In this document: in pieces, positions 1 through 64,000 of the stretch
How positions within the stretch are numbered: position 1 is the first letter of the stretch
How the letters are laid out: the number at the start of each line of letters is the position of its first letter
From: Pseudomonadota bacterium
GTDB lineage: Bacteria > Myxococcota_A > UBA9042
DNA length: 64,000 nucleotides
Assembly: GCA_005792545.1 (NCBI GenBank)
Contig: SXRM01000319.1
Location: 696 to 64,695, forward strand
Direction of reading: 5' to 3'
The notes under the pieces: model-generated
Told to the model about the DNA's origin: nothing
Seen by the model: only the letters and a program-made list of their open reading frames with translations
The model's database searches: none
Position numbers and translations under genes: made by a program

Positions 1-1
1 C

Positions 2-1063
2 TACGACGCTGGCCAGGGTCTAGTTGCGCGCGAGCTGGCAGTAGGCGCTAGCGCCACGGAGCAAACGCTTCCACTAGAAGGCGGCGCTCGGGCCGACACG
101 TTGCAGTGCGGGTCCGGTGGCCAGGCGTTCTGGCTGTCGCTAGGCCGGGGCCAGGCGATGGCCGTTGTCACCAAAGCCGGTGTGCGCCGCGTGCAAAGCC
201 GTGCTTCGGTACTTGGCCTCGCTGCCCAAACGGACGGATCCGCGGTCATCGTGGCTGCCACGGCCGACTCTCGCAAAGTCGAACTGGTCAGGCTAAGCGC
301 GCAGCTGGAGCCAATGTGGCAGCGCGAGCTGCCGACGCCCGGCGACGTCACCGCAGTTGCGACGACGCTGCGCGACGACGTGGTCCTCGTTGGTCGCAAG
401 CCCACGGGCGTTGCAAGCACCTGGTGGCTACTGCGCGCCGGTCAGCGTGACGGCCTGCAGGCGTGGACGCGCGAACTGGACCCGACCGTGGCGCCGTCGC
501 GGTTTGCCTTGGTAGGCGCGACCCAAAGTCCCACTGGCGTGCTGCTCGCGTTCGAATCGCAGGCGCCGGCGCAGTCCAAGTCGTCGCAAGGTTGGGCACT
601 GCTGCACGTCGATGCCAATGGTACGGTGGGCGCGCGGTCGGTCGTGCCGCAGCGCGCGCCCCGGCTGGTCGTCGCCGGCAGCGAAACGGCCGCAATATGG
701 GCCCAAGAACGGGGCGCGGGCCTGATCCTGGAGCGTGCAGTGGGCTACGGCCTGGTGGATTCGGCGACAGCGCCCTGGCCTGGCCCCGAAACCCCGCTGG
801 GCCTTGCGGTCGCGCGGGACGGCGCGTGGTGGGCCATTTCGGCGGGCTCCCACCCAGCTGGCGACGTTTGGACCCTCTTAGCAACGCGAATGGTCGCCGT
901 GGCACCCGCAGCTGCGCCCGGACCGGATCCGGCGTGCGTGGCCAGGTGGGCCGTCGCCAGCGCCCAAAAAGGCACGGACATCAACGTTGCGCTGGAAGAC
1001 GGTTCACCGTGCGGCCCAGCGGCGGTGTGCCGTTCGGGCCAGTGCCGTCCGGTAGGCCGCTAG
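2..1063 (+). CDS. hypothetical protein, 5' end outside window
   Basis: The frame is open from nt 2, with no in-frame stop before the listed TTG at 101. Stop TAG at 1061-1063. GC3-rich codon usage. No recognisable family. C-terminal CGPAAVCRSGQC motif. Confidence 0.45.
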   Translation, partial: YDAGQGLVARELAVGASATEQTLPLEGGARADTLQCGSGGQAFWLSLGRGQAMAVVTKAGVRRVQSRASVLGLAAQTDGSAVIVAATADSRKVELVRLSAQLEPMWQRELPTPGDVTAVATTLRDDVVLVGRKPTGVASTWWLLRAGQRDGLQAWTRELDPTVAPSRFALVGATQSPTGVLLAFESQAPAQSKSSQGWALLHVDANGTVGARSVVPQRAPRLVVAGSETAAIWAQERGAGLILERAVGYGLVDSATAPWPGPETPLGLAVARDGAWWAISAGSHPAGDVWTLLATRMVAVAPAAAPGPDPACVARWAVASAQKGTDINVALEDGSPCGPAAVCRSGQCRPVGR

Positions 1064-1084
1064 CGGCCCGGTCGGCGACGTCCG

Positions 1085-1795
1085 ATGCTCGATCCAGCAG
1101 GCGCAGTCGCGGACGCCGTGCGGCTTGAAAACGCAGCACGCAAACAAATTCCGCGCCGATGGCTGTCGTTTGGCGACGCGACTCTGACGCTGCGGCTGGC
1201 CGACCACGTCGACGAAGCGATTCACGCAGAGGTTGTCGCGCTGACCGACGCCATTCGGTCGGCCAATTTGGGGCCGGACGTCGCCGTGGTCCCGGCGTTT
1301 GCGACCCTGGCCGTGCAGTTCGATCCGACCCGGCGCTCGCCCAGGTCGCTGGCCCGCCAATTACCGACGACGGCGACCGCCGCTGCTGCATCCCTTGAAG
1401 CGGTCACGCACGCGGTAGCGGTATCCTACGACGGTGGCGACCTGATGGAGGCCAGCAAGTCGCTCGGCATGGACATCGACGAACTGGTGCGCCTGCACAG
1501 CAAGCCGCCGTACCTGGTGTACGCAACGGGGTTCTTGCCTGGATTCGCCTACCTGGGGATGCTCGATGCACGTCTTAAGCTGCCGCGGCGAGCCAATGTG
1601 CGGCGCCTGCCGGCGGGCGCGGTCATCGCAGCGGGACAGCAGACTGCGATCCTGCCTGCCGACGGGCTGACCGGCTGGCACCACCTGGGTTCGACCAACT
1701 TTGCGCCGCTGGACTGGTCCCGCGCCGCGCCGATGGCATTGCAAGTCGGTGACCGCGTTCGGTTTGAATGCGCCGCGCGCCCCTTCAAGCCCTGA
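1085..1795 (+). CDS. pxpB: 5-oxoprolinase subunit B (PxpB/KipI, allophanate hydrolase subunit 1 family)
   Basis: ATG at 1085. The family-typical block YLVYATGFLPGFAYLGMLDARLKLPRRANVRRLPAGAVIAAGQQTAILP...GWHHLGST is present. The partner subunit gene follows immediately. Confidence 0.8.
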   Translation: MLDPAGAVADAVRLENAARKQIPRRWLSFGDATLTLRLADHVDEAIHAEVVALTDAIRSANLGPDVAVVPAFATLAVQFDPTRRSPRSLARQLPTTATAAAASLEAVTHAVAVSYDGGDLMEASKSLGMDIDELVRLHSKPPYLVYATGFLPGFAYLGMLDARLKLPRRANVRRLPAGAVIAAGQQTAILPADGLTGWHHLGSTNFAPLDWSRAAPMALQVGDRVRFECAARPFKP

Positions 1796-1803
1796 CGGCC
1801 GCA

Positions 1804-2781
1804 ATGGCGATGTCGCTTGAAATCCTCGCTGCTGACGGCCTGGCGACCGTACAGGACCTCAGCCGGCCAGGCCTCGGCCACCTGGGCATCGCGGAATCCG
1901 GCGCGTGCGATCGCGCAAGTCACCGGAAGGCGCAACTGTTGTGCTTCAACGACGTGCAGACGGCTGGTCTGGAGTTGCAGCAGTGCGACCTGCGTGCTCG
2001 GCTGATCGGCGGACCGCGCTTGTGCTCGGTGGTCGGCGACTGCCGGTGGACAGTGGATGGCCGTGTCTGGCCGCCCGGACGGTCGGTGTGGGTTGAAGCG
2101 GGTCAGGAAATTCGAGCTGAGCCGGCCAGCGGCGGCTGCCGAACCTACCTGGCTCTGTCCGGTGGCATCGACGTACCGCGACTCGGCGGCAGCGCGTCGA
2201 CCCATGTTTTCGCCAGGCTTGGCGGCTGGCATGGTCGCGGCTTGCGCGCGGGCGATGCGCTGAAGCTCGGCTTCACGGCGGGCGATTGTCGCGAGTTGAT
2301 GCTCTCCCAGCCCTCGCGATCGCCAGACGGGCAACTGTGCGCAGTATGGACAGCAGCGGCGCGCTTAATTTCGGCGGCCGCGCGGACGCAGCTGGCTAGC
2401 GAGCTGTGGCACGTTGGCGCGCAGAGCGATCGCACGGCAGTTGCGCTGGTCGGAGCGAGGCTGGCGCTCCGCGCAAGTCTGAGCGAGCTTTCGCAGCCGA
2501 CGGCCTGTGGCGCCATTCAGGTCGCGGGCGACGGTACGCCGAGGATCCTGCTGCGGGATCGGCCGACCATCGGTGGCTTTCCCCAAGTGGCCGTGATCGC
2601 GACCACCAGTCTGGACGACGCCGGCCAACTCCGTCCGGGCGACGCCGTCCGCCTGCAGTTCGTGTCGCCGGCACAAGCACGTCGTGCCTTGCGCGAGCGG
2701 CACCAGCTGCAGACGGCTTTGGAAACCTGTCTGGTGCCGGCGTGGCCACCGAGCTCGCGCCAGTTGTTCCAGTTGCTGTGA
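1804..2781 (+). CDS. pxpC: 5-oxoprolinase subunit C (PxpC/KipA, allophanate hydrolase subunit 2 family)
   Basis: ATG at 1804, 8 nt after the pxpB stop; the track's 1768 start would overlap pxpB. N-terminal ATVQDLSRPGLGHLGIAESGACD matches the subunit-2 family signature. Confidence 0.8.
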   Translation: MAMSLEILAADGLATVQDLSRPGLGHLGIAESGACDRASHRKAQLLCFNDVQTAGLELQQCDLRARLIGGPRLCSVVGDCRWTVDGRVWPPGRSVWVEAGQEIRAEPASGGCRTYLALSGGIDVPRLGGSASTHVFARLGGWHGRGLRAGDALKLGFTAGDCRELMLSQPSRSPDGQLCAVWTAAARLISAAARTQLASELWHVGAQSDRTAVALVGARLALRASLSELSQPTACGAIQVAGDGTPRILLRDRPTIGGFPQVAVIATTSLDDAGQLRPGDAVRLQFVSPAQARRALRERHQLQTALETCLVPAWPPSSRQLFQLL

Positions 2782-2793
2782 CGCCGCACGTTG

Positions 2794-2848
2794 CCGTCAT
2801 CGGGCGGGAGCCGTCATCGGGCGGGAGCCGTCATCGGGCGGGAGCCGT
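2794..2848. repeat. 17-bp perfect tandem repeat (CCGTCATCGGGCGGGAG) x3 plus a 4-nt partial copy
   Basis: Read directly: copies at 2794-2810, 2811-2827 and 2828-2844, then CCGT. It lies in the 96-nt gap between the convergent pxpC and Nudix stops. The unit length is not a multiple of 3. Confidence 0.9.
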
Positions 2849-2877
2849 TGGCCGTTGTCTTCGCCTGGGACAGCGCC

Positions 2878-3291
2878 TCACGTGCCCCATTTGGCGACCA
2901 GGCGCTCGATAGCGGCTTGATCGACCGGCGGAAAGCGATAGTCACCGAGTTCGGCCGGGCTCACCCAGCGGAACTCCCAAACCCCAATGCGGCGCGGCGA
3001 ACCGCTCACGATTCGCGCCGGAAAGCTGTGAAAGTCGATGGTATAGCGCTCGTAGTCGGCCACCATGCTGGCTGCCGGCCCCGTGGTCTGCACGACCACG
3101 TCCAGTTCTTCCTGGATTTCGCGGATGAGGGCCGCCTCATCCGTCTCGCCCGGCTCGACCTTGCCTCCGGGAAACTCCCAGAGCAGCGGCAGGGCCGCGT
3201 GGGGCAGTCGCTGGGTGATCAGATAGTTGCCGCGGTCGTCGCAGATCTCTGCGGCAACGACGCGCAGCGTGCGCTTGCTTGGTTCAGGCAT
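2878..3291 (-). CDS. Nudix hydrolase (MutT-like)
   Basis: Nudix box GGKVEPGETDEAALIREIQEELD. I chose the ATG at 3291 (MPEPSKRTLRVV...) because the track's start at 3330 would abut the tRNA. Confidence 0.8.
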   Translation of the reverse strand: MPEPSKRTLRVVAAEICDDRGNYLITQRLPHAALPLLWEFPGGKVEPGETDEAALIREIQEELDVVVQTTGPAASMVADYERYTIDFHSFPARIVSGSPRRIGVWEFRWVSPAELGDYRFPPVDQAAIERLVAKWGT

Positions 3292-3330
3292 TGTGGGCGC
3301 TTGGGTTCGCTGGCCGTGTTGGCAGCACAT

Positions 3331-3427
3331 TGGCGGAAGTGCAGGAGAATCGAACTCCCCCGAGACGCTCTTCGCGCCTCACAACAGTTTTGAAGACTGA
3401 GGGATTCACCAGAACCCGCGCACCTCC
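3331..3427 (-). tRNA. selC: tRNA-Sec (anticodon UCA), 97 nt
   Basis: The reverse complement reads GGAGGTGC-GC-GGGTTC-TGGT-GAATCC-CTCAGT-CTTCAAA-ACTGTT-(23-nt variable arm with GAGGCGC/GCGTCTC stem)-GGGAG-TTCGATT-CTCCT-GCACTTCC-G-CCA. Acceptor stem is 8 bp and T stem 5 bp (bacterial 8/5 Sec architecture). D stem is 6 bp with a 4-nt loop. Anticodon loop is CU-UCA-AA and the 3' end is ...CTTCCGCCA as in E. coli selC. Caveat: the anticodon stem has only 4 Watson-Crick pairs plus two mismatches at its base. Confidence 0.85.
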
Positions 3428-3557
3428 AGCGCTACGATGCAGCGCCGCAGGGCCGGTCGTCAAGCAGGCGCCGCGGAAACTGTCGTCGCAGGCGAACCGT
3501 GGTACGCTGGTCAGCCGGGCGGGTCCGCCACACAAGGTCACCGTGGTCGCAACACGC

Positions 3558-4823
3558 ATGAGCCCGTTCACGCCCGAAAAGACCCGGCTGGTCGTAGTGC
3601 TGGTCGGCCTGCCCGCCCGCGGCAAGACCCACATCGGCCGCAAGATGGCCCGCTATTTGAATTGGTTGGGGTTTGTCACCCGCGCCTTCAATATTGGCGA
3701 CTATCGGCGGACACGGCTGGGCCGCCACCACCGTCACGACTTCTTCAATCCAACCAATGAAGAGGGCAACCGGCTGCGCAACGAGCTGGCGACGTTGGCA
3801 CTGGAAGACCTGGTGGCCTGGATGCGCAGTGGCGGCCAGGTCGGTATCTATGACGCCACCAATACCACGACGGCACGTCGGCGGGTGGTGTACGACCGTT
3901 GTTCGCAGATGGGTCTGGACGTGGTGTTTGTCGAGTCGGTATGCGAGGACCCTGCGATCATCGAGTCCAACATTCGCGAGACCAAGCTGACTTCGCCGGA
4001 CTACGAGGGCGTGGACCCGGACGAGGCCGCGCGCGACTTCCGCGCCCGCATCGACCACTACACGCGCGCCTACGAGCCGGTCCACGAAGAGAATTACAGC
4101 TACATCAAGCTCATCGACGTCGGCCGCGTCATCGTGATGCACCAGATCCAGGGCTACGTGACCGGCAAGCTTGTGCACTTCTTGATGAACATGCACCTGG
4201 TACGGCGCCCGATTTGGCTGACCCGCCACGGCGAGTCCGAGTTCAACGTTCAGGGGCGCATCGGCGGCGACAGTCCGCTGACGTCCAACGGCCGCCACTA
4301 TGCCCGGGCGCTGGCGTCGTTCGTGCGCGAACACGCGATTCGGCCGCCGACAGTGTGGACGAGCACGCTGCGCAGAACCGTCGAGACAGCACGCGAGCTG
4401 CACCTGCCGTTCATGCCGTGGCGGGCGCTCGACGAGATCGACGGCGGTGTCTGTGACGGCATGACCTACGCCGAGATCGCGGAGCGCATGCCGGAAGAAT
4501 ACGCAGCGCGGCAGGCCGACAAGCTCAACTACCGCTATCCGCGCGGGGAGAGTTACGTCGATGTCACCCAGCGCTTGGAGCCGGTGATTCTGGAGCTGGA
4601 ACGCGAGCGCGAGCCGGTGCTGGTGGTCGGCCACCAGGCCGTGTTGCGGGTGCTGTACGCCTATTTCACCGATCGCCGGCCAGAGCAGGTGCTGCGCCAC
4701 GATGTGCCGATCCACACCGTCATTGAGCTGACGCCTGGCCCGTACGCTTTTACCGAACGCCGGTTTGCGCTGGAGTTGTCGGGCGCCGACCTCGCCGACA
4801 TCGGCGACGCGATGCGCGACTGA
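3558..4823 (+). CDS. bifunctional 6-phosphofructo-2-kinase / fructose-2,6-bisphosphatase-like protein (eukaryote-type PFKFB architecture)
   Basis: ATG at 3558 (MSPFTPEKTRLVVVLVGLPARGKTHIGRKMARYLNWLGFVTRAFNIGDYRR). This is the 6PF2K P-loop block almost as in animal PFKFB. The C-terminal half carries the histidine-phosphatase RHGESEFNVQGRIGGDSPLT motif. Confidence 0.8.
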   Translation: MSPFTPEKTRLVVVLVGLPARGKTHIGRKMARYLNWLGFVTRAFNIGDYRRTRLGRHHRHDFFNPTNEEGNRLRNELATLALEDLVAWMRSGGQVGIYDATNTTTARRRVVYDRCSQMGLDVVFVESVCEDPAIIESNIRETKLTSPDYEGVDPDEAARDFRARIDHYTRAYEPVHEENYSYIKLIDVGRVIVMHQIQGYVTGKLVHFLMNMHLVRRPIWLTRHGESEFNVQGRIGGDSPLTSNGRHYARALASFVREHAIRPPTVWTSTLRRTVETARELHLPFMPWRALDEIDGGVCDGMTYAEIAERMPEEYAARQADKLNYRYPRGESYVDVTQRLEPVILELEREREPVLVVGHQAVLRVLYAYFTDRRPEQVLRHDVPIHTVIELTPGPYAFTERRFALELSGADLADIGDAMRD

Positions 4824-5042
4824 GCGCCTCTGACCACGCAGGTGGCGCAGTCGCGGTGAACTTTTCACCGGCGTCTGTCAACTGGTAACGGTGGTGTGCG
4901 GCATTGGGCCGCGAAGTACGAAGCAGCTGAAATTGCGTCGGGTGTGGCGCGACATGCCCGGACGAACGATTGTCCTTGCGGTGGGCGACTGGGCGTGCCA
5001 GCGTTTTCACAGTAATTTCGACCGGTGCAAGTGAGGGGTCGC

Positions 5043-5486
5043 ATGGACTGGTATTTCGACCTTGCGGACACGGCCAATGCCGAAACGTGGAGCCAGATGC
5101 AGGCGCTGGCCGTGACCGTCCGGCCGTGCGGTGTAGCGTTGGCGGCGTCGACGCAGCGGCAAGCGGCCTCGGACGTGATGGCCCTTGCGGCAATCCGTTG
5201 GGTTGCTCGCGAGCGGCCAGACTGCTTGGCCGCCTTCGTGGCGGCACTACTCGGTGAGGTAGCCGCAGGCCGTCCCGTGCGCTCACCACAGCATCTGTGC
5301 GATGTGGCCGGCGGCGCCGGGCTCAGCCGCCTCGCCGTGGACGCCGCGGCCGAAGCGGAAGTCTACGGCCACCTGGCCCAATGGCGCGCACTCGGCGGGC
5401 CTGAGTTGCCTTGTCTGGTGCGCGCGGACGGCCACGTGCTGCTGGGCCGCAATCCGCCAGACCACGTCGCGCAATTCGCCGCTTGA
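5043..5486 (+). CDS. hypothetical protein
   Basis: ATG at 5043 preceded by GAGGGG. Codon usage is consistent with neighbouring genes. No recognisable motifs. Confidence 0.4.
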   Translation: MDWYFDLADTANAETWSQMQALAVTVRPCGVALAASTQRQAASDVMALAAIRWVARERPDCLAAFVAALLGEVAAGRPVRSPQHLCDVAGGAGLSRLAVDAAAEAEVYGHLAQWRALGGPELPCLVRADGHVLLGRNPPDHVAQFAA

Positions 5487-5807
5487 GTTGCGCGCGATCA
5501 CGACCGTCGCCGGCCCGGCGTCGCTGCGCCTGCGCTCGATAGTGCGCGACGAGCGATAGGCGTGTGTCGGACTGGCGACTGGCAGCTCGCAACAGTTTCC
5601 TTGTGACTTCAATGCACTTCGCCGACTGCGGCCAAGTCCAGGCTTGCGGGCTTTGGCGGTGTGGAGCGTCAATCCGGCGCAACAACCCCACCGACCACGA
5701 TGGGTGCGGATCGCGCTTTGGGGTCTCCGGCGAGGCGCGCGGAACCAGTGAATACGCATGGCGTTCAGGTTGAACCCGGCGGCTGAAGCCGCAGGCTGAC
5801 TGTACGA

Positions 5808-5834
5808 AGCCCGGCCTGCGCCGGGCTATTTTTC
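5808..5834 (+). terminator. intrinsic (rho-independent) terminator-like hairpin plus T-run
   Basis: AGCCCGGC-CTGC-GCCGGGCT forms a perfect 8-bp stem followed by ATTTTT. T-runs are rare in this sequence. The nearest same-strand stop codon is about 320 nt upstream. Confidence 0.55.
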
Positions 5835-6127
5835 CCTTGTGATGATCTAGCCTTGCGGAGGCAAGGCTTTGCACCCACAGGCCGCGGCTTTAGCCGCCGG
5901 CAGTATTTAGCAGGACCGTGTGGGTACCGTGCCGGCGATCGCCCCCATTTCAGGAACCGCACCCGACCACGATTGCCGAGCTAGCGCTGGTTGTCACGAC
6001 ACCGTAGAATCGGCGCGCCGGCCATGCTGCTGTCCGCCAGAACTCAGGGTCGAACGTCAGATCCCGAGTACCGACAAGCTGAGCGGGTCGCGCGCTGGGA
6101 GCACGGCGCGCCAAAGGATCGATCGGC

Positions 6128-7702
6128 GTGTGGCGGATCTGCTCCCAATGCGGCAACCGAACAGACGCTTTCGTCTGTGACCGCGACCAGAACCCCACTG
6201 AAATTATCCGCGCCGACACCGAGTTTCCTGGTCGCCTGCACCAGGGCGACGTCCTGCTGAACCACTATGTAGTGGCAGATCTGGTCGGCGTAGGTGGCAT
6301 GGGCGCAGTCTACAAGGGTCAGCAGCGCGAGACGCACCAGGCCGTCGCCATCAAGGTGCTGTGGCGCGATCTGGCCGCCGACACCGTCGAGGTCCGGCGC
6401 TTCACCCGCGAGGCGCGAGCGGCAAGCCTGCTTGCGCACCCCAATGTGGTGCGCGTCATCGATTTTGGCAGCGACGCCAAGTCCAAGTCGCTGTTCATCA
6501 TCATGGAGTACCTGGTCGGCGCCAAGCTCAGCGACACCTTGCGCGTCGCGCCGATGCTGGAACCCGCACGCGTCGTGCACATCTGCGCGCAGGTCTGCAA
6601 AGCGCTGGAAGAGGCTCACCGACGCGGCATCATCCACCGCGACGTCAAGCCCGATAACATCTTCTTGCAAGAGGTGGCGGGCGAGCGCGACTTCGCCAAA
6701 ATCCTCGACTTCGGCCTCGCCAAGTTCATTACCGGCGAGTACGAGCGCGATCAGCTGACGCGCAGCGGCTTTGTGGTCGGTTCGCCCGAGTACATGGCGC
6801 CAGAGCAAGCGTCTGGCAGCCCGGTGGGGCCTTCGGCCGACCTGTATTCGCTGGGCGTGGTGCTCTACGAGTGCCTGACCGGTCGGCTGCCCTTTGATGC
6901 CGCAAGCACAGCCGAGGTGCTGCGCAAGCACATTCTAGAAGGCCCACCGCGGCTGATCGGAGAGCCCGGCACCGAGCACATCCCGTTGGCGCTCGAAGAG
7001 GTCGTACTGCGCTGCCTGGCCAAGGATCCGGCCGAGCGACCACCGACGGCCGATACGCTGCGCATCCAGCTTTTGCAGGCGTGTGACCGCCGCAAGGGCG
7101 AGGGCAAGTGGCCGGCGGGTGGTGCGCTGGCCGCGCCGATTCGCGCTCCCGGTTCGCTCGAGGAGGCGGGGCCGGCGCCGCACGCGCCGACGTCTGTGCA
7201 ACTGGATGACGACGGCCGGGCGACCGCGCCGACGGCGGAGCACGTCGTCCACTCGTTGGAACCGACCAGCTGGCCCACCTTGCGCGACAACGAAGTGGTG
7301 GCGACCGGCACTGGAAGTGGCGAATTCCAAGGTGCCGACCAGGATCGCACGCCGCGCGAGCCGATTGCGGCGATGGCACGCGGAGCAGTGCCGGACATCG
7401 CGACCCATAGCCAGACACGGCCCGACATGCCGGTGGCGCCGACCGCACTGGCGGCCGTGGTGCGCGAGGATGCGCTGCCCACCCTGGCGGATATTGCCGA
7501 CGCGGGCCGCACCTCGCGACCGCTTACGGACGCGCTGGATCGCGACTCGACCGACGTGCTAGACACCAGCCTGCGCCCGGGTGCGCAAGGCCGATCGGCG
7601 CCGACGCTAGACCGCGGGCAGGCTGGACCGTCATACTGGCTGTGGGTCGTCGCTGCGGCCGTCGTCATTGCGGCGCTGCTCGTCGTTGCGACCATGAAGT
7701 AG
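6128..7702 (+). CDS. Ser/Thr protein kinase with N-terminal Cys4 ribbon-like motif and C-terminal membrane anchor
   Basis: Kinase motifs GVGGMGAVYKG, AIKVL, HRDVKPDNIFL, DFGLAKF and GSPEYMAPE. N-terminus CSQCGNRTDAFVC. C-terminal hydrophobic segment WLWVVAAAVVIAALLVVA. GTG start; exact start uncertain. Confidence 0.9.
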   Translation: MWRICSQCGNRTDAFVCDRDQNPTEIIRADTEFPGRLHQGDVLLNHYVVADLVGVGGMGAVYKGQQRETHQAVAIKVLWRDLAADTVEVRRFTREARAASLLAHPNVVRVIDFGSDAKSKSLFIIMEYLVGAKLSDTLRVAPMLEPARVVHICAQVCKALEEAHRRGIIHRDVKPDNIFLQEVAGERDFAKILDFGLAKFITGEYERDQLTRSGFVVGSPEYMAPEQASGSPVGPSADLYSLGVVLYECLTGRLPFDAASTAEVLRKHILEGPPRLIGEPGTEHIPLALEEVVLRCLAKDPAERPPTADTLRIQLLQACDRRKGEGKWPAGGALAAPIRAPGSLEEAGPAPHAPTSVQLDDDGRATAPTAEHVVHSLEPTSWPTLRDNEVVATGTGSGEFQGADQDRTPREPIAAMARGAVPDIATHSQTRPDMPVAPTALAAVVREDALPTLADIADAGRTSRPLTDALDRDSTDVLDTSLRPGAQGRSAPTLDRGQAGPSYWLWVVAAAVVIAALLVVATMK

Positions 7703-7723
7703 CCATTCGTGGTTTGGAGACCC

Positions 7724-9271
7724 ATGCGAACCAGCGGCGCGACAAAGCAGCGAGGCGCCGCCTGGTTTGCGGTTTGCCTCGCCGTCACCGTTTGGGGCTG
7801 CGGCGAGGACGCTTCCGTCACGCCAACGCTGTCGGCCGGTACGGCAGGCGATGCCGGCGTAGGCGAAGCGCCAGTGGCGCAAGACGGCGCATCTTTGGAC
7901 CAGGCCGCCCTCGATGTGGGCACTTCGATTTCGGACAGCGACGTTGCGACCGGGCAAGACGCGACAGTCACAACCGACGACAGCGACGGCGCGGTCGGCG
8001 AGGCCGCAGCGGTCGACGTCGAGGTGGCTGCCGCAGACGGCCAGACCGGCGAAGATGGCGCATCCAGCGATGGGCTGGCCGACGGCCTCGCCGACGCGAC
8101 AGCAGCCGACCAGGCGATCGCGGACCAAACTGCCAGCGATCAGACTGTCGCAGACGCGTTGCAAGCGGACGCGCTACAAGATACTGCCGCGGACATCCCT
8201 TCCGGTGCTGCGGATGGAGGCGACGGCGCCGGTACTGAGTGCCCCAAGCTCTGCAATGGCGGCTGCGGCGGCGGCGTGTGCCACATCGTCAACGCGCAAT
8301 ACCCGATTTGCCCCGACGGCATGCCGTGCGAGGTGGTGTGCAACGTCGCCAACGCCTGCCCGACGCCGGTGGTGTGCGGCAACGGTCCGTGCACGGTCAT
8401 CTGTGGCGGCAACGGCGCCGTTGGCACCTGCAAAGGCACGGTCATCTGCAAGAACGCGCCGAGCTGCGACATCACCTGCAACGGCACCGACGCCTGCGCG
8501 GGCAAGGTGTTCTGCGGCATGGGCACCTGCAAGATCGCGTGCGGCACCAATGGCGCCATCGGCACCTGCAAGGGCGGCACCGACTGCAGCCTGGCCAAGA
8601 CCTGCGACGTCGCCTGCACCGGCAGCTACGCGTGCAAGGGCACGGTCGCCTGCGGCGGCAAGTGCAAGGTCGCCTGCGGCGCGACCGGCGGGGTCGGCAC
8701 CTGCGAGGGCGGCATCGACTGCGCCGACGGCGACAGCTGTGACCTGCAGTGCGTCGGCATGTATGCGTGCAAGGGCGACGTCGAGTGCGGCAGCGGCCCT
8801 TGCACGGTGGCCTGCGGAATGGGCGGCGGCGCGGCCACTTGTGGGGCCAATGTGCGCTGCAACGACGCCCCGACTTGCAAGGTCGATTGCCACGGCAGCA
8901 ATGCCTGCGGTGGCCAGGTCGAATGCGGCACCAGCGACTGCAACGTCAACTGCGGCGCAGGCGGTGCCATTGGCACATGCGGCGGCGGCATCGACTGCAC
9001 CGACGGCAAGTCGTGCAAGCTCAGCTGCCTGGGCAGCAACGCCTGCGCGGGTGGTCAGGTCGAATGTGGCCAGGGTCCGTGCCAGATCGCCTGCGGAGCC
9101 AAGCCCTCTGCCGGTTCAGGGCAGTGCAAGAACGTCGATTGCTCCAATGCTTGCGCCTGTGAAGTCAGCTGCGCCGGGCTCAACAGCTGCAAAAGCCTGA
9201 TTTGCCCGGCGGGCTGCGCCGGTGGCAGCGGGTGCTCGGCGTTGTCCAAGACCTGCAACGCCTGTCCGTAG
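7724..9271 (+). CDS. cysteine-rich tandem-repeat lipoprotein (unclassified repeat family)
   Basis: ATG at 7724 gives the signal MRTSGATKQRGAAWFAVCLAVTVWGC (lipobox). An acidic D/A/T-rich linker follows. Then come six tandem ~46-aa units with 8 Cys each, roughly nt 8327-9150. I counted 62 Cys in the C-terminal ~340 aa. The gene starts 22 nt after the kinase stop. Confidence 0.8.
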   Translation: MRTSGATKQRGAAWFAVCLAVTVWGCGEDASVTPTLSAGTAGDAGVGEAPVAQDGASLDQAALDVGTSISDSDVATGQDATVTTDDSDGAVGEAAAVDVEVAAADGQTGEDGASSDGLADGLADATAADQAIADQTASDQTVADALQADALQDTAADIPSGAADGGDGAGTECPKLCNGGCGGGVCHIVNAQYPICPDGMPCEVVCNVANACPTPVVCGNGPCTVICGGNGAVGTCKGTVICKNAPSCDITCNGTDACAGKVFCGMGTCKIACGTNGAIGTCKGGTDCSLAKTCDVACTGSYACKGTVACGGKCKVACGATGGVGTCEGGIDCADGDSCDLQCVGMYACKGDVECGSGPCTVACGMGGGAATCGANVRCNDAPTCKVDCHGSNACGGQVECGTSDCNVNCGAGGAIGTCGGGIDCTDGKSCKLSCLGSNACAGGQVECGQGPCQIACGAKPSAGSGQCKNVDCSNACACEVSCAGLNSCKSLICPAGCAGGSGCSALSKTCNACP

Positions 9272-9321
9272 CGCTGGCTGATCGTGCTGCGCTCAAGGCA
9301 GCCAGCAGTGGACCAAGTAGG

Positions 9322-9544
9322 CTAGTAGGCGAAACCCGAAGTTCGCGTTGGAATGGCGTTTGGTTTGATGGAGGAAATTCGGCGTATATTTCGCCTACTA
9401 GCAGCTTGTTTCGTCAAGGGGGCTCGCCGCCCCCTCGCGCGCGTCGGCGCGCTCACCCCTGCCTGCGGCCGCAGCGGCGGCCGCGCGCACTTCGCCCTTG
9501 TTGCGCGGCGGAACCCGCCGCGAACTTCGGGCCGGAAGTACTAG
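9322..9544. repeat. nested inverted repeats / MITE-like 223-bp element in a convergent intergenic region
   Basis: CTAGTAGGCGAAA (9322-9334) is perfectly complementary to TTTCGCCTACTAG (9389-9401). CCCGAAGTTCGCG (9335-9347) is perfectly complementary to CGCGAACTTCGGG (9519-9531). The outer ends are CTAGTA...TACTAG. The 26-nt termini match at 19 of 26 positions. The interior is noticeably AT-richer than its surroundings. Confidence 0.6.
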
Positions 9545-12500
9545 GCGACGGCGCGCTCAATGTGCAGCACTGCGCCGTGACCCGCGACGTCGAGCGGGTC
9601 CGCGATGGCGGGCACGACGGTACAGTCCAGACGCAAGGCAAGCGCCTCGTCGCGCAGCCAGCTGCCGTGGGCTGTCGCGGCGGCGGCGAGCGCTTGCGAT
9701 GCGGTCTCGAGGCGCACGACAATGCGGTCCTGCACATCGAGGCCAGCCTCTTTGCGAGCGGTCTGGATGCGGCTCAGCAGCTCGCGGGCGAGGCCTTCGC
9801 CGCGCAGTTCGTCGTCCAATTCGGCGTCGAGCGCGACCGAAACCCGGCCCTCCACGGCGGTCAACAGCCCCGCGCGCGGCGTTGCACGGAACTCGACGTC
9901 ATCGAGAGCTAGCGATTCGCCGAGCACGGCCAGCGCGCCGTCGCGGGTCATCGCTGCTTGCGCCGCACAGACCTCGTCGGCGGACAGCGCGGCAAGCGCG
10001 GCGGCAACTTCTTTGGTCTTGCCACCCAGGCGCTTGGCCGCAGCCTTGAAATTGAGCCTCGCCGACCACTGCACGAACTGCCCGGGCCCTTGCGCGCTGA
10101 CTACGACGACCTTGATGTTCAGCTCGTCGGCGATCATGTCCTTGGCCACCGCGTCGTCGACCAAGCCATGCGCGGCGTCGGTCGCTCCGTCTTGCAGCGC
10201 AATGGTCAGTCGACGCAGCGGCTGGCGAACGTTGATCTTGGCCTGCTCGCGCAGGTTGCGACCCAGGCGCGCGACCGTGCGCACCAGCGCCATTTGCGCC
10301 TCGAGCGCCGTATCGATCTGCGCCGGATCCACTTGAGGAAAGCGCTCGAGATGGACGGAATCGGCGTCGGCGCGGGCCTCGAGGCGTTGGTACAGCAACT
10401 CGGCAAAGAACGGCAATATCGGCGCCAGCAGCCGCGAAAACGCCGTCAGCACCTCGTACAGCGTCTCGTAGGCCGCCTGCTTGTCGGCGTCGTCTTCGGT
10501 CTTCCAGAACCGGCGGCGGCTGCGGCGGATGTACCAGTTGGTCAGGTCGTCGACAAAGCCCAGCACCCGCGGAATCACGTTGTACAGGCGATACTGCGCC
10601 ATCTCGGCGTTGACGTCGGCCACCACGCTTTGCAGCACGCTCAGCACCCAGCGGTCGAGCAACTGCCGCGACGCTAGCGGCGACGGCTGGGCCGGCGGCG
10701 TCCAGCCATCGGCAACGGCGTAGGTCGCAAAAAAGCTGTACGAGTTCCACAGTGGCAGCAACACCGCGCGGACAACCTCGCGCACCCCGACCTCGGAAAA
10801 CCGCATCGGCTCGGCGCGCACGGCCGGCGAAGTCACCAGCAGCGCCCGCAGCGCATCGGCGCCATACTTGTTGAGCAGCTCGTTGGGATCTGGGTAGTTC
10901 TTGAGGCGCTTGCTCATCTTGGCGCCGTCTTCGGCGAGGATGAGGCCGTTGACGATGACGTTCTGAAACGCCGGCCGGTCGAACAGTGCGGTCGACAGCA
11001 CCAGCAGTGTGTAGAACCAGCCGCGCGTCTGGTCCAGACCCTCCGCGATGAACGCCGCGGGCAGGTTGCGCTCGACCAACTCCTTGTTCTCGAACGGGTA
11101 GTGGTTCTGCGCGTAGGGCATGCTGCCCGACTCGAACCAGCAGTCGAGCACCTCAGGCGTGCGTTGCAGCGTCGCGGCGCCGCATTGGGTGCAGGGCCAC
11201 TCGATCTGGTCGACAAAGTGTTTGTGCAGGTCGTGGACCTCGATGCCCGAGCGGGCGCGCAGTTCGGCGATGCTGCCGATGCACTCCAGGTGCCCGCAGC
11301 CCACGCACTGCCACACCGGCAGCGGCGTGCCCCAGAAGCGGTTGCGCGAGATCGCCCAGTCGCGCGCCTCGCGAATCCAGTTGCCAAAGCGCTTCTGGCC
11401 GACGTAGTCGGGCACCCAGCGGGTCTGCGCATTCAGTTCAGCCATGCGTTCGCGCAGTGGCCGCGCCTCAGACTCTGGTGCCACCGACTCGACACGCACG
11501 AACCAGGTCGGCATTGCCTTGTAGATAAGTGGCGTGCCCGAGCGCCAGCAAAACGGGTAGTCGTGGTCGATGGTCGCCTGGCGAAACAGCAGCCCGCGGT
11601 CTTTGAGGTCGCGCACGAGCAGCTTGTCGGCATCCTTGACAAAAAGCCCAACGATTTGCCCGCCGGCGATCGAGACCACGTCGCCGGTGAAGCGCCCTTC
11701 GCCGTCGACCGGATCGCGCATCGGCAGACCCCAGTGCAGGGCGACGCGGTGGTCGTCTTCGCCGAACGCCGGTGCGGTATGCACGATGCCGGTCTGCTCC
11801 TCGGCCACGTAGCCGTCCGAGACAACCCGAAACGCGCCATCGGCCGCCGCAGCGGCAAAGCTGTCGAACAAAGGCTGGTAGCGCCACCCCACCAGCTGTG
11901 CACCGGTAAGCGTTGCCAGCACCTCGTGTTCGCCGAGCAAGCCGCCGATGAGCGATGCCGCCGCCACGTAGGCCGGACCGCCAGCCTTGGCCCGCGCGAC
12001 CGCGTAGGTGATGTCGGGACCCACGCACAGCCCCATGTTCGACGGCAGCGTCCAAGGCGTGGTGGTCCACGCCAGCAGGAACACGCGGCCATCTTGCGCA
12101 CCCTTGCCCCAGGGCAGATCGGAGGTCACCTCGAACGCGGCAGTCACCGACGGGTCCTGGACTTTGCGGTAGTCCATGCCGGCTTCGAAGTTCGACAGCG
12201 GCGTGCCTAGGCGCCACGAATAGGGCATGACCTTGTGGCCGCGGTAGAGCAGCCCCTGGTCCCACAAGCGGCGGAACACCCACCACACGCTCTCCATGAA
12301 CGCGGGGTCCATGGTCTTGTAGTCGCGGTCGAAGTCGACCCAGCGGCCCATGCGCTCAACGGTCTGGCGCCATAGCGACGTATAGCGCAACACGATCGAC
12401 CGGCAAGCCTCGTTGTAGCGACCCACGCCGTAGGCGTGCACTTCGGTCGGCGACTTCAAGCCCAAGTCTTTCTCAATCTCCATCTCGACGGGAAGGCCGT

Positions 12501-12783
12501 GGCAGTCCCAGCCAAATCGCCGCTCGACCTTGTAGCCGCGCATCGCCCAGTAGCGCGGGACAATGTCTTTGAGGGTGCCGGCGAGCAGGTGGCCGTAGTG
12601 CGGCGTGCCGGTGGCAAACGGCGGGCCGTCGTAGAAAACGAAGTCGCCCTCGCCGCCGTCCCTGACCTGACGCGCAAACGTGTTGTGGCGCCGCCAGCGC
12701 TCGATCTGCTCCAGCTCGAGGGCCGCGAAATCCGGGGTCGATTCGGGCTTGCGAAAGCCGGGGTGCGCGGGTCGTGCGGCCAT
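9541..12783 (-). CDS. ileS: isoleucine--tRNA ligase, type 2 (eukaryote-like)
   Basis: ATG at 12783 (MAARPAHPGF...); the track's upstream extension is Ala/Arg-rich and implausible. Class I motifs PHYGHLLAG (HIGH) and KMSKRLKNYPDP (KMSKS). The latter context is typical of type-2 IleRS. Confidence 0.9.
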   Translation of the reverse strand: MAARPAHPGFRKPESTPDFAALELEQIERWRRHNTFARQVRDGGEGDFVFYDGPPFATGTPHYGHLLAGTLKDIVPRYWAMRGYKVERRFGWDCHGLPVEMEIEKDLGLKSPTEVHAYGVGRYNEACRSIVLRYTSLWRQTVERMGRWVDFDRDYKTMDPAFMESVWWVFRRLWDQGLLYRGHKVMPYSWRLGTPLSNFEAGMDYRKVQDPSVTAAFEVTSDLPWGKGAQDGRVFLLAWTTTPWTLPSNMGLCVGPDITYAVARAKAGGPAYVAAASLIGGLLGEHEVLATLTGAQLVGWRYQPLFDSFAAAAADGAFRVVSDGYVAEEQTGIVHTAPAFGEDDHRVALHWGLPMRDPVDGEGRFTGDVVSIAGGQIVGLFVKDADKLLVRDLKDRGLLFRQATIDHDYPFCWRSGTPLIYKAMPTWFVRVESVAPESEARPLRERMAELNAQTRWVPDYVGQKRFGNWIREARDWAISRNRFWGTPLPVWQCVGCGHLECIGSIAELRARSGIEVHDLHKHFVDQIEWPCTQCGAATLQRTPEVLDCWFESGSMPYAQNHYPFENKELVERNLPAAFIAEGLDQTRGWFYTLLVLSTALFDRPAFQNVIVNGLILAEDGAKMSKRLKNYPDPNELLNKYGADALRALLVTSPAVRAEPMRFSEVGVREVVRAVLLPLWNSYSFFATYAVADGWTPPAQPSPLASRQLLDRWVLSVLQSVVADVNAEMAQYRLYNVIPRVLGFVDDLTNWYIRRSRRRFWKTEDDADKQAAYETLYEVLTAFSRLLAPILPFFAELLYQRLEARADADSVHLERFPQVDPAQIDTALEAQMALVRTVARLGRNLREQAKINVRQPLRRLTIALQDGATDAAHGLVDDAVAKDMIADELNIKVVVVSAQGPGQFVQWSARLNFKAAAKRLGGKTKEVAAALAALSADEVCAAQAAMTRDGALAVLGESLALDDVEFRATPRAGLLTAVEGRVSVALDAELDDELRGEGLARELLSRIQTARKEAGLDVQDRIVVRLETASQALAAAATAHGSWLRDEALALRLDCTVVPAIADPLDVAGHGAVLHIERAVA

Positions 12784-12967
12784 GGAAGCTCCGGCGCGGC
12801 GAGCGGTGGCTCGCGCGGGCGCGGGATGGTAGGGGATGGGCGCAGTTGCGTCCACAGCCCTGCCGGCAGCAGCGAAATCCCCGCCCACGCTTGAATCGCC
12901 GGTTGCGCGCGACGTTGTTTGCGGCCAGAATTTGCCGCCCGCACCGCCGGGCCACCACTGAGGAACC

Positions 12968-13807
12968 ATGTCGACCACCCTGCCCCGCTTTGCCGCCCTG
13001 GCCGCGCTCGCGGCCGCCGCCGCCCTGCCACTGGTACCGCTCGCTGCCGAACCGCCTATCGCACTGCTCGATCCCGACGGCGACGACAATGGCCCTGGTG
13101 CCTACAAATACCCGACGGATGCCGCGTACAAGCCCAAGTCGTTCGACTTGAAGAAGTTGGAAGTGGTCGACAAGGGCGACGACATCGAATTGCGGGTGAC
13201 GTTGGCGACGACCATCGAGGACCCGTGGAACTCGACGACCTGGCCCGACGGCGGTGGCAACGGCTTCTCGTTGCAGTTCGTACAGGTGTACCTGGACACC
13301 GATCACCAGCCGGGCGCGGGCTTCACCCGGCCGCTACCGGGTCTGGGCAACGCGCAGTTTGAAGCCGCGGAAGCCTGGGACAAAGTGGTGCTGATCTCGC
13401 CGCAGCCGCGCGCGCGCCTTTCAGCCGAGGTCAAGGCCAAGGCTGGCAACTTGCGGGCCGGCGTGGTCATCCCCAAGACGACCAAGGCGAGCGGCAAGAC
13501 CCTGATTGCCGTCGTCAAGAAGGCCGACCTCGGCCAGCCGACCGCCAAGTGGGGCTATCAAGCGGTGGTGCAGTCCAACGAGGGCTTTCCGATCGAAAAG
13601 GACATCCTGACGCGCCCGGTCAACCAGACCGTCGGCCCGCATCGCTTTGGCGGCGGCGACGACGGCCCGTGTGATCCGCACGTCATCGACATCCTGGCGG
13701 GCGGCGGCAAGGGCGACCGCAGTGAGGTCGAGGCGCAGCACAAAGCGCTCAAGTACGCATGCGGCGGCAAAGTTGCGACCCTGCCGATGGTGTACCCGGC
13801 GCCGTAG
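12968..13807 (+). CDS. secreted protein with glucodextranase C-terminal (SLH-like binding module) -like domain
   Basis: Signal peptide MSTTLPRFAALAALAAAAALPLVPLAAEP. The block LLDPDGDDNGPGAYKYPTDAAYKPKSFDLKKLEVV...FSLQFVQVYLDTD resembles Pfam Glucodextran_C, recognised by eye. Confidence 0.6.
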   Translation: MSTTLPRFAALAALAAAAALPLVPLAAEPPIALLDPDGDDNGPGAYKYPTDAAYKPKSFDLKKLEVVDKGDDIELRVTLATTIEDPWNSTTWPDGGGNGFSLQFVQVYLDTDHQPGAGFTRPLPGLGNAQFEAAEAWDKVVLISPQPRARLSAEVKAKAGNLRAGVVIPKTTKASGKTLIAVVKKADLGQPTAKWGYQAVVQSNEGFPIEKDILTRPVNQTVGPHRFGGGDDGPCDPHVIDILAGGGKGDRSEVEAQHKALKYACGGKVATLPMVYPAP

Positions 13808-13884
13808 CCACAAGGCCAACACGCTAGGCGTCTGCGCGGTCCTGCGGTACAGTTCGCGCCCGCGCCCCCGCGCTAGGACCCGGG

Positions 13885-15837
13885 ATGTCTTGCCGCTTGC
13901 CAACCAACCAGCGACGCGTGTGGCGTTGGCATGCGCTGGCGGTTGTGGCGGCGTGTCTGTCGGCGCCTGCCTATGCCGATCTGGCTAAGTTCGAGATCGA
14001 CGGCCGGGTGTTTACCAAGCACCTGTACCAAAACGACGACAACCAGGGCCTGCTGTCGCTCGGCAACCCGTTCTGGCCCGACGATGTCGCCGGCCACAAT
14101 GGCATCGGCAGCGAGCTTGAGCTCATCTTTCGCGGCAAAGTTAGCCAGATGGCCGAAGCCGGCGCGCGCGTTGCCTCGCGGTTCGGCGAGCGCTGGCAGG
14201 ACTGGTGGGAATCAGGCGCCGCCTGGTACGACCGCAAGACCAACACCAGCGGCGACTCGGCGGGCATGAACCGGGCGAGCTACCTTAAGCTGCGCGGCTC
14301 GTACATCCAGTTGGCACCGGAGTTGGCGCACCTGGACTACGTGCGCATTGGGGCCAGCGACTTCTCGATGTTCAACCCGTGGACCATCGGCAAGGTCCGC
14401 TACATCGATCGCGACAACGGCCGCGGCTACTTCTTGGGCGGCAAGTTCGGTCAAGACAACGCGGGACAGTACTACCTCGCGGCCATCGCAATGCCCAAGC
14501 TATGGGTGGGTCCCAGCTGGTCGACTGGCATCGGCGACCCGGCGCTGTCGCAGGCCTTCTGGTCGCGCGATTGGGCGTATGCCGCGATGCTGCGCTACCG
14601 CGTCGCCGACACCACCACCGTACGCCTGGTCGGCGACGTCACCCAAGATCTGGAGGTCAACACAGCCGACCCAGACGCGGTCGGCAGCCGCAACCCGACC
14701 TGCAAGGACGGCCTCGGCAATGCCATCCCGGGCTGCGCGCCCGACCACGCGGTCGATCTACTCACGCGCTACGCAAGCCTCAACGCCACGTTCGATGTCG
14801 AGAGCGAGCCGCTCGACTGGCTGCGCATTCAGGGTCTGCTCGGCGTTTCTGCGCAGCGCATTGATCCGAAGCTCGCCGGCAACGGCGTGCAACTCAATCA
14901 GGGCGTCTACCCACTGGTCTACAAGGACACCGCCGACGTGGCAGGCACGCTGCGGCTGACCGCCACCGATCCGTTCGACCTCGGCTTGTCGTTGCAAGGC
15001 GAGTACTTCTACATTGGCCCGGAGTGGAACGCGATCTTCGGCGCGCGTCGCGAGGCCGACGTACTGCTGACCGACGGCCTGGTCGGTTCGGGCGGACAGC
15101 TGCCGACGCTCAATCTTGCTAACGAATTCGTGGACTTCGACGACGAGTGGGTCGAATCGTGCATCGGCTGGCACGGGGGCACCGGCGTGCTGACGCTCGA
15201 CAAGGGCGACACGCGGCTGCGCGCCGAGTTTACGCACATCGAATATGCGACCAACGGTCAGGACCGCGACGTCGACAGGATTTACCCCGATTTTCTGCAC
15301 GGTGACGGCTTTACCGACACCCTGGTGTACGACTACGCCAACGTCAGCGACCGCGGTCGCGACCCACGCAGCGTGTACAGGCGCAACCAGTTCCGGCGCA
15401 CCAACCTCGCGGTGGTGTCGCTCAAGCACCAATTCGAGGTCGGTGGTGGTTTGGACCTGGAAGTCAAAGGCAAGTACGTCCAAGACGTCGACTACCGCCG
15501 GCTCAACGGCGCTGGGGCGCTCGACGACGACTATTCCGGTGATATCACCAACTTGCGGATCAAGCTGTCGATGCCGGTTGCCGACGGACTGCGGCTAGGC
15601 GTGCATGGCCAGATCGATCACTGGGACGAGACCAACCGCAAAGGCACGCTGCAGCTGGGCTATGGTGACGACGTCACCGACCGTCAGGTCGCGGGCTTGA
15701 CGGCCAATCTGAGCTACGGCGGCGTGCGCTTTGCCTACCTGGTCGAGTATCTGCACAAGACTCAGGATCGCCAGCGCGAACCGGATCAGCTGTGGAATGT
15801 GTGGCGATCCAAGGCGGTTATCGAGGCGGCCTGGTAG
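13885..15837 (+). CDS. large outer-membrane beta-barrel protein (unclassified)
   Basis: Signal peptide ending SAPAYA-DL. Alternating aromatic/polar beta-strand-like pattern throughout. C-terminus is ...VIEAAW, an aromatic terminal residue typical of OMPs. 650 aa. Confidence 0.6.
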   Translation: MSCRLPTNQRRVWRWHALAVVAACLSAPAYADLAKFEIDGRVFTKHLYQNDDNQGLLSLGNPFWPDDVAGHNGIGSELELIFRGKVSQMAEAGARVASRFGERWQDWWESGAAWYDRKTNTSGDSAGMNRASYLKLRGSYIQLAPELAHLDYVRIGASDFSMFNPWTIGKVRYIDRDNGRGYFLGGKFGQDNAGQYYLAAIAMPKLWVGPSWSTGIGDPALSQAFWSRDWAYAAMLRYRVADTTTVRLVGDVTQDLEVNTADPDAVGSRNPTCKDGLGNAIPGCAPDHAVDLLTRYASLNATFDVESEPLDWLRIQGLLGVSAQRIDPKLAGNGVQLNQGVYPLVYKDTADVAGTLRLTATDPFDLGLSLQGEYFYIGPEWNAIFGARREADVLLTDGLVGSGGQLPTLNLANEFVDFDDEWVESCIGWHGGTGVLTLDKGDTRLRAEFTHIEYATNGQDRDVDRIYPDFLHGDGFTDTLVYDYANVSDRGRDPRSVYRRNQFRRTNLAVVSLKHQFEVGGGLDLEVKGKYVQDVDYRRLNGAGALDDDYSGDITNLRIKLSMPVADGLRLGVHGQIDHWDETNRKGTLQLGYGDDVTDRQVAGLTANLSYGGVRFAYLVEYLHKTQDRQREPDQLWNVWRSKAVIEAAW

Positions 15838-15985
15838 CGCGCGCAACCTGGGGCATGTCAAAGAATAACTCAGCCGATCTCGGCAGACGGCGGAGCGGCG
15901 AATCGGCTTGCCAAGACGCGAGCTTGCGACCCATTGAGCTGGCAAATGGGCGCCCGTAGAAAATCGGGTAGATTTTTTCGAGCTC

Positions 15986-17593
15986 TTACGGTCCGACAAT
16001 CACCTGAATCTGCCCGTCGACGCTGACGTGGGTTGGCTTGGCGCCCGGGGCGGCGAACGGGTTGCGGTCCCAAATCACAAAGTCGGCCGCGGCGCCTTCT
16101 GCGATTGTCGGCTTGCCGCTGCCAGAACCGCCTGGGGTCAACGCCGCAAGCGCAAGGTCGGCTACGCTGCCTGGCGTGGCGTCGGCGCCGAGTTCGACGG
16201 GACTGGTCGCCGCCATGACGCGCCAATCCGCAAGGGGATCCGAGGCGGCAATCGGATAATCCGAGCCGGCGCGTACGCTGCAGACGGGCGCAAGGGCAAG
16301 GCTTGGGTACGACCACGCTAGGCGATCGTCGCCCAGCCGCGCCTTTGCAAAGGGCTCATCCTGGGCGGCGTGGCGCGGCTGCACACTGCACTCAACCCGC
16401 AATCCCCATAGCTGCTCGCGCAGTTCGGGAGGCACCACCTGGGCGTGCTCGATGCGAACTGGCGGCGCTTTGGCAGACCGCTGCATCGCGCGCAACACCC
16501 GCGCGACTTGGCCGATGGCCCGATCACCAATCGCGTGCATTGCCACCTGCAGGCCGGCGCGGTCCGCCTCGGCGATCCGCTCGCGCAACACGCCGTCGTC
16601 GTAGCGCAATTCGCCGTTGGTCGCCGTATCTGCGTAGGGCAGCTGCAGCGCCGCAGTGTGTCCACCCAGCGTGCCGTCAAGCCACAGCTTGATGCCCGCC
16701 AGTCGCACCCTGGGCGTCGCGCGCGCAAGTCCCTGGCCTTCGAGCAACAACGCGGCCTCGGGTCGCTCTGCATCCAGGTACACCAGCACGCGCACCGGCA
16801 GGCGCCCCTCGCGCTCCAGCGCCCGCAGTGCGTGGACCAGCGTCGCGGACTCGCCCATGGCGTGGACCTCGACGATGCCCGTCGCGGCCATGGCGCCCAG
16901 CACCTGTTGCACCAGCGGCCGCAGGCGATCCAACCGCGGGGCTGGCAGCGACCGCCAGACCTGCCGCGCCAGTTCGCCCTCCAACCGCCACTGTGCGCCG
17001 GCGATGCGCGCCTGCTGGTCGGCTGATGTGCGCTCAACAAGTCCGGTCGACAACCGCCCGCCGTGGCCGTCCGCGCGCGACAGGTAGCAGTGCAGATCGC
17101 CGCAAGCGGCATCGATGTCGGCCTGGGATAGCTGGTGCCAGGCTTCGTTCGACAAGCCGAAGCCCCACAGCCACTCGCCCGCCATCGGGCGCGCCCGATC
17201 GAGGGCCGCGCGCAAGTCGGCCAGTGACCGCACAGCGCTGAGGTCAGCGGCATCGCGCAGCATCGCCGCACCCTCGACATGGACATGGGCGTCGACGAGG
17301 CCTGGCGTCACATACCCGGTGGGCGCCTTGACCACGACGGTCTCGGGCCCGCGCAGCGGCGTGACGTCCGCTGGCGCGCCCACCGCCAGCACCGCCCCCT
17401 GACGGATCGCGACCATGCGCGCCCCCGGTCGGCCGTGGATCGCCTCGGCGAGCACCATGACGTCGACCACTTCCGCTTTGCGCACGACCTTGGTCGCCCG
17501 CGGCGCAGCAGGCGGCACCAGAAACGCGCGCACTGACACGCAGCTGCCGACGGCAAACATCGCGACTGTCAGGCCGACGAGGCGTCGCTTCAT
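15986..17593 (-). CDS. amidohydrolase family protein (Amidohydro_3 / YtcJ-like)
   Basis: ATG at 17593 (MKRRLVGLTVAMFAVGSC..., a lipobox-like signal). Metal-binding motifs GLVDAHVHVEG, LWLDGTLGGHTAAL, VAMHAIGDRA, IEHAQVV and GSDYPI. Confidence 0.8.
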   Translation of the reverse strand: MKRRLVGLTVAMFAVGSCVSVRAFLVPPAAPRATKVVRKAEVVDVMVLAEAIHGRPGARMVAIRQGAVLAVGAPADVTPLRGPETVVVKAPTGYVTPGLVDAHVHVEGAAMLRDAADLSAVRSLADLRAALDRARPMAGEWLWGFGLSNEAWHQLSQADIDAACGDLHCYLSRADGHGGRLSTGLVERTSADQQARIAGAQWRLEGELARQVWRSLPAPRLDRLRPLVQQVLGAMAATGIVEVHAMGESATLVHALRALEREGRLPVRVLVYLDAERPEAALLLEGQGLARATPRVRLAGIKLWLDGTLGGHTAALQLPYADTATNGELRYDDGVLRERIAEADRAGLQVAMHAIGDRAIGQVARVLRAMQRSAKAPPVRIEHAQVVPPELREQLWGLRVECSVQPRHAAQDEPFAKARLGDDRLAWSYPSLALAPVCSVRAGSDYPIAASDPLADWRVMAATSPVELGADATPGSVADLALAALTPGGSGSGKPTIAEGAAADFVIWDRNPFAAPGAKPTHVSVDGQIQVIVGP

Positions 17594-18120
17594 GGTGCCT
17601 TCGGCGCGATCATCGGCATGGGTTGGGAAAACCCGACGGGCCGAACGCGCAGCCGCTCGGGATCGCCGGGCCACGGATCCAGCGCCCAACGCCGCCGCGT
17701 GCGCGACTCCAGCTGCGCGAGCAGCGCCGTGCGGTCGATGTAGGTCGGCACGCCCCAGGCCCGCAGGTTGCGCAGGATTGCGGGAAACGTGCGGTCCAGG
17801 TCTTGCTGCGCCAACACGACTTTGCCTTCAGGATGAGCGCCATACGGGCAGTCGTTGGCGAGATAGCCGAGCGGCTGCGCTTCTTGGGCCGTGTGACACC
17901 ATGGTGCTGCTTCAAAGCGACGTTCGTACACAGAACAGGCAAAGCGGTCACCATCACCGACCAGGAATTGGCAGTGCAGTCCTGGCACTACGACGCTGCC
18001 CAGGTCCCCAGCTGGCACGGCAACGTGGCAACTGGCGCCGCAGCGCCGGCACAGGCCTTCACGGGCCTGATCGGTGAGTTGCGAATCGGATGCGCTTGGA
18101 TCAGTGGGCCCGGAGGTCAT
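17590..18120 (-). CDS. YkgJ/UPF0153-like cysteine-cluster protein
   Basis: CRRCGASCH ... HCQFLVGDGDRFACSVYERRFEAAPWCH fits the CxxCGxxC...C.fL...C.iYe.RP..C pattern. The ATG at 18120 overlaps the upstream stop (ATGA). Its own stop overlaps the amidohydrolase ATG (ATGA at 17590-17593). Confidence 0.55.
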   Translation of the reverse strand: MTSGPTDPSASDSQLTDQAREGLCRRCGASCHVAVPAGDLGSVVVPGLHCQFLVGDGDRFACSVYERRFEAAPWCHTAQEAQPLGYLANDCPYGAHPEGKVVLAQQDLDRTFPAILRNLRAWGVPTYIDRTALLAQLESRTRRRWALDPWPGDPERLRVRPVGFSQPMPMIAPKAP

Positions 18121-19301
18121 CTGGTCGACGGCCACCCTGGCGACTCTGGCGCGGCCGCTGGCCGGTACGCCCAACTGTCCGGGTCTTGGGCTTGCGCAGT
18201 TGCGGCAGCAGCCTCGCTGTCTTTGACGAACAGCAGCCAGCTGGTGACACTGACCGCCGCACCGATAACTGCGTAGCCTAGCCCGCCAGTCAGGCGCGAC
18301 ACGGAGCCCTCAGGCACCCTTTCGACGAAGCCGTTGGACTTCTTGTAGGCGTAGTAGCTCATGTTGTACGCACCGAATCCGAAGATTCCCGCGCCCGCCG
18401 CGACGCCACCCCAGCCGGCCAGCTTGCGCGGCGGCAAACCGCCTCCTTCCAGGCCATCGCACCGCGCCTCGGCTTGGGCATCCGCTGCGACTTCGATCCT
18501 GGTGCCGATCTGGCGATCGCCGCGCACGCAGATGACCTCGTGCGTGCCAGGCTCAACCGACAGCGCCGGCGAGCGGTCGCCGATTCGCGCCGCATCCGCG
18601 ATGTCGACCGTGTTGCCATCGACGCGCACGGTCACGCCGCGCAGGCCGCCGGGCACCACGACGACCAGCTTACCGTCGCGGTGGTCGAGGTTGATCTTGA
18701 CCTCCGCGGTGTCGCCCGCTTTGACGTCGATCTCGCGGGTGACGGGCTTACGGCCCGGCGCGCCCGCCTCGACTTTCCTGCGCCCGGGCGTCAGCCAGCG
18801 CGAATACGGCATGGTAATCTCGGTGCCATCCAACTGGACGCGGGCGTCGCGCGACGGCTCGACAATCACCACCAGTTCGCCCTTGGCGCGCATCTCATCG
18901 CTGACGGCAAGGATCTCTTCGGTCAGGGTCTGCAAGGCCTTTTTGGACAACTGCGCAGCCAGCGGCTTGCACTGCTTGAACGCAGCTTCCGCCTCGCGCA
19001 GCTTGCCCATCTGCCGCAGCGCGCTGCCCTTGAGCAGCATGATGTTCGGGTGGGCGAACAGCTTTTCCGCCTGCTCGGCCAACTCGGCGGCGCGCTCGAA
19101 CTCCTTGGCGTCGAGCTTGTCTTTGGCTTCCTTGTAGAGCGCGAAAGCCTTGGTCTCGTTGTCAGCGGGACCGGCGACGGCGACCGGGGCTGCGACCACG
19201 GTGGCAAGGATCGCGACCAGGGCCACACAGCCCAGCGACGCCAGCGTCCTGGTTGCGCGTAGCGCCCAAGTGCCAGCTGGGTGGCGTACGGGAAGGCTCA
19301 C
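18117..19301 (-). CDS. membrane protein with TPR-like N-terminal helices and two PEGA-like domains
   Basis: GTG start at 19301. Signal/anchor LASLGCVALVAILATVVAAPVAVA. PEGA-like segments ELVVIVEPSRDARVQLDGTEI... and KLVVVVPGGLRGVTVRVDGNTV.... C-terminal hydrophobic segments are present. Confidence 0.7.
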   Translation of the reverse strand: MSLPVRHPAGTWALRATRTLASLGCVALVAILATVVAAPVAVAGPADNETKAFALYKEAKDKLDAKEFERAAELAEQAEKLFAHPNIMLLKGSALRQMGKLREAEAAFKQCKPLAAQLSKKALQTLTEEILAVSDEMRAKGELVVIVEPSRDARVQLDGTEITMPYSRWLTPGRRKVEAGAPGRKPVTREIDVKAGDTAEVKINLDHRDGKLVVVVPGGLRGVTVRVDGNTVDIADAARIGDRSPALSVEPGTHEVICVRGDRQIGTRIEVAADAQAEARCDGLEGGGLPPRKLAGWGGVAAGAGIFGFGAYNMSYYAYKKSNGFVERVPEGSVSRLTGGLGYAVIGAAVSVTSWLLFVKDSEAAAATAQAQDPDSWAYRPAAAPESPGWPSTR

Positions 19302-19326
19302 GGCGAAATCCTCATGGTACGGCCCA

Positions 19327-21096
19327 TCAGTCCCACTTGGGCTTCTTGACCACTTTCTTGATCACGGACTTGCTCGCTGTCAACGTGGCCTCAAAGAGTG
19401 GCTTGGTGGGCGCCAGCACGGCCAGCGTCGCGAAGTCGACTTCGAACGGGTCATGGCCCTCTTTCTTGAGCTGTAACTTGCTGAACCTGCCGGCAGCCAG
19501 CTCGACCGTGTACGGCGTCTTGCCGACCTCTTTGCCGTCCTGCAGGACGACCGCGCCGTCGGGCTTGCTGGTAATGACCATCTTTGGCGCGACCGCCGGC
19601 TTGGCAGGCTCCGGCGCCGCAACGGTCGGCGAAGGCGCCTTTGGCGCAGCCACTGGCTCCGCGGCCTTGGGCGGCTCCGGGTTTTCCGGCGCCTTTTCCG
19701 CAGCTTTGGCCTTGTTGTCGTCCGCGGACACGACTGGCTCTGGCGCGGACGGCTCGTCTGCCTTGGCAGCCGCGATTGGTTGCGCGGGTGGCAGCGGGTC
19801 GTCTCGCGTCAGCACGACCGCGGCGATCGCGCCGCCGATCAACACGACCGCGATGACCAGCAGCAGCAGGCGTTGCGTGCCGCCTTCCTGTTTTGCGGCA
19901 GCGGCCTTGCCGACGCTGCGAGCTTGGCTGGCGCCGCGGTTGCCACGGTCGCGCATCGTATCGAGATGGGCGGCGGCGTCGACCGTGTCCAGCGCCATGG
20001 TCGCAGCATTGGCTTGCGCAACACCCGGCAGGGCCGTCGCCACATCCATGGCCATGGTAGCAGCCGGTTCCGACCCCGCCCCAAGTGTATCCAAGGTCCG
20101 CGTCGCGTCGGCGTCCACATCCACCGGCTTGCTCGGCGGCGGTTGCGATCGCCGTGACGGCGGCGGAACGGTGACCGGTCGGCCCGGTGTCCGCGTGCTG
20201 ACCGCGTTGAACTGGCCACTGGGATGGCGCGGCGAACCGAGCGCGACCATGGTGCGGTCGATCGCCTCAAGCACCTCTTCGGCAGACTGAAAGCGCTGGG
20301 CCGACTTCTTGGCCAGCAACTTGAACACCAGGTGGTCCAATTCTTCCGGCACGTACAATTCAGGCGCGACATCGGCAAACGCGGGTGGCGGCTCCTGCAC
20401 GTGCTTGATCGCGACGGCGATCGGATCCTCGGCGACAAACGGCGGCCGGCCCGACAGCATTTCGAACAAAATGACGCCGAGCGAGTACAGGTCGCTCGCG
20501 GCCGACAGCGGCAGGCCCTGGGCCTGTTCAGGTGACAGGTAGCGCGGCGTGCCGAACATCTTGCCGGCCTGGGTCAGTTCCTGGCCGCCTGCCTCCAAGA
20601 ACTTGGCGATGCCAAAGTCGATGACCTTGATGAAATCCCTTTCGCCATAGATCTCGCACACAAAGATGTTGTCGGGCTTGAGATCGCGGTGAACGATGCC
20701 CTTGCTGTGGGCCTCGGCCAGGGACTTGAGCACCTGCCGGATCATGATGAGCGAGCGCTGGGTGTCGACCTGCCCTTTGCGCAACACCTGGGTCAGCGTT
20801 TCGCCGGTCAGGTACTCCATCACCATGTAGATAAGGCCATCAAACTGGCCAAAATCGATGACGCTAATGGTGTTGGGATGGCGCAACTGGGTCGACGCGC
20901 GGGCCTCTTGCTCGAAGCGGGCGACCTGCTTTTCGTCGGCGACCAGGTGTGACGCCAGGATCTTGATCGCCACCACCCGGTTCGACATCTGCTGGTCGTG
21001 GCCCTGGAACACCGACCCCATGCCACCCTGGCCGATGAGCTTGACGAGCTTATAGCGCCCGGCGAGTACGCGACCGACCAGTTGACTGCCGTCCAT
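19327..21096 (-). CDS. Ser/Thr protein kinase with C-terminal PEGA domain
   Basis: ATG at 21096 (MDGSQLVGRVLAGRYKLVKLIGQGGMGSVF). Kinase motifs AIKIL, HRDLKPDNIFV, DFGIAKF and GTPRYLSPE. TM segment LLLLVIAVVLIGGAIAAVVL. C-terminal ITSKPDGAVVLQDGKEVGKTPYTVEL is a PEGA domain. Confidence 0.9.
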   Translation of the reverse strand: MDGSQLVGRVLAGRYKLVKLIGQGGMGSVFQGHDQQMSNRVVAIKILASHLVADEKQVARFEQEARASTQLRHPNTISVIDFGQFDGLIYMVMEYLTGETLTQVLRKGQVDTQRSLIMIRQVLKSLAEAHSKGIVHRDLKPDNIFVCEIYGERDFIKVIDFGIAKFLEAGGQELTQAGKMFGTPRYLSPEQAQGLPLSAASDLYSLGVILFEMLSGRPPFVAEDPIAVAIKHVQEPPPAFADVAPELYVPEELDHLVFKLLAKKSAQRFQSAEEVLEAIDRTMVALGSPRHPSGQFNAVSTRTPGRPVTVPPPSRRSQPPPSKPVDVDADATRTLDTLGAGSEPAATMAMDVATALPGVAQANAATMALDTVDAAAHLDTMRDRGNRGASQARSVGKAAAAKQEGGTQRLLLLVIAVVLIGGAIAAVVLTRDDPLPPAQPIAAAKADEPSAPEPVVSADDNKAKAAEKAPENPEPPKAAEPVAAPKAPSPTVAAPEPAKPAVAPKMVITSKPDGAVVLQDGKEVGKTPYTVELAAGRFSKLQLKKEGHDPFEVDFATLAVLAPTKPLFEATLTASKSVIKKVVKKPKWD

Positions 21097-21548
21097 CCAA
21101 AACCTGTTGGACCCGACCGACCGTTGCGCGCGTGCTGCGCGGCGGTGGCGCGACCGATGGGCGTGTGACGCGCGCCGCCAGCGCAAAGTTGCGCTGCCCG
21201 GCTGGCTGTCAGGCCGATTTCGCCCGGCCGTTGCTTGGGTGCGACCGCCTTGTTGCATGCCAGGCTGCGGTCAAAGAGGACCGCAACGCCAGCAAATCGT
21301 CCGGCGAATTGCCGCCGGCCGCTACGACAAGGCCTTAAAACCCCACGCCTTTGTACCAGTGGCCCACGGCGGGCGCACTTCGGGCGGCACTATACACCAA
21401 AATGAACGGGCCGCGAAACAGCGCCCGCGCCCAATTCCCCGCGCTCCGCGCACCGTGCTATGCTCCGCGGCCCGCTGCCGCCGCGCGACCGAGTGATGCG
21501 GTCTGAGCGATCGCAAGCCCGGGCGGCAGCCGAATGCAGGAGCGCGCC

Positions 21549-22121
21549 ATGAGTTCCACCGCCATCGCCAACCGCAAATTCGGCGCCGACCCCTGGGTTG
21601 TACAACGTACCGCTCGGCTGCTCAGCACGCTGCTGCTGCTGGTGGGGGTTGGCTGCAACCAGGGCACGACAATCGGCGCCAACCAGGCGGTCGGCGAGAA
21701 CAAGAAAGAGGCTGAGCGCACCGTCAGCGGCAACGAGCTTCGCCAGAAAGGCGGCCTTTGCGATGTGAACCGGCGCGTCAGTGCACCCGATCTGGCCAGC
21801 CCAGAAGGCGTCATCTGGAGGATGTACCAGGTCGCCCAAAAGCCAGACACCGAGGAATCGCTCAAAGAATTCGTGGCGCTGTTCCCGTCGAGCAAAACCC
21901 CGCGCGAAATCAAGGAAAACTACTGGGGCCGCATGCGTGCCAACGTGCACAAATACGTGCTGGAGCCCGGCAAGCCCGACTTCACGATTTGCCGCACCGC
22001 GCACCGCGACGACGGCAAGATGTACTACATCGTGACCAAGGACCCGCGCCAAAGCCCGCCGCCGATCACGGTCGGTCCGGTCGATGGCGCCAACAAGATC
22101 GTGTTTCTGACGCCATTCTGA
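21549..22121 (+). CDS. hypothetical lipoprotein
   Basis: ATG at 21549 with AGGAG 7 nt upstream. Lipobox LLLLVGVGC. No recognisable domain. Confidence 0.6.
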   Translation: MSSTAIANRKFGADPWVVQRTARLLSTLLLLVGVGCNQGTTIGANQAVGENKKEAERTVSGNELRQKGGLCDVNRRVSAPDLASPEGVIWRMYQVAQKPDTEESLKEFVALFPSSKTPREIKENYWGRMRANVHKYVLEPGKPDFTICRTAHRDDGKMYYIVTKDPRQSPPPITVGPVDGANKIVFLTPF

Positions 22122-22164
22122 CGGCGTCTGCCGCGCCGGCGCAACGGCGAGGGGAGCGGGAGCA

Positions 22165-24045
22165 ATGAGGATTGTGGACTTTGATTCGCCAACGATGGCG
22201 CGTGGCGGCCGGATTTGGCTGGTCGTGGCCCTGGCCAGCCTGGCAGGCGCCTGCCAAGGCGAAGCTGTCGACGCCCCGAGCGCCGCGCCGGTCGAACACG
22301 GCGGCCTGGCGGCCAAGCTGGTTGCGCTGGACACCTGCGGTGGGGCGGCGGCGGACCCGTTCAGCCAGGTCAAGACATTGGAGCTCAAGGTGCGCGATGG
22401 CAGCTCCGGCACCTTGAAAAACGTGCTGGCCAAGGCAGCGACGGCGGCACTTGGCGGCGGCAAGACATCGGCGTCGTTTGCAGCAATTCCGGCCGGCAGC
22501 CCGCGCGAAGTGACGGTGCTCGGCTACGCGGCTGGCGCAAGCAAGCCGAGTTGGTTCGGCCGCCGTACCGGCGTCAACATCAAAAAGAACGACACCACCA
22601 CGCTCGACATGGCGTTGATGGCGGTCGAAGGCTTCACCTGCGTCGGCGCCAAGAACATGCCGAACGCCTTGTTTGCGGCGACCACAGTCATCGACAATGG
22701 CCGCGTGCTCATCACTGGCGGCTTTACCAACGCCAGTGTCGACGGCAGCCTGGTCAAGCTGGAATCGGCCTCGAATCGCGCCTACATCTTCGACCCGAAC
22801 ACCGGCAAATTCACGGCCACTAAGGGTTTCTTGCAAGAGGCGCGCGCCGGTCACGCTATGATCTACCTGGCCAAGCCAAACCAGGTGCTGATCGTTGGTG
22901 GCACCAAGAAGATGACGGTCGCGTCGGCTGGCAACGCGCCGCCTCTGTGGTCGCCGAGCGACGCCGCCAACCTGACCTACGAGATTTTTGACATTGCCAC
23001 TGGCAACTTCATTGCCGGCCCGGAGCAGGGCGCCAATTGCAAAAAACGCGTCCTGCCCAACCTGATGGCGCTGACCGATGACTACGTGGTGGCGCTCGGC
23101 GGTGCACCGTGGCCGCACAACGACACCGACTATTACGCCAAGAGCGATCTCTACGAAGCCAAGCACGGGCCCAACGAACCGACCGGCCGCTTCAAGGACG
23201 TTGGCAACGGCCTGCAGCTGAATGCCGTGCGCGCGGGCGCGGCGATTGCGTATGTTGGCCCGACGCCCAACGGCACCAGCCGGTATCTGGTTTGGGGCGG
23301 CAACACTGTAGCCAGCAACGTCGATTGCACCAGCCCGCTGCCGACCGCGCTCAAGCACGCCGAGCGCTTCAAGGAGAGCACGGAGCCCGGCACCGGCGAG
23401 TTTTTCGGCGACTACGTGCTGGAAGGCGACTTTGCCACGCCCTACGACGCCAAGAATGCCAAGTCGCTCAATCGCGACATGGCGCTGTTCTTTCCGACCC
23501 TGACGCCGCTTGGTCGCAAGGACGAGGGCGGCAAAGAGGCCTACCGCTTCCTGTCCGTCGGCGGCGCGCGCCATGCAACCTACCACCCGCAGCAGTGTGC
23601 GGCGGCGTGGGACAACTCGATCCTGGGCTGGCAGGCGCCAAGCCTGGACGACGCCTACATCTTGACGTTGGTCGAGCCCACGGACACCACCCAGGGTCGG
23701 CTGCTGACCAAGCGGGTGGCCGGTCTGGGCAAAGGCGTGTTCTTTCACCAGGCCAACCTGGCGGGAACGGGCGCCGTGGTGCTGAGCGGCGGCTTCTCGA
23801 CGTTTGGCGGCGACGCGGACTTCTCGATGCAGTACTTCGATATCGCCAGCACCAAGCTGCTGGGTTCTGCGCAGATGGAGGCTGCCAGCAAGTTCGTGCT
23901 GCGCGGGGGCCACAGCGCGCTGAGCCTGCGCAACGACTGCGTGCTGTTCTATGGCGGCGCGGGCAAACTGGCAGGCGCGTCGCTCAACAGCACGGCGATG
24001 GCCACCAGTGACGTGTACTGCCCGAAATTCCTCGTACCGAACTAG
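22165..24045 (+). CDS. lipoprotein with Kelch/galactose-oxidase-like beta-propeller repeats
   Basis: Lipobox LASLAGAC. Seven recurrent hydrophobic-stretch+GG blade signatures: VLITGGF, VLIVGGT, VVALGGA, LVWGGN, LSVGGAR, VVLSGGF, VLFYGGAG. Confidence 0.65.
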   Translation: MRIVDFDSPTMARGGRIWLVVALASLAGACQGEAVDAPSAAPVEHGGLAAKLVALDTCGGAAADPFSQVKTLELKVRDGSSGTLKNVLAKAATAALGGGKTSASFAAIPAGSPREVTVLGYAAGASKPSWFGRRTGVNIKKNDTTTLDMALMAVEGFTCVGAKNMPNALFAATTVIDNGRVLITGGFTNASVDGSLVKLESASNRAYIFDPNTGKFTATKGFLQEARAGHAMIYLAKPNQVLIVGGTKKMTVASAGNAPPLWSPSDAANLTYEIFDIATGNFIAGPEQGANCKKRVLPNLMALTDDYVVALGGAPWPHNDTDYYAKSDLYEAKHGPNEPTGRFKDVGNGLQLNAVRAGAAIAYVGPTPNGTSRYLVWGGNTVASNVDCTSPLPTALKHAERFKESTEPGTGEFFGDYVLEGDFATPYDAKNAKSLNRDMALFFPTLTPLGRKDEGGKEAYRFLSVGGARHATYHPQQCAAAWDNSILGWQAPSLDDAYILTLVEPTDTTQGRLLTKRVAGLGKGVFFHQANLAGTGAVVLSGGFSTFGGDADFSMQYFDIASTKLLGSAQMEAASKFVLRGGHSALSLRNDCVLFYGGAGKLAGASLNSTAMATSDVYCPKFLVPN

Positions 24046-24099
24046 GCACTTGCCCGCACCCAACTGCCGGCCACGGCCCCCGCAAACTGCGAGTTCACC

Positions 24100-25539
24100 A
24101 TGCACTTTCCATCTGCCGCCGGATCGCCCACTGCCCCGCGCGCCCGCCACCGCACCGGCACCGTGGTGCTGGCCGCGCTGGCCGCCCTGTCCGTCGCGGA
24201 CCCGGTGGCGTGGCTGCGTTTGGCGCAAACTGGCCACTATTTGTCGCAGGCGCACGCGCAAGCCGGCATCAATTCGACCTTAGCGGTCATCGTGGTCGCG
24301 ACCCAAAAGAAGGCGGGCGACGACGCCGAGGCCGTTGAGCGCCTGCTGGCCGACGGCACGGCACGACTGGACACGGTGCGATTGTTCCCGCTTTCGCCGA
24401 TCCCAAACGTCGAGGGCGCTGGCTCCGATGTCGAGACGGCGACAGGAGACCTGGTCGAAAATGCCCTGCGCGCCCTGCTCTTGCGCACGCCCAAGCAAGC
24501 GCAAGAGCGGATCGGCGCGGCGGTGGCCAAGCTCAAGGACCAGCCGATGGCCGGCGATGAGCGGCTATACGCGCGACTGTACAAAGCGCAGGGTCTGGCA
24601 CTGCTGGCGACCAATGAGATGGTGCCGGCGCGCGATGCGCTGCTCAGGTCGTTGATTCTGGCCCCGGCGCAGACCGACGAGGAATACGCTGGCTACGGTG
24701 CCAACGCCAAGGAACTGTTCAACGCGTGCAAGCAAATGGTCCAGCGCGGCCAGACGGGCGACCTCAAGATCACGGCGCGCGGCGGCAAGGCGGACATCTG
24801 GATCGACGGACAGTGGCGCGGCGCGGGCACAGCCCAGGCCAATAGCCTGCCCGTGGGCGTGCACCGCATCACAGTGCGCCAAAGTGGCATGTATGCTGAG
24901 CGTCGCTTCGTTGAAGTCGCGCCCGGCAAAAGCACCGCGGTTGAGTTTGACCTCAAACAAGCGCCATTCGGTCCGGACCTAGAACAGGGCCGCGCGGTGC
25001 TCGCCACCAACTTCAAGCAGCCGAGCGTCGTCGAAGATCGGATGCGCGAGCTGCGCAACCAGCTTGGCGCCGACCAGATGCTGGTGGTCCGGCAGGGCAG
25101 CGATAAGAAGGCCACCAAAATGGAAGGCTATTTTCTGTCGGCTGACGGCACGTTCCGCAAGGCAGAAGGCAGCGCCGAAAAGGACGCCAACTATTTCGAC
25201 CATATCGGCGAATTCGTGGCGGAAGTCAGCGGCGCCAAGCTAGGGCCCGATCCGCAGACGGCGCCGCTGGATCTGCGCCAGAGCGCTGTGGTCGTGACGG
25301 GCACGCGCAAGGCCGGCGACACGGTAGGGGCCGATCCCAACGCTCCGCTGTTCCCGGATGAAGAGGACGGCAAGAAGAAGAAAGCCGTGACCAGTCAGTG
25401 GTGGTTCTGGACCGCAGTGGCCGCCGGCGCTGGCCTGGTCGGCACCGGCATCTACTTCTTGACGCGCGGCGGTGGCGAAGCAGCCGAAGGCGCGGTGGGC
25501 ACCGTGCAGGTCAATCTGGCCAAACCCGACGCGCCTTGA
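24100..25539 (+). CDS. PEGA domain membrane protein
   Basis: PEGA segment DLKITARGGKADIWIDGQWRGAGTAQANSLPVGVHRITV. N-terminal hydrophobic signal/anchor. C-terminal TM WWFWTAVAAGAGLVGTGIYFL. Confidence 0.7.
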   Translation: MHFPSAAGSPTAPRARHRTGTVVLAALAALSVADPVAWLRLAQTGHYLSQAHAQAGINSTLAVIVVATQKKAGDDAEAVERLLADGTARLDTVRLFPLSPIPNVEGAGSDVETATGDLVENALRALLLRTPKQAQERIGAAVAKLKDQPMAGDERLYARLYKAQGLALLATNEMVPARDALLRSLILAPAQTDEEYAGYGANAKELFNACKQMVQRGQTGDLKITARGGKADIWIDGQWRGAGTAQANSLPVGVHRITVRQSGMYAERRFVEVAPGKSTAVEFDLKQAPFGPDLEQGRAVLATNFKQPSVVEDRMRELRNQLGADQMLVVRQGSDKKATKMEGYFLSADGTFRKAEGSAEKDANYFDHIGEFVAEVSGAKLGPDPQTAPLDLRQSAVVVTGTRKAGDTVGADPNAPLFPDEEDGKKKKAVTSQWWFWTAVAAGAGLVGTGIYFLTRGGGEAAEGAVGTVQVNLAKPDAP

Positions 25540-25555
25540 GCCGCGACGCCTCGCG

Positions 25556-26353
25556 ATGAGCCGCCAACGCAATTGCCTTCTCGTCGCGCTGACGCTGGCG
25601 GTTGTACCGGTGCTGGCCCTTGCCCAGCCATTCGAGATGCGGCGCGACTGGCTGGAAATCCGTCGCGGTGGCGCGGACGCGATCGTGGCCGCAGCGCGCG
25701 CTGCTTCGGCGCCGGCCGCGTGGCAGGCCACCTATGCCGTCATGCTGCCTGCCGGCCATGCGTTGAGCCCGGACAAGGCGACAGAGTTGCGACTGACCGT
25801 GGCGCGCGACAAGCCCATCGGCAAAGGTGCTGTCGGCGGCAGCTTGATGGTGCGGGTCGACGCGCCGTTGCCCATCAAAGGCATCGGTCTGGTCGTGCAT
25901 GGCGGCAAGGCGTGGCTGCGGGCGCCGGGTGGCAAAGCGGCTCCGGCTAGTCCAGCCGCGCTGTTCGCAGCGGTCGCCGGCCTGGGCGTTCCCTGGGCGG
26001 CGTTTGCCCCACTGGAATTCAAGGGGCTGCACAGCGCGACGCTCGAAGGGGAATTTGGCGATATCGCGGTCCTGCGCGGCAAGCCCGAATACGTCGCCGG
26101 GCCGGGCGTGGCGCCCGTCAAGGCAGGCATCTCCAAGCGCCATGGCTGCTGGGTCGTCGGCGAAGTGACCGACCGGCACGGCAAAACGCTGGCGCTGGTG
26201 CAGTGGCTTGAAGTCGGAGAACTGCAAGGGATTCCGGTACCTGAACGTCTGCGTCTGCGCGGTGTCGCCGGCGAAGCGGTCGCCCTGGATCTGCGGCGCC
26301 TGGACCTGACGGTTGGACGCCCACCGGCCTGGGGTCCGCGCCTGTTGCGATAG
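25556..26353 (+). CDS. secreted hypothetical protein (possibly LolA-like lipoprotein-sorting fold; weak)
   Basis: ATG at 25556 with signal MSRQRNCLLVALTLAVVPVLALA-QP. The LolA-like suggestion rests only on size and loose pattern similarity. Confidence 0.5.
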   Translation: MSRQRNCLLVALTLAVVPVLALAQPFEMRRDWLEIRRGGADAIVAAARAASAPAAWQATYAVMLPAGHALSPDKATELRLTVARDKPIGKGAVGGSLMVRVDAPLPIKGIGLVVHGGKAWLRAPGGKAAPASPAALFAAVAGLGVPWAAFAPLEFKGLHSATLEGEFGDIAVLRGKPEYVAGPGVAPVKAGISKRHGCWVVGEVTDRHGKTLALVQWLEVGELQGIPVPERLRLRGVAGEAVALDLRRLDLTVGRPPAWGPRLLR

Positions 26354-26445
26354 TTGCGGCCCCCCGATCGTGCGGTTATGCTCCGCGCGGTCGGGTAGCC
26401 AGGGCGCGGCCGGGGGTAGGTCGCTGGCGCCGCGAAGGATTCAGC

Positions 26446-27813
26446 ATGATGCCCAACCAGTCCATGATTCGACGAACGGCACGCAAAGCGGTGTGGGCGG
26501 CCGCGGTGGTCGGTGTCGCAGCGTTGGTGGCGGCGCCCGCGCAAGCGGTCGAGATCACCGACGTGCTCGACGCAATGGACGACGACAACAATGACCCGTT
26601 CGATGCTGCCGTTCGGGTGCGCTACACCTCGGACACGCGTCAGTCGGCCATTGCCCGCCAGGCGCGCTGCTTGAAGAACGACGTGCTCGGCTCGGCCTGC
26701 CCCAACGGCAGCGGCTACGTGTTGGCCCGCGAATTGGAGTACGAGCGCATTCGCAACGTACTCAACTTCGATTTCCGCTTCGGCATCTACAAGGACCTGG
26801 AAATCTACGCGGTGCTGCCGCTGGTCATCAGCGACGACTGGAAGCATGAGTTCTCGCCCGGGGTGTCGCGGGCGAACTCGACCATCTTGCCGCCCAAAGA
26901 CAACACGACGAGCACGCCTTCGGACCGCTCAGCGCTGTTCAAAGTCCCCTATCAGAGCACTTCGCGGGCCGGCATGGGCGACCTCAAGCTCGGGCTGCGC
27001 TGGTCGCCGTTCAACTACTACCGCGACGCCTCGGAGCCGACCTGGGTGTTTGGCTTTGAGTACACAGCCCCAACCGGTACGCCGATGAAGGCGGACAACG
27101 ACGGCGTGGGCTACGGCCTGCACGAGTTCAAGCTATTCTCGAACATCTCGCGGCGAGCGCTGCGGATTTTCGAGCCGTTTTGGGGCTTTCACGCGGCTCC
27201 GCGCGTCGGCGCCAGCGACGGCTTGTTCACCAAGCGCGGCAAAACCCAACGCTACATAGAGCCCGGCTTCAACGCCGGCACGCAGTTTGGCCTGACGGTG
27301 GTGCCGTGGGAAAACCCCAAGCAAGAAGAGCGCTTTGAGATCGAAGCTGGCGTGAACTTCGAGTACTTCTATCGCGGCCGCGAGTACACGGAAATTTGGG
27401 AGGCCCTGGCCTCGCCCAACAACCCATGCAAGCCGAGCGAAGGCTGCAACAACGTGCTGTATTCACAGTCGGCCCTCGACCCGATTACCGGCAAGCCGAT
27501 CCGCAGCGACGGCATTACCGAAGTGGAGCCGTATGCGCGGTTCGGCGGCTGGGGCGCGCTGCACTATCAGCCGGTGCAGTATTTCCAGATTTCCGCCAAA
27601 TTCAGCTACTTCCGCGAGACACCGCACTTCATCACCTACGGCGACATCGGCGTGGATCTCGACGGCCGCGACAAGGTTTCGGCCTTCAATAGCACGGGCG
27701 AGAATGAGTTCAGCCCGGTGTACCTGCCAGCCGTCGATACGGTGGGCCAGCGGCTGCGTGTGCTCGATGTGACCAACCTGGGCTTGCAGTTCGCGATTAC
27801 TGGCAAATTCTAG
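26446..27813 (+). CDS. outer-membrane beta-barrel protein (unclassified)
   Basis: Signal peptide ...LVAAPAQA-VE. Beta-strand-like alternation. C-terminus LGLQFAITGKF, a terminal Phe typical of OMPs. Confidence 0.65.
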   Translation: MMPNQSMIRRTARKAVWAAAVVGVAALVAAPAQAVEITDVLDAMDDDNNDPFDAAVRVRYTSDTRQSAIARQARCLKNDVLGSACPNGSGYVLARELEYERIRNVLNFDFRFGIYKDLEIYAVLPLVISDDWKHEFSPGVSRANSTILPPKDNTTSTPSDRSALFKVPYQSTSRAGMGDLKLGLRWSPFNYYRDASEPTWVFGFEYTAPTGTPMKADNDGVGYGLHEFKLFSNISRRALRIFEPFWGFHAAPRVGASDGLFTKRGKTQRYIEPGFNAGTQFGLTVVPWENPKQEERFEIEAGVNFEYFYRGREYTEIWEALASPNNPCKPSEGCNNVLYSQSALDPITGKPIRSDGITEVEPYARFGGWGALHYQPVQYFQISAKFSYFRETPHFITYGDIGVDLDGRDKVSAFNSTGENEFSPVYLPAVDTVGQRLRVLDVTNLGLQFAITGKF

Positions 27814-27967
27814 TCGGTTGCTGGCTGGCGCCTGTTGGGGTGCGGCCACCACTTACACACACAGTTTCGCATTGCCGGTCGGGGGCAAACCCCGTATTCT
27901 GGGCGGCTGGCCGTTGCGCCGGGTCGGTTGCCCGCGCGCGCCAAGTAGCACCCGCACGGAGCCGTCG

Positions 27968-30253
27968 ATGACCCAACGAATCCTCGTAGTGATGAGTCTG
28001 AGTGCGTCGGTTGCGGCGTGCGTCGGCGGCTCGGACGGCAGTGGCAGCGCTTCGATCTCTGCGGCAGCAATCGTCTGCGTCGGGCCGGGCGACTGTGCAA
28101 TTGGCCAGGATTGCATCGACGGCAAATGCGCGGCGCAGGTCAGCTTTGGCAAGGATGCGGCGGCAAGCGGTGACAGCAGCGGGTCGGCCGACGGTGGGGG
28201 CACCAAGAGTGACAGCAGCCCCAACACCAGCCAAGCGGACGGCGGCGGCGCTGTGAGCGATGTGACCAGCGGCAGTCAGGCCGGCACTGCGTGCAAGGTT
28301 GACCAGGACTGCGACGACAAGGTCGCCTGCTCGCTCGACAAGTGCGTCAACGGCAACTGCTACCACCCCAAGAAGTCCGACCCTTCGTGCAGCTGCACAA
28401 AGACCAGCGACTGCGACGACGGCAACACCTGCACGGCCAACGTCTGCAAAAGCGGCATCTGCACCTATGCCAAGTTCGTCAACCCGAACAACCCCGACCC
28501 CAACTGCTGCGCAACCGACGCGGAGTGCACCGACTCGACCGGCGCCACCAGCGGCAAGTGCATGGAATACCACTGCATCTTCAAGACGCTGACCAAATGC
28601 AAAGCCAACGCCGACTGCGACGACAGTAACGTCTGCACGTCCGACGTGTGCGTTTCGGGCAACTGCGAAAACAAGGCCAAGCTGGGCTGCTGTATGGGCG
28701 ACGGCGAGTGCAACGACGACAACCCGTGCAGCGTCGACACCTGCAACAAGGGTACCTGCCAATTTAAGGGCGCGGCATCGGCCGGCTGTTGCGACGACGC
28801 GAGCGGCTGCGACGACGGCATCGTGTGCACCATCGACAGTTGCGAAGGCTATCAGTGCCAGCACTTGCCCGGCGGCGAGGGCTGCTGCGTAACGGACAAG
28901 CAGTGCGACGACGGCAAGGTCTGCACCATCGACACCTGCCAGAACGGCACCTGCGACCATCAGCCCGGCTCCAACTGCTGCAAATCCGCGTTGGACTGCG
29001 ATGATTTCAGCCCGTGCACGGCCGACGAGTGCAAGGCCGGCGAGTGCTTCAACACGGCCAAGTCGGGCTGTTGCATCAACGACTTTGAGTGTGACGACAA
29101 CGATCCGAATACCACCGACACCTGCGTCAACGACGTCTGCAAGAACACGGGCAGTAGCGGCGGCGGTGGCGGCAAGTGCACCAGCAATGCCCAGTGCAAC
29201 GACAGCGACCAGTGCACGACCGACACGTGCTTTCTAGGCACCTGCTCCAATGCGCCGATTCCAGGCTGCGGCGGTGGCGGTGGCGTCGGCTCGTGCAAGG
29301 GCAAGTGCGGCGCCCAGGGCGTACAACCAGGCGGCTGCTACTGCGACGACCTGTGCCAGATGAGCGGCGACTGCTGCGGCGATTACGGCGCCCAGTGCGG
29401 CGGCGGCGGCAATGTGCCCAAGTGCGGCGACGCCAAGTGCGACCCTATCGGCGAGTCGTGCAGCACCTGTCCAGCGGACTGCGGCCCCTGCGGCGGCAAG
29501 GGCACCTGCGTCGGCGTTTGCGGAGGTCAGTCCAAGGACGGCAGTTGCTTCTGCGATAATACCTGCAGCACAGCCGGTGACTGCTGCGCAGACTACCAGG
29601 CCGTGTGCGGCGGCGGCGGAGCGCCCAAGTGCGGCGACGCCAAGTGCACCGCGCCCACCGAAACCTGCAGCAGCTGCCCGGTGGACTGCGGACCTTGCGC
29701 TGCCAAGTGCGGCGACCTCAAGTGCGACGCGGCAACGGAAAACTGTCTGACCTGCCCCGGCGATTGCGGCCCGTGCGCCAACAAGAATACCTGTGCCGGC
29801 TCCTGCGGTGGTAAGTCCAAGACCGGCACCTGTTACTGTGACAGCGCCTGCACGGCCTCTGGTGATTGTTGCCCGGACTACAACGCCCTGTGCGGTGGGT
29901 CAGGCGCGGTCAAGTGTGGCGACGCCAAGTGCACTGCGCCCACCGAGACGTGCAGCAATTGCCCCGCTGACTGCGGCGCGTGCCCCAACAAGAATACCTG
30001 CGTCGGGGCGTGCGGTGGCCCATCGAAGACCGGCACCTGCTGGTGCGACACCGCGTGCAAGTCGGCTGGGGATTGCTGCCCGGACTACGCGGCCGCCTGT
30101 CCCGGTAGTGGCGGGGGTACCTGCGGCGCCAAGCCGACAACCAGCTGCAAAGGCAAGTGCGGCGGCCAGGGCACGGGCGGGTGCTGGTGCGACAGCGTGT
30201 GCACGAGCGCCGGCGACTGCTGCCCCGATTTCAAGCCCTGCGGCTGTTTCTGA
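27968..30253 (+). CDS. cysteine-rich lipoprotein: ~10 slime-mold-type Cys repeats followed by 5 somatomedin-B-like domains
   Basis: ATG at 27968, lipobox SLSASVAAC. nt ~28292-29290 encode repeats of the form CC-x5-C-DD-x3-C-T-x-D-x-C-x2-G-x-C. nt 29294-30250 encode five modules with the 8-Cys spacing C-x3-C-x8/9-C-x-C-x3-C-x5-CC-x-DY-x3-C, for example CKGKCGAQGVQPGGCYCDDLCQMSGDCCGDYGAQC. These alternate with KCGDAKC-x4-E-x-C-x2-CP-x-DCG-x-C linkers. Confidence 0.85.
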   Translation: MTQRILVVMSLSASVAACVGGSDGSGSASISAAAIVCVGPGDCAIGQDCIDGKCAAQVSFGKDAAASGDSSGSADGGGTKSDSSPNTSQADGGGAVSDVTSGSQAGTACKVDQDCDDKVACSLDKCVNGNCYHPKKSDPSCSCTKTSDCDDGNTCTANVCKSGICTYAKFVNPNNPDPNCCATDAECTDSTGATSGKCMEYHCIFKTLTKCKANADCDDSNVCTSDVCVSGNCENKAKLGCCMGDGECNDDNPCSVDTCNKGTCQFKGAASAGCCDDASGCDDGIVCTIDSCEGYQCQHLPGGEGCCVTDKQCDDGKVCTIDTCQNGTCDHQPGSNCCKSALDCDDFSPCTADECKAGECFNTAKSGCCINDFECDDNDPNTTDTCVNDVCKNTGSSGGGGGKCTSNAQCNDSDQCTTDTCFLGTCSNAPIPGCGGGGGVGSCKGKCGAQGVQPGGCYCDDLCQMSGDCCGDYGAQCGGGGNVPKCGDAKCDPIGESCSTCPADCGPCGGKGTCVGVCGGQSKDGSCFCDNTCSTAGDCCADYQAVCGGGGAPKCGDAKCTAPTETCSSCPVDCGPCAAKCGDLKCDAATENCLTCPGDCGPCANKNTCAGSCGGKSKTGTCYCDSACTASGDCCPDYNALCGGSGAVKCGDAKCTAPTETCSNCPADCGACPNKNTCVGACGGPSKTGTCWCDTACKSAGDCCPDYAAACPGSGGGTCGAKPTTSCKGKCGGQGTGGCWCDSVCTSAGDCCPDFKPCGCF

Positions 30254-30343
30254 GCCCAGCCGGGTGGCGCCCGCCAATTGCCGTGCTACTTTTGCGGCCG
30301 CTGGACGGCCCCCAAGCAGTGTGCGCCGGGCGACGGAGTGACT

Positions 30344-30733
30344 ATGCTAAACCAAATCAAGGACATGGCCGCCAAGCAGGTCGGCAAGGTGCTGGCGTCT
30401 GACGCGGCGATGAACGTGCTCAGCAGCCCGCAACTCAAGAATGCGGTGGTGACGGCCATCAACTTGCGCGCCGAGGCGCGCGACGCCCTGGAGCGCCGCG
30501 TCAAAGAAGTCGCGACCGCGTTGGAACTGGTCACCCGCTCCGACGTTGCCAAGCTGCGGCGCTCGATTGTTGACCTGCAAGACCACCTGGCCGAGCTGCA
30601 AGCCCAACTTGCCGAAGCACAAGCAGATCTTGCCGCGACCAAGGCGGAAGCCGGCGCTGCGCCGGAGGCAGCCGCCGAAGCGCCCGAGCCCGCGCCCAAG
30701 GCCAAGAAGCCGCGCCGCAGCAAGGCCGACTGA
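30344..30733 (+). CDS. coiled-coil protein (phasin/UbiK-like; function uncertain)
   Basis: ATG at 30344 (MLNQIKDMAAKQVGKVL...). Heptad-like LRRSIVDLQDHLAELQAQLAEAQADLAATKAE. Lys/Pro-rich tail. Confidence 0.55.
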   Translation: MLNQIKDMAAKQVGKVLASDAAMNVLSSPQLKNAVVTAINLRAEARDALERRVKEVATALELVTRSDVAKLRRSIVDLQDHLAELQAQLAEAQADLAATKAEAGAAPEAAAEAPEPAPKAKKPRRSKAD

Positions 30734-30758
30734 GACCCGATCGACCCGGAGAGCGCTG

Positions 30759-31331
30759 ATGGCCGTGCTGCCCGTTGTAACCTACCCCGACCCCGTGCTG
30801 CGGCAACGCTGCAAGGAAGTGATTGCCTTTGATGCCAGCCTGCACAAGCTGCTGGACGACATGGGCGAGACCATGGCCGCGGCAGAGGGCATCGGCCTCG
30901 CGGCCAATCAGGTAGGCGACCTGCGCCGGTTGTTCTTGATGAACGTGCCGGTGGACGAGAACACCACCACCGGCCTGCTCGAGGTCATCAACCCGCGCGT
31001 TGTGGCCAAGCGTGGCGAAGTGCGGTTTGAAGAGGGTTGCCTGTCGTTTCCGAGCGTGTATGAGTTCGTGGTGCGCGCCAACGAGATCGAGTTGCACTAC
31101 CAGGACCGCAGCGGCGCAGCGCAAAAACTCATTTGCCGCGGCATTGTGGCGATTTGCGTACAGCACGAATTCGACCACCTCGAGGGCATCACGTTTCTCG
31201 ATCGGCTCAGTCCGCTCAAGCGCCAACTGGCCCTGCGCGACTACGACCGCAAAAACCGCGAGGCGCTGGATGACAAAGCGTTTCGCGCCAAAGCGCGCGC
31301 GCGCCGGTCTCCGCCGCAGCAGATCAGCTGA
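30759..31331 (+). CDS. def: peptide deformylase
   Basis: ATG at 30759. Motifs GIGLAANQVG, EGCLSFP and QHEFDHLEG. Confidence 0.92.
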   Translation: MAVLPVVTYPDPVLRQRCKEVIAFDASLHKLLDDMGETMAAAEGIGLAANQVGDLRRLFLMNVPVDENTTTGLLEVINPRVVAKRGEVRFEEGCLSFPSVYEFVVRANEIELHYQDRSGAAQKLICRGIVAICVQHEFDHLEGITFLDRLSPLKRQLALRDYDRKNREALDDKAFRAKARARRSPPQQIS

Positions 31332-31339
31332 CCTCGTCC

Positions 31340-32284
31340 ATGCGCACCGTGTTTTTCGGTTCGCCACCGTTCGCGGTTGCCGTGCTGCGGTCGCTCTTGG
31401 ACGCTGGAGCCCATGTCACGGCGGTGGTGTCGCAGCCAGACAAGCCGGCCGGCCGTGGCAACCAACTGACCTCGCCAGCAGTCGCCCAATTTGCCCGCGA
31501 ACGCGGCATCGCGGTGCATCAACCGACCAAGGTGCGCGACGGAGCACTCGCTGCGTGGCTGCGCGATCAAAAGGCAGACGTCGCGGTCGTCGCCGCCTAC
31601 GGCCGCATCCTGACGCAAGAGGTGCTGGACGCGCCGCGGCTCGGCTGCGTCAATGTCCATGCCTCGTTGCTGCCGCGCTGGCGGGGCGCGTCGCCCATTG
31701 CGCGGGCCATCGCGGCCGGCGACACCAAGACCGGTGTCTGCTTGATGCAAATGGACGCGGGCCTGGACACCGGACCCGAACTGGCACGCGCGGAAATCTG
31801 CGTCGGCGACGACGACACCACGCCTTCGCTGGAAGTGCGACTGGCGCAGCTGGGCGGCCAACTGCTAGTTGATCATTGGGCGAGCCTCGCCGTGGGCAGC
31901 CTGGCCGCGCGCGTGCAAGACGAGACTGCGGCGACTTATGCGCCGCCGCTGCGCAAAGAAGACGGCCGGCTGGACCTGTCGCGGCCTGCGCCCGAGCTGC
32001 ACGCGCTGGTGCGCGCCGTGCAGCCATGGCCTGGCGCGGTGGTGGCGACTGTGCTCGGCGAGGACTGGAAGATCGGTGCCGCCGGTTTGCGTTGGCGTGA
32101 CGACACCGCGCCGGTCGGGCACATCGCGGCAGTGGACCGCGACTGCGTGTGGATCGGCTGCGGCAGTGGCTGCCTTGGTGTTGCAGAGCTACAGCGGCCC
32201 AACAAGGCCAAAGCGGCGGCGCCAGACGTGCTGCGCGGGGTGCGGCTGGGCGCAGGTGCAGCGCTGGCTGCTGAGGCAACGTGA
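31340..32284 (+). CDS. fmt: methionyl-tRNA formyltransferase
   Basis: MRTVFFGSPPFAV...VVSQPDKPAGRGNQLTSPAV...HASLLPRWRGASPI. Canonical position after def. Confidence 0.92.
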   Translation: MRTVFFGSPPFAVAVLRSLLDAGAHVTAVVSQPDKPAGRGNQLTSPAVAQFARERGIAVHQPTKVRDGALAAWLRDQKADVAVVAAYGRILTQEVLDAPRLGCVNVHASLLPRWRGASPIARAIAAGDTKTGVCLMQMDAGLDTGPELARAEICVGDDDTTPSLEVRLAQLGGQLLVDHWASLAVGSLAARVQDETAATYAPPLRKEDGRLDLSRPAPELHALVRAVQPWPGAVVATVLGEDWKIGAAGLRWRDDTAPVGHIAAVDRDCVWIGCGSGCLGVAELQRPNKAKAAAPDVLRGVRLGAGAALAAEAT

Positions 32285-33111
32285 GCATGGGCAAGGCACC
32301 GCGGATTGCCATGATTGGCTGCGGCAACATGGGCGGCGCCATCGCGCAGCGTTGGCTGGACACCGCGATCGTGCCCCAAAGCGGCTTGTGCGCATGTACC
32401 TCGCGGCCGGCGTCAGCGGCAGAAGTCACAAGGCGGCTGGGCATCGAAGCTGGCACGAATCTGGCCGAAGCGGTCGCCGACGTCGATGTGGTCGTGCTCG
32501 GCTTCAAGCCGCAGGGCCGCGTCGAGATCCTGGCGCAGTTGCGCAATGTGCTGGGCGACCGCAAGCCGCTGGTGGTGTCACTGCTGGCCGGCGTCGAGTT
32601 GGCCGAACTCCGCGGCGTCTTGGGCCCGCGGGTGGCGCGGTGGATGCCCAACACGCCGGTGCTGACCGGCGCGGGGGTTGTCGGGCAGTGCGCACCTGGG
32701 CTCTCGGAAGCCGACGTAACGACGCTTGCCGGCCTGGCGGCGCCGCTGGGCTTGCGCGTCGACGTCGCCGAGCGCGACTTCAATGCGCTGACTGCGGTTG
32801 CGGGCTGCGGCCCGGCCTATGTGTTCCTGTTCTGCGAAGCCCTGGCCAGCGCGGGCACGTCGGCGGGTTTGGATCGCGACGTTGCCCAACAACTGGCCCG
32901 GCAGGTCGCCGTGGGTGCCGGACTGCTGCTAGCTAGCGCGCCAGAGCAACCGGCCGAGCTGCGCGAGCGCGTTACCAGCAAGGGCGGCATGACCGAAGCG
33001 GCGCTGCAACAACTGCGCCGGCAGGGTTGGGGAATCGCGATGCACAGCGCGGTCGCCGCAGCAGTCGAGCGGGGGCAGCAATTGGCCGCGCCGCCACGGA
33101 ACGCGAAATAG
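32281..33111 (+). CDS. proC: pyrroline-5-carboxylate reductase
   Basis: IAMIGCGNMGGAI (Rossmann motif), RWMPNTPVLTGAGV and VTSKGGMTEAAL. The GTG start overlaps the fmt stop; an ATG at 32287 is an alternative. Confidence 0.88.
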   Translation: MSMGKAPRIAMIGCGNMGGAIAQRWLDTAIVPQSGLCACTSRPASAAEVTRRLGIEAGTNLAEAVADVDVVVLGFKPQGRVEILAQLRNVLGDRKPLVVSLLAGVELAELRGVLGPRVARWMPNTPVLTGAGVVGQCAPGLSEADVTTLAGLAAPLGLRVDVAERDFNALTAVAGCGPAYVFLFCEALASAGTSAGLDRDVAQQLARQVAVGAGLLLASAPEQPAELRERVTSKGGMTEAALQQLRRQGWGIAMHSAVAAAVERGQQLAAPPRNAK

Positions 33112-33114
33112 CGA

Positions 33115-34434
33115 TCAGCCTTTGAAAACACCTAGATGCGACAGCAGCGCCTCGGCGACGCTGTTGAGCACTGGCCCCACGCTGCCATCGTGCAGGCTCT
33201 TAGCGACCTCGCGGGCCTCGCTAATTGCGTCCAAGGCTTCAAGCGCGCGGTCGTCGGCCAGGTAAAACGCCACCATCGCCAACGCGGCGACCTGAAAGGC
33301 CACGGCATCGCCGATATCTTGCGCCGCCAGCACCGCTTCGGCCATCACGGTCACGCCATCGGCCGCCGAGCGGGCCTGACTCAGGTCGAACGGCAAGCCG
33401 AGCCAGGGGTCGAGGTGTGCGTTTTGCACCGCCGTCTTGCGCGCGGCCTGCACGGCTACCAGCGACGCCGAAACCGCCGCGTGGAAGTCCTGCGCTTGCA
33501 TCCAGATGGCAGACTGCGCGGCGCGCAGGTTGGCCGTCTCTGACCAGGAGGCTTCGGCCTCGCAGATGTTGGCAGCGTCTTGCAGCGACACCGCGCAACG
33601 ATCGGGCCGATGGCTGCGCATCCACAGCTGCGCCAGCGACGCGTGGCTGGCGTATGCCACAAAGGTCAGGCCCTCGTCGCGCTGCAACGGCAGGCGGCCG
33701 ATGTCGGCCAACTCGCTGCGCAACGACACCAGATTGCCGGTGGCGCCGTGGTAGGCGACGCGGGCTAGCAGCATTTCAGCCTGCACCCAGACTGTGCGGG
33801 TGGTAGATTCTGCCTCGGATGCTTGCAGCAACTGCCAGGCGGTATCCATCAAGCGCAAGTCGCGGTTGGCATCGACCGGCGACTTGTGGGCGAGGTAGGG
33901 CAGCCGCGCTGCGCGAATCAGGATCTCGGTGGCGCGATCGCGCGTCTCGACTGCGCGCACCAATGCGTGCTCCGCAGCGGCGAGCCCGGCGCTGGTCTGG
34001 TGGGCACACAGCGCGGTGCGGGCCACACAGGCGAGCAAGCGCACCTCGACGTCATCGGGGCAGGCGTCGCCGACCTCACCGAGCAGGCTGTGCGCGTAGG
34101 CCAGCCAGGTCGAGCGCCGCTGCACCGAGCCCGTCAACGACGGCATCCGTTCGACGAGATCCAGCACGGCGCGGGCCGCCTTGAGCGGGTCATCGGCGCG
34201 CACAGCGTCGTGATGTGGCCCGAGTTCTTCGAGCAAATGGCGAGGCAATGCCGGGCGATCGCGCAACTGCATCCAAAACACCGGGCCTGCCGGACAACGG
34301 GGCTGCGCGACCGGCGCGGCACAGGATGGCACGGCCGGCGGCGCACCGCGAATTTCTATACAGAGGGACCCAAATGACAAGGCCACGTCTGCGGCGGAGC
34401 CGCGAGTCGGCCCAAAGGGTCGCGAGTTGGCCAC
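33115..34434 (-). CDS. hypothetical alpha-helical protein
   Basis: Long ORF with genome-typical codon usage and Ala/Leu-rich helical composition. No family recognised. Start uncertain; an alternative ATG lies at 34272. Confidence 0.5.
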   Translation of the reverse strand: MANSRPFGPTRGSAADVALSFGSLCIEIRGAPPAVPSCAAPVAQPRCPAGPVFWMQLRDRPALPRHLLEELGPHHDAVRADDPLKAARAVLDLVERMPSLTGSVQRRSTWLAYAHSLLGEVGDACPDDVEVRLLACVARTALCAHQTSAGLAAAEHALVRAVETRDRATEILIRAARLPYLAHKSPVDANRDLRLMDTAWQLLQASEAESTTRTVWVQAEMLLARVAYHGATGNLVSLRSELADIGRLPLQRDEGLTFVAYASHASLAQLWMRSHRPDRCAVSLQDAANICEAEASWSETANLRAAQSAIWMQAQDFHAAVSASLVAVQAARKTAVQNAHLDPWLGLPFDLSQARSAADGVTVMAEAVLAAQDIGDAVAFQVAALAMVAFYLADDRALEALDAISEAREVAKSLHDGSVGPVLNSVAEALLSHLGVFKG

Positions 34435-34696
34435 CCACCCAGCAAGCGAGTCCAGACCGATGGCTTCGGCCTTCGGTCAGGATGAATCGCTCAGCAGCGG
34501 CCTTGGGCCTTGCCGTGCGCGCCAAGCGGGTTGCAATCGCCCGCGGAATTTGCAGCTGTTTCCTCGCGGTGTCCGTCGCAGGCGCGCAAATGGCCAAAAA
34601 CTTCACATCCGATAATCCCGGTTTATCGTCACCTGCTGGTGGCGCGCCGGGGCGCCGCAACGCTCGTCGACAGGCAACGGCAACCGAGGTGAAACC

Positions 34697-35677
34697 ATGG
34701 AAAGCGACTCGTTCTTTGGCAAACGCAGCATCCCGTGGGTGCTGCTGGTGTGCGCGGTCCTCTTAAACGTCGTGCTGCTCGTCAACCGCAGCAAGGCGCC
34801 CAAAGCGGACGACAAGCCCGCAGAGGCCAAGCCGGTGCCGGCGGCAGCGGCGCCGCCTTCGCCACCACCCGCAGTTGGAACCGGACCGGCTGTCGAGTGG
34901 CAGCAAGCCGCGCTGCAGGTCAACGGTACGCTGGAGCGCACTTTTACTCAGGCGCTCGGCGACGAACTGGGCCCCCAGGTCAGCCAGACGTACGCGCGGC
35001 TTTTTGTGTGGGACGTCAACTTTCGCACCGACCTGAGCCCCAAGGACGGCGTCGAGGTCATCTACCGCGAACTCGGCAATGCCGAAATTGACATTGCTGC
35101 GGCACGCATGAACGTGGCCAAGCGGGGCAAGACGTATCGCGCCTACAAGTTCCTCAATCCTGGCGACAAGTACGCTTCGTGGTGGAACGAAGAGGGCACT
35201 GAGGTGCCGATGCAGCTCAAGGCTACGCCGATCAAGGACTACCAGCAGGTCACCAGCCTCGTCGGCGACGGCCGCGGCCACGCCGGCATGGACTTCAAGA
35301 CCCCGGTCGGCACCGAGATTGTGGCGTCGTTTGGCGGCAAGGTCCTGCGCAGCAACTGGAACTGGGGCGCCAACGGCAACTGCCTTGAAATCGAGTACCC
35401 CGACGGCACGCTGGCCAAGTTCCTGCATCTGTCTGAAAACAAGGTTAAAGCGGGCGACACGGTCCAGGCGGGTCAGGCGATTGCGCTCACCGGCAACACC
35501 GGCCGCTCGACGGCGCCACACCTGCACTACCAGCTCAACCAGGGCGCCAAGGTGCTCGACCCGGTCACTTACCACGGCACCGTCCGCCGCAACATCGATG
35601 CGTCAGCCAGCGCCGCTTTCAAGGCCACCGTGCAGGCGCTCGACGCTCAGTTCGCCCCCAAGACCGCCGGCCTGTAA
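34697..35677 (+). CDS. M23 family metallopeptidase (membrane-anchored)
   Basis: HAGMDFKTPVGTEIVA...GNTGRSTAPHLHYQL, the HxxxD and HxH motifs of M23. N-terminal TM IPWVLLVCAVLLNVVLLV. Confidence 0.88.
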   Translation: MESDSFFGKRSIPWVLLVCAVLLNVVLLVNRSKAPKADDKPAEAKPVPAAAAPPSPPPAVGTGPAVEWQQAALQVNGTLERTFTQALGDELGPQVSQTYARLFVWDVNFRTDLSPKDGVEVIYRELGNAEIDIAAARMNVAKRGKTYRAYKFLNPGDKYASWWNEEGTEVPMQLKATPIKDYQQVTSLVGDGRGHAGMDFKTPVGTEIVASFGGKVLRSNWNWGANGNCLEIEYPDGTLAKFLHLSENKVKAGDTVQAGQAIALTGNTGRSTAPHLHYQLNQGAKVLDPVTYHGTVRRNIDASASAAFKATVQALDAQFAPKTAGL

Positions 35678-35867
35678 GTCTGCCCAACGCAGCGGATCGC
35701 CAGCTGGCCCCCAGACATTGGGTGCCAGCGGCGGTCCGCGGGCGAGTTGACGACGCTTGACCGGGGGTTGCCTTTCCCACGGCCTTGCGCCAAGGTTGCC
35801 GCCGTGGTCGCCCCTTTCCCCTGCGCGCTAGCGATGGTGCCGCGCGACCGCAACGGTGGGGCCGCCC

Positions 35868-37544
35868 ATGCCTGTCCGCATTGCCGCTGACGCGCCGCTG
35901 GGCCTTTTGGCCAGCGCCCATGTCGTTGCCGCCACGCCACACCTCGCCGCTCAGGTCCGCGGGCTCGGACGCAGCGTCTCGCTCAGCCCCGCCGAACTCG
36001 ACGTGGTTGCACTCCTCGACGGCCGGCGGGCGTTCGGCGACGTGCTCAAGGCGTGCCCGCGGCCGTTGCTGGCGCTCGACGTGGTGCGGCGACTAGGCGA
36101 GGCCGGGCTGCTTGGCAGTACCGCGGCGCCGCAGCCGGTCGCGGGCGGTAGCGCTCCGCGGGCTTGGCTTGTCGATTTTGCGGTGCCGGTGGCGGCCTTT
36201 CTGGCGGCAATGGGCCTGGCCGCGCTGGCCGGCGCGCTGGAGTTGTCGATCGCGATGGCCATGGCCGGATGGACGCTCGTAGCGGCGTTGGCGTGGCATG
36301 CGGCGCCCTTCCTGCCTGGCTGGGGTCGGCGGCGCGCCGGCCAGTTTTTGGGCGTGCCCGATGCCGGCCGGCGGCTGCGCACCTGGCTGATGCGGCGGTC
36401 GGTGCGCAACACGGTGCGCGCGGGAGACATCGACCGGGTGGAGCAGCGCTACTTGCTGCTGTCCGCTTGGGCTTTCTGCCACGGTTTCGCGGTGGTGGTG
36501 CTGGCGATCGGCTGGGCGTTGCCGCTGGCGACGCACTTCGCGCTGCACGGCCTGCCTGGACAGGCCGGTCTTTGGGCTGGCCTTTTCCGGGCTTTGCCGC
36601 TGCTGGTGACCGTCGGCGTGTGTGCGCCGCCGCTGGCCATGCTGCTGCTGGTGCTGTTCTGGCTGGTGCCCCAGCTGGTGCCGCGCACGAGTTCGCGACC
36701 ACAACGCGCGGACGCCGTAGACGGCGAACTGGCCGGCCGGTTTGCGGACGCTCTGGGCGCGCTGCCCGCGTTCGCGCCATTGGGCGCGGATCGACTGTTG
36801 CAGTTGGGCAAGCTCGGCCGCCTGGAGACCCACGCCGACCGGGCGTTTGTGCTGCGCCAGGGTGAGCGCGGCGATCGCCTGTGCTGGCTGGCCTCCGGCA
36901 AGGTGCGGGTGCGGGTCGAGGACGAGAGCGGCATGGACCACGAGGTCACGGTCTTGCAGCAGGGCGCGTTCTTTGGCGAGACCGCATTGTTGGAGCCGGT
37001 GCCGCGCACGGCGACGGTCATCGCCGACGGCGCTGTGCAGGTGGTTGGCCTGGGTCGCGCCGCGTTTCTGGGTGCGCTGGCTGAGCTGGGCGCCGACTCG
37101 GAGGGCGTCAAGGACCAGCTGCGTACGGCGGCTGTGCTGCGCAACCACCCGTTGTTCTGCGCGCTGGATGCCGACGGGCTGCGGGCGCTACTGGAAGCGG
37201 CTGAGGTGGTTCGCCTGCCGGCAGGCCAGGCGGCAGTGAGCCAGGGCGACGCCGGCGACGTGCTCTACGTGGTGCGCGAGGGGTCGTTCGAAGTGCGGCG
37301 CGAGAGTCGTGGGCGCCAACGCAAGCTGGCGCGCCTGCGGCCGGGCGACTGGTTTGGCGAACTGGCGTTGCTCGGCGATGGCAAGCGCACCGCCAGCGTG
37401 GTCGCGCTGACCGATGCGGTTGCGGTTCAAGTGCCGCGGCCGGCGGTGGAGAGTGCGGTGCTGCGCGACGTCGCTGCTGCTTTGCACGTACTGGAAGCGG
37501 CGTCGGAGCGCATGGCGGCGCTGCGGCAAGAGGAGGGGCTGTGA
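35868..37544 (+). CDS. membrane protein with two cyclic-nucleotide-binding domains
   Basis: Several central TM segments. Two CNB signatures: GAFFGETALLEPVPRTATVIA and GDWFGELALLGDGKRTASVVA. ATG at 35868; a GTG at 35856 is also possible. Confidence 0.8.
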   Translation: MPVRIAADAPLGLLASAHVVAATPHLAAQVRGLGRSVSLSPAELDVVALLDGRRAFGDVLKACPRPLLALDVVRRLGEAGLLGSTAAPQPVAGGSAPRAWLVDFAVPVAAFLAAMGLAALAGALELSIAMAMAGWTLVAALAWHAAPFLPGWGRRRAGQFLGVPDAGRRLRTWLMRRSVRNTVRAGDIDRVEQRYLLLSAWAFCHGFAVVVLAIGWALPLATHFALHGLPGQAGLWAGLFRALPLLVTVGVCAPPLAMLLLVLFWLVPQLVPRTSSRPQRADAVDGELAGRFADALGALPAFAPLGADRLLQLGKLGRLETHADRAFVLRQGERGDRLCWLASGKVRVRVEDESGMDHEVTVLQQGAFFGETALLEPVPRTATVIADGAVQVVGLGRAAFLGALAELGADSEGVKDQLRTAAVLRNHPLFCALDADGLRALLEAAEVVRLPAGQAAVSQGDAGDVLYVVREGSFEVRRESRGRQRKLARLRPGDWFGELALLGDGKRTASVVALTDAVAVQVPRPAVESAVLRDVAAALHVLEAASERMAALRQEEGL

Positions 37545-37954
37545 ACCCAGGGCGGCTCATCCCAACCTTGCTGTTGGCCACTGGCACCGTTGGCGCAGCC
37601 AAGAAAGGTCCCGATGTAGTGGCCAAGGTCACCGACACCGTCAAGATCGTGATGGTGCGCTATGAACTGGCGCAGCTGGCCCAGATGTACGATCGCGACG
37701 CCATCTTGACCATGCCCGTTCCCAAGCCCGGTGAACCGGAGAAGTTCTCCAACTGGGTGCGCGAATCGCTCAAGGCAGGCGGTGGGCGCGACGTGGCCAA
37801 CGACCTATGGGAAACGCCGTATCGGTTTGACTGGGCCACCGGCGTCAAGGTCATGCGCAGTGTCGGTCCGGACAAAGAGCCTGGACCGTGCGCGACCAAC
37901 GAAGTGCGCGAAGGCGTCGACGACCTCTGCGAGATTGTGGGCGAGCGCAAGTAG
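37541..37954 (+). CDS. small secreted hypothetical protein (weak GspG-like C-terminal similarity)
   Basis: The GTG start overlaps the upstream stop (GTGA). N-terminal hydrophobic segment. DLWETPYRFDW...SVGPDKEPG is reminiscent of the DPWGxPY...GxDG block of type II secretion pseudopilins. The prepilin N-terminus is absent. Confidence 0.45.
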   Translation: MNPGRLIPTLLLATGTVGAAKKGPDVVAKVTDTVKIVMVRYELAQLAQMYDRDAILTMPVPKPGEPEKFSNWVRESLKAGGGRDVANDLWETPYRFDWATGVKVMRSVGPDKEPGPCATNEVREGVDDLCEIVGERK

Positions 37955-37957
37955 TCG

Positions 37958-40765
37958 TCAATCGAGCGTCACGCCGACCGCACCTTGAACCACGCGCACC
38001 GACAGCCGCTTGGTCGCAGCTTCGTAATACCAGCATGCCGTCTTGCAGGCGCCGACCTCAGTCACCGAGTTGACCGCAGCAACCGTGACCCCGCCAATGG
38101 CGACGCCTTTCGGGGCATTGAGGCCGTGCACCTCGAAAACTCCGCCCTGTTGGAATTCAGCGCCCGCTTGCAGCCAGTGTAGCGTCAACAGCTTGCCATC
38201 GAAGCCCAACTCCGCGGTCGCGCCATCGAACAGGGTTAATTTGGCCGGCGCCGCCAGCGGCCCTGCGAGCGCGGCGCGCAGCCACAACACCCCGACCTCG
38301 TTGGCAAAACTGTCGACGCCCGCCAGAGTCGAGGGCGCCAGGGTGTCGATGGTCGGCCGCAGCAGTGGCACCAACTGCCCTGCCCTGGCGTAGAGCGGAA
38401 GCTTGGCGAGCGGCGCGTCGATGGCCTCGGTCTTGCCAGCGGCGCCGCCATCGTGCACCGTACCGTCGAACCAATCGACCCACACGCCCGGCGGAAACCA
38501 CACGTCGCGCTTGGCCTCGGGGGTAATGACCGGCGCTGCCAACAGGTGGTCGCCCAGCAGCCACTGGTCGGCCTCGCGTGCACGCAAGCCGCTGTCTCCG
38601 CTCAGGTTCGGCCACACCAGGCCCAGCGCGCGCACCGGCCCAACGCCGCGCGGGTCATTGCCCTGGGTGCGCGCCATCTCGGTCCACAGCAGAGGAAACA
38701 GCCGGGCGTGCAGCCGAATCAGGTCGCGCGACAACGCGATGGTCTGGTCGTCAAACGGGTCGCCGGGCGACAGCTTGTTGGTGATCTTGTTGAAGATCCA
38801 CGGATTGTGATCGCTGCTGCCGCCAATCTGCAACACGCCATTGAGCGCTGTGTGCTGCAGCCAGCGCAGGAACAGCTGCTTGGAAGCTCGGCCGTGCCGG
38901 TAGCCACCGGTATCAGCGCCGTAGAGGGGAAAGCCCGCCGTCGGCAGCGAAATCGCCGCAGCGACCGACGCCGGCAGGCCGCCCGCATGGCACTCACCAT
39001 CGGGCGTGCACTCCGCGTGCTTCATCCAACCGGCGCACAGGTCGCCGGGCCAGATCATCGACGCATGGATCTGGTCGCCCCATGCCGACTTGCGGCACAG
39101 CAGCCAGCCGCCGCCGGTCTTGGCGTAGTTGCCCGCGGGCTTGGGCAATTGGCTCGCGTAGGCTTCGTGGTAGCCGTGTTGGTAGCTCTGGTGCATCGTC
39201 CGCTCGTCGCTACCGTCGGCAAAGGTCCAGGGCAGGCGCGCGGCGCCAAGGCCGAGCACGATGTCCTCGCCGTAGTCCATCTTGAAGCCTTCGATGCCCA
39301 GGTCGGTGTACTGCTTGACCAGCGACTTGAAGAAGTCGCGGGCGGCCGAGTTGGTGAAGTCGACCGGCGGCCCCCACTTGAGGATCGTCGCCCACATGCC
39401 GACGCCATTGACGAACCAGCCGTTCTGCTTGGCCTTGTCAAAGTGCTTGGACTTCTGCTTGCCGGCGTAGCCCGGGTCGAAGTAGGGCGTGGACCACACC
39501 CCAAGCCGCAGCCCGTTGGCCTGCAAACTGTCGACCATGGCCTTGGGGTCCGGGTAGAGCTTGGGATCAAAGCCGAAATCGTTGACGGCGACATCGTACG
39601 GCCGGTCGATCCACATGCCAGAGAGCGCGAGGTCGTGCGTGCGCAGGTCGGCCGCGTCTTGCAGAACTTCGGCCTGGTCTTTGTTTTCGTTACGCCACAG
39701 CAAACCGCCCATCGCCCACCGCGCGGGCAAAAGTGGCTTGCCCGTCAACTTCCAGTAGCGACTGACGACGTCGATGGGTTGTTCGGCGACGAGCAGCCAG
39801 GCAAACAGGTCACTAGTCTGCATGGTCAGCACGATGCGCCCGGGATCGCTGGCGGCGACGTCGGCCACGCCGGCACGAAAGGTCTGGCCAAACCAACCCC
39901 AACCGCGGGTGCCCACCAGCAGCGGGATGCGCACGTGACCCTCGTTGCTGGAGCCGTCGAGGTTGAAGTCGCCTTCGAGCTGCAGCGCGCGCACCTTGCC
40001 GCGGTGCTGCGGGGTATCGAACATCTCGCCGATGCCGTAGTAGCCCTCGCTAGCCGGGGCATCGATGACCTGCCGCACGTAGATGACCGGCCGCTCGCCC
40101 TTGTCCGCGGCGAAGTCGTTGGTGGTGTAGATACTGAGCGGCCGCAGCATGAGCTGAAAGCCGATTTCCTGTTGCGCGCGAACGAACAGCAGATAGTCGG
40201 GGCAAGCGCCAGCCGCCGTGGCCGTCTGCACGCGAAAAAACGCCCCGGCCAGGTTTTGCTCGCCGATGGGATGCGGGTTTTCGATCTGATCGACCGCCGT
40301 GACGCTACACCAGGTCAGATCGTCCGGCGGTGTCGTGGCCAGGTTGCTGGGGTTATAGTTGACCTTGGCGTCGAACTTGTCGACCCGGCCCAACTGCCAG
40401 CGACTGAGATCGACGCGAGCCCGCGCTGCCGTCTCGCCAACGCGCCACAGTTCCATGGTCTTGGCGGCGCCGTCGACGGTGAGCCTGAACGCAACGGGCT
40501 CGCCCAATTCAAGCTGGGCCGAATTGGGCGACTTGAGGGCGACGATGCCGGCCTTGGGATCGCCCGCACCGTCCCACCACGTAGCCCACTTTGGAAAATC
40601 GGCGGCAACCGCATCCTTCGCTGCGATGTCGCCAGTGGCACCTGTAGCATCAAGGTTGGCGTCGGCGGCAGTGACGGCATCGGGCGTTGCGGCAGGACTG
40701 CCACATGCTGCGAGGGCGAAAGCGACAGCGGCCTTGGCGATCAGAATCGAACTACGCATGGGCAT
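37958..40765 (-). CDS. glycoside hydrolase family 31-like lipoprotein (alpha-glucosidase/xylosidase type)
   Basis: ATG at 40765 or 40759 gives MPMRSSILIAKAAVAFALAAC (lipobox). Catalytic-region blocks GMWIDRPYD, GFKMDYGEDI, MIWPGDL and YGADTGGY. Confidence 0.75.
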   Translation of the reverse strand: MPMRSSILIAKAAVAFALAACGSPAATPDAVTAADANLDATGATGDIAAKDAVAADFPKWATWWDGAGDPKAGIVALKSPNSAQLELGEPVAFRLTVDGAAKTMELWRVGETAARARVDLSRWQLGRVDKFDAKVNYNPSNLATTPPDDLTWCSVTAVDQIENPHPIGEQNLAGAFFRVQTATAAGACPDYLLFVRAQQEIGFQLMLRPLSIYTTNDFAADKGERPVIYVRQVIDAPASEGYYGIGEMFDTPQHRGKVRALQLEGDFNLDGSSNEGHVRIPLLVGTRGWGWFGQTFRAGVADVAASDPGRIVLTMQTSDLFAWLLVAEQPIDVVSRYWKLTGKPLLPARWAMGGLLWRNENKDQAEVLQDAADLRTHDLALSGMWIDRPYDVAVNDFGFDPKLYPDPKAMVDSLQANGLRLGVWSTPYFDPGYAGKQKSKHFDKAKQNGWFVNGVGMWATILKWGPPVDFTNSAARDFFKSLVKQYTDLGIEGFKMDYGEDIVLGLGAARLPWTFADGSDERTMHQSYQHGYHEAYASQLPKPAGNYAKTGGGWLLCRKSAWGDQIHASMIWPGDLCAGWMKHAECTPDGECHAGGLPASVAAAISLPTAGFPLYGADTGGYRHGRASKQLFLRWLQHTALNGVLQIGGSSDHNPWIFNKITNKLSPGDPFDDQTIALSRDLIRLHARLFPLLWTEMARTQGNDPRGVGPVRALGLVWPNLSGDSGLRAREADQWLLGDHLLAAPVITPEAKRDVWFPPGVWVDWFDGTVHDGGAAGKTEAIDAPLAKLPLYARAGQLVPLLRPTIDTLAPSTLAGVDSFANEVGVLWLRAALAGPLAAPAKLTLFDGATAELGFDGKLLTLHWLQAGAEFQQGGVFEVHGLNAPKGVAIGGVTVAAVNSVTEVGACKTACWYYEAATKRLSVRVVQGAVGVTLD

Positions 40766-40881
40766 GGACCAGCGCACTGCGGCGCCGCGGCATGGTTGCG
40801 CGGCGCGCTTTGACTGTCCAGTGGCATTGCGGGGTGCCGTTGCAGGCCGCAGTGCCAATCCTGCAGCGCCGGCGGTCGACG

Positions 40882-42237
40882 TCAGTCTTGCGCGCACGCT
40901 GCGGCGATGGCCTCGATCGCCGACAAACAGGCTGCGTCAGCGCCGGGACCGTGGCTCCAGGCCCAGTGGCCGCGACGGATCCAGGCCGGTCGACCGGCAT
41001 CGGCGGCTTCGACCATCACTTCGAATTCGCCGGCGTCCGTGGCGATGCGCAAGCGCAACCGCTCGCGTCGACCGTCGAGCGTCCAGGAAAGCAACTGCCA
41101 GGCTTGGGGCAGAGCCTGCGTCAGCCGGTGAGCCGGCAGCAACTCACCGACGCGCCGCTCGAAGGCCGTGGAGCTCGCCGCACTGTGGCCCACGATGGGC
41201 TGAAATTCCTCCCAGCCGTAGGCATGCGCGTAGTGCTCCCAAACGCCCCAACAGTGGTCATTGGCCGCGCAGGTCGTGCACTCCGAGTGTTTGACGGTCT
41301 GGCCGGCGCTGGCTTCACCGCTCACGGTTTCGGCAGCAACCTGGGCCGTCGTGCCCCGGGCGACCGGCGCGTTTGCCGATTCGTTCGTCGTCGGCACCAC
41401 CCATGCCTCCAACGTGCCAACCAGACTGACCCAAGGTCCGGCGGCGCACGGCGGGATGTCCTCCAAAACGATGCGGCGGCGAAGGTCGTGCGGAAGCTCC
41501 AAAAGTGGCGCCAGCGCGGCGACCACTTCGGCGTGGCGCGGCACGACTTTGGCGAAGTGCTTACGCGCGTGCCCGGTCGGCCGCACGACGTTGACGACGG
41601 CGGTATCGGCGCCGCGGTCGAGCAGCCAGCGCAGCGTATCCGCCAGCCGCGGCAGGTTGAGCTTGCTTGCCACTGTCGAGGTCGTCAGCTCCAGGTCGAA
41701 TTCACCGCGCAGTGCGACCAGCTGGCTCAAACCCGCGGCTGCCTCGACGAACGCGTCCCTGCCGACCGAGGCGTTGTGCGTCGCGGCGTCTGGCCCATGA
41801 ATCGACACCACGAACCGGTTGGCCCCGGCCTCGCACAAGGCGCGCGCGCGGTCGCCGTCAGCCAGACGCCGGCCATTGGTCACCACGCCTCGACCCGCAA
41901 AGTCGAGATCTCGAGCCAAGGCCAGCATCGCGGGCAGCTGCGGATGCAGCGTCGGTTCGCCGTGGGTAAACATCACCGCGTCGACTGATCCGGCGTGGGC
42001 CTGCAACAGCGCCGCAATGGTGGCGAACGGCACCACCGCAGGCCCGCCGTGGAACTCGCCGTCGACCTCATTGCGGTCCAGGCAGAACCAGCAGCGGTTG
42101 TTACAGGTGAACATCACCTGCGCCTGCAACACGGCCTTGCGGCGCAGGTTGGCGCTCGTGGCAATCGACGGTGCGGGCGCGGTCACGGCAGCCCGATGGT
42201 CGTCAGTGGGACGGCGGGCGCGGTTTGCCCTGCGCAT
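40882..42237 (-). CDS. radical SAM protein with C-terminal CxxCx5C motif and an unassigned ~170-aa tail
   Basis: CNNRCWFC is a CxxxCxxC cluster. GEPTLHP is a SAM-binding-like motif. The later ECTTCAANDHCWGVW looks like an auxiliary (SPASM/twitch-like) cluster. Start uncertain: the ATG at 42237 overlaps the upstream gene by 35 nt, and a GTG at 42186 is an alternative. Confidence 0.7.
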   Translation of the reverse strand: MRRANRARRPTDDHRAAVTAPAPSIATSANLRRKAVLQAQVMFTCNNRCWFCLDRNEVDGEFHGGPAVVPFATIAALLQAHAGSVDAVMFTHGEPTLHPQLPAMLALARDLDFAGRGVVTNGRRLADGDRARALCEAGANRFVVSIHGPDAATHNASVGRDAFVEAAAGLSQLVALRGEFDLELTTSTVASKLNLPRLADTLRWLLDRGADTAVVNVVRPTGHARKHFAKVVPRHAEVVAALAPLLELPHDLRRRIVLEDIPPCAAGPWVSLVGTLEAWVVPTTNESANAPVARGTTAQVAAETVSGEASAGQTVKHSECTTCAANDHCWGVWEHYAHAYGWEEFQPIVGHSAASSTAFERRVGELLPAHRLTQALPQAWQLLSWTLDGRRERLRLRIATDAGEFEVMVEAADAGRPAWIRRGHWAWSHGPGADAACLSAIEAIAAACAQD

Positions 42238-42553
42238 CGTCGGTCGCGTCGTCGTCGGTGTCCGCGCCGGTGGTCTCGTCGTCGCTGTCATCGGCCGGGG
42301 GTTCCATCGGCTCACTGTCCTGGCTGTGGGCCTCGTGCTTGTCCTCGCTCTGGGCTGGTTCGTCAGCAGGCTTGTCAGCCGGGCGATCGTCAGCAGGCGG
42401 CGGCAGTGAACCGGGCGGCGAACTCGGCGCCGGGGCTTCTGCGGTCGGCACACCGTGATCTGGCGGCGGCAAGCGGGTGTCGGGCACTTGTGCGCGCGCA
42501 GCGGTGCACCCGGCCAGCACTGCCGCCAAAATCAGGCGTCCAAACAAGCGCAT
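42203..42553 (-). CDS. small acidic, Pro-rich lipoprotein
   Basis: ATG at 42553 gives MRLFGRLILAAVLAGC (lipobox). The remainder is a disordered D/E/P-rich sequence. The rest of the track's 344-aa ORF upstream is antisense shadow of iadA. Confidence 0.55.
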   Translation of the reverse strand: MRLFGRLILAAVLAGCTAARAQVPDTRLPPPDHGVPTAEAPAPSSPPGSLPPPADDRPADKPADEPAQSEDKHEAHSQDSEPMEPPADDSDDETTGADTDDDATDDAQGKPRPPSH

Positions 42554-42685
42554 AGGTCCATCCGACGGCGCGCACCGTCGTGGCGAAGCGTCGCCGGGCA
42601 GCGCGGCAAAGTCAAACCCAAGCGCACGCATCGGGTTGGCGGCGCCGCCTTGACCGTACACAGCATGGGCGGGCACGCTACCCGC

Positions 42686-43855
42686 ATGACGACGCCGCTG
42701 GTCTTGTTGCGCCATGCCCATGTGTTCAACCCCGACGATGTCGGCTACTGCGACGTGTTGTGCGCGGGCGGCAAGGTGGCGGCAATTGCAAGCAAGCTGG
42801 AGCTGCCGCCGGACCACTGGCCCTGCGAAGTCGTCAACCTCGACGGCGCCCGGGTGATTCCCGGTCTGGTCGATGCGCACGTGCATTTGTGCGGCGGCGG
42901 CGGCGAGGCGGGCGCGCACACGCGGGTCCCGCGCGTCGAAGTGCCCCACCTGACGCTGGCGGGTGTCACAACTGCCGTTGGCCTGCTCGGCACCGACGGC
43001 AGCACGCGCACGGTGGCCGAGTCGCTGGCCTGTGCTCGCGCGATCGAGCACGCGGGGTTGACCACATTCTGCTACACGGGGTCGTACGAGCTGCCGCTGC
43101 AGACGCTGACGGGTAGCGTCCGCGGTGATCTGGTGCACAACGATCGCCTGGTGGCAGTTGGCGAACTGGCGCTGTCGGACCACCGGTCGTCGCAGCCAAC
43201 CTACGATGAGCTGTTGCGCGTGGCTTCGGACTGCCACGTCTGCGGGATGATGACGGGCAAGGCCGGGCTACTGCACCTGCACATGGGCGATGGCCCGCGC
43301 GGTCTGGCGCTGGTGCGCCGGGCGCTGCACGAGACAGAACTGCCGGTGCGCACCTTTCACCCGACCCACGTCAACCGCAACCGCGCGCTGTGGGCAGAGA
43401 CCAAGCAGGTCCACGCCGAGCGCGGCCTGTACGCGGACGTCACGGCTTTCGAGGCCGACGAGGACAGTCTGGATGCCGCGGACGCCATCGCCGACTGGCT
43501 GGACAGTGGCCTGGATCCGGCCCGCCTGACCGCAAGCAGCGACGGCGGCGGCTGTCTGCCGGTTTTCGACGGAGACGGTGTGCTGATTCGCATGGATGTC
43601 GGCCGGTCGATGGGCCTTTCGGACGCCCTGGTCAAGCTATTGGGCCAGGGTCGGCCGCTGGGCGCAGTGCTGCCGATGTTCACTCGCAATCCGGCCCGGC
43701 TGTTCCGTTTTCGCGGCAAAGGCGAGCTGGTGCCCGGTGCCGACGCCGATCTGGTCGTGCTCGACGACGCTGGCCGGGCCCGCGACGTGCTGGCGCGCGG
43801 CAAGTGGATGGTGCGGCAGGGCCAGGCCATCGTGAGCGGCCCGTTCGATCGCTAG
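42686..43855 (+). CDS. iadA: isoaspartyl dipeptidase (beta-aspartyl peptidase)
   Basis: ATG at 42686. The sequence is alignable by eye with E. coli IadA: PGLVDAHVHLCGGGGEAG...LAGVTTAVGLLGTDG...LSDHRSS...HLHMGDG...FHPTHVNRN. Confidence 0.88.
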   Translation: MTTPLVLLRHAHVFNPDDVGYCDVLCAGGKVAAIASKLELPPDHWPCEVVNLDGARVIPGLVDAHVHLCGGGGEAGAHTRVPRVEVPHLTLAGVTTAVGLLGTDGSTRTVAESLACARAIEHAGLTTFCYTGSYELPLQTLTGSVRGDLVHNDRLVAVGELALSDHRSSQPTYDELLRVASDCHVCGMMTGKAGLLHLHMGDGPRGLALVRRALHETELPVRTFHPTHVNRNRALWAETKQVHAERGLYADVTAFEADEDSLDAADAIADWLDSGLDPARLTASSDGGGCLPVFDGDGVLIRMDVGRSMGLSDALVKLLGQGRPLGAVLPMFTRNPARLFRFRGKGELVPGADADLVVLDDAGRARDVLARGKWMVRQGQAIVSGPFDR

Positions 43856-43873
43856 TCAACCCACGGAATTCCC

Positions 43874-44746
43874 ATGCAAAACGTGCTGGCCGAGCTGGTA
43901 GACCAGTTGGCGCTCGAGCGCATCGATCGCGATCTGTTTCGGGGCCGCAGCCAGGACCTCGGCTGGGGCGCGATTTTTGGCGGTCAGGTGCTGGGGCAGG
44001 CGCTGTCGGCGGCCGCGCAGACGGTTGACGAGGATCGTCCGGTGCACTCGCTGCACGCGTATTTCTTGCGCGCAGGCGATGTGCGGCGGCCCATCGTGTA
44101 CCAGGTCGATCGCATCCGCGACGGGCAGAGCTTCTGCACGCGACGGGTGATTGCCGTCCAGGACGGCACCCCGATCTTCAGTCTCGCAGCCAGTTTCCAA
44201 GTCGAAGAGACCGGCTTCGACCACCAGGACCCGATGCCGCAAGTCGCCGGCCCCGACGGGCTGTTGAGCGAGCGGGAGTTGGCCCTCAAGCTTGGCGACC
44301 ACGTGCCCGAGCGGCTGCGCCCCATGGCCACCGCGATCCGGCCCATCGAGCAACGGCCGGTCAAGCCGCGCAACCCGCTGGCGCCCAAGCCCCAAGAACC
44401 CGTGCGGCACATCTGGATGCGCGCCATCGACCAGCTGCCTCACGACCAGTCGCTGCACCGCTACCTGCTTGCCTATGCCTCGGATTTTTCGCTGCTTGGC
44501 ACGAGCTTGGATCCGCACGGCGTTTCGTGGCTCACGTCGGGCATGCACATCGCCAGCTTGGATCACGCGATGTGGTTCCATCGGCCGTTTCGCATGGATG
44601 ATTGGCTGCTCTACGACATCCAGAGCCCGTCGGCGAGTGGCGCGCGGGGCCTGGTGCGCGGGCGGTTTTTCGACACCCAGGGCCGGCTGGTGGCGAGCGT
44701 CGTGCAGGAAGGCCTGATTCGCCTGCGCACAACGCCGGATCGGTAA
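43874..44746 (+). CDS. tesB: acyl-CoA thioesterase II
   Basis: LALERIDRDLFRGRSQDLGWGAIFGGQVLGQAL...VHSLHAYFLRAGD...IRDGQSF..R.V.A.Q.G..IF is the typical TesB double hot-dog sequence. Confidence 0.88.
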   Translation: MQNVLAELVDQLALERIDRDLFRGRSQDLGWGAIFGGQVLGQALSAAAQTVDEDRPVHSLHAYFLRAGDVRRPIVYQVDRIRDGQSFCTRRVIAVQDGTPIFSLAASFQVEETGFDHQDPMPQVAGPDGLLSERELALKLGDHVPERLRPMATAIRPIEQRPVKPRNPLAPKPQEPVRHIWMRAIDQLPHDQSLHRYLLAYASDFSLLGTSLDPHGVSWLTSGMHIASLDHAMWFHRPFRMDDWLLYDIQSPSASGARGLVRGRFFDTQGRLVASVVQEGLIRLRTTPDR

Positions 44747-44964
44747 AACAGGCTACGGGCTTCGGTCGCTTTTCGGCCTGCAAACTCGCGCCATCGCCGC
44801 TGACTTCGCGATCTCACCTGCTCGCCCAAGTGCGACAAGATGTGAGGCAAAAGTGAGACTGGCGCCGCCGCACCCTCGCAACCGCTCGAATTGACAGCGT
44901 CCGCGCGTTGGCTCGCACCTTGCACAGGCCCTTGGCGCGCCGTACGCTGGCCGCGGAGGTTCCG

Positions 44965-45603
44965 ATGGACAGCGACAACCGCAACTCCGGCGCAGACAGC
45001 CCGCCCTTGGTCGGGGGCTACATCGCAGGCCCGCCCGACCGGTCGGCGATGTGGGAGGATATTGTGAATCTACCCGAGCATTTTCACGCAGAAATCGTCA
45101 GCAACCGAGTTCACTACCGCATGGGCAGTCGCGGTGGCCACGGCCACGCCGTCGGCGCCCTCAATGGCCTGCTGCACCCGGCCCGCAGTGGCGCAGCGCG
45201 AGGCGCTGCGTGGTGGCTTTTGGCCGACGCCAGCTTGTTCATCGGTCACGGCAGTTGGGTCGCGCCCGACATCACCGGGCTGCGCAAGGCGCACTGTCCA
45301 GAAATCCCAACTGAGTTTCCGATGCAACTCGTCCCAGACTGGGTCTGCGAAGTGCTCTCGCCCAGCAACGCCCACTACGACCGCGGCGACAAAGCCGAGG
45401 CCTACGCGAAAGCGGGCGTACCGTGGTTTTGGATCGTCGATACCGACGAGCGCACGCTTGAGGTGCTGGAGTTGGTCAACGGCCGCTGGCAGATCTTTGG
45501 GGTCTATACCGATGGTGCGGTGGTGGCGCTACCGCCGTTTGACGAGGTCCCGTTGGCCGTGGGCGAGATTTTCGTCCCCAAAAGAGCGCCGCAAGAACCC
45601 TAG
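44965..45603 (+). CDS. Uma2 family (DUF820) putative endonuclease
   Basis: ATG at 44965. The core VPDWVCEVLSPSNAHYDRGDKAEAYAKAGVPWFWIVDTDERTLEV matches the PD-(D/E)xK-like Uma2 signature. Confidence 0.75.
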   Translation: MDSDNRNSGADSPPLVGGYIAGPPDRSAMWEDIVNLPEHFHAEIVSNRVHYRMGSRGGHGHAVGALNGLLHPARSGAARGAAWWLLADASLFIGHGSWVAPDITGLRKAHCPEIPTEFPMQLVPDWVCEVLSPSNAHYDRGDKAEAYAKAGVPWFWIVDTDERTLEVLELVNGRWQIFGVYTDGAVVALPPFDEVPLAVGEIFVPKRAPQEP

Positions 45604-45638
45604 GTTGGCGGAGCCGTTGCTGAGCCAGGCCGAGCGCC

Positions 45639-47153
45639 TTAGCCTCGCCGTGACAAGGCCAGCTTGTACACCTCGACGTACTTTTGCGCGGACGTGCGCC
45701 ACGAAAAGTCCGCCGCCATCGCGGTCTGCTGCATTTGCCGCCAGACGTCGGGCTGGGTGTAGTAGACCTCCAGCGCGCGGTCGATGGCCCACTGCAGCCC
45801 TGTGTGGGTGTCGTGCTCGTAGGTAAAGCCGGTGGCAGTCTTTTCGGCCACGGTGCGGTTGGTCGCCGGCACCACCGAGTCAAACAGGCCGCCGACGGCG
45901 CGCACGATGGGCAAGGTCCCGTAGCGCATCGCGTACATCTGCGTGAGGCCACACGGCTCGTAGCGCGATGGCATGACGATGCAGTCCGCGCCCGCCTGCA
46001 GCACGTGGGCCAAGTCAGGCTCAAAGCCAATCCGCACCCGCACGTGGTTGGGAAACTGGTTTTCCAGCGCCTGATAGCGATCCTCGAGTGGCGGTTCGCC
46101 TTTGCCGAGCAGGATCACGCGCACCGACCGGTTGGCCAGGTAGGGCACCAGATCGGCAAGCAGGTCCAGGCCTTTCTGTTTCGACAGCCGCGACACCACG
46201 CCCAACACCGGATGGCGGTCGGCCCCATCCATCTTGGCCATCGCCAGCACGGTACGGCGGCAGCCCTCTTTGCCCGCCATGTCCTTGGCGGAGAACTTGT
46301 GGCTCAGGTACTTGTCTTTGGCGGGATTCCACAGGTCGGTGTCGATGCCGTTCAGGATGCCAAACAGCCGGCGGCCGTGGTGGTTCAGCACGCCGTCCAG
46401 GCGCTCGCCGAACTCGGGGGTGCGGATTTCTTCGGCGTAGCGCGGGCTGACGGTAGTAATCGCGTCGGCGGCGGCGATGCCGCCCTTGAGCCAGTTCAGG
46501 TGGCCGTAGAACTCCAGGCGTTCGGGGTGCAGGAAGCTGGTGTCCAGGCCGATCGTCGCCAACTCGTGGACCGGAAAGAGCCCCTGATACGCGAGGTTGT
46601 GGATCGTAACCACCGACGCAGTGCGCGGCAGCAGGCGCCGGTACGGCCCTTCAAGGTAGAGCGGCAGCAGCGAAGCGTGCCAGTCGTGCGCGTGCACGAT
46701 GTCGGGGTGACCGCCTAGCAGGCGATGAGCGGTATTGAGCACAGCCCGCGCAAACGTCGAATAGCGCGCCGCGTCGTCGCTGTGACCGTAGATGCCGTCG
46801 CGGTCGAAAAGCACCGGACAGTCCACGGCGTAGGTGCTGACGGTGCCGTGCTCCGGGCGCACGGCTTCGAACTTGCCGCTGGTTAGCGCCACCTGCCGTG
46901 GTTCATCGGCAATGCGAAAGACGCGCGCATCGACGCGATGGCCGCCCATCCACACGTGCGAAACGGCGCCGGTATCGACCAGCCGAGCACCGCGCGCGCC
47001 GACGGTCTGGCGAACTTGACGGTACAGCGGCACATACACCGCAACGTCGTGGCCCAGCGCGGCCAGTGCCTTGGGCAGCGCGGCCGCGACCTCGCCGAGT
47101 CCACCAGTAGAGACCCACGGCGTCAGTTCGGCCGCCGCAAACGCGATGCGCAT
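45639..47153 (-). CDS. glgA: glycogen synthase (ADP-glucose type)
   Basis: MRIAFAAAELTPWVSTGGLGEVAAALPKAL and the C-terminal GT1 blocks PSRYEPCGLTQMYAMRYGT. Confidence 0.92.
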   Translation of the reverse strand: MRIAFAAAELTPWVSTGGLGEVAAALPKALAALGHDVAVYVPLYRQVRQTVGARGARLVDTGAVSHVWMGGHRVDARVFRIADEPRQVALTSGKFEAVRPEHGTVSTYAVDCPVLFDRDGIYGHSDDAARYSTFARAVLNTAHRLLGGHPDIVHAHDWHASLLPLYLEGPYRRLLPRTASVVTIHNLAYQGLFPVHELATIGLDTSFLHPERLEFYGHLNWLKGGIAAADAITTVSPRYAEEIRTPEFGERLDGVLNHHGRRLFGILNGIDTDLWNPAKDKYLSHKFSAKDMAGKEGCRRTVLAMAKMDGADRHPVLGVVSRLSKQKGLDLLADLVPYLANRSVRVILLGKGEPPLEDRYQALENQFPNHVRVRIGFEPDLAHVLQAGADCIVMPSRYEPCGLTQMYAMRYGTLPIVRAVGGLFDSVVPATNRTVAEKTATGFTYEHDTHTGLQWAIDRALEVYYTQPDVWRQMQQTAMAADFSWRTSAQKYVEVYKLALSRRG

Positions 47154-47203
47154 GCAATCCTCTCAAATCTGGGAACGAAGATTAGGGCCTGGCGGGGCCC
47201 CGG

Positions 47204-48574
47204 CTAGCGGATGGCGTCGTTGCTGTGCCGCGTCGAGCGCACGAACAAGCCCTTGGCAGCGGCGATAGTCTCAGCGGTGCTCGGGTCCTGCTCCAGCATC
47301 GACACCATGTCCTGGGCAATCTCGATCGGGCCTTCTTTGGGGACCAGCGTGCCTTTGGGCAGGATGACGATTCCCTTGTCGGTCACGAATGGAAAGCGCT
47401 TCTTGTCCGCCTCTGGGTCAAAGCCAATCGTGGTGCCTTCGCTGATGACCACGTTGGTGTCGGCGAGTACATTCTTGACCCAGCAGTGGCGCCCGACGCG
47501 GTCGCGGCCGCAGAACACGCTGTTTTCGATGCTGGCGAAACGGTGAAAGTAGCAGTCGAGCCCGGCGATGGTGCCGACCAGCATGGCGCCCGACACGATG
47601 GTGCCCTCGCACACCAGTGAATCGACCACCTGACCGAACTCGCGCTGCTTGCCGGCGAGTACGAACTTGGCAGGCGGCAACTGCGACGGCACGCTGCGTA
47701 TCGGCCACTTGCGGTTGTACAGGTTGAAGGCGGGCAGCACCGCGCGCAGGTCCATGGTGGCTTCAAAGTAACTGTCGATGGTGCCGACGTCGCGCCAGTA
47801 CGGCTTGGCGTCCGCGCTCTCGCCCGGCACTTTGTTGGTCGCAAAGTCGTAGGTGAATACCCGCGCGCCGGCTTTGACCATCTGCGGGATGATGTCCTTG
47901 CCGAAGTCGTGGCTGCTATCGGTGCGCGCTGCATCGATAACCAGCACCTCTTCGAGCACTTTGCGCTTGAAGAAGTAGTTGCCCATCGACACCAGACAAC
48001 TGTCTGGCTGGCCAGGAATCGTCGCGGGGTTGGTCTTGGGCTTTTCTTGAAAACCGGTGATGCGCCCGGCCGCGTCGACCTGGATGACGCCAAAGTGGTG
48101 CGCCTCTTCTTTGGGCACCGGAAACGCCGCGACGGTCAAATCGGCGTCCAACGCGACGTGGTGGGCCTCCATCTGGTCCACGGCAATCTTGTAGATGTGG
48201 TCGCCGCCGAACACCGCCACGTGCTCAGCATGGTCATCGTGGATAAGATTGAGGTTCTGGTACACCGAATCGGCCGTGCCGACGTACCAATGCTCACCGC
48301 GGCGCATCTGCGCGGGCACAGGCTCGATGAACTGATCGGGCAGGATGCCGCCCAAGTTCCAGGTTAGATTCAAGTGGCGAATCAGCGACGACGCCATGTA
48401 CTGGGTCAGCACGTGGATGCGGTAGTAGCCAGAGTTGACGAAGTTCGACAGCACGAAGTCGATGATGCGATAGCGGCCGCCAAACGGGACCGCAGGCTTG
48501 GCGCGGTGCGAGGTCAGCGGGGCTAGCCGCGTGCCTTTGCCGCCGGCCATGATCATCACAAGCGTGCGTGCCAT
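47204..48574 (-). CDS. glgC: glucose-1-phosphate adenylyltransferase
   Basis: ATG at 48574 (MARTLVMIMAGGKGTRLAPLTSHRAKPAVPFGGRYRIIDFVLSNFVNSG). Lies upstream of glgA on the same strand. Confidence 0.92.
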   Translation of the reverse strand: MARTLVMIMAGGKGTRLAPLTSHRAKPAVPFGGRYRIIDFVLSNFVNSGYYRIHVLTQYMASSLIRHLNLTWNLGGILPDQFIEPVPAQMRRGEHWYVGTADSVYQNLNLIHDDHAEHVAVFGGDHIYKIAVDQMEAHHVALDADLTVAAFPVPKEEAHHFGVIQVDAAGRITGFQEKPKTNPATIPGQPDSCLVSMGNYFFKRKVLEEVLVIDAARTDSSHDFGKDIIPQMVKAGARVFTYDFATNKVPGESADAKPYWRDVGTIDSYFEATMDLRAVLPAFNLYNRKWPIRSVPSQLPPAKFVLAGKQREFGQVVDSLVCEGTIVSGAMLVGTIAGLDCYFHRFASIENSVFCGRDRVGRHCWVKNVLADTNVVISEGTTIGFDPEADKKRFPFVTDKGIVILPKGTLVPKEGPIEIAQDMVSMLEQDPSTAETIAAAKGLFVRSTRHSNDAIR

Positions 48575-48806
48575 CGTCGTCCTCAAGCTACGGCCGCCAG
48601 CCGCGGCAGCGAGTGTGGCGCAAAGCGGGGCAGGTGTCGAACAAACGGAATGCCGCGGGCCGAAACGGTTCCGGACAATCAGTGGCCACTCACCCATGGC
48701 CGTATGGCCGGCGGGTCGCGCGTCGGTTTTCACGCCGTCGCCCGCCGGCTATGCTGACGCGCACCGCACCGGCCGCAGGGCACGGGTCGCGGCGCCGGAG
48801 GCCCTG

Positions 48807-49679
48807 ATGCGCACGCTGACGCTGCTGCCGTGCCAGGACGACAGCGACGCTGCCGCGCGGTGCAAGCGCGAGCTGGGTTTGGACCGCGAATTGCTGGCGC
48901 TTTTGGGCCGATCGGCAGTGACGGCCGTGGCCGAGGGCGGTTATCCGGGCCCCGACGGCAGCTGGGTCGACTGGCGCGCCGCGGTGCAGGCCGCTATCGC
49001 CAGCAAGGACAGCCTCGCGCCAGATGCTCCGCTGCGCAAGGCGCCGCCCGTCACCTTCACCACCACGCGCGTGCAAGTGTGCAACGAGTCGACCATGGCG
49101 GCCGCGCGGCGCTTGCAAGAGCAGTATCCGCGGGTGCTGGCGCTCAATTTTGCCAATGGCGTCAACCCGGGCGGCGGGTTCTTGCACGGGGCGCGGGCTC
49201 AAGAAGAGGCGCTGTGCCGCTCGTCGGCCCTGTACGCGACGCTGGAAGGCGATCCGATGTACGCAGCGCACCGGGCGCGGCCGCGGCACGACTCGACGCC
49301 ATGGGCCATCTACTCGCCCGATGTGCCGTTTTTCCGTACCGACGAAGGCACGCCGCTGGTGGAGCCGTGGTTGCTGAGCGTGGTTACCTGCGCGGCACCG
49401 GTGGTGCCAGAAGTTCCCAAAGCCGAAGCCGCGGACCTGCTGGCCGAGCGAATACGGCGCGTGCTCGCCGTCGCCCACGCGTACGGGCACACCGCGCTCG
49501 TGCTAGGTGCTTGGGGCTGTGGCGCGTTCCGCAACGACCCACAGCGTGCGGCCAGGGATTTTCGCACGGCGCTCGAGGGCGAGTTCAGTGGCGCTTTCGC
49601 CCACGTCGTGTTTGCGATCGCCGACTGGTCGACTGAGCGCAAGTACTTGGGGCCTTTTCGCAATACTTTTGACGCCTAG
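48807..49679 (+). CDS. bacterial-type poly(ADP-ribose) glycohydrolase-like macrodomain protein (TIGR02452/DUF2263 family)
   Basis: ATG at 48807. LNFANGVNPGGGFLHGARAQEEALCRSSALY contains the GGG-x6-8-QEE PARG signature. C-terminal LGAWGCGAFRNDP. Confidence 0.75.
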   Translation: MRTLTLLPCQDDSDAAARCKRELGLDRELLALLGRSAVTAVAEGGYPGPDGSWVDWRAAVQAAIASKDSLAPDAPLRKAPPVTFTTTRVQVCNESTMAAARRLQEQYPRVLALNFANGVNPGGGFLHGARAQEEALCRSSALYATLEGDPMYAAHRARPRHDSTPWAIYSPDVPFFRTDEGTPLVEPWLLSVVTCAAPVVPEVPKAEAADLLAERIRRVLAVAHAYGHTALVLGAWGCGAFRNDPQRAARDFRTALEGEFSGAFAHVVFAIADWSTERKYLGPFRNTFDA

Positions 49680-49693
49680 CGCGCCACGCGGCG

Positions 49694-50947
49694 CTATCCG
49701 CCGCCCGGCAGCCACTGCTGCATCGGCACCCAGCCACCGAGCCGGCCTAGCTTTGCGGCGTGTAGCAGCCGGCAGTCCCGCGCCGCCAAGATCTCAGGCC
49801 AGCGCTGCTGCCACACCACATCGAAGTCGGCCGCGCTGTGGCACTCTCGCCAGATCGACTGGCAATGGCGCGTCAGGTCATTCTCGAAAAAGCGCGCCAG
49901 CGAGTCTGGCGCTGCGGGACCCGGACACCGCGACAGCGCAGCGCGTATAGGTCCGCATAGTTTTTCGACATCAGCAGCCGGAATTCGGTGTTGTGGCAGA
50001 CAGTGCAGCGTCAGGTCGTGACCCGGCACCACAGACAACGCGTGCAGTGCGCCGCGCACGCCAGGCAGGGCGCGCGCCCCCAGCCGCCACAGTTGCGGGC
50101 CAATCGCGCGACCAATCGCCGGCCGCGGCACGTTGATGAGCGCTTGGCCCTGGCACATGGCGTGCAGCCAGGGCCGCTCCCAAGCCACGAACCAGTTGTT
50201 CGGCTGCAGCACCGGCGCAAACGCGGGCGGCCGCCCCAGCGTCTGCTGCACCAGCGCGCAAAAACTCGCCGGTGTCGGAACCGTATCGAGCAGACCAGCG
50301 GCGTCTACGCCAAAACCCAACGCGGCCACCCACATCGGCAGTACCGCACCATCGCCAAGGCCTTCGCCAAGGCGCAACAGCAGGTGCAAATCCGAACGCA
50401 ATTCCTGAGGCAGTTGTGGCACGCTGAGCAGCAACGCAGGGCCAGGGTCATCCTGTCGCCACCAGCGCGGCGCATGGCCTGTGCGGTCGGCGACGAGCTG
50501 GGCCCACTGGGCCAGCAGGGGCCATTGCTCGGCGGCATCGCTGCCCAGTTCGCGCGACAGACCTGCCGCTTGGGCAAGAGTCAGCGCCTCGCGGCGTGGC
50601 TGGCGTTGCTCGATCGGCCAGTGTGCGCCCGCGGCCTCAAGGCGAACGGCCAATTCGCGACACCAGTCGTGCACGGTGCGCGCGGCCGAGACCTCGGTCC
50701 CGATTGGCAATTCGCCGTGGACGATCGCAACACCCCTCGGATCAGCGACTGCGGCCTCGACTGTCGCTCGGAACGGTGTAGGGCCCTCGACCACCACCGT
50801 CAGGCGGCGCTGCCCTGCCCCGCCCGCTACGGCCGTGACGGGCAACGTGGCGCGATCGGCCAGGAAGGCGCGCAACTGGATCGCCGTCAGCTCAAAGCCG
50901 GCCGTCTCGGTGAGTTCGGAGTTTGTCGGCTGGGGCGCGGACACCAT
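49694..50947 (-). CDS. hypothetical protein (Trp/Leu-rich, no recognised domain)
   Basis: 417-aa ORF with genome-typical codon usage. Convergent with the PARG-like gene (stops 14 nt apart) and divergent from the fibrinogen-like gene. Confidence 0.5.
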   Translation of the reverse strand: MVSAPQPTNSELTETAGFELTAIQLRAFLADRATLPVTAVAGGAGQRRLTVVVEGPTPFRATVEAAVADPRGVAIVHGELPIGTEVSAARTVHDWCRELAVRLEAAGAHWPIEQRQPRREALTLAQAAGLSRELGSDAAEQWPLLAQWAQLVADRTGHAPRWWRQDDPGPALLLSVPQLPQELRSDLHLLLRLGEGLGDGAVLPMWVAALGFGVDAAGLLDTVPTPASFCALVQQTLGRPPAFAPVLQPNNWFVAWERPWLHAMCQGQALINVPRPAIGRAIGPQLWRLGARALPGVRGALHALSVVPGHDLTLHCLPQHRIPAADVEKLCGPIRAALSRCPGPAAPDSLARFFENDLTRHCQSIWRECHSAADFDVVWQQRWPEILAARDCRLLHAAKLGRLGGWVPMQQWLPGGG

Positions 50948-51072
50948 GGCAAGAGCCTACGCGGGCGGCATTACGGCGTCGATGGCCCGGAGTTGGCAGC
51001 GCAGGGGCTCCGTCCCTGCCGCCAGCCGGCCTTTTGTGGCAAACTGTGAGCCCCACGCCCCCAGGAGGCTCC

Positions 51073-52719
51073 ATGTCGCGCATTCTGCCAGTCTTTTTCG
51101 CCGCTTTGGCCTTGATCGCTGCCGCGACGGCCCACGCCGAACCGATCCAACTGGCGGCGCAAGGCCGCCTGACTTCTGCGGGCGGCAGCCCGGTTGCTGA
51201 TGGTGGGTACGCGCTAGGCGTAGCCATCTACGACGTGCAGGCCGGCGGGGCGCCGCTGTGGAACGAGGCCTTTCTGTCGGTGCCGGTCCAGGGTGGCGTG
51301 TTTGCCGTCACGCTGGGCGGGGCGCTGAGCAAGCTCGACAGTGGCGTGCTGGCAAGCGGCAAAACGGCGTGGATCGGCGTCACCGTCGGCGCCGACCCTG
51401 AGTTGCCGCGCCAGCCGCTATTGCGCGTGCCCTCCGCAGTGCACGCCATGATCGCAGCGCAAGCAGGCGACCTGCAGTGCACGGGGTGCGTCGGCAGTGA
51501 CGACATCGCCAAAGCCGCGATCACCGGCGAGAAGATCGCCAAAGGCGCCGTCGACGCCAGCCATGTCAGCTTTGCGTGGGCTGGCGCGGAGAGTGCCGGC
51601 GGCGCCGCGACCTTCGCGCTGGGGGCCAATACCGCCAAGCTCGCCGACGCCGCCAAGAATGCGGAGAACGCCGCCTTTGCCGACGAAGCTGCCAGCGCCA
51701 AGAGCGTGCAGTGTACCGGCTGCATCACCGCCAAGCACCTGCACGACAAGGTGGCCGAGGACCTGGTGGCCGGCGGCAAGCTGGCCAAGGTCGCGACCAG
51801 CGGCAAGTACGCGGACTTGCAGGGTGGCCCTGATCTCAGCGGCTACGGCGCGCTTGCCGCGGCCAACAAGTGGACGCAACCCCAGGAGCTTGCGGCGGGT
51901 GGCAGCCTGGATGCGGCGCTGAATTTCAACGCCAACGAGGCCAAGCTACTGCGCCTGCAAAACGTCGACAAAGACCCAATCGCGTGCGACAGCAAAGCAA
52001 TCGGCGTGGTGTACTACAACACCGCAACGTCTTCGCTGATGGTGTGCAACGGCAAGCAATTCGCCGCGTTCGCCTATGCGATTGCCGTCGGCAGCGATCA
52101 GAAAGCGCCGGGCCAGTCGTGCCTCGACGTCCAGAGCAAGGCCGGCGCCAAGACCGACGGCTTGTACTGGATCGACCCCAACGGCGGCAGCAACGCCGAC
52201 GCCTTCCAGGCCTACTGCGACATGACCAAGGACGGCGGCGGCTGGACGCGCGTGATGTCGGCCAAATGGAAGTTCTTCTTTGGCGACACCAACTGGAATT
52301 CGCACAACCAGTCGGCGCCGATGGACCCCAACTACTCGATTCTCAACCACCGGGATTACTTCAAGAAAGATAAGACCTACACCTTCCGCTTGCAGGTCGG
52401 TCAGACCGGCGACTGGACCCACCCGGCCATCGACCACTTCACGGTCTGGACCCAGGACCACGATCCCTTCACTGCGGCGTCCAACGGCTCGGATTTCAAG
52501 CACATCGCCGGGACGCTCAGTTCGACGTGTGGCAACTTCAATGGGTTGCACAACAAGTACACCACCTACAGCTACACTTGCGATCCGGACACCAGCGACG
52601 CGGACGGTTGCTGGTGGATGCAGATCGTGCCGAAGAAGGACTACAACAACAGCGGCTACCTGGAAGGTTGGGGCGGCAGCGGCAACTATCACAACTGGCA
52701 AGTGTTGTGGATTCGCTAG
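51073..52719 (+). CDS. secreted protein with C-terminal fibrinogen-related (FReD/FBG-like) domain
   Basis: ATG at 51073 with AGGAGG at 51064-51069. Signal MSRILPVFFAALALIAAATAHA-EP. C-terminal SCLDVQSKAGAKTDGLYWIDPNGGSNADAFQAYCDMTKDGGGWTRV matches the fibrinogen C-domain core (..YCDM.TDGGGWTV). Confidence 0.8.
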   Translation: MSRILPVFFAALALIAAATAHAEPIQLAAQGRLTSAGGSPVADGGYALGVAIYDVQAGGAPLWNEAFLSVPVQGGVFAVTLGGALSKLDSGVLASGKTAWIGVTVGADPELPRQPLLRVPSAVHAMIAAQAGDLQCTGCVGSDDIAKAAITGEKIAKGAVDASHVSFAWAGAESAGGAATFALGANTAKLADAAKNAENAAFADEAASAKSVQCTGCITAKHLHDKVAEDLVAGGKLAKVATSGKYADLQGGPDLSGYGALAAANKWTQPQELAAGGSLDAALNFNANEAKLLRLQNVDKDPIACDSKAIGVVYYNTATSSLMVCNGKQFAAFAYAIAVGSDQKAPGQSCLDVQSKAGAKTDGLYWIDPNGGSNADAFQAYCDMTKDGGGWTRVMSAKWKFFFGDTNWNSHNQSAPMDPNYSILNHRDYFKKDKTYTFRLQVGQTGDWTHPAIDHFTVWTQDHDPFTAASNGSDFKHIAGTLSSTCGNFNGLHNKYTTYSYTCDPDTSDADGCWWMQIVPKKDYNNSGYLEGWGGSGNYHNWQVLWIR

Positions 52720-52753
52720 GCTAATCGAACCGTCCTGCCCACCAAGGAACCCC

Positions 52754-55700
52754 ATGAAAACCGGGATTTGGATTGCGCTGTGCGCGGTGTGCGCGGCTTG
52801 CGTTGGCGGGGGCGCTTCGGGTCCGGCTGCGGGCGGAGCCGCCCAGACCGGCGCCCAGGATAGCGCGGCGGCCTCCGCAGACGGTGCAGCCGTCACGGAC
52901 ACCACGGCCACCGGTGACACCACGGTGCAAGACGGCGGCGTTGCGCCGGATGGACCTGCTGTTGACGAGAGCGATACCGCGGCCGCAGATGTAGCGGGCG
53001 TAGACGCAGACGACGCTGCTGCCGAAATCGCCAAGCCGGTCGCCAAGCCCACCCTTGCGTTCACGTCGCCCAAGCCGGGGGCCAAGTTTGCGGTCGGGGC
53101 CACGGTCGACATTGCGCTGCAGGGTACCGTGGACCCGGTTGCGGTAACCAAGGCCAGCCTGGCCTGCAGCATCGACGGCAAAGAGGGCCTGTGCGCGGGT
53201 CTAGGCCTTACCTTTGGCGGCGGCGATCCGATCCCGGTGACCGTCCAACTGGCGGTCGTCGCCGAATTGCCGGGCGCACATTCGCTGACGGCGGCACTCG
53301 ATGATGGGCTGGGGGGCGTCGCCAAAGCCGAATTGACGTTTACCGTCAATGGCAAGCCGAGTGCCCCGGGAATGGACCTGCAGCCCAAAACGCCGACGGT
53401 GCTCGACGACATCGTGGCGGTACAGACCCAGGCGGCGGTCGACCCGGATGGTGACAAGCTGACGGTCAAGACCACCTGGCAAGTCAACGGCGCCGACAGC
53501 GGCGTCACTGGCGACACCTTTGGCAAAGGCAAGGCCAAAAAGGGCGACACCGTGACAGCCGTCGCCGTCGCCACGGACAGCGAAGGCAACGCCAGCGAAC
53601 CAGGCAAGGCGGAGGTCAAGATCGCCAACGCGGCGCCCGGCAAAGCCTCCGTGGCCGTCGGCGCTGCCAAGGCGGGATTCAAAGACAAACTCTCGGCAAA
53701 GATCGTCGTTGCGGCGACGGACCCGGATGGCGACGAGTTGGCCTACACGTACAGTTGGACAGTAGACGGCCAGGTGCTCGCCGGCCAGACAGCGCCTACG
53801 CTGGATCTAGCGACCGCCACCTGGCCGGCTGGCCAGCCCAAAAACGGCGCCGTCGTTCAGATTGGCTGCACGGTCAGCGACGGCGGCGCCACTACGCCGT
53901 GCGCGACCACGGGGGCTGGCGCGGTCTTGCAAGACGGCGACCCCTGTGGCGCGACACCCGCACCGTGCGCGACAGATGCCAGCTGCGCCAACGCCGACGG
54001 CAAGGCGGTCTGCACCTGCAAGCCGGGGTTCGTCGGCGACGGCAAGGCGTGCGTGGACACCGACGAATGCAAGGCCAGCACCGGGACATGCGACAAGAAC
54101 GCGGTCTGCGCCAACACACCGGGCTCCTTCACGTGTACGTGTGCCAAGGGCTATTCGGGCGACGGCAAGCTGTGCAGCGACGTCGATGAGTGCAAAGCCA
54201 GCCCGCCGCCCTGCGACAAGAATGCGATCTGCACCAACAGCCCAGGGACGTTTGGGTGTGCGTGCAACAAGGGCTTCACGGGCGACGGCAAGCTGTGCAG
54301 CGACGTCAACGAGTGCGCGACCAACAACGGTGGCTGCGGCGACCCCGCGGTGTTTGCGTGCGTGGATCAGCCGGCCGGCGCGACGCCCGTTTGCGGACAG
54401 CCCAAAGGCCCGAACTTGAACGAGGGCGATCTGATTGTGACCGAGATCATGGCCAACCCGGCCAAGGTGGCGGACGAAGTTGGCGAGTGGGTCGAGATCC
54501 GCAATACCACCGCGCAGTCGATCGCGCTAGCGGGTATTGTGGTTCGCTCCGGGCTGACGCAACAGTATGTGATCACGGGCAGCGCGACGCTGGGGGCCGG
54601 TCAGTTCTTGGTCATCGGCGCGAGCGCGGATGGCGCGCAAAACGGCGGTATCCCTGTTGGGCTGTCGTGGGCCGTGACGCCAGTCGCTGGCCAGATCAGC
54701 CTGGCCAACAACGCCGACGACGTGTGGCTGACCAGCAACGGCAAGACGCTCGACAAGGTGGCCTACGACATCGCCAAGGGCTGGCCCAACGTCAACGGCG
54801 CGTCGATGCAGTTGACCGCGACCAAGCTGACGGCGCTCGCCAACGACACCCCAGACAACTGGTGCGCCAGCGCGGCCGCCTTTGCGACAGGCTCTGACAA
54901 AGCCTCGCCGACCAAGGCCAACGCCACCTGCCCGCTCGACGCCGACAAAGACGGCATTGACGACCCGGTCGACAACTGCCCGAGCATCGCCAACGTCGAC
55001 CAGAAGGACGGCGACGGCGACAAGAAAGGCGACCTCTGCGACAACTGCGTGGCGGTGATCAACGCGGATCAAGGCGATGCGGATGACGACAAGATCGGCG
55101 ACAAGTGCGACAACTGCCCCGCGACAGCCAACGCGGATCAGAAGGACGGCGACGGCGACAAGATCGGCGACGCCTGCGACCCGAACCCTGGCCCGGTGTG
55201 CGGCAATTCCACCATCGAACCGCCCGAGACCTGCGACGATGGCAACCAGAAGCCGGGCGACGGCTGCGGCGCCGACTGCAAGAAGGAAGTCGTAGGCGGC
55301 TCCGTCTCTGTGGGCGACCTGGTGGTCAGCGAAATCATGGCCAACGGCAACGGCGGCAACGGCGACCTCGGCGAGTGGTTCGAGATCAGCAATGTCTCCA
55401 ACAAAAACCTGGACTTGAATGGCCTGTCGATCACCGGCAAGAGCAGCGACACGCCGATCGTCGTCAGCGTCAGCATCCCGATCAAGCCCGGCCAGGCACT
55501 GGTGTTCGCGCCTTCGAGCGACGTGACCAAGAATGGCGGCCACACGCCCGCCGTGACCTACACGCAAAGCAAGTTCCCGCTCGCCAACGACGCCGACACC
55601 ATCACCATCAACCTGGGCACCACGGTCATCGACACCGTGAGCTACGACACCAGCAGCGCCGGCAAATGGCCCTTCGTCACTGCCGGCAAGGCGCTACAGC

Positions 55701-55894
55701 TGTCCGCCAGCAAGCTCGACGCCGGTGCGAACGACGCCAAAGACAACTGGTGCTACGCCGGCAAGACTTTTGGCGGCTTGGGCGACCTCGGCTCGCCATC
55801 GGCACCCAACGCGGTCTGCGCGCCGCCACCGGTATCCAAGCCGGCAAGCGTCTGGCAATGGCTTGGGTGGTTCTGGGCGTGGTTTGCCGGGTGA
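52754..55894 (+). CDS. large mosaic lipoprotein: Ig-like repeats, cbEGF-like domains, two lamin-tail domains, thrombospondin type-3 repeats, Myxococcus cysteine-rich repeat
   Basis: ATG at 52754 ([16 protein letters not shown], lipobox). DTDEC/DVDEC/DVNEC cbEGF signatures at about 53940-54360. LTD blocks [10 protein letters not shown]...GEWVEIRN and [10 protein letters not shown]...[8 protein letters not shown]. TSP3 run [15 protein letters not shown]...[17 protein letters not shown]...[15 protein letters not shown] at about 54938-55185. [28 protein letters not shown] is the Myxococcus Cys repeat. Confidence 0.85.
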   Translation: [1046 protein letters not shown]

Positions 55895-56024
55895 CGGTCG
55901 GTCGAATGAAGCGGTCAGCCTCCGAATCTTGCAGCCCTGAGCGTATCTGAGCTGCGCTCAACCCAAATCGGTAGTGCTGCTGCCGGCAGCTTCGTTGTCC
56001 TGCTGCCTGTGCTAGCCTCTGCCG

Positions 56025-56951
56025 ATGCGCTACCGCCGCGCCGCGTTTCTGGCTTCTGTCTTTCTGCTGACCCCGGCAGCGGTGTTGGTCGTCGTCGGCG
56101 TGCTGGTGCTGGTGTACCAGCGCGAAGGCCTCGACATCGCCTTCGGCGTGCTGATCTTGACGTTGTGCGCGTTGCTGCTGGCCGGCACCGGCGTGCTGGT
56201 GGTGACGTTCAAGCGCTCGGCAGATCTGTCGCGCCTGCAAGCCGACTTCTTGAGCAAGGTCAGCCACGACTTTCGCACGCCGCTGACCAGCATCCGCATG
56301 TTCGTCGAGACGCTGCGCGAGGGTCGCATGCAGGACAGCGCCCAAACGGAGCGGGTGCTGGCGCTGCTCGGACAGGAGACTGAGCGCCTGTCGACCATGA
56401 TCGATCGCCTGCTGGACTTTGCACGCCTCGAAGCCGGCAAGATGCGCTACGACCGCGGCGCAGTGGAGCCAGAGGCCATCGTGCGGCCGGTAATTGCGCG
56501 CTTTGAGCCGCGCATGCACGGTCAGTCCACGGAACTGACGTGCGAGGTAGAGCCGTCGCTGCCAAAGGTCGATGTCGACCTCGACGCGCTGCAAGAGGTG
56601 GTGCAGAACCTGCTCGACAACGCGTTCAAGTACACCCAGGTTCCCAAGAAGATCGCAGTGCAGGTACGGCGGGCACAGCGCGCGTTGCCGCAGATGGGCG
56701 CCGAAGAAATCGAGATCGCGGTCAGCGACAACGGCCCAGGCATTGCCCGCAGCGAACATCGGCGGATTTTCGAACAGTTCTACCGGGTGGACGACCGCCT
56801 TGCGCGAGCAACCGAGGGATCCGGCCTCGGCCTGGCCATCTCGCAGCTCATTGTGCACGCCCACGGCGGGCGCATTCGGGTCGAGAGCGCGCCGGCGCAT
56901 GGCGCGACATTCGTGGTCACGCTGCCGGCGGTCGGCAGTGGTCCGGCCTGA
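56025..56951 (+). CDS. sensor histidine kinase (two N-terminal TM segments, no adjacent response regulator)
   Basis: H-box FLSKVSHDFRTPLTSI. N-box LLDNAFKYT. G-boxes SDNGPGI and GSGLGLAI. Confidence 0.88.
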   Translation: MRYRRAAFLASVFLLTPAAVLVVVGVLVLVYQREGLDIAFGVLILTLCALLLAGTGVLVVTFKRSADLSRLQADFLSKVSHDFRTPLTSIRMFVETLREGRMQDSAQTERVLALLGQETERLSTMIDRLLDFARLEAGKMRYDRGAVEPEAIVRPVIARFEPRMHGQSTELTCEVEPSLPKVDVDLDALQEVVQNLLDNAFKYTQVPKKIAVQVRRAQRALPQMGAEEIEIAVSDNGPGIARSEHRRIFEQFYRVDDRLARATEGSGLGLAISQLIVHAHGGRIRVESAPAHGATFVVTLPAVGSGPA

Positions 56952-57071
56952 GGCAGCGACACGGTTTCGCGGGTTGCGCGCCAGAAACAACGCCACAGCC
57001 AGAAATTGCACCCCTGCTTGCGCGCCGCTACCATGCCGATGGCGGGCCATTTCGCTTCGCAGGTTGTCCCC

Positions 57072-57680
57072 ATGACTACCCACCCTCGAACTCGCCAGCG
57101 CTGGGCGTTGGCGCTGTTGCTAGCCCTCGCTCAGTTGATTGCCGCGGTAGCGCTGGCCGCTGGACCGGTGTTCGTCAACACCCGCTACGCCAAGCTGCGG
57201 TCGGGCAAGACCAGTTCGTCGCCAGAGGTGGCCAAGCTGACCTATGGGCAGCAACTGACGGTGGTCAGCGAAGAGACGTCGTTCGTGCAAGTCACGACCG
57301 CTGCGGGGCAAACTGGCTGGATCGCCCGCCAGTGGGTCGTCACAACTGCCCCGGCCAAAGCAGGTCTCGCCGAGTCACTGGGCGCCGCGGCGCGCGGTGG
57401 CGGCGGTTCAGGCGTGGCCTACACGGCCGGTGCCCGCGGTCTGGCGCCCGAAGCCGAGTCCTACGCCGCCGGCAAAGCCGACATGGGGCAAGCGGTCGCC
57501 GACGTCAAAGACATGGAGCGGTACAGCGTTCCCGAACCGAAAGTTGAGGCGTTTCTCAAAGACGGCCGGCTTGGCGAATTCGCCGACCAGCGCACTGCGC
57601 GAGGCCTGCGCCCGCTCAGGGAACCGCTGGCATGCGCTGTCGCAGGTCGCCCCATCTGCTTTCTGCGGGGCATTCGATGA
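57072..57680 (+). CDS. secreted SH3b-domain protein
   Basis: ATG at 57072 with signal ...LIAAVALAAGP. VNTRYAKLRSGKTSSSPEVAKLTYGQQLTVVSEETSFVQVTTAAGQTGWIARQWV is a bacterial SH3-like pattern. Confidence 0.6.
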   Translation: MTTHPRTRQRWALALLLALAQLIAAVALAAGPVFVNTRYAKLRSGKTSSSPEVAKLTYGQQLTVVSEETSFVQVTTAAGQTGWIARQWVVTTAPAKAGLAESLGAAARGGGGSGVAYTAGARGLAPEAESYAAGKADMGQAVADVKDMERYSVPEPKVEAFLKDGRLGEFADQRTARGLRPLREPLACAVAGRPICFLRGIR

Positions 57681-58513
57681 GCGCCCGTATCGTCGCGGTA
57701 GCGATGTGCACAGCGTGGTTGCTGCCCGCGTGCGAATTCGTCAATGTGCACCAGTTGGTTGAAGGCGGCTTGAAGGCCGGCGCTGCGCAACTGCCGGTGG
57801 GGCCAAAAGAAGAGATCGCCTATGGCGGCGCGGTCGCCGTGCAGGTCGTCGCGCGCTACGGCGGCCTCGACAAGACGCCTGAGCTGGTCGAGTACGTCAA
57901 CCTGGTGGGCGAGGCGCTGGCCATCCACTCGCCGCGGCCAGAGCTGCCGTACCACTTCGCCATCCTCAACACCGACGAAGTCAACGCGGTGTCGGCGCCG
58001 GGCGGCTACGTGTTCATCACCCGCGGAGCGCTCAAGGCCTGTCGCAGTGAGGCCGAGCTTGCCGGGATCCTGGCCCACGAGATCGCGCACATCGCCGCGG
58101 GCCACGCCGTCAAGATCCTGCAAAACCTCAAAAGCAAACAGGCGCTGGCCGACTCGACCGGCTGGAAGTCGCAGGCCGTGTTTGGGCAAATCGTCGATGG
58201 CTTTCTGGACGACTACATGACCAAGGGTCTGCCGCAGGACGACGAATTCGAAGCCGACCGCATCGGCACCGCGATCCTGGCGCGGGTGGGCTGGGCACCG
58301 GATGGCCTGCGCAGTTTGCTGTCACGTCTGGCCAGCGGCCGCACTGCCGCGAGCAAGGACCGCTTCTACGGCACGCACCCCGACACCGGCGCCCGGGTCA
58401 GCCGCATCGATGCGCTGTTGCCGGCGTACAAAGACAAGGACGGCGTGACGCTAGAGCTGCGCTTTCGCGATCGCACGGCGGTGCTCAGCAAGCGTGTCGG
58501 TCACGCGCACTGA
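57677..58513 (+). CDS. M48 family metallopeptidase lipoprotein
   Basis: The ATG at 57677 overlaps the upstream stop (ATGA). Lipobox AWLLPAC. Zinc motif LAHEIAHIAAGH and downstream E/D ligand region. Confidence 0.82.
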   Translation: MSARIVAVAMCTAWLLPACEFVNVHQLVEGGLKAGAAQLPVGPKEEIAYGGAVAVQVVARYGGLDKTPELVEYVNLVGEALAIHSPRPELPYHFAILNTDEVNAVSAPGGYVFITRGALKACRSEAELAGILAHEIAHIAAGHAVKILQNLKSKQALADSTGWKSQAVFGQIVDGFLDDYMTKGLPQDDEFEADRIGTAILARVGWAPDGLRSLLSRLASGRTAASKDRFYGTHPDTGARVSRIDALLPAYKDKDGVTLELRFRDRTAVLSKRVGHAH

Positions 58514-58595
58514 GTCCCCAAAGCAGACCGCGCGACAATCCCGCGACAATCGCCCGCGCGCGGCACGCCCAGCCGACCGTTTTCGCCGGATCGCC

Positions 58596-58994
58596 ATGGA
58601 CCTCAGCGCCGACCGCCGCATTCGCCGGCTGACCGTGCCCATCCTGCGCCGCTTTGCCGCTTTGCGCTGGCGGCGCGCGCCACAATTGCAAGCCAGGACC
58701 ATCGCTACACTGGCTGAACGCGCCACCGAATTGCTAGCCCGGGGCCAGATGCCGATGTTCAGCGGCTACCACCCGCGGCCGGGCTTGCTGGCCGACGCCC
58801 CGGACGAGGCGCTGCGAGCAGACGCGAAGTCGCCGCAGTGGGCGGCTGCGCTCAAGGCGTGTGCTCGGGCTGAAATGCAAGGAGTTCCCGCCGATTCGCC
58901 GGAGTCGCCCGCCGATGCGCTCAAGCTGCTGGCTGGCGACGCCGTGGGGCAATTCGAGCGCGGGCCGCAGGTTGCGGGCTTGCTTGCTGGTTGA
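58596..58994 (+). CDS. hypothetical protein
   Basis: ATG at 58596. Moderately typical codon usage. No motifs recognised. Confidence 0.35.
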   Translation: MDLSADRRIRRLTVPILRRFAALRWRRAPQLQARTIATLAERATELLARGQMPMFSGYHPRPGLLADAPDEALRADAKSPQWAAALKACARAEMQGVPADSPESPADALKLLAGDAVGQFERGPQVAGLLAG

Positions 58995-59054
58995 CGGCCG
59001 TGCCGATCGGTTCACAATCGGGCCGCCGATGCTTCGGCCCCGTGGGGCAATAGG

Positions 59055-59826
59055 ATGACTGCTGGTCGCTTCGCAACGGGCCTGGGAATGTGGGCAGCGC
59101 TCGCCTTGACGTCGAGCACGGCTTTTGCGGACCCGCCGCCAGCTGGCGACGCACCGCCGCTCGCCGAGCCAACGGCGCCCGGAACACCGCCGCCGCCGCT
59201 TGTCGGCCCAGAAGCTCCGCCGCCCACAGAACTCGCTGAGGAACGCTGGGCCAAGACGGGTCGCATTGGCGTAATGGGCGGTCTATTCGGTCCTGCCGGC
59301 GCATTGGTGGGCGCAGTCGGGTATCAGTTGAGTCCGCTCATCGAGGTCCAGGCGGGTTTGACTGGCAGCGGCGCCAGTGCAAGCCAGTCCAACTCGACGG
59401 CTACGGCGACCTCAAGCGCCAGCCTGACGACCGGGTTCTTTCGCGGCCGCGGCTGGCTCGGCCGGCGGCACGTAGCACTCTTTGAGCTGGGCGGCGGTGT
59501 GACCAAGTCGGCGCTGACCGCCGACGGCACCGGCAAGTCGCAAAGCGGCGCCACCACCGCCACACTGCACTACGAACGCACCGGCTCGATTCCAATGGCT
59601 TTTTTTTGGCGGCGGCTATGGATATCGCACCGACATCGGCTTTCGCGTCAGCGTGGTCATGGGCTGGATTCAATACGTCGGCGCCCAGTCCAATTCGTTG
59701 GTAACGACCACTGGCGCGTTCGACGAGGCCGACCGGGCCGATATCAAACGGCAACTCGACGCGGAATCGGACGAGCTGCACAAGTCAAAGCCCTACTTCG
59801 AAGGCTCGGTGAGCTGGTACTTTTGA
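59055..59826 (+). pseudogene. small outer-membrane beta-barrel protein gene interrupted by a frameshift in a T8 run
   Basis: The N-terminal frame (signal ...LALTSSTAFA-DP, Pro-rich linker, Gly/Ser/Thr-rich strands) turns into Arg/Trp-rich nonsense right after the T8 run at 59600-59607. Removing one T gives ...AFFGGGYGYRTDIGFRVSVVMGWIQYVG...PYFEGSVSWYF-stop (TGA 59824-59826). That is an OMP-like terminus ending 13 nt before the next gene. Confidence 0.7.
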
Positions 59827-59839
59827 CCGCAGGCAACCC

Positions 59840-60229
59840 ATGGCCTGGACCCACGCCGAAACTGCCTGGCGCGACGCCCTTTTTGGCGCCATGCTGCCCC
59901 GTAGCGCAGGCATTGCGGGTCGGCCGGGCTTCGCCGACTTGGATCTGACGGCGTTCTGGCCGCGATTTGACGCCGCGGCACCGTGGACGCTGCGCTGGGG
60001 TCTGCGGGCGTCGGTGTGGCTGCTGACCTGGCTGCCGGGGCCGCTCGGGTTCGGCTGGCGGCCGGTGTCTCGCTTGCCGTCCGATGCCAAAGACCGCTAC
60101 GTTGCAGGGCTGTTGGAGAGCGACCGCTGGTTGCTTCGACAGCTGGCCGACACCGCAAAGATCGTACTCTGCTTTGCCTACTTCCAGGACGAGGCCATAC
60201 GACGCCGGCTCGACGTGGCGCCGCCATGA
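59840..60229 (+). CDS. small hypothetical protein coupled to GMC oxidoreductase
   Basis: Its stop overlaps the oxidoreductase ATG (ATGA at 60226-60229). Trp/Leu-rich with a probable hydrophobic segment. No family recognised. Confidence 0.5.
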   Translation: MAWTHAETAWRDALFGAMLPRSAGIAGRPGFADLDLTAFWPRFDAAAPWTLRWGLRASVWLLTWLPGPLGFGWRPVSRLPSDAKDRYVAGLLESDRWLLRQLADTAKIVLCFAYFQDEAIRRRLDVAPP

Positions 60230-61722
60230 ACGTGCTCGACGGCCGCCGTGCCAGCCGCGCAGTCGAACGGTCGGCCGATGTGGTCATCGTCGGCAGCGGT
60301 CCGGCGGGTGCGGCTGCAGCGCGGACGCTGGCGCGCGGCGGCATGCGGGTGGTAGTGGTCGAGGCCGGCCACTTGCACCCGCCAGCGTCGTTTGCGCCCG
60401 ACGCGTTCGCTGCGATGGCCGCGCTCTACCGCGACATGGGTGCGACGGTCACCATGGGGCGCGCCCCGATGCCCTACCTGCAAGGGGTCGCGGTCGGCGG
60501 CACTTCGGTCGTCAACGGCGCCATCTCCTGGCGCTTGCCACGCGATGTGCACGCGGACTGGGTGGCCCGCGACCCCGCGCTCGGCGAAGCCTGGCCTTGG
60601 CAAGAGCTAGAGGCCATCACCGACGCCCTCCAACGCGACTTGCGCATCGCGCCGACCGACGCGGCAATTGCGGGACGCAAGAACGAGCTGATGGCCGTTG
60701 GCGCCGACGCCTTGGGCCTCGAACACCGTCCCATCGCGCGCAACGTCGCCGGCTGCCAGGGTTCGGGGCGCTGCCTGCAAGGCTGCCCGCATGGCGCCAA
60801 GCAGTCGATGGAGCGCACGCTGTTGCCAGAGGCGTGCAGCCACGGCGCGGAAATTCTGGCTGGCTGCGAGATCGACACCTTGGACATCGCGCGCGGTCGC
60901 GCCGTCGGCGTGCGGGGGACCACGGCCGCAGGAGCACAGGTGCTGGTGCGCGCACCGCGGGTGGTGCTCGCCTGCAGTGCCATCCAGACGCCGCTGCTGC
61001 TGCTGCGCAATGGCCTGGACCGCGGCCCGGTTGGTGAGGGCTTCCAGTGCCACCCGGGTGGCGCGGTGGCGGGCCGCTTTGCCGAGCCCGTGCGCATGTG
61101 GACGGGCGCGACCCAGGGCCACGAGGTCATCGGCCTGCGCCACCTGGGCCTCAAGTTCGAGGTCCTGGGCTTTGACTACACGATTCTGGCGTCGCGCCTG
61201 CCAGGCTTGGGGCGCGCTTGGGGCCAGCACTTGGACGACCTCGCCCATTTCGTCGACTGGGGCGTGGCGGTCAAGGCACAAGCGCGCGGACGCGTTCGGC
61301 CGCTTGGGCGCAAAGGCGCACGGGTCGACTATGACCTGCTGCCCGACGATGTGCGCAAGCTGCGGCAGGGGATTGCTGTGCTTGGTCGGATGCTGCTGGC
61401 TGCGGGTGCGCAGTGGGTGGTGCCGGGCATGGACGGTTTCGACGGGCAGGTCACTGATCCACGGAGGCTGGACGCCCTGGAAACCAGCGGGCCGCTCGAC
61501 GCCAGGGCCCACCCTATGGCGGCGACGCACCTGTTTGGCACCTGCCGCGCGGGTTCGGACCCGCAAACGAGCGTGGTCGGTCTGGACTTGCGGCACCGCG
61601 CGGTCGCCGGCCTGTTCGTGGTCGATTCGAGCGTGTTTCCGTCCAATACCGGCGTCAATCCGCAGACTTCGATTTTGGCGCTGGCGACGCTGGCAGCGCG
61701 GCGGATGCTGCAGGCCTCATAG
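60226..61722 (+). CDS. GMC family FAD-dependent oxidoreductase
   Basis: ATG at 60226. ADVVIVGSGPAGAAAARTLARGGMRVVVVEAG is the FAD-binding GxGxxG motif. C-terminal HLFGTCRAGSDPQTSVV...VVDSSVFPSNTGVNPQ is the GMC C-terminal block. Confidence 0.85.
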   Translation: MNVLDGRRASRAVERSADVVIVGSGPAGAAAARTLARGGMRVVVVEAGHLHPPASFAPDAFAAMAALYRDMGATVTMGRAPMPYLQGVAVGGTSVVNGAISWRLPRDVHADWVARDPALGEAWPWQELEAITDALQRDLRIAPTDAAIAGRKNELMAVGADALGLEHRPIARNVAGCQGSGRCLQGCPHGAKQSMERTLLPEACSHGAEILAGCEIDTLDIARGRAVGVRGTTAAGAQVLVRAPRVVLACSAIQTPLLLLRNGLDRGPVGEGFQCHPGGAVAGRFAEPVRMWTGATQGHEVIGLRHLGLKFEVLGFDYTILASRLPGLGRAWGQHLDDLAHFVDWGVAVKAQARGRVRPLGRKGARVDYDLLPDDVRKLRQGIAVLGRMLLAAGAQWVVPGMDGFDGQVTDPRRLDALETSGPLDARAHPMAATHLFGTCRAGSDPQTSVVGLDLRHRAVAGLFVVDSSVFPSNTGVNPQTSILALATLAARRMLQAS

Positions 61723-61929
61723 CTTTGCAGCCATAGCTCCTAACGCGACTACATTGCCAAGCAAGTCAATTTTGCCGCGCGATCCACGGTACTTGCACGC
61801 TTTAGTGCATTGGTTTACACTTCGTCACGCTGGCCACTTCCCCCACAACCACAGTTGTCCAGCGCTTGCGTTTTGCTGCCGTGGACGTCGCGATCTCGGA
61901 TCGCGGGGGCCCTGGCCTGGGAGGTGTAG

Positions 61930-62784
61930 ATGAACTGGTTGAAACGACCGCCAGACGTCGCGGCCTGGTCCGACGCAGACCTGGTTGCGGCCCACGCGGC
62001 TGCCCAAAAACACGTCCGCCGCCTGCGCACCTGGCTGCCGGTGGTGGTGCTGCTCATCATTGCCTGCTACGTGCTCGCCATCCGCTCGACATTCCAGAGC
62101 ATCGACGGCGACAAGATGGGCGCGGCCATCGAAAAGCGGGTGTCCGGGCTGAACCCCAAGTTCCAAAAAGCCTTGCAGGACGTCGGCAACGACGCCGGCC
62201 CGGTGGTCAGCAAAGCCCTGGAAGTCGAATCCGCGCGCGCCATCGAGGCGTTCGGCCGCAAAGTCGACGGTGAAGTCGAGCGGATGCGCACGGACCTGCC
62301 GGACAAGATGCAGGGCCTGCTCAACGCGCGGCTGCGCGACCTGCGCTCTGCGCAACTGCACAAGCTGCAAATGGAGCTGCCGCAAGCCGTCACCGACACC
62401 GCCAAAGCGGAGCAACTGCTCGACGCGCTGTCCGCCGGCACGCACGAGTGGGCGCAGAGGCAGCTGGTCTCGACCTTTCAGAAGCACCTCGTCGAACTCG
62501 AGCGCCTGAAGAAAACCTTGCAGCGCCTGGCGACAGCGGATTTGGCGGCCATCGCCAAAGCCAACGGCGACGGCACGGCACTGCCAGCTGGCGCAACGCC
62601 AGGAGACGTAGTCGGCGTCAAGGCCGAAGGCCGCAGCATTTCGCCCGAGCAGATGCTGGCCATGTGGCTCGAAATCTTCGAAGAGGCCATCAACGGCCCC
62701 GAAGGCGAGACCATGCTCGACGAAGGTCCCGTGGGCAAGGGCGGCGCTCCCGCCAAAGCCGAGGGCAAGGAGGCAACCAAATGA
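61930..62784 (+). CDS. membrane-anchored coiled-coil hypothetical protein
   Basis: ATG at 61930. One TM, WLPVVVLLIIACYVLAI. Long helical/coiled-coil region. Confidence 0.55.
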   Translation: MNWLKRPPDVAAWSDADLVAAHAAAQKHVRRLRTWLPVVVLLIIACYVLAIRSTFQSIDGDKMGAAIEKRVSGLNPKFQKALQDVGNDAGPVVSKALEVESARAIEAFGRKVDGEVERMRTDLPDKMQGLLNARLRDLRSAQLHKLQMELPQAVTDTAKAEQLLDALSAGTHEWAQRQLVSTFQKHLVELERLKKTLQRLATADLAAIAKANGDGTALPAGATPGDVVGVKAEGRSISPEQMLAMWLEIFEEAINGPEGETMLDEGPVGKGGAPAKAEGKEATK

Positions 62785-63503
62785 CCACCCAAGCCCAAAC
62801 CGCCCGCGACTACCTGGTCGCCGACTATCAGGCCCTGCACGGCCAACGCAAACGCACCGTCATCATCGGCGCGCTGCTCGTCGTGCTGGTGTTTGGCTAC
62901 ATGACCTGGCTGCTGTCGGCCGTGCGCCACATCACCAAGCCGGACAACCTCGCCGATGCGCTGGCCGGCTACGTCGAGGTCAGCCTGCCGGACTGGAAGC
63001 GCAGCGCCAAGTCCGTGGTGCAGACCGAGGCCCCGCGGGTCGCCCGCTTCATGGGCGACACCGTGGTCCGCGAGCTGCCGCCGGTGCTGCGCCTGGCCAT
63101 CGAGAACATGGTGCTCGAGTACACCAAGGACATCGCCGAGACGGCCACCAAGCAACTGAACCTGGTGTTCGCCGAGATGGTCACTGGCGCCCGCGAAGAG
63201 CTGGCGCAGGCGGCGCAGACCGGCAGTCAGCAGGAGCAGGCGCTGATCATGGCCAAGGCCCTGGATCGGCACATGCAGCAGGCGCTGGCCAAGAAAGAGG
63301 CGCGCAACGACCCGTTTGAAGAGACGGCGCTCGTCAAGCTCGAGAAGTCGCAGAAGGCGCTGGCGAGCCTCAATCAGCGGCTGGAGCACCTGCTGGATCC
63401 CAAGCAAGAGCCGACCACCCGCCGCGGAAAACTGGAACGCCGGTTCATCATGACGTTTTGGAAGTTCATGCAGCAGGAGAACCCGGACCTGCGGCAGAAG
63501 TAA
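62781..63503 (+). CDS. membrane-anchored coiled-coil hypothetical protein
   Basis: The ATG at 62781 overlaps the upstream stop (ATGA). One TM, VIIGALLVVLVFGYMTWLL. Helical remainder. Confidence 0.55.
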   Translation: MTTQAQTARDYLVADYQALHGQRKRTVIIGALLVVLVFGYMTWLLSAVRHITKPDNLADALAGYVEVSLPDWKRSAKSVVQTEAPRVARFMGDTVVRELPPVLRLAIENMVLEYTKDIAETATKQLNLVFAEMVTGAREELAQAAQTGSQQEQALIMAKALDRHMQQALAKKEARNDPFEETALVKLEKSQKALASLNQRLEHLLDPKQEPTTRRGKLERRFIMTFWKFMQQENPDLRQK

Positions 63504-63582
63504 ACGAAGTCTCAGGCGAGCTCGGCTGTTGCGGGTAGTGTCGCAGCAGCCGGGCCAGCCTGGCGCCGGACTGGGGCAGATC

Positions 63583-63678
63583 CAGAGTCAGGGACAGCGC
63601 CCAGCGCAGGGTCAGGCTCAGGGTCAGGCTCGGTGTCAGGCTCAGGGTCGGGGTCAGGGTCAGTGTCAGTGTCAGACT
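63583..63678. repeat. imperfect hexanucleotide microsatellite (CAGGNT-like) x16
   Basis: Read directly: cagggt caggct cagggt caggct cggtgt caggct cagggt cggggt cagggt cagtgt cagtgt cagact (63607-63678), preceded by four more degenerate units. It lies between convergent genes. Confidence 0.85.
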
Positions 63679-63717
63679 GTCAGCCGACGCCACGGTCAGC
63701 TGCGAGAACAGTGAGGC

Positions 63718-64000
63718 CTACCCCTCGCTCACGCCCCACGCCTGCAAGCGCAACCCGCTGACGGTCAAGTCCATCTCCGTCAGCGCAAAGCCGGGCAACT
63801 GCGCAGGCATGCGCTCGCGAATGCCGACATCAATCAAAATCTCGGTCGGCTTGGCCAGATCTTCGCCGAGCTTGCACGCGATGTTGACCGCGTCGCCGAA
63901 ATAGTCGTGGTCCTCAACGACAAGGATCTTGCCCCACGCGATGCCGATGCTGACGTGAACATCCTTTTCGTCGGGCGTGGCGATGTTCTGGGTCTCGAAA
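63718..64000 (-). CDS. class III adenylate/guanylate cyclase catalytic domain, C-terminal fragment (5' end outside window)
   Basis: The reverse-strand translation ...VHVSIGIAWGKILVVEDHDYFGDAVNIACKLGEDLAKPTEILIDVGIRERM...GLRLQAWGVSEG-stop fits the ...G.G.....DY.G..VN.A.RL......EIL block of nucleotidyl cyclases. It is not in the ORF track because no start lies inside the window. Confidence 0.6.
   Translation of the reverse strand, partial: FETQNIATPDEKDVHVSIGIAWGKILVVEDHDYFGDAVNIACKLGEDLAKPTEILIDVGIRERMPAQLPGFALTEMDLTVSGLRLQAWGVSEG

Follow-up and report, generated by a model that had tools for sequence, protein, structure and literature searches.

The question raised by this locus is whether the minus-strand segment at positions 3331-3427 encodes the tRNA for selenocysteine (Sec), as proposed in an initial annotation made from the sequence alone, and, if so, which proteins such a tRNA would serve. 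The window, that is, the whole stretch of 64,000 nucleotides analyzed here, corresponds to positions 696-64695 of contig C267 of a metagenome-assembled genome (MAG) of 7.03 Mb in 435 contigs, which is 78% complete with 1.6% contamination. We find that the segment is almost certainly the single-copy selC gene, encoding a bacterial 8/5 tRNA-Sec, of an uncultured Myxococcota bacterium. As such it is a standard gene of a routinely detected kind, in a lineage already known for selenocysteine use.

ARAGORN returned a tRNA-SeC with the anticodon tca at exactly these coordinates on the minus strand, and this is the sole tRNA that it reported in the 64-kb window. An Rfam cmscan of the window, run at the gathering threshold, placed RF01852 (tRNA-Sec) at 3335-3427 on the same strand (70.3 bits, E 2.4e-12, full model 1-91), and no other Rfam family reached its gathering score within the 64 kb. 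The covariance-model score, which the initial annotation had named as the place where the assignment might fail, lies well above the RF01852 gathering score of 47. The gene measures 97 nt, including an encoded CCA, and rests on ARAGORN, RF01852, the minimum free energy (MFE) fold, and covariation in 31 sequences. Folded without constraints, the 97-nt RNA has an MFE of -43.1 kcal/mol (z = -3.3; 0 of 200 shuffles were as stable), and the resulting structure reproduces the bacterial tRNA-Sec cloverleaf except for the T arm, where an 8-bp stem with a 3-nt loop is drawn. A manual cloverleaf with the canonical 5-bp T stem and 7-nt loop amounts to -41.3 kcal/mol, and it is this version of the T stem, not the MFE drawing, that is supported by covariation.

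In this cloverleaf, the acceptor stem (GGAGGUGC/GCACUUCC) has 8 bp with one G.U and is followed by a 2-nt linker, and the D stem (GGGUUC/GAAUCC) has 6 bp closed by the 4-nt loop UGGU. The anticodon stem (UCAGU/ACUGU) consists of four Watson-Crick pairs and a U.U at 27:43, and the 7-nt loop CUUCAAA contains the anticodon UCA (3391..3393, minus strand; tRNA positions 35-37, ARAGORN position 35), which reads UGA. The variable arm (UGAGGCGC/GCGUCUCG) has 8 bp, including a G.U and a U.G, and the loop GAAGA, the T stem (GGGAG/CUCCU) has 5 bp and the loop UUCGAUU, and the 3' end, ...CTTCCGCCA, provides G73 and the encoded CCA. The acceptor, T, and D arm dimensions and the loop CUUCAAA that had initially been proposed agree with the manual cloverleaf and with covariation. 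The long variable arm was also recognized correctly, but its stem had been given as 7 bp and has 8 bp when the terminal U.G is counted. The 8/5 acceptor/T geometry and the 6-bp/4-nt D arm are hallmarks of tRNA-Sec; the 6-bp D stem and 4-nt D loop form the SelA recognition element, and the long variable arm and the G73 discriminator are SerRS identity elements. Following the canonical pathway, the selC transcript would fold into the bacterial 8/5 cloverleaf, and seryl-tRNA synthetase would charge it with serine by way of the long variable arm and G73. SelA, recognizing the 6-bp D stem and 4-nt loop, would then turn the serine into selenocysteine with selenophosphate from SelD, and delivery to UGA codons with a downstream SECIS hairpin would fall to SelB, not EF-Tu.

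Of 61 related genomes, drawn from its own genus, family, and class, 49 have a tRNA-Sec gene with at least 68 bits against RF01852, and an exact 43-nt match to selC occurs in two Myxococcota MAGs. We aligned 31 of these tRNA-Sec genes. Under the bacterial 8/5 cloverleaf, standard base pairs are formed in 98.7% of cells; shifting the 3' partners by 1-3 columns lowers this value to 42-57%. Compensatory changes were detected in 20 of the 32 base pairs and in every helix; the observed values were reached in 0 of 500 shuffles. Covariation involves five of the six D-stem pairs and six of the eight pairs of the variable arm, and the acceptor and T stems are paired in 98.4% and 100% of cells, with two and three compensatory pairs, respectively. 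The anticodon loop is invariant in 30 of the 31 relatives and the G preceding CCA is invariant in the alignment.

Two mismatches at the base of the anticodon stem had been regarded as the weak point of the assignment. The outer one, C.U, loses this significance: since the anticodon stem of this clade is 5 bp long, virtually no relative pairs the position. The inner one, the U.U at 27:43, is real: this position is paired in 27 of the 31 aligned relatives, and the window selC is left with a 4-bp stem. A mismatch at 27:43 is common to the three closest genomes, namely, U.C in L011 and L012 and A.C in the same-genus genome G003, the last of which was checked separately from the alignment. On this comparative evidence, we read the U.U as probably a lineage-specific, tolerated mismatch, and the remainder of the molecule as being under visible purifying selection. 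Among the relatives, two genomes each possess two tRNA-Sec genes that are different and full scoring (G045: C234:47750-47841 and C248:6582-6674; G022: C68:6545-6637 and C7:4466-4558; loci L035, L047, L040, and L048), and one of the G022 copies does not encode CCA. A duplicated selC is unusual, and the second copy in G045 and G022 could be bin contamination.

The initial annotation had deduced from the tRNA that the organism recodes UGA, and had considered that absence of selA, selB, and selD would suggest a relic. All three genes are present, full length, without stops and above their NCBIfam equivalog cut-offs: selA at C189:70554-71684 (TIGR00474, 421 bits versus a cut-off of 267.9), selB on C120 (TIGR00475, 247.9 versus 242.25 bits), and selD on C96 (TIGR00476, 360.9 versus 125 bits). 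SelB comprises the domains GTP_EFTU, SelB-wing_2, and SelB-wing_3, the latter two being SECIS-binding winged helices, and SelD is a Cys form, with Cys and Lys in the motif ...SATAGCAAK.... Since the sel and selenoprotein genes are located on other contigs, their residence in the same genome as selC hangs on binning, a worry that is countered by same-genus genomes carrying the same tRNA and the same TGA genes. With the sel genes and the TGA genes of catalogued families described below, the Sec-decoding trait appears complete in this genome in terms of the parts present, and the reading of UGA as recoded therefore stands at the level of gene content.

At least 10 genes of this genome have an in-frame TGA at a catalytic or redox Cys position, with the frame open on both sides. 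Besides fdhA, they include genes from a genome-wide scan in which in-frame TGAs with coding-like surroundings were scored by codon log-odds, the training set being 1,363 long ORFs. A downstream SECIS-like hairpin with G(U) in the loop was found for 9 of 10 TGA genes. The TGA-interrupted fdhA, peroxiredoxin, and thioredoxin-like genes that had been anticipated elsewhere in the genome are all there, together with others. The fdhA gene, coding for a molybdopterin enzyme, has one in-frame TGA (C122:1872) in HQCAAT-U-HDPTVAGL, and when read through with U as C the product is an FdsA-type formate dehydrogenase alpha subunit (TIGR01591, 758.5 bits versus 666.25). Its U aligns with the Cys of the CARxCHxPT motif in the solved formate dehydrogenases 7qv7 and 6tg9, which we take to be the Mo/W-ligand Cys/Sec position of formate dehydrogenase. 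The hairpin GUCGCC-GGUCU-GGCGAC lies 15 nt past the TGA and has G23 and U24 in its loop, the loop positions that E. coli SelB recognizes in fdhF.

Six further genes, obtained in the scan, belong to known families. These are an AhpC-TSA peroxiredoxin (C396, plus strand, 8148-8150; SGUTAEGC), a rhodanese (C266:24460; CANEHULACH; Pfam Rhodanese), two CMD proteins, namely, a YciW-related (seleno)protein (C200, plus strand, 55786-55788; GCRFULD) and an AhpD-related (seleno)protein (C257, plus strand, 4611-4613; QCEFUTRAH; TIGR01926), a thioredoxin-fold protein matching SelP_N and the TUGYCR-motif (seleno)protein family (C16, plus strand, 7422-7424; SASUGFC), and a UshA-like protein (C219, plus strand, 9354-9356; DPCGU; NF041198 UshA_like_PCGU, 197.7 bits). 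In all six, the TGA coincides with the redox motif (active-site Cys) of the matched domain, and five of them have a SECIS-like hairpin. Because the NCBIfam "(seleno)protein" matches fall short of the curated cut-offs, they indicate relatives, not certified members. When a hairpin was defined as at least 5 bp with GU in a 3-7-nt loop, 20-29 nt after the U of UGA, it was found to follow 6 of the 7 domain-supported TGA genes (fdhA and these six) versus 7.3% of 6,411 random TGAs, corresponding to a binomial P of about 1e-6. The families of all seven genes are contained in published catalogues (PMC1794560, PMC13188914).

Most of the 39 + 470 candidates from the TGA scans were neighboring genes that share a frame, or shadow ORFs on the antisense strand. 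Those on C171 and C302 were rejected on composition, and on C419 the TGA is a genuine stop, after which a lipoprotein begins. An in-frame TGA also interrupts genes for large, secreted, Cys-rich repeat proteins on C82 (minus strand, 9731), C86 (plus strand, 17765), and C189 (minus strand, 41481). The TGA is located exactly at a repeat Cys in C82 and C86 (e.g., GEE-U-EDKN and GT-U-NDGNAC) and at a less clear position in C189. None of these three TGAs is followed by a SECIS-like hairpin, and we rejected them as Sec genes; a pseudogene, an assembly error, or a true stop is the probable explanation. Within the window, four low-scoring in-frame-TGA candidates were obtained and none is convincing, which agrees with the initial annotation.

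The mismatch at 27:43 could also mean that selC is a decaying relic, in which case it would mark relaxed selection in a lineage that is losing the Sec trait. The closest genomes do share a mismatch at a position that is paired in most relatives, and 70.3 bits is among the lowest scores of the true tRNA-Sec hits. We nevertheless consider decay very improbable: the other 31 pairs, the anticodon loop, G73, and CCA are intact; selA, selB, and selD have retained their full length; the ten TGA genes are open on both sides, with nine keeping the SECIS-like hairpin; and all four genomes with the mismatch have retained TGA genes of the barrel family described below. A UCA anticodon combined with a long variable arm is likewise common to other UGA-reading tRNAs, such as allo-tRNAs or Ser/Leu-derived opal suppressors, which would insert a standard amino acid, and type-II tRNAs of these genomes were indeed found to cross-hit RF01852. 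However, these cross-hits amount to 41-51 bits, against 70.3 bits for the window gene, and the 8+5 geometry and 6-bp/4-nt D arm of the latter are supported by covariation. Moreover, the dedicated partners SelA and SelB are present, and the in-frame TGAs occur only at Cys-equivalent redox positions with hairpins, not genome-wide, all of which makes a suppressor of this kind exceedingly improbable. A genuine tRNA-Sec gene is hence the reading that we follow, and its surroundings bear on a last alternative, in which selC would be an attachment site.

Directly 3' of selC and on the same strand lies a gene for a Nudix (MutT-like) hydrolase (2878..3291, minus strand; 137 aa from the ATG at 3291; Pfam NUDIX_4 and NUDIX), which is possibly cotranscribed with selC. 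By tblastn, nine loci of relatives have Nudix within the 1.5-kb flanks of tRNA-Sec, and the Nudix-selC order is maintained across genera. Subunits of a 5-oxoprolinase-type carboxyltransferase are encoded upstream of the Nudix gene, and the gene order pxpC-Nudix-selC-PFK2 is identical in the closest MAG, L012. On the other side, a gene for a bifunctional 6-phosphofructo-2-kinase/fructose-2,6-bisphosphatase-like (PFK-2/FBPase-2-like) protein (3558..4823, plus strand; Pfam 6PF2K 260.5 bits, His_Phos_1 149.4 bits) diverges from selC and has the same position in L012 and L011. This enzyme type is usually regarded as eukaryotic; the gene here is complete, with both domains, and is found at 87-95% identity in two related MAGs. 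Both promoters presumably sit in the 130-nt divergent intergenic region between selC and this gene (3428..3557). No sigma-70-like promoter or intrinsic terminator was recognizable in 2700-3700, a result that is uninformative because the host is a myxobacterium of 67% GC. The ORFs at 7709-9271 and 5016-5486, both on the plus strand, have good coding statistics and no Pfam match, the former beginning shortly after the end of a Ser/Thr kinase gene (6128-7702). Between pxpC and the Nudix gene, in their convergent gap 480 nt downstream of selC, a 17-nt unit is repeated perfectly in tandem (GCCGTCATCGGGCGGGA x 3.3; 2793-2848); this repeat occurs nowhere else in the genome, and the corresponding gap in L012 lacks it.

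The initial annotation had mentioned selC as a frequent island integration site, and an integrated island or its remnant could accordingly abut the tRNA 3' end. The gene is a known integration hot spot in Enterobacteriaceae, and the tandem repeat just mentioned might be counted in favor of such an event. We give this explanation next to no credence: no second copy of the 31-nt tRNA 3' end was detected in the 64 kb with up to 3 mismatches allowed, as already noted initially, no integrase domain was found among the flanking ORFs, the GC content is flat, and the flanking gene order is conserved. There is therefore no island at selC, and the gene does not serve this genome as an attachment site; the suggestion does not hold for this locus.

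Besides the catalogued families, the tRNA would serve a group of paralogous barrel-thioredoxin proteins encoded at C290:2736-4154 (plus strand), at C376:~4560-5927 (plus strand), and on C47 (minus strand, TGA at minus-strand position 25264). The C290 protein has a signal peptide, the motif AQ-C-A-T-U-ANPSLPVGD, and a C-terminal thioredoxin with WCAPC, and between the U motif and the thioredoxin there are about 310 residues without family assignment. No Pfam or NCBIfam match was obtained for it beyond the thioredoxin, and the barrel domain had no Pfam hit even at E <= 10. A read-through search of relatives produced 53 matches in 25 of 41 genomes, down to 30% identity (loci of the family were collected as L049-L092 and L141). 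Exactly one in-frame TGA is present in 40 of these 53 matches and two TGAs in one match; the TGA is always in one alignment column, in which some homologues have Cys, forming a Sec/Cys pair. The Cys forms (AQCVSC, AQCATC) are L060, P0018, P0019, P0023, P0025, and P0029, and L141, which comes from a different family within the same class, has a UxxU form (U-G-A-U). When one genome per species was scanned, 33 full-length loci were identified, all in Myxococcota-type MAGs and mostly from lakes, and in 29 of them Q-C-x-x-U directly follows the signal peptide. Two loci, L085 (CAMDBH010000015.1) and L092 (CAYTLW010000030.1), are labelled Klebsiella pneumoniae and Enterobacteriaceae, yet carry a Myxococcota-type Sec barrel gene; these labels are probably wrong.

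Eleven orthologues sharing 36-88% amino acid identity have the same codons, CTC CCG GTG GGA GAC, after the TGA, with a Ser or Ala codon in front of them. This conserved stretch, which includes the rare GGA codon, forms the hairpin CUCCC-GGU-GGGAG. The hairpin has a TCGCTCCCGGTGGGAGACG-type sequence, of which the core CTCCCGGTGGGAGAC is identical in the 11 orthologues, and it is absent from the Cys homologue. In a subtype with a PGGA peptide, a compensated hairpin, CGCUCC-CGGGU-GGAGCG, takes its place. Judged by these comparisons, the hairpin of the barrel family is conserved beyond the coding requirement.

The misannotation of TGA genes of which the initial annotation had warned is apparent at least in this family, for which the public records hold truncated proteins. 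The records of the TGA forms begin just past the TGA, e.g., with MGDAISTS..., and therefore have neither the signal peptide nor the Sec motif; they are named "hypothetical protein," "thioredoxin 1," or "thioredoxin family protein." The TGA codon is dual-purpose in this lineage, so that a gene caller treating each TGA as a stop will break up or shorten about ten genes in every genome, and it is for annotation only that the tRNA itself matters.

An AlphaFold2 model based on a 43-sequence alignment had a mean pLDDT of 81.6. It consists of an all-beta domain at about residues 59-339, with a pLDDT of about 90, and a thioredoxin fold at 374-469, the CxxU tail not being confidently placed. A Foldseek search with the barrel model retrieved FapF (5o67, E 2e-12) and Pput2725 (4rl8, TM-score of 0.78-0.82 normalized to the target). 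In FapF and the COG4313 channels, an N-terminal segment plugs the pore. By analogy with these plugs, the N-terminal tail of the barrel protein may gate the pore as a plug under redox control, or serve it as a redox relay for whatever moves through the channel. Both barrel termini would face the periplasm, and the fused thioredoxin may recycle a selenenylsulfide in the tail.

The barrel-thioredoxin family is not among the 119 families tabulated in a 2026 review (PMC13188914). It is probably a selenoprotein family that we have found described nowhere. We hold with moderate confidence the full proposal that selC serves an apparently uncatalogued family, confined so far to Myxococcota, that combines a signal peptide, Q-C-x-x-U (also CxxC or UxxU), a FapF/COG4313-like barrel, and a periplasmic WCxPC thioredoxin. 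If real and undescribed, the family would be an addition to the short list of envelope selenoproteins, and the fusion would provide a clue that such barrels work together with thioredoxins.

Clear similarities exist between the window gene and selC of E. coli K-12 (b3658), which was fetched by coordinates and then aligned, and with RF01852. The UCA in CUUCAAA, the 8/5 geometry, and the 6-bp/4-nt D arm are shared, as are, with the K-12 gene, the long variable arm, G73, and the encoded CCA; the 3' end is identical, as the initial annotation had stated. The last acceptor pair is C-G and the first T-stem pair is G.U in both genes, and the latter is kept in 30 of 31 relatives. In E. coli, the pairs C7-G66, G49.U65, and C50-G64 at the acceptor/T junction are the antideterminants against EF-Tu. 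At these positions, the window gene has the C-G and G.U of E. coli, whereas the third pair, i.e., the second of the T stem, is G-C instead of C-G. The two genes differ further in that their overall identity is about 59%, that the variable arm in the window is 2 nt longer, that 27:43 is U.U, and that the window selC is neither linked to selAB nor an island site. A blastn search of the window selC against E. coli genomes gave no match because the tRNA is too diverged.

The Sec trait as a whole resembles that described for Deltaproteobacteria and Myxococcota (PMC1794560), of which Anaeromyxobacter dehalogenans, with 11 selenoproteins, is an example; a literature search on the selenoproteomes of myxobacteria gave no match. 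Shared features are selA, selB, selC, and selD as well as FdhA, peroxiredoxin, thioredoxin-fold, AhpD-like, and rhodanese-like selenoproteins. The lineage analyzed here differs in having a Cys-form SelD, whereas the Sec form is listed for many deltaproteobacteria, and in being known from freshwater MAGs instead of a cultured anaerobe. As for the barrel-thioredoxin family, the outer membrane selenoproteins listed in PMC13188914 are a TonB-dependent receptor with FCYXU (NF049945) and GSU2204, an MtrB/PioB-like barrel (NF041027). They are, like the family proposed here, Sec-bearing outer membrane beta-barrels, and NF049945 also has a CxxU, but they belong to other barrel families without a fused thioredoxin, and neither model hits the C290 protein. 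In its fold, the family comes close to the channel Pput2725 (COG4313, 4rl8) and the amyloid secretion channel FapF (5o65/5o67), on which the modelled barrel (about 59-339) superposes, and it is set apart from them by having no Pfam or NCBIfam match, by the mature N terminus Q-C-x-x-U, and by the fused C-terminal thioredoxin with WCxPC.

Follow-up and report, generated by a model that had tools for sequence, protein, structure and literature searches.

An uncultured myxobacterium encodes a 761-residue protein that carries a lipoprotein-type signal, ten short cysteine repeats and, at its C-terminal end, five eight-cysteine modules that by profile HMM and predicted fold are bona fide members of the somatomedin-B (SMB) family. 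The gene (27968-30253, forward strand) lies in a 64,000-nt stretch of contig SXRM01000319.1 (GCA_005792545.1), hereafter called the window, and belongs to a syntenic orthologue family of Myxococcota. The analysis revealed SMB arrays on a putatively lipid-anchored Cys-repeat stalk in one conserved orthologue family, together with a set of bacterial SMB partners that matches the animal one (nucleases, phosphoesterases) and adds proteases and toxins.

Results

Our analyses placed five SMB-type modules at exactly the positions given in the original prediction (Table 1). A regular-expression map of the protein returned five matches to the spacing C-x3-C-x8/9-C-x-C-x3-C-x5-CC-x6-C with its CC-x-D-[YF] core, and a Pfam scan of the whole protein identified Somatomedin_B (PF01033) in five stretches with 91 bits and an E-value of 5.8e-26, a result far beyond chance. 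When the modules were scanned in isolation, all five scored above the PF01033 cutoff of 23.1 bits, with 27-41 bits each. The SMB cysteine motif was invariant in 30 bacterial modules, and sequence matches in the PDB were to EndoU, ENPP2 and vitronectin. The terminal module is a 10-Cys variant, with an extra upstream cysteine (Cys719) and a C-G-C-F that closes the protein; this extra cysteine pair and the extreme C-terminal position recur in the related proteins L059, L097, P0057, P0071 and P0088.

Structure prediction agreed with the profile results. Module 3 was modelled by AF2 with a pLDDT of 87, and the compact predicted fold superposes on solved SMB domains, including those of 1OC0, ENPP and SUSD2. 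All of the top 50 Foldseek PDB matches listed for the model were SMB domains, the best being that of vitronectin (1oc0_B; TM 0.78/0.80, probability 0.99). Because the domain comprises only 38 residues, the Foldseek E-values were weak (0.07), yet the matches listed were exclusively SMB. In the fold alignments, the animal SMB domains share 32-42% identity with module 3.

Table 1. Features of the lipoprotein gene and its neighbours (positions in the window)
Feature	Position	Strand	Evidence and remarks
Upstream neighbour, secreted 455-aa protein ending in Phe	26446..27813	+	Probably an outer-membrane beta-barrel
Shine-Dalgarno GGAG	27958..27961	+	6 nt 5' of ATG 27968; read from sequence
Type II (lipoprotein) signal peptide MTQRILVVMSLSASVAAC	27968..28021	+	Lipobox VAAC, from sequence; putative lipidation at Cys18
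Small 4-Cys unit CVGPGDCAIGQDCIDGKC	28076..28129	+	Sequence; conserved in L005, L059, L064, L080, L124 and P0002
Ser/Gly/Asp-rich low-complexity tether, aa 55-108	28130..28291	+	Sequence
Ten Dicty_CTDC-like Cys repeats of ~31 aa, aa 109-434	28292..29269	+	Regex (C)C-x5-C-[DN]D-x3-C-T-x-D-x-C-x4-C; predicted rod-like stalk
SMB module 1	29294..29398	+	PF01033 40.0 bits alone; regex
6-Cys linker module 1, CGDAKC-x5-E-x-C-x2-CP-x-DCG-x-C	29423..29491	+	Regex; no family assignment
SMB module 2	29507..29608	+	PF01033 39.2 bits alone
6-Cys linker modules 2 and 3, tandem pair with 78-nt period	29630..29776 (29630-29698, 29708-29776)	+	Regex; TRF
SMB module 3	29792..29893	+	PF01033 40.9 bits alone; AF2 model
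6-Cys linker module 4	29915..29983	+	Regex
SMB module 4	29999..30100	+	PF01033 38.6 bits alone
Terminal 10-Cys SMB variant (SMB module 5)	30122..30250 (8-Cys core 30146-30247)	+	PF01033 27.1 bits alone
Downstream neighbour, 129-aa coiled-coil-like protein, followed by def and fmt	30344..30733	+	ENA contig gene call

The SMB modules had been described as alternating with a 6-Cys linker. Four such linkers are present; two of these are adjacent between SMB2 and SMB3, and none separates SMB4 from SMB5. The linker has no match in Pfam or NCBIfam and is also arrayed in P0104 and L124. At the DNA level, the clear tandem duplication of ~200 nt that had been proposed proved only moderately clear: units of ~185-243 nt recur at spacings of 207 and 285 nt with 66-75% identity, but the sole report of Tandem Repeats Finder was the 78-nt linker duplication (29625-29778, 2 copies, 76% matches).

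N-terminal to the SMB array, the expected ten slime-mold-type repeats were recovered, eight of them strict and two degenerate (aa 180-203 and aa 368-391), with six of the ten starting with CC. Their kinship with Dicty_CTDC (PF00526) was evident in homologues: 28 of 40 homologous three-repeat segments matched the profile at E ≤ 0.01 (best 9.7e-12), and most full-length homologues have a precomputed PF00526 match. This protein's own repeats, however, remained below the cutoff of 27 bits, with 13.9 bits for the N-terminal half, 20.3 for two repeats and 21.2 for three, and the full-protein Pfam scan gave no PF00526 match. As judged by these profiles, the repeat family overlaps Dicty_CTDC at the family level, this protein's own repeats being sub-threshold. 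The AF2 model of the repeats (pLDDT 86) predicts a unit of a short helix plus a beta-hairpin, for which a comparison with PDB folds gave no credible match (best E 0.38, TM 0.2). Neither the TraA repeat family TIGR04201 nor other NCBIfam Cys repeats matched the 761-aa protein. Proteins of Myxococcota join this repeat family, at the N- or the C-terminus, to many extracellular domains (OmpA, matrixin, lamin-tail, disintegrin and M64 peptidase). An account of myxobacterial teneurin-like proteins lists Dicty_CTDC with their N-terminal adhesion modules (10.1101/2025.11.11.687626), and the Cys-rich repeats of TraA, proposed to form a rigid stalk, have been likened to Pfam00526 (PMC3325183).

The open reading frame specifies 127 cysteines (16.7% of residues), and the identical 761-aa gene is also called on the ENA contig. 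The spacing of the GGAG favours the ATG start over a listed upstream TTG. Lipoprotein signals were judged by pattern, namely a positive n-region, a hydrophobic h-region and a lipobox [LVI][ASTVI][GAS]C around residue 15-25. The layout MTQR / ILVVMSLSAS / VAAC fits this pattern, residue +2 is Val and not Asp or Lys, and an equivalent lipobox is retained in the orthologues L005, L059, L064, L080 and L124 and in P0002. By this pattern the protein is a putative signal peptidase II substrate with a lipoprotein-type signal, in line with its earlier description as a bacterial lipoprotein, and its mature form would contain an even number of cysteines, 126. The tether has no Pfam match and shows the lowest conservation anywhere in the alignment with the L005 orthologue. 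Pfam and NCBIfam scans detected no catalytic domain, and the NCBIfam scan of the whole protein gave no family at E ≤ 10. A promoter/terminator scan found no promoter-like site; terminator-like sites were fewer than in shuffled sequence, with none at the ends of the gene. A second Cys-rich lipoprotein is encoded elsewhere in the window, at 7709-9271.

The gene is real and under purifying selection. Its orthologue in the Myxococcota MAG CJ01B_8.15 shares 78% identity over 529 aa, with a dN/dS of ~0.15 and 78 of 79 cysteines conserved; apart from this closest relative, identity to related proteins is 36-45%. These relatives carry the annotation "hypothetical protein", and none has been named or described. 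The GC3 of the gene is 0.837, compared with 0.82 ± 0.017 for its neighbours, and its codon usage is native, so the impression that the gene looks native is upheld. This composition led us to reject recent horizontal transfer; likewise, we dismissed eukaryotic contamination in view of the context, which comprises def, fmt, Ser/Thr kinases, 67% GC, the lipobox and conserved bacterial synteny.

The overall plan of the protein recurs in its relatives. L059, L064, L080 and L124 each combine a lipobox, the 4-Cys unit, a Gly/Ser spacer, 8-11 repeats and a variable linker/SMB series, and these four and L005 share both the plan and the gene neighbourhood; in the partial ORFs L049 and L097, only the C-terminal modules are visible. 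The same overall plan is found in P0002, P0057, P0071 and P0088, metagenomic Myxococcota proteins with PF00526 and PF01033. All of these relatives differ in how many SMB and linker modules they have and in how these are arranged, with shuffling even among syntenic orthologues, and the linker count runs from 0 in P0002 to eleven in L124. Such copy numbers may be affected by short-read assembly, in which linker and SMB units can be lost or gained.

Conservation of the gene block extends to at least five further genomes of uncultured Myxococcota, and for three of them the evidence is complete. The upstream gene is syntenic with the lipoprotein gene in L005, L059, L064, L080 and L124. Its product has no Pfam, NCBIfam or PDB match in this copy, and three homologues have a precomputed PF13557 match, consistent with the table's reading of this neighbour. 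Synteny of the downstream gene was found by tblastn in L059, L064, L049 and L097, and in L124 a 142-aa gene occupies the downstream position by gene call, a correspondence of position and not of similarity; the 129-aa protein itself gave only weak NCBIfam matches (phasin or coiled-coil). Among homologues of the upstream protein at 33-35% identity, synteny is gone and no Cys-rich lipoprotein adjoins, and the distant SMB plus Dicty proteins P0071 and P0088 have unrelated neighbours. Since synteny spans the whole block, including def and fmt, and is lost at 33-35% identity, it may reflect general gene-order conservation and not functional pairing. An operon-level functional link between the lipoprotein and the upstream gene is thus not claimed, as distant homologues of either lack the pairing.

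A survey of the distribution of bacterial SMB modules had been suggested and was carried out at two levels. An SMB profile search returned 2317 protein clusters, and a scan with a hand-designed, degenerate DNA motif located at least 118 SMB loci in prokaryotic genomes, mostly of Myxococcota. Genuine SMB modules are abundant in uncultured Myxococcota and sporadic in other prokaryotic MAGs. The view that a five-fold array is unusual did not survive this survey: arrays of 5 to 18 modules are frequent in environmental data, many with a lipobox, and the very architecture seen here defines a syntenic Myxococcota family. The relatives come from environmental MAGs, with isolate labels such as groundwater and Lake Baikal. 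Fusion partners of bacterial SMB modules include nucleases (PF04231), metalloproteases (PF00413, PF01400), a phosphoesterase (PF00149) and the toxin Ntox16. In the papers that we retrieved, SMB is treated solely as a feature of animal proteins, namely vitronectin, ENPP/autotaxin, EndoU and DNase1L5. Searching the literature for SMB in bacteria yielded nothing relevant, and a full-text search returned no paper pairing SMB with myxobacteria.

Discussion

The modules described here share their eight-cysteine pattern and CC-x-D-[YF] core with the SMB domains of vitronectin, ENPP1-3 and EndoU. Animal and bacterial SMB domains alike occur in tandem and in extracellular proteins, and the bacterial fusions to nucleases and phosphoesterases echo those of animal ENPP, EndoU and DNase1L5 (PMC9208542). 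In contrast to the animal proteins, the 761-aa protein is bacterial, carries a putative lipid anchor, has its SMB modules interleaved with an unclassified 6-Cys module and lacks an RGD, a hemopexin domain or a catalytic partner; it also contains five SMB copies, compared with one or two in the matched solved animal chains. The bacterial consensus is tighter (C-G-G-x-S-x2-G-x-C-[YW]-C-D-x2-C-x3-G-D-C-C-x-D-Y), the modules of this protein reading C-[YFW]-C-D-x-[ATVL]-C-x-x-[AS]-G-D-CC.

The N-terminal repeats have in common with Dicty_CTDC (PF00526) and the TraA repeats (TIGR04201) a short tandem core, C-[DN]-D-x3-C-T-x-D-x-C, and the role that we propose for them, holding up a distal recognition domain as a rigid stalk, is that proposed for TraA of Myxococcus (PMC3325183). 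They differ from these families in their sub-threshold PF00526 scores and in having no TIGR04201 match. The anchor also differs, being an N-terminal lipobox here and a C-terminal MYXO-CTERM tag in TraA, as does the distal head, an SMB array here and PA14 in TraA.

On balance, and with restrained confidence, we regard the protein as probably a non-enzymatic, disulfide-rich envelope lipoprotein in which a stiff stalk presents SMB knots as an adhesin or docking scaffold. Once the protein has been exported by Sec and lipidated at Cys18, its other 126 cysteines would pair in the periplasm to give ~63 disulfides. A stiff stalk, parallel to the TraA proposal, would be made up of the flexible Ser/Gly tether together with the hairpin-repeat rod and would keep the distal SMB knots away from the outer membrane. 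By analogy with vitronectin and the ENPPs, the knots may be small, protease-resistant protein- or ligand-binding units, and the assembly could serve adhesion or docking, either on the cell surface or inside the envelope, perhaps in partnership with the conserved neighbouring outer-membrane-type protein.

Alternatively, the lipoprotein could stay inside the periplasm as a structural spacer and not be a surface adhesin; its rod of disulfide-locked repeats, used as a ruler or tether, would then bridge the outer membrane and a further envelope layer or complex. The N-terminal lipid anchor, an elongated repeat model and a place in a conserved block beside an envelope-type protein and housekeeping genes are all consistent with such a role, and no surface-export signal was detected. 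However, other bacterial SMB modules sit on clearly secreted proteins (matrixin, astacin, Endonuclease_1, Ntox16), and the number and order of the C-terminal modules vary strongly among orthologues, which would be surprising for a ruler whose length matters and is typical of surfaces exposed for interaction; we therefore consider a spacer rather unlikely. Distinctly unlikely, in our assessment, is a scaffold on the cell surface or on outer-membrane vesicles that docks secreted hydrolases or toxins during predation, with SMB binding the enzymes or the prey envelope. The repeated fusion of bacterial SMB modules to the enzyme and toxin families listed above points in this direction, as does the contact-dependent predation practised by Myxococcota (PMC10433427), but the conserved block contains no adjacent enzyme or toxin gene, and SMB-to-SMB or SMB-to-enzyme binding in bacteria is without precedent in the evidence gathered.

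The high cysteine content and the presence of a second Cys-rich lipoprotein in the window might instead suggest a metallothionein-like thiol buffer that sequesters metals or absorbs oxidants. This is very unlikely, given that the cysteine spacing is that of disulfide-knot families and not of C-x-C or C-C metal clusters, that 126 cysteines, an even count, are left in the mature protein, that it would be exported to an oxidising compartment and that the high-confidence models show ordered folds. Mimicry of the animal module, which the original prediction had raised, would have the protein imitate host vitronectin or ENPP by binding animal PAI-1, uPAR or integrins. Although the identity to animal SMB domains (32-42%) and Pfam scores well above the cutoff would be in keeping with such a mimic, the window and all relatives derive from environmental MAGs, and the SMB module is spread across hundreds of free-living lineages. 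In addition, RGD is absent from the whole protein, including the residues after the SMB modules, and of the PAI-1-binding residues of vitronectin, which we take to be Phe13, Leu24, Tyr27, Tyr28 and the Asp after C-x-C, the modules retain by eye the Asp alone. Judged by these contact residues and by the RGD, the protein lacks the features of a vitronectin-type SMB, and host mimicry is barely credible.

As to where the SMB knot arose, it is conceivable, if doubtful, that it is primarily a prokaryotic extracellular module, which diversified in Myxococcota as a part of secreted nucleases, phosphoesterases, proteases and polymorphic toxins, and that animals or their unicellular ancestors later received it horizontally, perhaps along with a nuclease or a partner of EndoU type; the ~37 alignable positions of the domain are too few to resolve the direction of transfer. 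If this were true, ENPP, EndoU and vitronectin would owe their SMB domains to bacterial surface and toxin proteins, comparable to the argument made for teneurins, and the orthologue family described here would be a free-standing, lipid-anchored presentation form of the ancestral module. The findings make it possible to ask directly, by phylogeny, where a module of animal matrix and serum proteins arose, and the bacterial SMB variants, small and very stable, lend themselves to work on structure and binding. Attention is also drawn to a 6-Cys module that lacks annotation, to a Dicty_CTDC-type repeat that has a confident model and no solved relative, and to candidate disulfide-rich surface proteins of predatory or social bacteria, a class currently annotated as "hypothetical".

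Gene Prediction and Native Origin

The lipoprotein, 127 of whose 761 residues (16.7%) are cysteine, is encoded by the single long ORF in the region. A GGAG sequence precedes the ATG at position 27968 with a 6-nt spacer, and this ATG is the biologically sensible start. An identical 761-aa gene was called on the 244.6-kb metagenome contig k141_745058 (ENA ERZ27257032), which differs from the window by one base over 13.4 kb; this near-identity indicates that the window represents an environmental assembly and not an isolate genome. An exact-sequence look-up in the protein collection returned no entry, and the best database relatives are only ~40% identical, indicating that the ortholog group is poorly represented among clustered proteins. 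The GC3 of the gene is 0.837, compared to 0.82 ± 0.017 in 25 neighboring genes, and its codon-adaptation value falls in the upper part of their range. Thus, by these two measures there is no compositional trace of recent transfer, and the impression that the gene is native was borne out. Around it lie genes usual for Myxococcota and for bacterial housekeeping (Ser/Thr kinases, a Kelch protein, an M23 peptidase, def, fmt, and proC).

The closest ortholog, at locus L005 of "Myxococcota bacterium CJ01B_8.15" (a GTDB representative MAG), is cut short where the contig ends and lies beside the same upstream gene as in the window. Over 529 aa it shares 78% identity with the lipoprotein (dN/dS ~0.15) and keeps 78 of 79 cysteines; the tether of Ser and Gly accounts for most of the divergence. 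Its first linker reads ...ETCTNGALDCGPC, one cysteine short of the window counterpart, ...ESCSTCPADCGPC, and the somatomedin B (SMB) module that follows resembles SMB module 3 of the window. The linker difference reflects either a real module loss or a repeat collapse in this short-read assembly, in which the contig is 3.4 kb long.

C-Terminal Somatomedin B Modules

Regular-expression mapping on the protein and its coordinates placed all five 8-Cys modules exactly where the original prediction had them, as well as four copies of the 6-Cys linker expected between them (C-G-D-x-K-C-x5-E-x-C-x2-C-P-x-D-C-G-x-C). A Pfam-A scan of the whole protein, one of the checks proposed for the SMB identification, returned one family, Somatomedin_B (PF01033; 91 bits, E 5.8e-26, five stretches), and the modules taken singly scored 27.1 to 40.9 bits against a curated cutoff of 23.1 bits. 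A PDB sequence search matched EndoU (E 1.7e-6), which has two SMB domains, as well as autotaxin/ENPP2, ENPP1, vitronectin, and the SMB-like domain of SUSD2. Modeling of module 3 by AlphaFold2 from 30 bacterial modules gave a mean pLDDT of 87, and all 50 Foldseek matches listed from the PDB for this model were SMB domains. The top match was the vitronectin SMB in 1OC0 (TM 0.78/0.80, probability 0.99, 38% identity), and the ENPP1 SMB aligned with 42% identity; the E-values were weak (0.07) owing to the short query (38 residues). Pfam, PDB sequence matches, and predicted fold all identify the five modules as predicted SMB domains. The linker matched no family in Pfam or NCBIfam; linker arrays occur elsewhere, with ~10 copies in P0104, a protein from a Myxococcales MAG, and eleven in the ortholog at locus L124.

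Features of the window
Feature	Position	Strand	Basis or remark
GGAG	27958-27961		
Lipoprotein gene	27968-30253	+	761 aa
SMB module 1	29294-29398	+	regex, 8 Cys; 40.0 bits to PF01033 alone
6-Cys linker module 1	29423-29491	+	regex
SMB module 2	29507-29608	+	regex, 8 Cys; 39.2 bits to PF01033 alone
6-Cys linker module 2	29630-29698	+	regex
6-Cys linker module 3	29708-29776	+	regex
SMB module 3	29792-29893	+	regex, 8 Cys; 40.9 bits to PF01033 alone
6-Cys linker module 4	29915-29983	+	regex
SMB module 4	29999-30100	+	regex, 8 Cys; 38.6 bits to PF01033 alone
10-Cys terminal variant (includes SMB module 5)	30122-30250		last module
SMB module 5	30146-30247	+	regex, 8 Cys; 27.1 bits to PF01033 alone
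Ser/Thr kinase gene	6128-7702		directly precedes next gene
Second putative lipoprotein gene	7709-9271	+	520 aa, 64 Cys

In the DNA, copies of the linker-plus-SMB unit are spaced 207 to 285 nt apart and are only 66 to 79% identical, and Tandem Repeats Finder reported only a 78-nt linker duplication; the "clear" tandem duplication originally described was therefore overstated, whereas the rest of the original description was borne out.

Wherever the C-terminus is present among the orthologs, the final SMB module stands at the very end of the protein. This last module is a 10-Cys variant in the window, in the orthologs L059 and L097, and in the more distant, related proteins P0057, P0071, and P0088, with a conserved extra cysteine ~8 residues upstream and a C-G-C ending, after which three of the six have F or W. 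The other orthologs end in CCP or CCN. The extreme C-terminal place of the variant could mean a capping disulfide or an unrecognized sorting feature.

N-Terminal Cysteine Repeats

Residues 109 to 434 contain ten repeat units by regular expression, which agrees with the ~ten copies originally counted; the proposed pattern is strict in only eight (two are degenerate), and its initial CC is present in six. The full-protein Pfam scan gave no match to Dicty_CTDC (PF00526), and pieces of the repeat region scored 13.9, 20.3, and 21.2 bits, below the cutoff of 27 bits. Among the 88 homologs from a full-protein search, most carry a precomputed PF00526 match, and 28 of 40 aligned three-repeat homologous segments matched this family (best E 9.7e-12). 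Judged by these matches, the homologous repeat family clearly overlaps Dicty_CTDC; the proposed slime-mold likeness thus holds for the family, whereas the window protein itself stays below the cutoff. An NCBIfam scan of the protein, including the TraA-type repeat TIGR04201, gave no match. An AlphaFold2 model of three repeats (pLDDT 86) has a short helix and a beta-hairpin per unit. A fold search with it against the PDB found no credible relative, in agreement with the listing of Dicty_CTDC among repeat families without known structure (PMC8078820). For TraA, a myxobacterial receptor, Pathak et al. proposed that its Cys-rich repeats build a rigid stalk, and they noted the likeness of these repeats to Pfam00526 (PMC3325183). 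A 2025 preprint on bacterial teneurin-like proteins, which it finds best represented in Myxococcota, names Dicty_CTDC as one of their N-terminal adhesion modules (10.1101/2025.11.11.687626).

In the second putative Cys-rich lipoprotein of the window, a D/A/G/T-rich spacer (~170 aa) separates a lipobox-like ...AVTVWGC from ~seven copies of a different ~45-aa repeat (C-x-G-x3-C ... CG-x-G-x-C ... GTC-x-G); the protein had no match in an NCBIfam scan.

A Conserved Myxococcota Family

Gene order was derived from tblastn of three adjacent proteins against the fetched loci and, for L124 (a Myxococcales bacterium), from gene calls. Comparison of window 20446-33800 with L124 and L001 revealed a block collinear with a Myxococcales MAG: small gene, Kelch-repeat protein, 479-aa protein, 265-aa protein, OMP-like gene, Cys-rich lipoprotein, small coiled-coil protein, def, and fmt. 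L124 carries this whole block in the same order. Kelch motifs excepted, no family could be assigned to the OMP-like protein or to the four proteins encoded upstream of it. Identity among the syntenic loci is 51 to 93% for the OMP-like protein (52% for the L124 copy); for the lipoprotein it is 36 to 45% outside the closest relative.

Gene order and C-terminal module order in orthologs and related proteins (S, SMB module; L, 6-Cys linker module)
Source	Gene order (basis)	C-terminal order
Window		S L S L L S L S S
L059	OMP-like, lipoprotein, small coiled-coil (tblastn)	S L L S S S
L064	OMP-like, lipoprotein, small coiled-coil (tblastn)	L L L (L) S S S S
L080	OMP-like, lipoprotein (tblastn)	
L049	lipoprotein, small protein (tblastn)	L L S L L S S S
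L097	lipoprotein, small protein (tblastn)	S L L S S S
L124 (GCA_009692425.1)	four upstream genes, OMP-like, lipoprotein, small gene, def, fmt (gene calls)	L S L L S L L S L L L L L L S S
P0002		S S S S

The full-length orthologs at L059, L064, L080, and L124, together with the related protein P0002, have a common plan of lipobox, small 4-Cys unit, Gly/Ser spacer, 8 to 11 Dicty-like repeats, and a shuffled linker/SMB series, of which the partial ORFs at L049 and L097 contain only the last. The cysteines are strictly conserved, and the distal modules are freely shuffled. The OMP-lipoprotein synteny is not universal: OMP homologs at 33 to 35% identity have no lipoprotein neighbor, and distant proteins with both PF00526 and PF01033 lie in other genomic contexts.

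The L124 ortholog (L124 6483-9260; 925 aa, 174 Cys) has 5 SMB and 11 linker modules, with several nearly identical tandem copies of KPVCGNAKCEAPTETCTNCAVDCGAC, suggesting either that they were recently amplified in tandem or that they are an effect of assembly. The protein collection records no Pfam match for it, suggesting that such proteins are under-annotated.

Distribution of Bacterial SMB Modules

A search with the C-terminal half retrieved 67 proteins, almost all metagenomic, in which PF01033 has no partner or is joined to matrixin, astacin, Endonuclease_1, Ntox16, DUF4215, metallophosphoesterase, or others; the one animal protein among the named matches was an echinoderm EndoU. When 1.84 billion cluster representatives were searched with a profile built from 30 bacterial modules, 2317 clusters matched at E <= 1e-3, of which 624 reached <= 1e-10 and 37 reached <= 1e-30; as this library of clusters carries no taxonomy, some of the matches may be eukaryotic. 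Among the 138 new proteins in the best 150 of the 2317 clusters, five or more modules occur in 29 and a lipobox in 29; the longest array of regex-confirmed modules is 18 (P0167). A degenerate DNA motif for C-x-C-D-x2-C-x4-D-C-C-x-D-[YF], worth ~44 bits by our own estimate and hence expected to give <0.1 chance matches, was found in at least 118 stretches of GTDB species-representative genomes. Thus, the five-fold bacterial array, originally considered unusual, belongs to a type frequent in environmental data. All 118 stretches among the matches listed derive from MAGs, which are labeled with Myxococcota-lineage names (66), "Deltaproteobacteria" (11), unspecific Proteobacteria (11), "Enterobacteriaceae" (11; doubtful at 65 to 72% GC), "bacterium" (8), archaea (7), and other bacterial phyla (4). 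Good SMB modules were present in the low-GC loci with non-myxobacterial labels that were checked, five of the seven archaeal loci among them; if the bins are clean, the module therefore extends beyond Myxococcota.

Good modules outside Myxococcota labels are found at L017, L042, L063, L072, L088, L090, L033, L031, L085, and L047. The low-GC contigs with SMB (28 to 52% GC) are labeled DPANN/other archaea, Cryomorphaceae, Thermodesulfovibrionia, and unclassified bacteria, and L031 is a Gemmatimonadota contig of 63% GC. The title "uncultured Enterobacteriaceae bacterium" belongs to eleven third-party-annotated TPA_asm MAG records (isolates binchicken_* or <project>_co*; L004, L007, L014, L018, L046, L057, L062, L066, L067, L069, and L113). 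These labels look wrong; the ten loci with tabulated GC are at 65 to 72%, and the proteins are of myxobacterial SMB or Dicty type, including a 2609-aa ORF with 7 SMB modules (L067).

Bacterial-type SMB fusions were observed in P0087, P0118, P0121, P0127, P0135, P0111, P0115, P0147, P0159, and P0129, with Ntox16 (a polymorphic-toxin domain), Endonuclease_1, matrixin/astacin proteases, or metallophosphoesterase as partners. These bacterial fusions with nucleases, toxins, proteases, and phosphoesterases parallel those that join animal SMB domains to nucleases and phosphodiesterases (ENPP, EndoU, DNase1L5). Literature searches on SMB in prokaryotes, horizontal transfer, and polymorphic toxins found nothing on bacterial SMB, and no paper in the full-text library searched mentioned somatomedin B together with myxobacteria.

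Discussion

The gene is real, the SMB identification was correct, and the lipoprotein is a new, undescribed architecture built from known module families that belongs to a conserved family in uncultured Myxococcota. The protein is exported, bears a lipobox, and has no catalytic domain; a disordered tether leads to a confidently modeled repeat region and a distal array of SMB knots. After lipidation it would be directed to the outer membrane (Val at residue +2), and its 126 mature cysteines could form ~63 disulfides. The Dicty-like repeats would act as a stiff stalk and the SMB knots as compact, protease-resistant binding units, through which the protein may serve as an adhesin or docking scaffold.

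The protein might instead act as a spacer within the periplasm, as a scaffold for hydrolases or toxins that are secreted, or as a thiol or metal buffer. Mimicry of animal SMB proteins, as first suggested, is the weakest reading, since all relatives are environmental and the protein contains no RGD; the PAI-1 contact residues of vitronectin are also not kept in the modules. The main interest of the protein is evolutionary: a module treated only in animal proteins in the papers retrieved is widespread in predatory or social bacteria, its bacterial partner domains parallel the animal ones, and the direction of transfer is testable.

Follow-up and report, generated by a model that had tools for sequence, protein, structure and literature searches.

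The 64,000-nucleotide stretch of DNA analysed here (the window) raises the question of what an uncultured myxobacterium does with a lipoprotein made of modules usually described as metazoan, and of where such a protein came from. An initial annotation had proposed a 1046-aa protein of calcium-binding EGF (cbEGF), thrombospondin type-3 (TSP3), lamin-tail (LTD) and Myxococcus Cys modules, at the centre of a calcium-dependent adhesion or matrix locus. We find that 52754-55894 is a real gene encoding a long, acidic, disulfide-rich modular protein, probably a lipoprotein, and that each of these modules is backed by HMMs or structure prediction. A lipoprotein signal and an acidic linker open the protein; three Ig-like domains come next, then four modules of the EGF type and LTD1, after which three TSP3 repeats and a single Myxococcus Cys repeat lead to LTD2, and a spacer rich in Pro and a Trp-rich tail close it. 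Positions of these features and of the neighbouring genes in the window are as follows.

51073..52719, + strand: upstream neighbour, a secreted 548-aa protein whose C-terminal domain is COLFI / fibrinogen-C-like (Pfam)
52754-55894, + strand: lipoprotein gene, an open ORF of 1046 aa
52754..52801, + strand: signal peptide with lipobox-like V-C-A-A-C16 (residues 1-16; translation, family alignment)
52802..53038, + strand: acidic low-complexity disordered linker (79 aa, residues 17-95; AlphaFold, composition)
53039..53953, + strand: three Ig-like beta-sandwich domains (residues 96-200, 201-295 and 296-400; Big_7, AlphaFold, Foldseek)
53954..54055, + strand: EGF-like module without calcium-binding signature (residues 401-434; EGF_3)
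54056..54301, + strand: two canonical cbEGF modules (residues 435-475, DTDEC; 476-516, DVDEC; EGF_CA, PROSITE-type pattern)
54302..54418, + strand: truncated 4-Cys EGF-like module opening DVNEC (residues 517-555; weak HMM)
54419..54919, + strand: lamin-tail domain 1 (residues 556-722; LTD HMM)
54920..55189, + strand: TSP3 repeats, three 23-aa units and a fourth Asp-rich motif (residues 723-812; TSP_3)
55190..55303, + strand: one Myxococcus cysteine-rich acidic repeat (residues 813-850; TIGR02232)
55304..55819, + strand: lamin-tail domain 2 (residues 851-1022; LTD HMM, fold)
55820..55894, + strand: Pro-rich spacer, Trp-rich tail ([24 protein letters not shown]) and stop codon (composition, model)
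56025..56951, + strand: downstream neighbour, a 308-aa histidine kinase (HisKA and HATPase_c matches)

Modules of the lipoprotein

The sequence AAGGAA lies 5-10 nt 5' of the ATG, and the GC3 of the gene (0.78) is similar to that of adjacent genes. We rejected recent horizontal acquisition, since GC and GC3 are native and the modules are widespread in the phylum. The mature protein has a net charge of -60 and, after the presumably lipidated Cys, 40 cysteines, an even number that could form 20 disulfides. Whole-protein Pfam scores exceed their cut-offs (in brackets) for EGF_3 with 93.8 bits (28.5), EGF_CA with 74.6 (27), cEGF with 72.1 (26.6), LTD with 90.9 over two stretches (34.3) and TSP_3 with 26.7 (25), so that the domain search suggested at the outset as a check did not fail for EGF_CA, TSP_3 or LTD. 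The AlphaFold model of the whole protein has a mean pLDDT of 78.9; residues 1-94 are disordered (pLDDT about 28-34) and every module beyond them is folded except the Cys repeat. A Foldseek search with the full-length model (1046 aa) matched nothing but generic arrays of Ig, EGF and TSP modules, and a match to a 'grappling hook' protein among them was set aside as non-specific.

At the N-terminus, the signal sequence ([16 protein letters not shown]16) fits the lipobox [LVI][ASTVI][GAS]C at positions -2 and -1 and has a Cys at -3. Cys16 of this putative lipobox falls in an alignment column at least 90% conserved among 33 family members, at the family's lipobox Cys, but the motif is atypical; a lipobox is almost universal in the family, and most of these members have a canonical L-x-[GA]-C. 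The linker that follows has a net charge of -13. Ig-like domain 1 matches Big_7 at 99-180 (24.8 bits versus a cut-off of 24.1), and the other two, the 'DPDGD' repeats of the initial annotation, gave no HMM match; AlphaFold nevertheless predicts the region as all-beta and these two as beta-sandwiches with pLDDT of about 85-96, Foldseek matches being Ig, FnIII and cadherin arrays, and the Ig-like assignment is upheld. The N-terminal Ig-like module recurs in four paralogs of the same genome (C44, C244, C166 and C360).

Three calcium-binding signatures had been read in the EGF-like run, two of which are canonical. EGF_CA (PF07645) gives 44.6 bits at 435-475 and 41.9 bits at 476-516 (cut-off 27), and the PROSITE-type EGF_CA / Asx-hydroxylation pattern ([DEQN]-x-[DEQN](2)-C ... 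C-x-[DN]-x(4)-[FY]-x-C with six Cys) matches only at residues 435 and 476. The third, the DVNEC module at 517, is truncated: it has four Cys, fails the pattern and passes no HMM (a weak FXa_inhibition match, E 0.004, is under cut-off); this truncated form is kept in P0005 and P0006. The module at 401-434 is recognised by EGF_3 (38.9 bits versus 28.5), its EGF_CA score of 24.3 lying under the cut-off of 27. The corrected count is thus four EGF-like modules, only two of them canonical cbEGF. These two are encoded by DNA units of 123 nt each that are 72% identical, and among solved structures the EGF modules come closest to the EGF region of NELL2 (5e-28), to Notch1 and to fibrillin. Judged by their consensus residues, which are intact here and in three to four TSP3 repeats, both cbEGF modules are predicted to bind Ca2+.

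The remaining modules of the earlier description (LTD1, the TSP3 run, one Cys repeat and LTD2) all score above their HMM cut-offs. LTD1 (PF00932) reaches 54.5 bits versus 34.3, with a pLDDT of about 90. A scan of the TSP3 segment, whose net charge is -17, gave 35.4 bits versus 25 for TSP_3 (PF02412) in three stretches; motifs of the type DxDxDGxxDxxD with flanking Cys lie at residues 729, 752 and 775 and one more near 798, the 23-aa units appear as a 69-nt periodicity in the DNA, and sequence matches are to thrombospondin-2 (1.8e-20) and COMP. The Cys repeat matches TIGR02232 (NCBIfam) at residues 815-845 (36.9 bits versus 20.8) and falls marginally under the cut-off for DUF4215 (PF13948; 26.5 versus 27); AlphaFold confidence is low here (pLDDT 42-52). 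LTD2 gives 48.4 bits versus 34.3, and a separate AlphaFold model of residues 851-1046 has a pLDDT of 84.8 and a pTM of 0.79. In a Foldseek comparison with the PDB that covered LTD2 only, ranks 1-13 were the Ig-fold tails of lamin A/C and lamin B1, with E from 3e-4 and TM (target) of about 0.47-0.71; as modelled, LTD2 has the lamin-type Ig-like beta-sandwich fold.

A large family and a mosaic origin

The lipoprotein belongs to a very large family built from repeated [LTD - TSP3 - Cys-repeat] cassettes. Our family search gave 576 matches among the 8000 candidates scored, and members reach about 4000-7000 aa. Because the family is so large, the lipoprotein is, its tail aside, fairly ordinary for its phylum. 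The LTD-TSP3-Cys-LTD cassette alone matches 2336 protein clusters at E<=1e-30. A fusion of Ig, EGF and LTD modules that has two LTDs and 3-4 signatures of cbEGF type was seen in only about six protein clusters (P0003, P0004, P0005, P0006, P0010 and the fragment P0034) and in same-genus genomes. None of the names seen on family sequences goes beyond a domain label, the Myxococcota multi-LTD proteins going by 'lamin tail domain-containing protein', 'DUF4215 domain-containing protein' or 'cysteine-rich repeat protein', and literature searches on LTD proteins in myxobacteria, MtsC and EGF-like proteins of Myxococcota yielded nothing on this lipoprotein family. A common and already characterised myxobacterial adhesin family would have spoken against the initial annotation; only half of this applies, since the family is common but we found no characterisation of it.

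Among its relatives, the uncharacterised Myxococcota multi-LTD lipoproteins (for example P0057, P0060, P0070 and paralog C172) share with it the LTD - TSP3 - Cys-repeat cassette and carry a lipobox, for which our protein has the atypical, putative form. Two parts of the protein have different nearest neighbours. The Ig, EGF, LTD1 and TSP3 modules are nearest to P0005/P0006 (38-68% identity), whereas the Cys repeat and LTD2 are nearest to the 4-LTD paralogs P0122/P0009, with 62-72% identity over this last cassette versus 40-58% for P0005/P0006; LTD2 is 64% identical to the final LTD of C172. Likewise, the Ig-EGF-LTD1-TSP3 part matches the counterparts in a tandem locus described below, and the Cys-LTD2 part and type of tail match the 4-LTD paralog, a Trp-rich tail being common to a subset of the multi-LTD proteins. 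Judging from these identities, the gene is a mosaic formed by module exchange between two paralog families, the exchange having taken place where the TSP3 run gives way to the Cys repeat. In contrast to the 4-LTD proteins, it has two LTDs only, and their Cys-rich N-terminus is replaced by the three-Ig and EGF-array of the second paralog family. ORFs of about 450-520 aa, which made up most of the matches in the related-locus search, are not counterparts, as their match is confined to the LTD-bearing half (about 545-1025); the neighbours conserved around them have no bearing on the lipoprotein gene.

Neighbouring genes

The lipoprotein had been read together with the fibrinogen-like (FReD) gene upstream and the histidine kinase downstream as one functional locus. 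The upstream gene does carry the domain (COLFI 48.2 bits versus 26.2; Fibrinogen_C 22.1 versus 22) and ends 34 nt from the lipoprotein gene, but this adjacency is kept only in a 79%-identical relative. The same-genus counterparts (G001:C74, which is P0006, and G002:C40; 42-50% identity) lie in tandem behind a 4-LTD paralog, and neither a FReD gene nor a kinase was found near them. Their tandem locus is still recognisable in the source genome at C172, minus the lipoprotein gene. By this comparison C172 marks the ancestral locus, from which the mosaic gene would have been relocated next to the FReD-like gene within the source species group, and the adjacency appears recent and species-level. At least 25 ORFs of the source genome have a COLFI/FReD-like motif, and the large paralog C94 has an EGF array followed by such a motif in one protein, linked weakly by BLAST to the P0002 motif (E 0.003). 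The C-terminal domain of C44 looked FReD-like by eye, and Pfam gave no confirmation.

The kinase starts after a gap of 130 nt containing a weak hairpin (55975-55990). Its two TM helices have almost no loop between them, so it lacks an extracellular sensor, and we rejected it as the sensor for the lipoprotein on this ground and because no conservation could be shown, the contigs of relatives ending there. The neighbourhoods of the counterparts lend no support to a three-gene functional locus, and the locus reading as a whole is only partly supported; what persists of the original proposal is a role for the protein itself.

Possible function

A calcium-dependent role in adhesion or matrix is the natural inference from cbEGF, TSP3, LTD and Cys modules with an intact Ca2+ consensus. 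We think that this lipid-anchored, acidic lipoprotein of mosaic origin is probably, though far from certainly, a long Ca2+-stiffened stalk on the surface or in the matrix, serving as an adhesin or matrix organiser. Cys16 would be lipidated and hold it in the outer membrane, the 79-aa linker would act as a flexible leash, and the Ca2+-loaded Ig, EGF, TSP3 and Cys-repeat modules would form a semi-rigid rod of roughly 35-40 nm, as estimated from typical module sizes. The two LTDs and/or the Ig domains may be the ligand-binding parts; with a net charge of -6 on each LTD, the ligand is more likely to be a polysaccharide or some other surface protein than naked DNA. The tail at the far end might partition into a membrane interface or mediate self-association.

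Proteins of the same phylum offer one comparison. In the outer-membrane-exchange receptor pair of Myxococcus xanthus, the conserved C-terminal region of TraA contains Cys-rich repeats, and TraB has TSP3 repeats; both are characterised surface proteins using the same Ca2+/disulfide modules as ours (PMC6372800). They differ in that the lipoprotein is probably anchored by an N-terminal lipid and, in Pfam and NCBIfam scans, lacks a PA14-like variable domain, MYXO-CTERM, OmpA domain or beta-barrel, while TraA and TraB lack LTD and EGF modules. TSP3 repeats are also shared with MtsC (MXAN_1334; NF047638), a MYXO-CTERM cell-cell cohesion protein. NF047638 gives 97.9 bits over model positions 66-124, the TSP3 stretch only, far below its equivalog cut-off of 350, and with no MYXO-CTERM either we rejected membership. 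With the metazoan NELL1/2, fibrillin, Notch, thrombospondin-2 and COMP the protein shares canonical cbEGF (Asx-hydroxylation pattern) and Cys-paired TSP3, a likeness at module level only: its architecture, lipid anchor, LTDs and Cys repeat are bacterial, and its TSP3 repeats are not followed by the lectin-like domain that ends TSP.

The Trp-rich tail

The spacer and tail (1023-1046) were absent from the initial list of modules. In the source genome, which is 78% complete, such a tail occurs on two ORFs only, both LTD-family proteins. A homolog search limited to LTD2 and the tail found only 12 proteins. No NCBIfam CTERM model for C-terminal sorting signals (MYXO-CTERM, PEP-CTERM, GlyGly-CTERM and others) matched at E<=0.1. 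Tripartite sorting signals combine a motif, a TM helix of about 20 aa and a basic cluster, and stand on many proteins per genome; here the hydrophobic stretch is about 15 aa, without a terminal Arg/Lys cluster. We therefore rejected an exosortase/MYXO-CTERM-type signal, there being no model match, no basic cluster and only two ORFs per genome. The tail may be a family-specific aromatic second anchor of interfacial type.

A more ambitious reading, which we regard as rather doubtful, is that spacer and Trp/Phe-rich peptide form a previously undescribed distal membrane-interface anchor: with the lipid in the producer's outer membrane and the tail in the interface of a second membrane, the Ca2+-stiffened rod of roughly 40 nm would bridge the two and tether the cell. 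If this were true, the second membrane could belong to a sibling cell, to prey or to an outer-membrane vesicle. Such a tether would suit the Wimley-White interfacial free energy of the last 15 aa, which is very favourable (-10.9 kcal/mol), the helix predicted by AlphaFold at 1033-1045, and the placing of the tail after a Pro-rich spacer, at the opposite end from the lipid. Paralog C172 has an analogous tail, as do family members from genera g1, g5 and g7. Across paralogs and no fewer than three genera, the tail keeps its position and composition but not its sequence, a pattern more in keeping with a biophysical role than with an enzyme recognising it. However, all this is purely compositional; the tail could equally enter the producer's own membrane, pack on a partner protein or oligomerise, many family members lack it, and pLDDT over the helix is only about 70.

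Ligands, location and eukaryotic likeness

The presence of lamin-tail domains on extracellular nucleases and on proteins for DNA uptake suggests another role, that of a matrix scaffold whose LTDs bind extracellular DNA or exopolysaccharide, with Ca2+ as the bridge between the acidic protein and the polyanion. In P0125 and P0128, a relative of LTD2 with 34-35% identity is fused to an Exo_endo_phos nuclease/phosphatase domain, and LTDs occur in archaeal proteins of eDNA metabolism (PMC5118699). ExeM/NucH-type nucleases share with the lipoprotein an LTD on an exported, Ca2+-associated protein, and ExeM without its LTD is slower in vitro (PMC6085458). Yet in vivo ExeM degrades DNA without needing its LTD, and the part played by LTDs in bacteria, ExeM included, is unsettled (PMC6085458); our protein has neither a catalytic nuclease domain nor any other DNA-related one, and the negative charge of each LTD and of the whole protein speaks against binding a polyanion. 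We consider this scaffold unlikely.

The stalk that we favour would be surface-exposed rather than periplasmic, judging from size and module types only. The opposite view, an outer-membrane lipoprotein facing the periplasm as a Ca2+ buffer or envelope strut, seems to us decidedly improbable, although the inner leaflet of the outer membrane is the default destination of Lol-sorted lipoproteins and massive acidity with many Ca2+-binding motifs would suit a buffer. From module sizes, rod and leash together, and by our estimate the rod itself, would be longer than the periplasm is wide; the same module types occur on the surface proteins TraA and TraB (PMC6372800); and family members reach about 4000-7000 aa.

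Least credible of all is a mimic of eukaryotic matrix or ligand proteins, transferred from a eukaryote and aimed, in concert with the neighbouring FReD-like lectin, at a eukaryotic host or prey: among solved structures the best relatives are indeed metazoan (NELL2, Notch, thrombospondin), the COLFI/FReD-like gene is close by and C94 joins both module types, but base composition is native, the adjacency is recent, and EGF_CA is above cut-off in 83/201 sampled genomes of the phylum (41%), in 64/142 genera, with at least 34 matches per genome in the source's own family. EGF modules have therefore long been resident in the phylum, and the 'eukaryote-like parts' first described are so by name only, being common currency among these bacteria.

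Significance for the family

As a single gene, this lipoprotein is of modest weight, one domain-shuffled member among thousands of clusters. A somatomedin-B module is present elsewhere in the source genome. More broadly, cbEGF, TSP3, lamin-tail, FReD/COLFI-like and somatomedin-B modules, though usually described as metazoan-matrix, serve as standard components of surface lipoproteins throughout a whole branch of the Myxococcota, and they are actively exchanged between paralogs. The multi-LTD lipoproteins are a whole family without known function, and the family-specific Trp-rich tail, being inexpensive to test, gives a concrete way into the question of their anchoring or assembly.

Module architecture of the protein

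The gene at 52754-55894 on the forward strand has 1046 codons in an uninterrupted frame. AAGGAA lies shortly before its ATG, and its composition (third-position GC 0.78, overall GC 0.64-0.67) is like that of the neighbouring genes. Judged against curated cut-offs, the whole protein scored 93.8 bits for EGF_3 (cut-off 28.5), 74.6 for EGF_CA (27), 72.1 for cEGF (26.6), 90.9 for the lamin-tail domain (LTD) over two stretches (34.3), 26.7 for TSP_3 (25) and 36.9 for TIGR02232, the Myxococcus Cys-rich repeat (20.8). Scans of cut-out segments and a whole-chain AlphaFold model (mean pLDDT 78.9) gave the following map.

Residues 1-16: signal peptide ending in V-C-A-A-C16 (translation)
Residues 17-95: disordered acidic linker (pLDDT about 30; net charge -13)
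Residues 96-400: three Ig-like beta-sandwiches; the first matches Big_7 (24.8 bits vs 24.1), the second and third are DPDGD repeats without an HMM match (pLDDT 85-96)
Residues 401-434: EGF module without a calcium signature (EGF_3, 38.9 bits)
Residues 435-475 and 476-516: two canonical calcium-binding EGF modules (EGF_CA, 44.6 and 41.9 bits)
Residues 517-555: truncated four-Cys module starting with DVNEC (no model passed)
Residues 556-722: LTD1 (54.5 bits)
Residues 723-812: three thrombospondin type-3 (TSP3) units of 23 aa each and a fourth Asp-rich motif (35.4 bits; 69-nt period in the DNA)
Residues 813-850: a single Cys-rich repeat (matched by TIGR02232 above its cut-off)
Residues 851-1022: LTD2 (48.4 bits)
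Residues 1023-1046: Pro-rich spacer and tail, window positions 55820-55891 (translation, AlphaFold)

The metazoan-type module set listed in the initial annotation is thereby confirmed, by HMM scores above cut-off and by the AlphaFold model. Modelled alone, residues 851-1046 reach a pLDDT of 84.8, and their 13 best PDB matches are Ig-fold tails of lamin A/C and lamin B1; by sequence, the nearest solved relatives are the EGF modules of NELL2, Notch and fibrillin, together with thrombospondin-2 and COMP. Two details need correction. Three calcium signatures had been counted, but only two lie in canonical modules, both of which match the PROSITE-type EGF_CA/Asx-hydroxylation pattern, whereas the third (DVNEC) opens the truncated module. 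The proposed lipobox is atypical in sequence, although the alignment column holding Cys16 is at least 90% conserved in relatives. Beyond Cys16 the protein carries 40 Cys, enough for 20 disulfides, and has a net charge of -60.

The eukaryote-like character of these parts is typical of the phylum and not special to this locus. Of 201 genomes sampled across the phylum, 83 have an EGF_CA (PF07645) match above the curated cut-off, and these cover 64 of 142 genera; the 14 control genomes have none. Within the window's own family, most genomes hold at least 34 matches. Our literature search found no paper on the phylum-wide prevalence of EGF_CA. The window's genome itself encodes at least 16 other large ORFs with modules in common with the target.

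A domain-shuffled member of a very large family

A word-indexed search with the target recovered 576 relatives among the 8000 candidates that it scored. Among the best 120, some 70 come from uncultured Myxococcota and are lipoproteins with two to five copies of a cassette (LTD, TSP3 repeats, Cys-rich repeat). Most of these carry a canonical L-x-[GA]-C lipobox, and relatives bear only the database names 'lamin tail domain-containing', 'DUF4215 domain-containing' or 'cysteine-rich repeat protein'. When the cassette alone (residues 556-1022) was used in an exhaustive HMMER search, 2336 representative clusters were recovered at E<=1e-30; in several of these a single alignment spans the whole cassette, the proteins being up to about 4000 aa long, and other listed matches reach about 7000 aa. 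The giant proteins P0131, P0134, P0164 and P0237 (about 4000-7000 aa) have 10 to 28 cassette-matched stretches each, and in P0131 (3988 aa) a single stretch aligns across the whole cassette. Fusion of the Ig-EGF part to the cassette is much rarer than the cassette alone: it was seen in P0003 (79% identity to the target), P0005 (44%), P0006 (42%), P0004, P0010 and the fragment P0034, and in the same-genus genomes G001, G002, G004 and G009.

The two halves of the target have different kin within its own genome. The N-terminal half (linker, three Ig-like domains, EGF array) is common to paralogs on contigs C44, C244, C166 and C360, and the C-terminal half to a paralog with four LTDs on contig C172. 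Segment identities were compared with tandem-locus counterparts (P0005, P0006) and with the 4-LTD group (P0122, P0009).

Identity of target segments to relatives (segment; P0005 / P0006; P0122 / P0009)
Ig; 38% / 38%; no match
EGF; 56% / 52%; no match
LTD1; 46% / 41%; 38% / 40%
TSP3; 68% / 64%; 43% / 48%
Cys repeat; 55% / 58%; 72% / 69%
LTD2; 43% / 40%; 64% / 62%

Since the Cys repeat and LTD2 are nearer to P0122 and P0009, the distal module was, to judge from these identities, swapped in from the 4-LTD lineage or converted by it, with an exchange breakpoint near residue 812.

The paralog on C44 (ORF of about 1466 aa) is a lipoprotein that has an EGF array and shares the Ig N-module of the target. 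It ends in a region of some 400 aa in which a single EGF module is the only Pfam match, and its terminus (...DEAFGVDNLSVWYQ) is common to many EGF-rich homologs (P0023, P0024, P0028, P0029, P0031, P0055); this region may be an undescribed C-terminal domain.

An aromatic C-terminal tail

A feature absent from the initial module list is the C-terminal tail. The last LTD ends in ...G[ST]PGxxNxxC. Next come 8-20 aa of Pro-rich spacer and then a terminal peptide, 10-16 aa long, in which W, F and Y are abundant. Only two ORFs of the window's genome carry it, the target and the C172 gene (...KGAWSSFWSWFFGG; about 5886-9263, minus strand). Among the tail loci compared (L045 and L046-L056), it is present on all three tandem genes of L045 (G002:C40), in family members of the same-genus genomes G003, G005, G006, G007, G009 and G010, and beyond the genus in G016 (genus g7), with a more divergent form in G014 (genus g5); the protein clusters with it are P0003, P0005, P0006, P0007, P0018 and P0034, with a looser case in P0013. 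Its composition and position are kept across paralogs and at least three genera, while its sequence varies.

A tripartite sorting signal was considered and rejected: sorting-signal (CTERM) models gave no match to the target tail, which is too short for a transmembrane helix, lacks a basic cluster and tags this family only. For the last 15 residues the Wimley-White interfacial free energy comes to -10.9 kcal/mol, and AlphaFold predicts a helix there with moderate confidence. We infer that the tail could anchor the protein at a membrane interface or serve in self-association.

Genomic context

The genes relevant to the proposed locus are the following.

51073-52719, forward strand: FReD/COLFI-like gene
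52754-55894, forward strand: target gene
56025-56951, forward strand: histidine kinase

The initial annotation had joined these genes into a calcium-dependent adhesion or matrix locus, an interpretation that is partly supported. The FReD-like gene does adjoin the target, with a gap of 34 nt that makes co-transcription possible, but only the 79% relative retains the order glgA-glgC-PARG-unknown-COLFI-target. Elsewhere, in G001 (the P0006 contig, G001:C74) and G002 (G002:C40), Ig-EGF-LTD genes lie in tandem behind a 4-LTD gene. A TPR gene borders this array at one end and BKACE, MopE-like and GAF-HD genes at the opposite end, and this appears to be the ancestral arrangement. In the window's genome, C172 (compared over C172:1-10000) has the 4-LTD gene with the same flanks and without an Ig-EGF-LTD gene, and the target sits away from it. 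The FReD-like gene and the target have therefore come to adjoin only recently, at species level, and do not form a conserved system. As for the kinase, its two transmembrane helices have almost no loop between them (intramembrane-sensing type), so that it lacks an extracellular sensor, and the genes next to follow (SH3_3, M48 peptidase) include no response regulator. In the relatives, the contigs stop short of the kinase position.

The COLFI/FReD-like motif of the upstream gene, about 60 aa long, is strongly expanded in this genome, where it occurs in at least 25 ORFs (for example on C150, C102, C434, C391 and C200). On the paralog contig C94 an EGF array precedes such a motif in one polypeptide (a weak match, E 0.003), a weak hint that one kind of protein can use both module types.

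Possible function

We lean, with modest confidence, toward a lipid-anchored rod on the surface or in the matrix, stiffened by Ca2+ and disulfides and serving as an adhesin or matrix organiser. The protein would be held by its lipid on a flexible acidic leash; its Ig, EGF, TSP3 and Cys-repeat modules would form the stiff rod, of some 35-40 nm if typical module sizes apply (an estimate, not a computed value), and the LTDs and/or Ig domains would bind a ligand. Among characterised proteins with such modules, the nearest are TraA, with Cys-rich repeats, and TraB, with TSP3, both of M. xanthus (PMC6372800), and MtsC (PMC12475490); membership tests placed the target in none of the three.

If the tail is a membrane anchor, the protein might instead be a two-anchor tether between membranes, which we regard as unlikely. 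Slightly less probable is a scaffold for eDNA or EPS. Membrane association and help to nucleases have been proposed as roles of bacterial LTDs (PMC6085458; PMC5118699), but the strong negative charge of the target LTDs argues against direct DNA binding. A periplasmic strut or a Ca2+ buffer we hold to be improbable, and a eukaryote mimic acting with the neighbouring FReD protein, given how recent that adjacency is, seems very improbable.

The target represents a domain-shuffled form in a very large family that is annotated by domain and functionally unstudied. What it adds to the picture of this family, and is worth keeping, is a documented exchange of modules between paralogs, an unexplained family-specific Trp-rich tail, and a secondary relocation beside a FReD-like gene.
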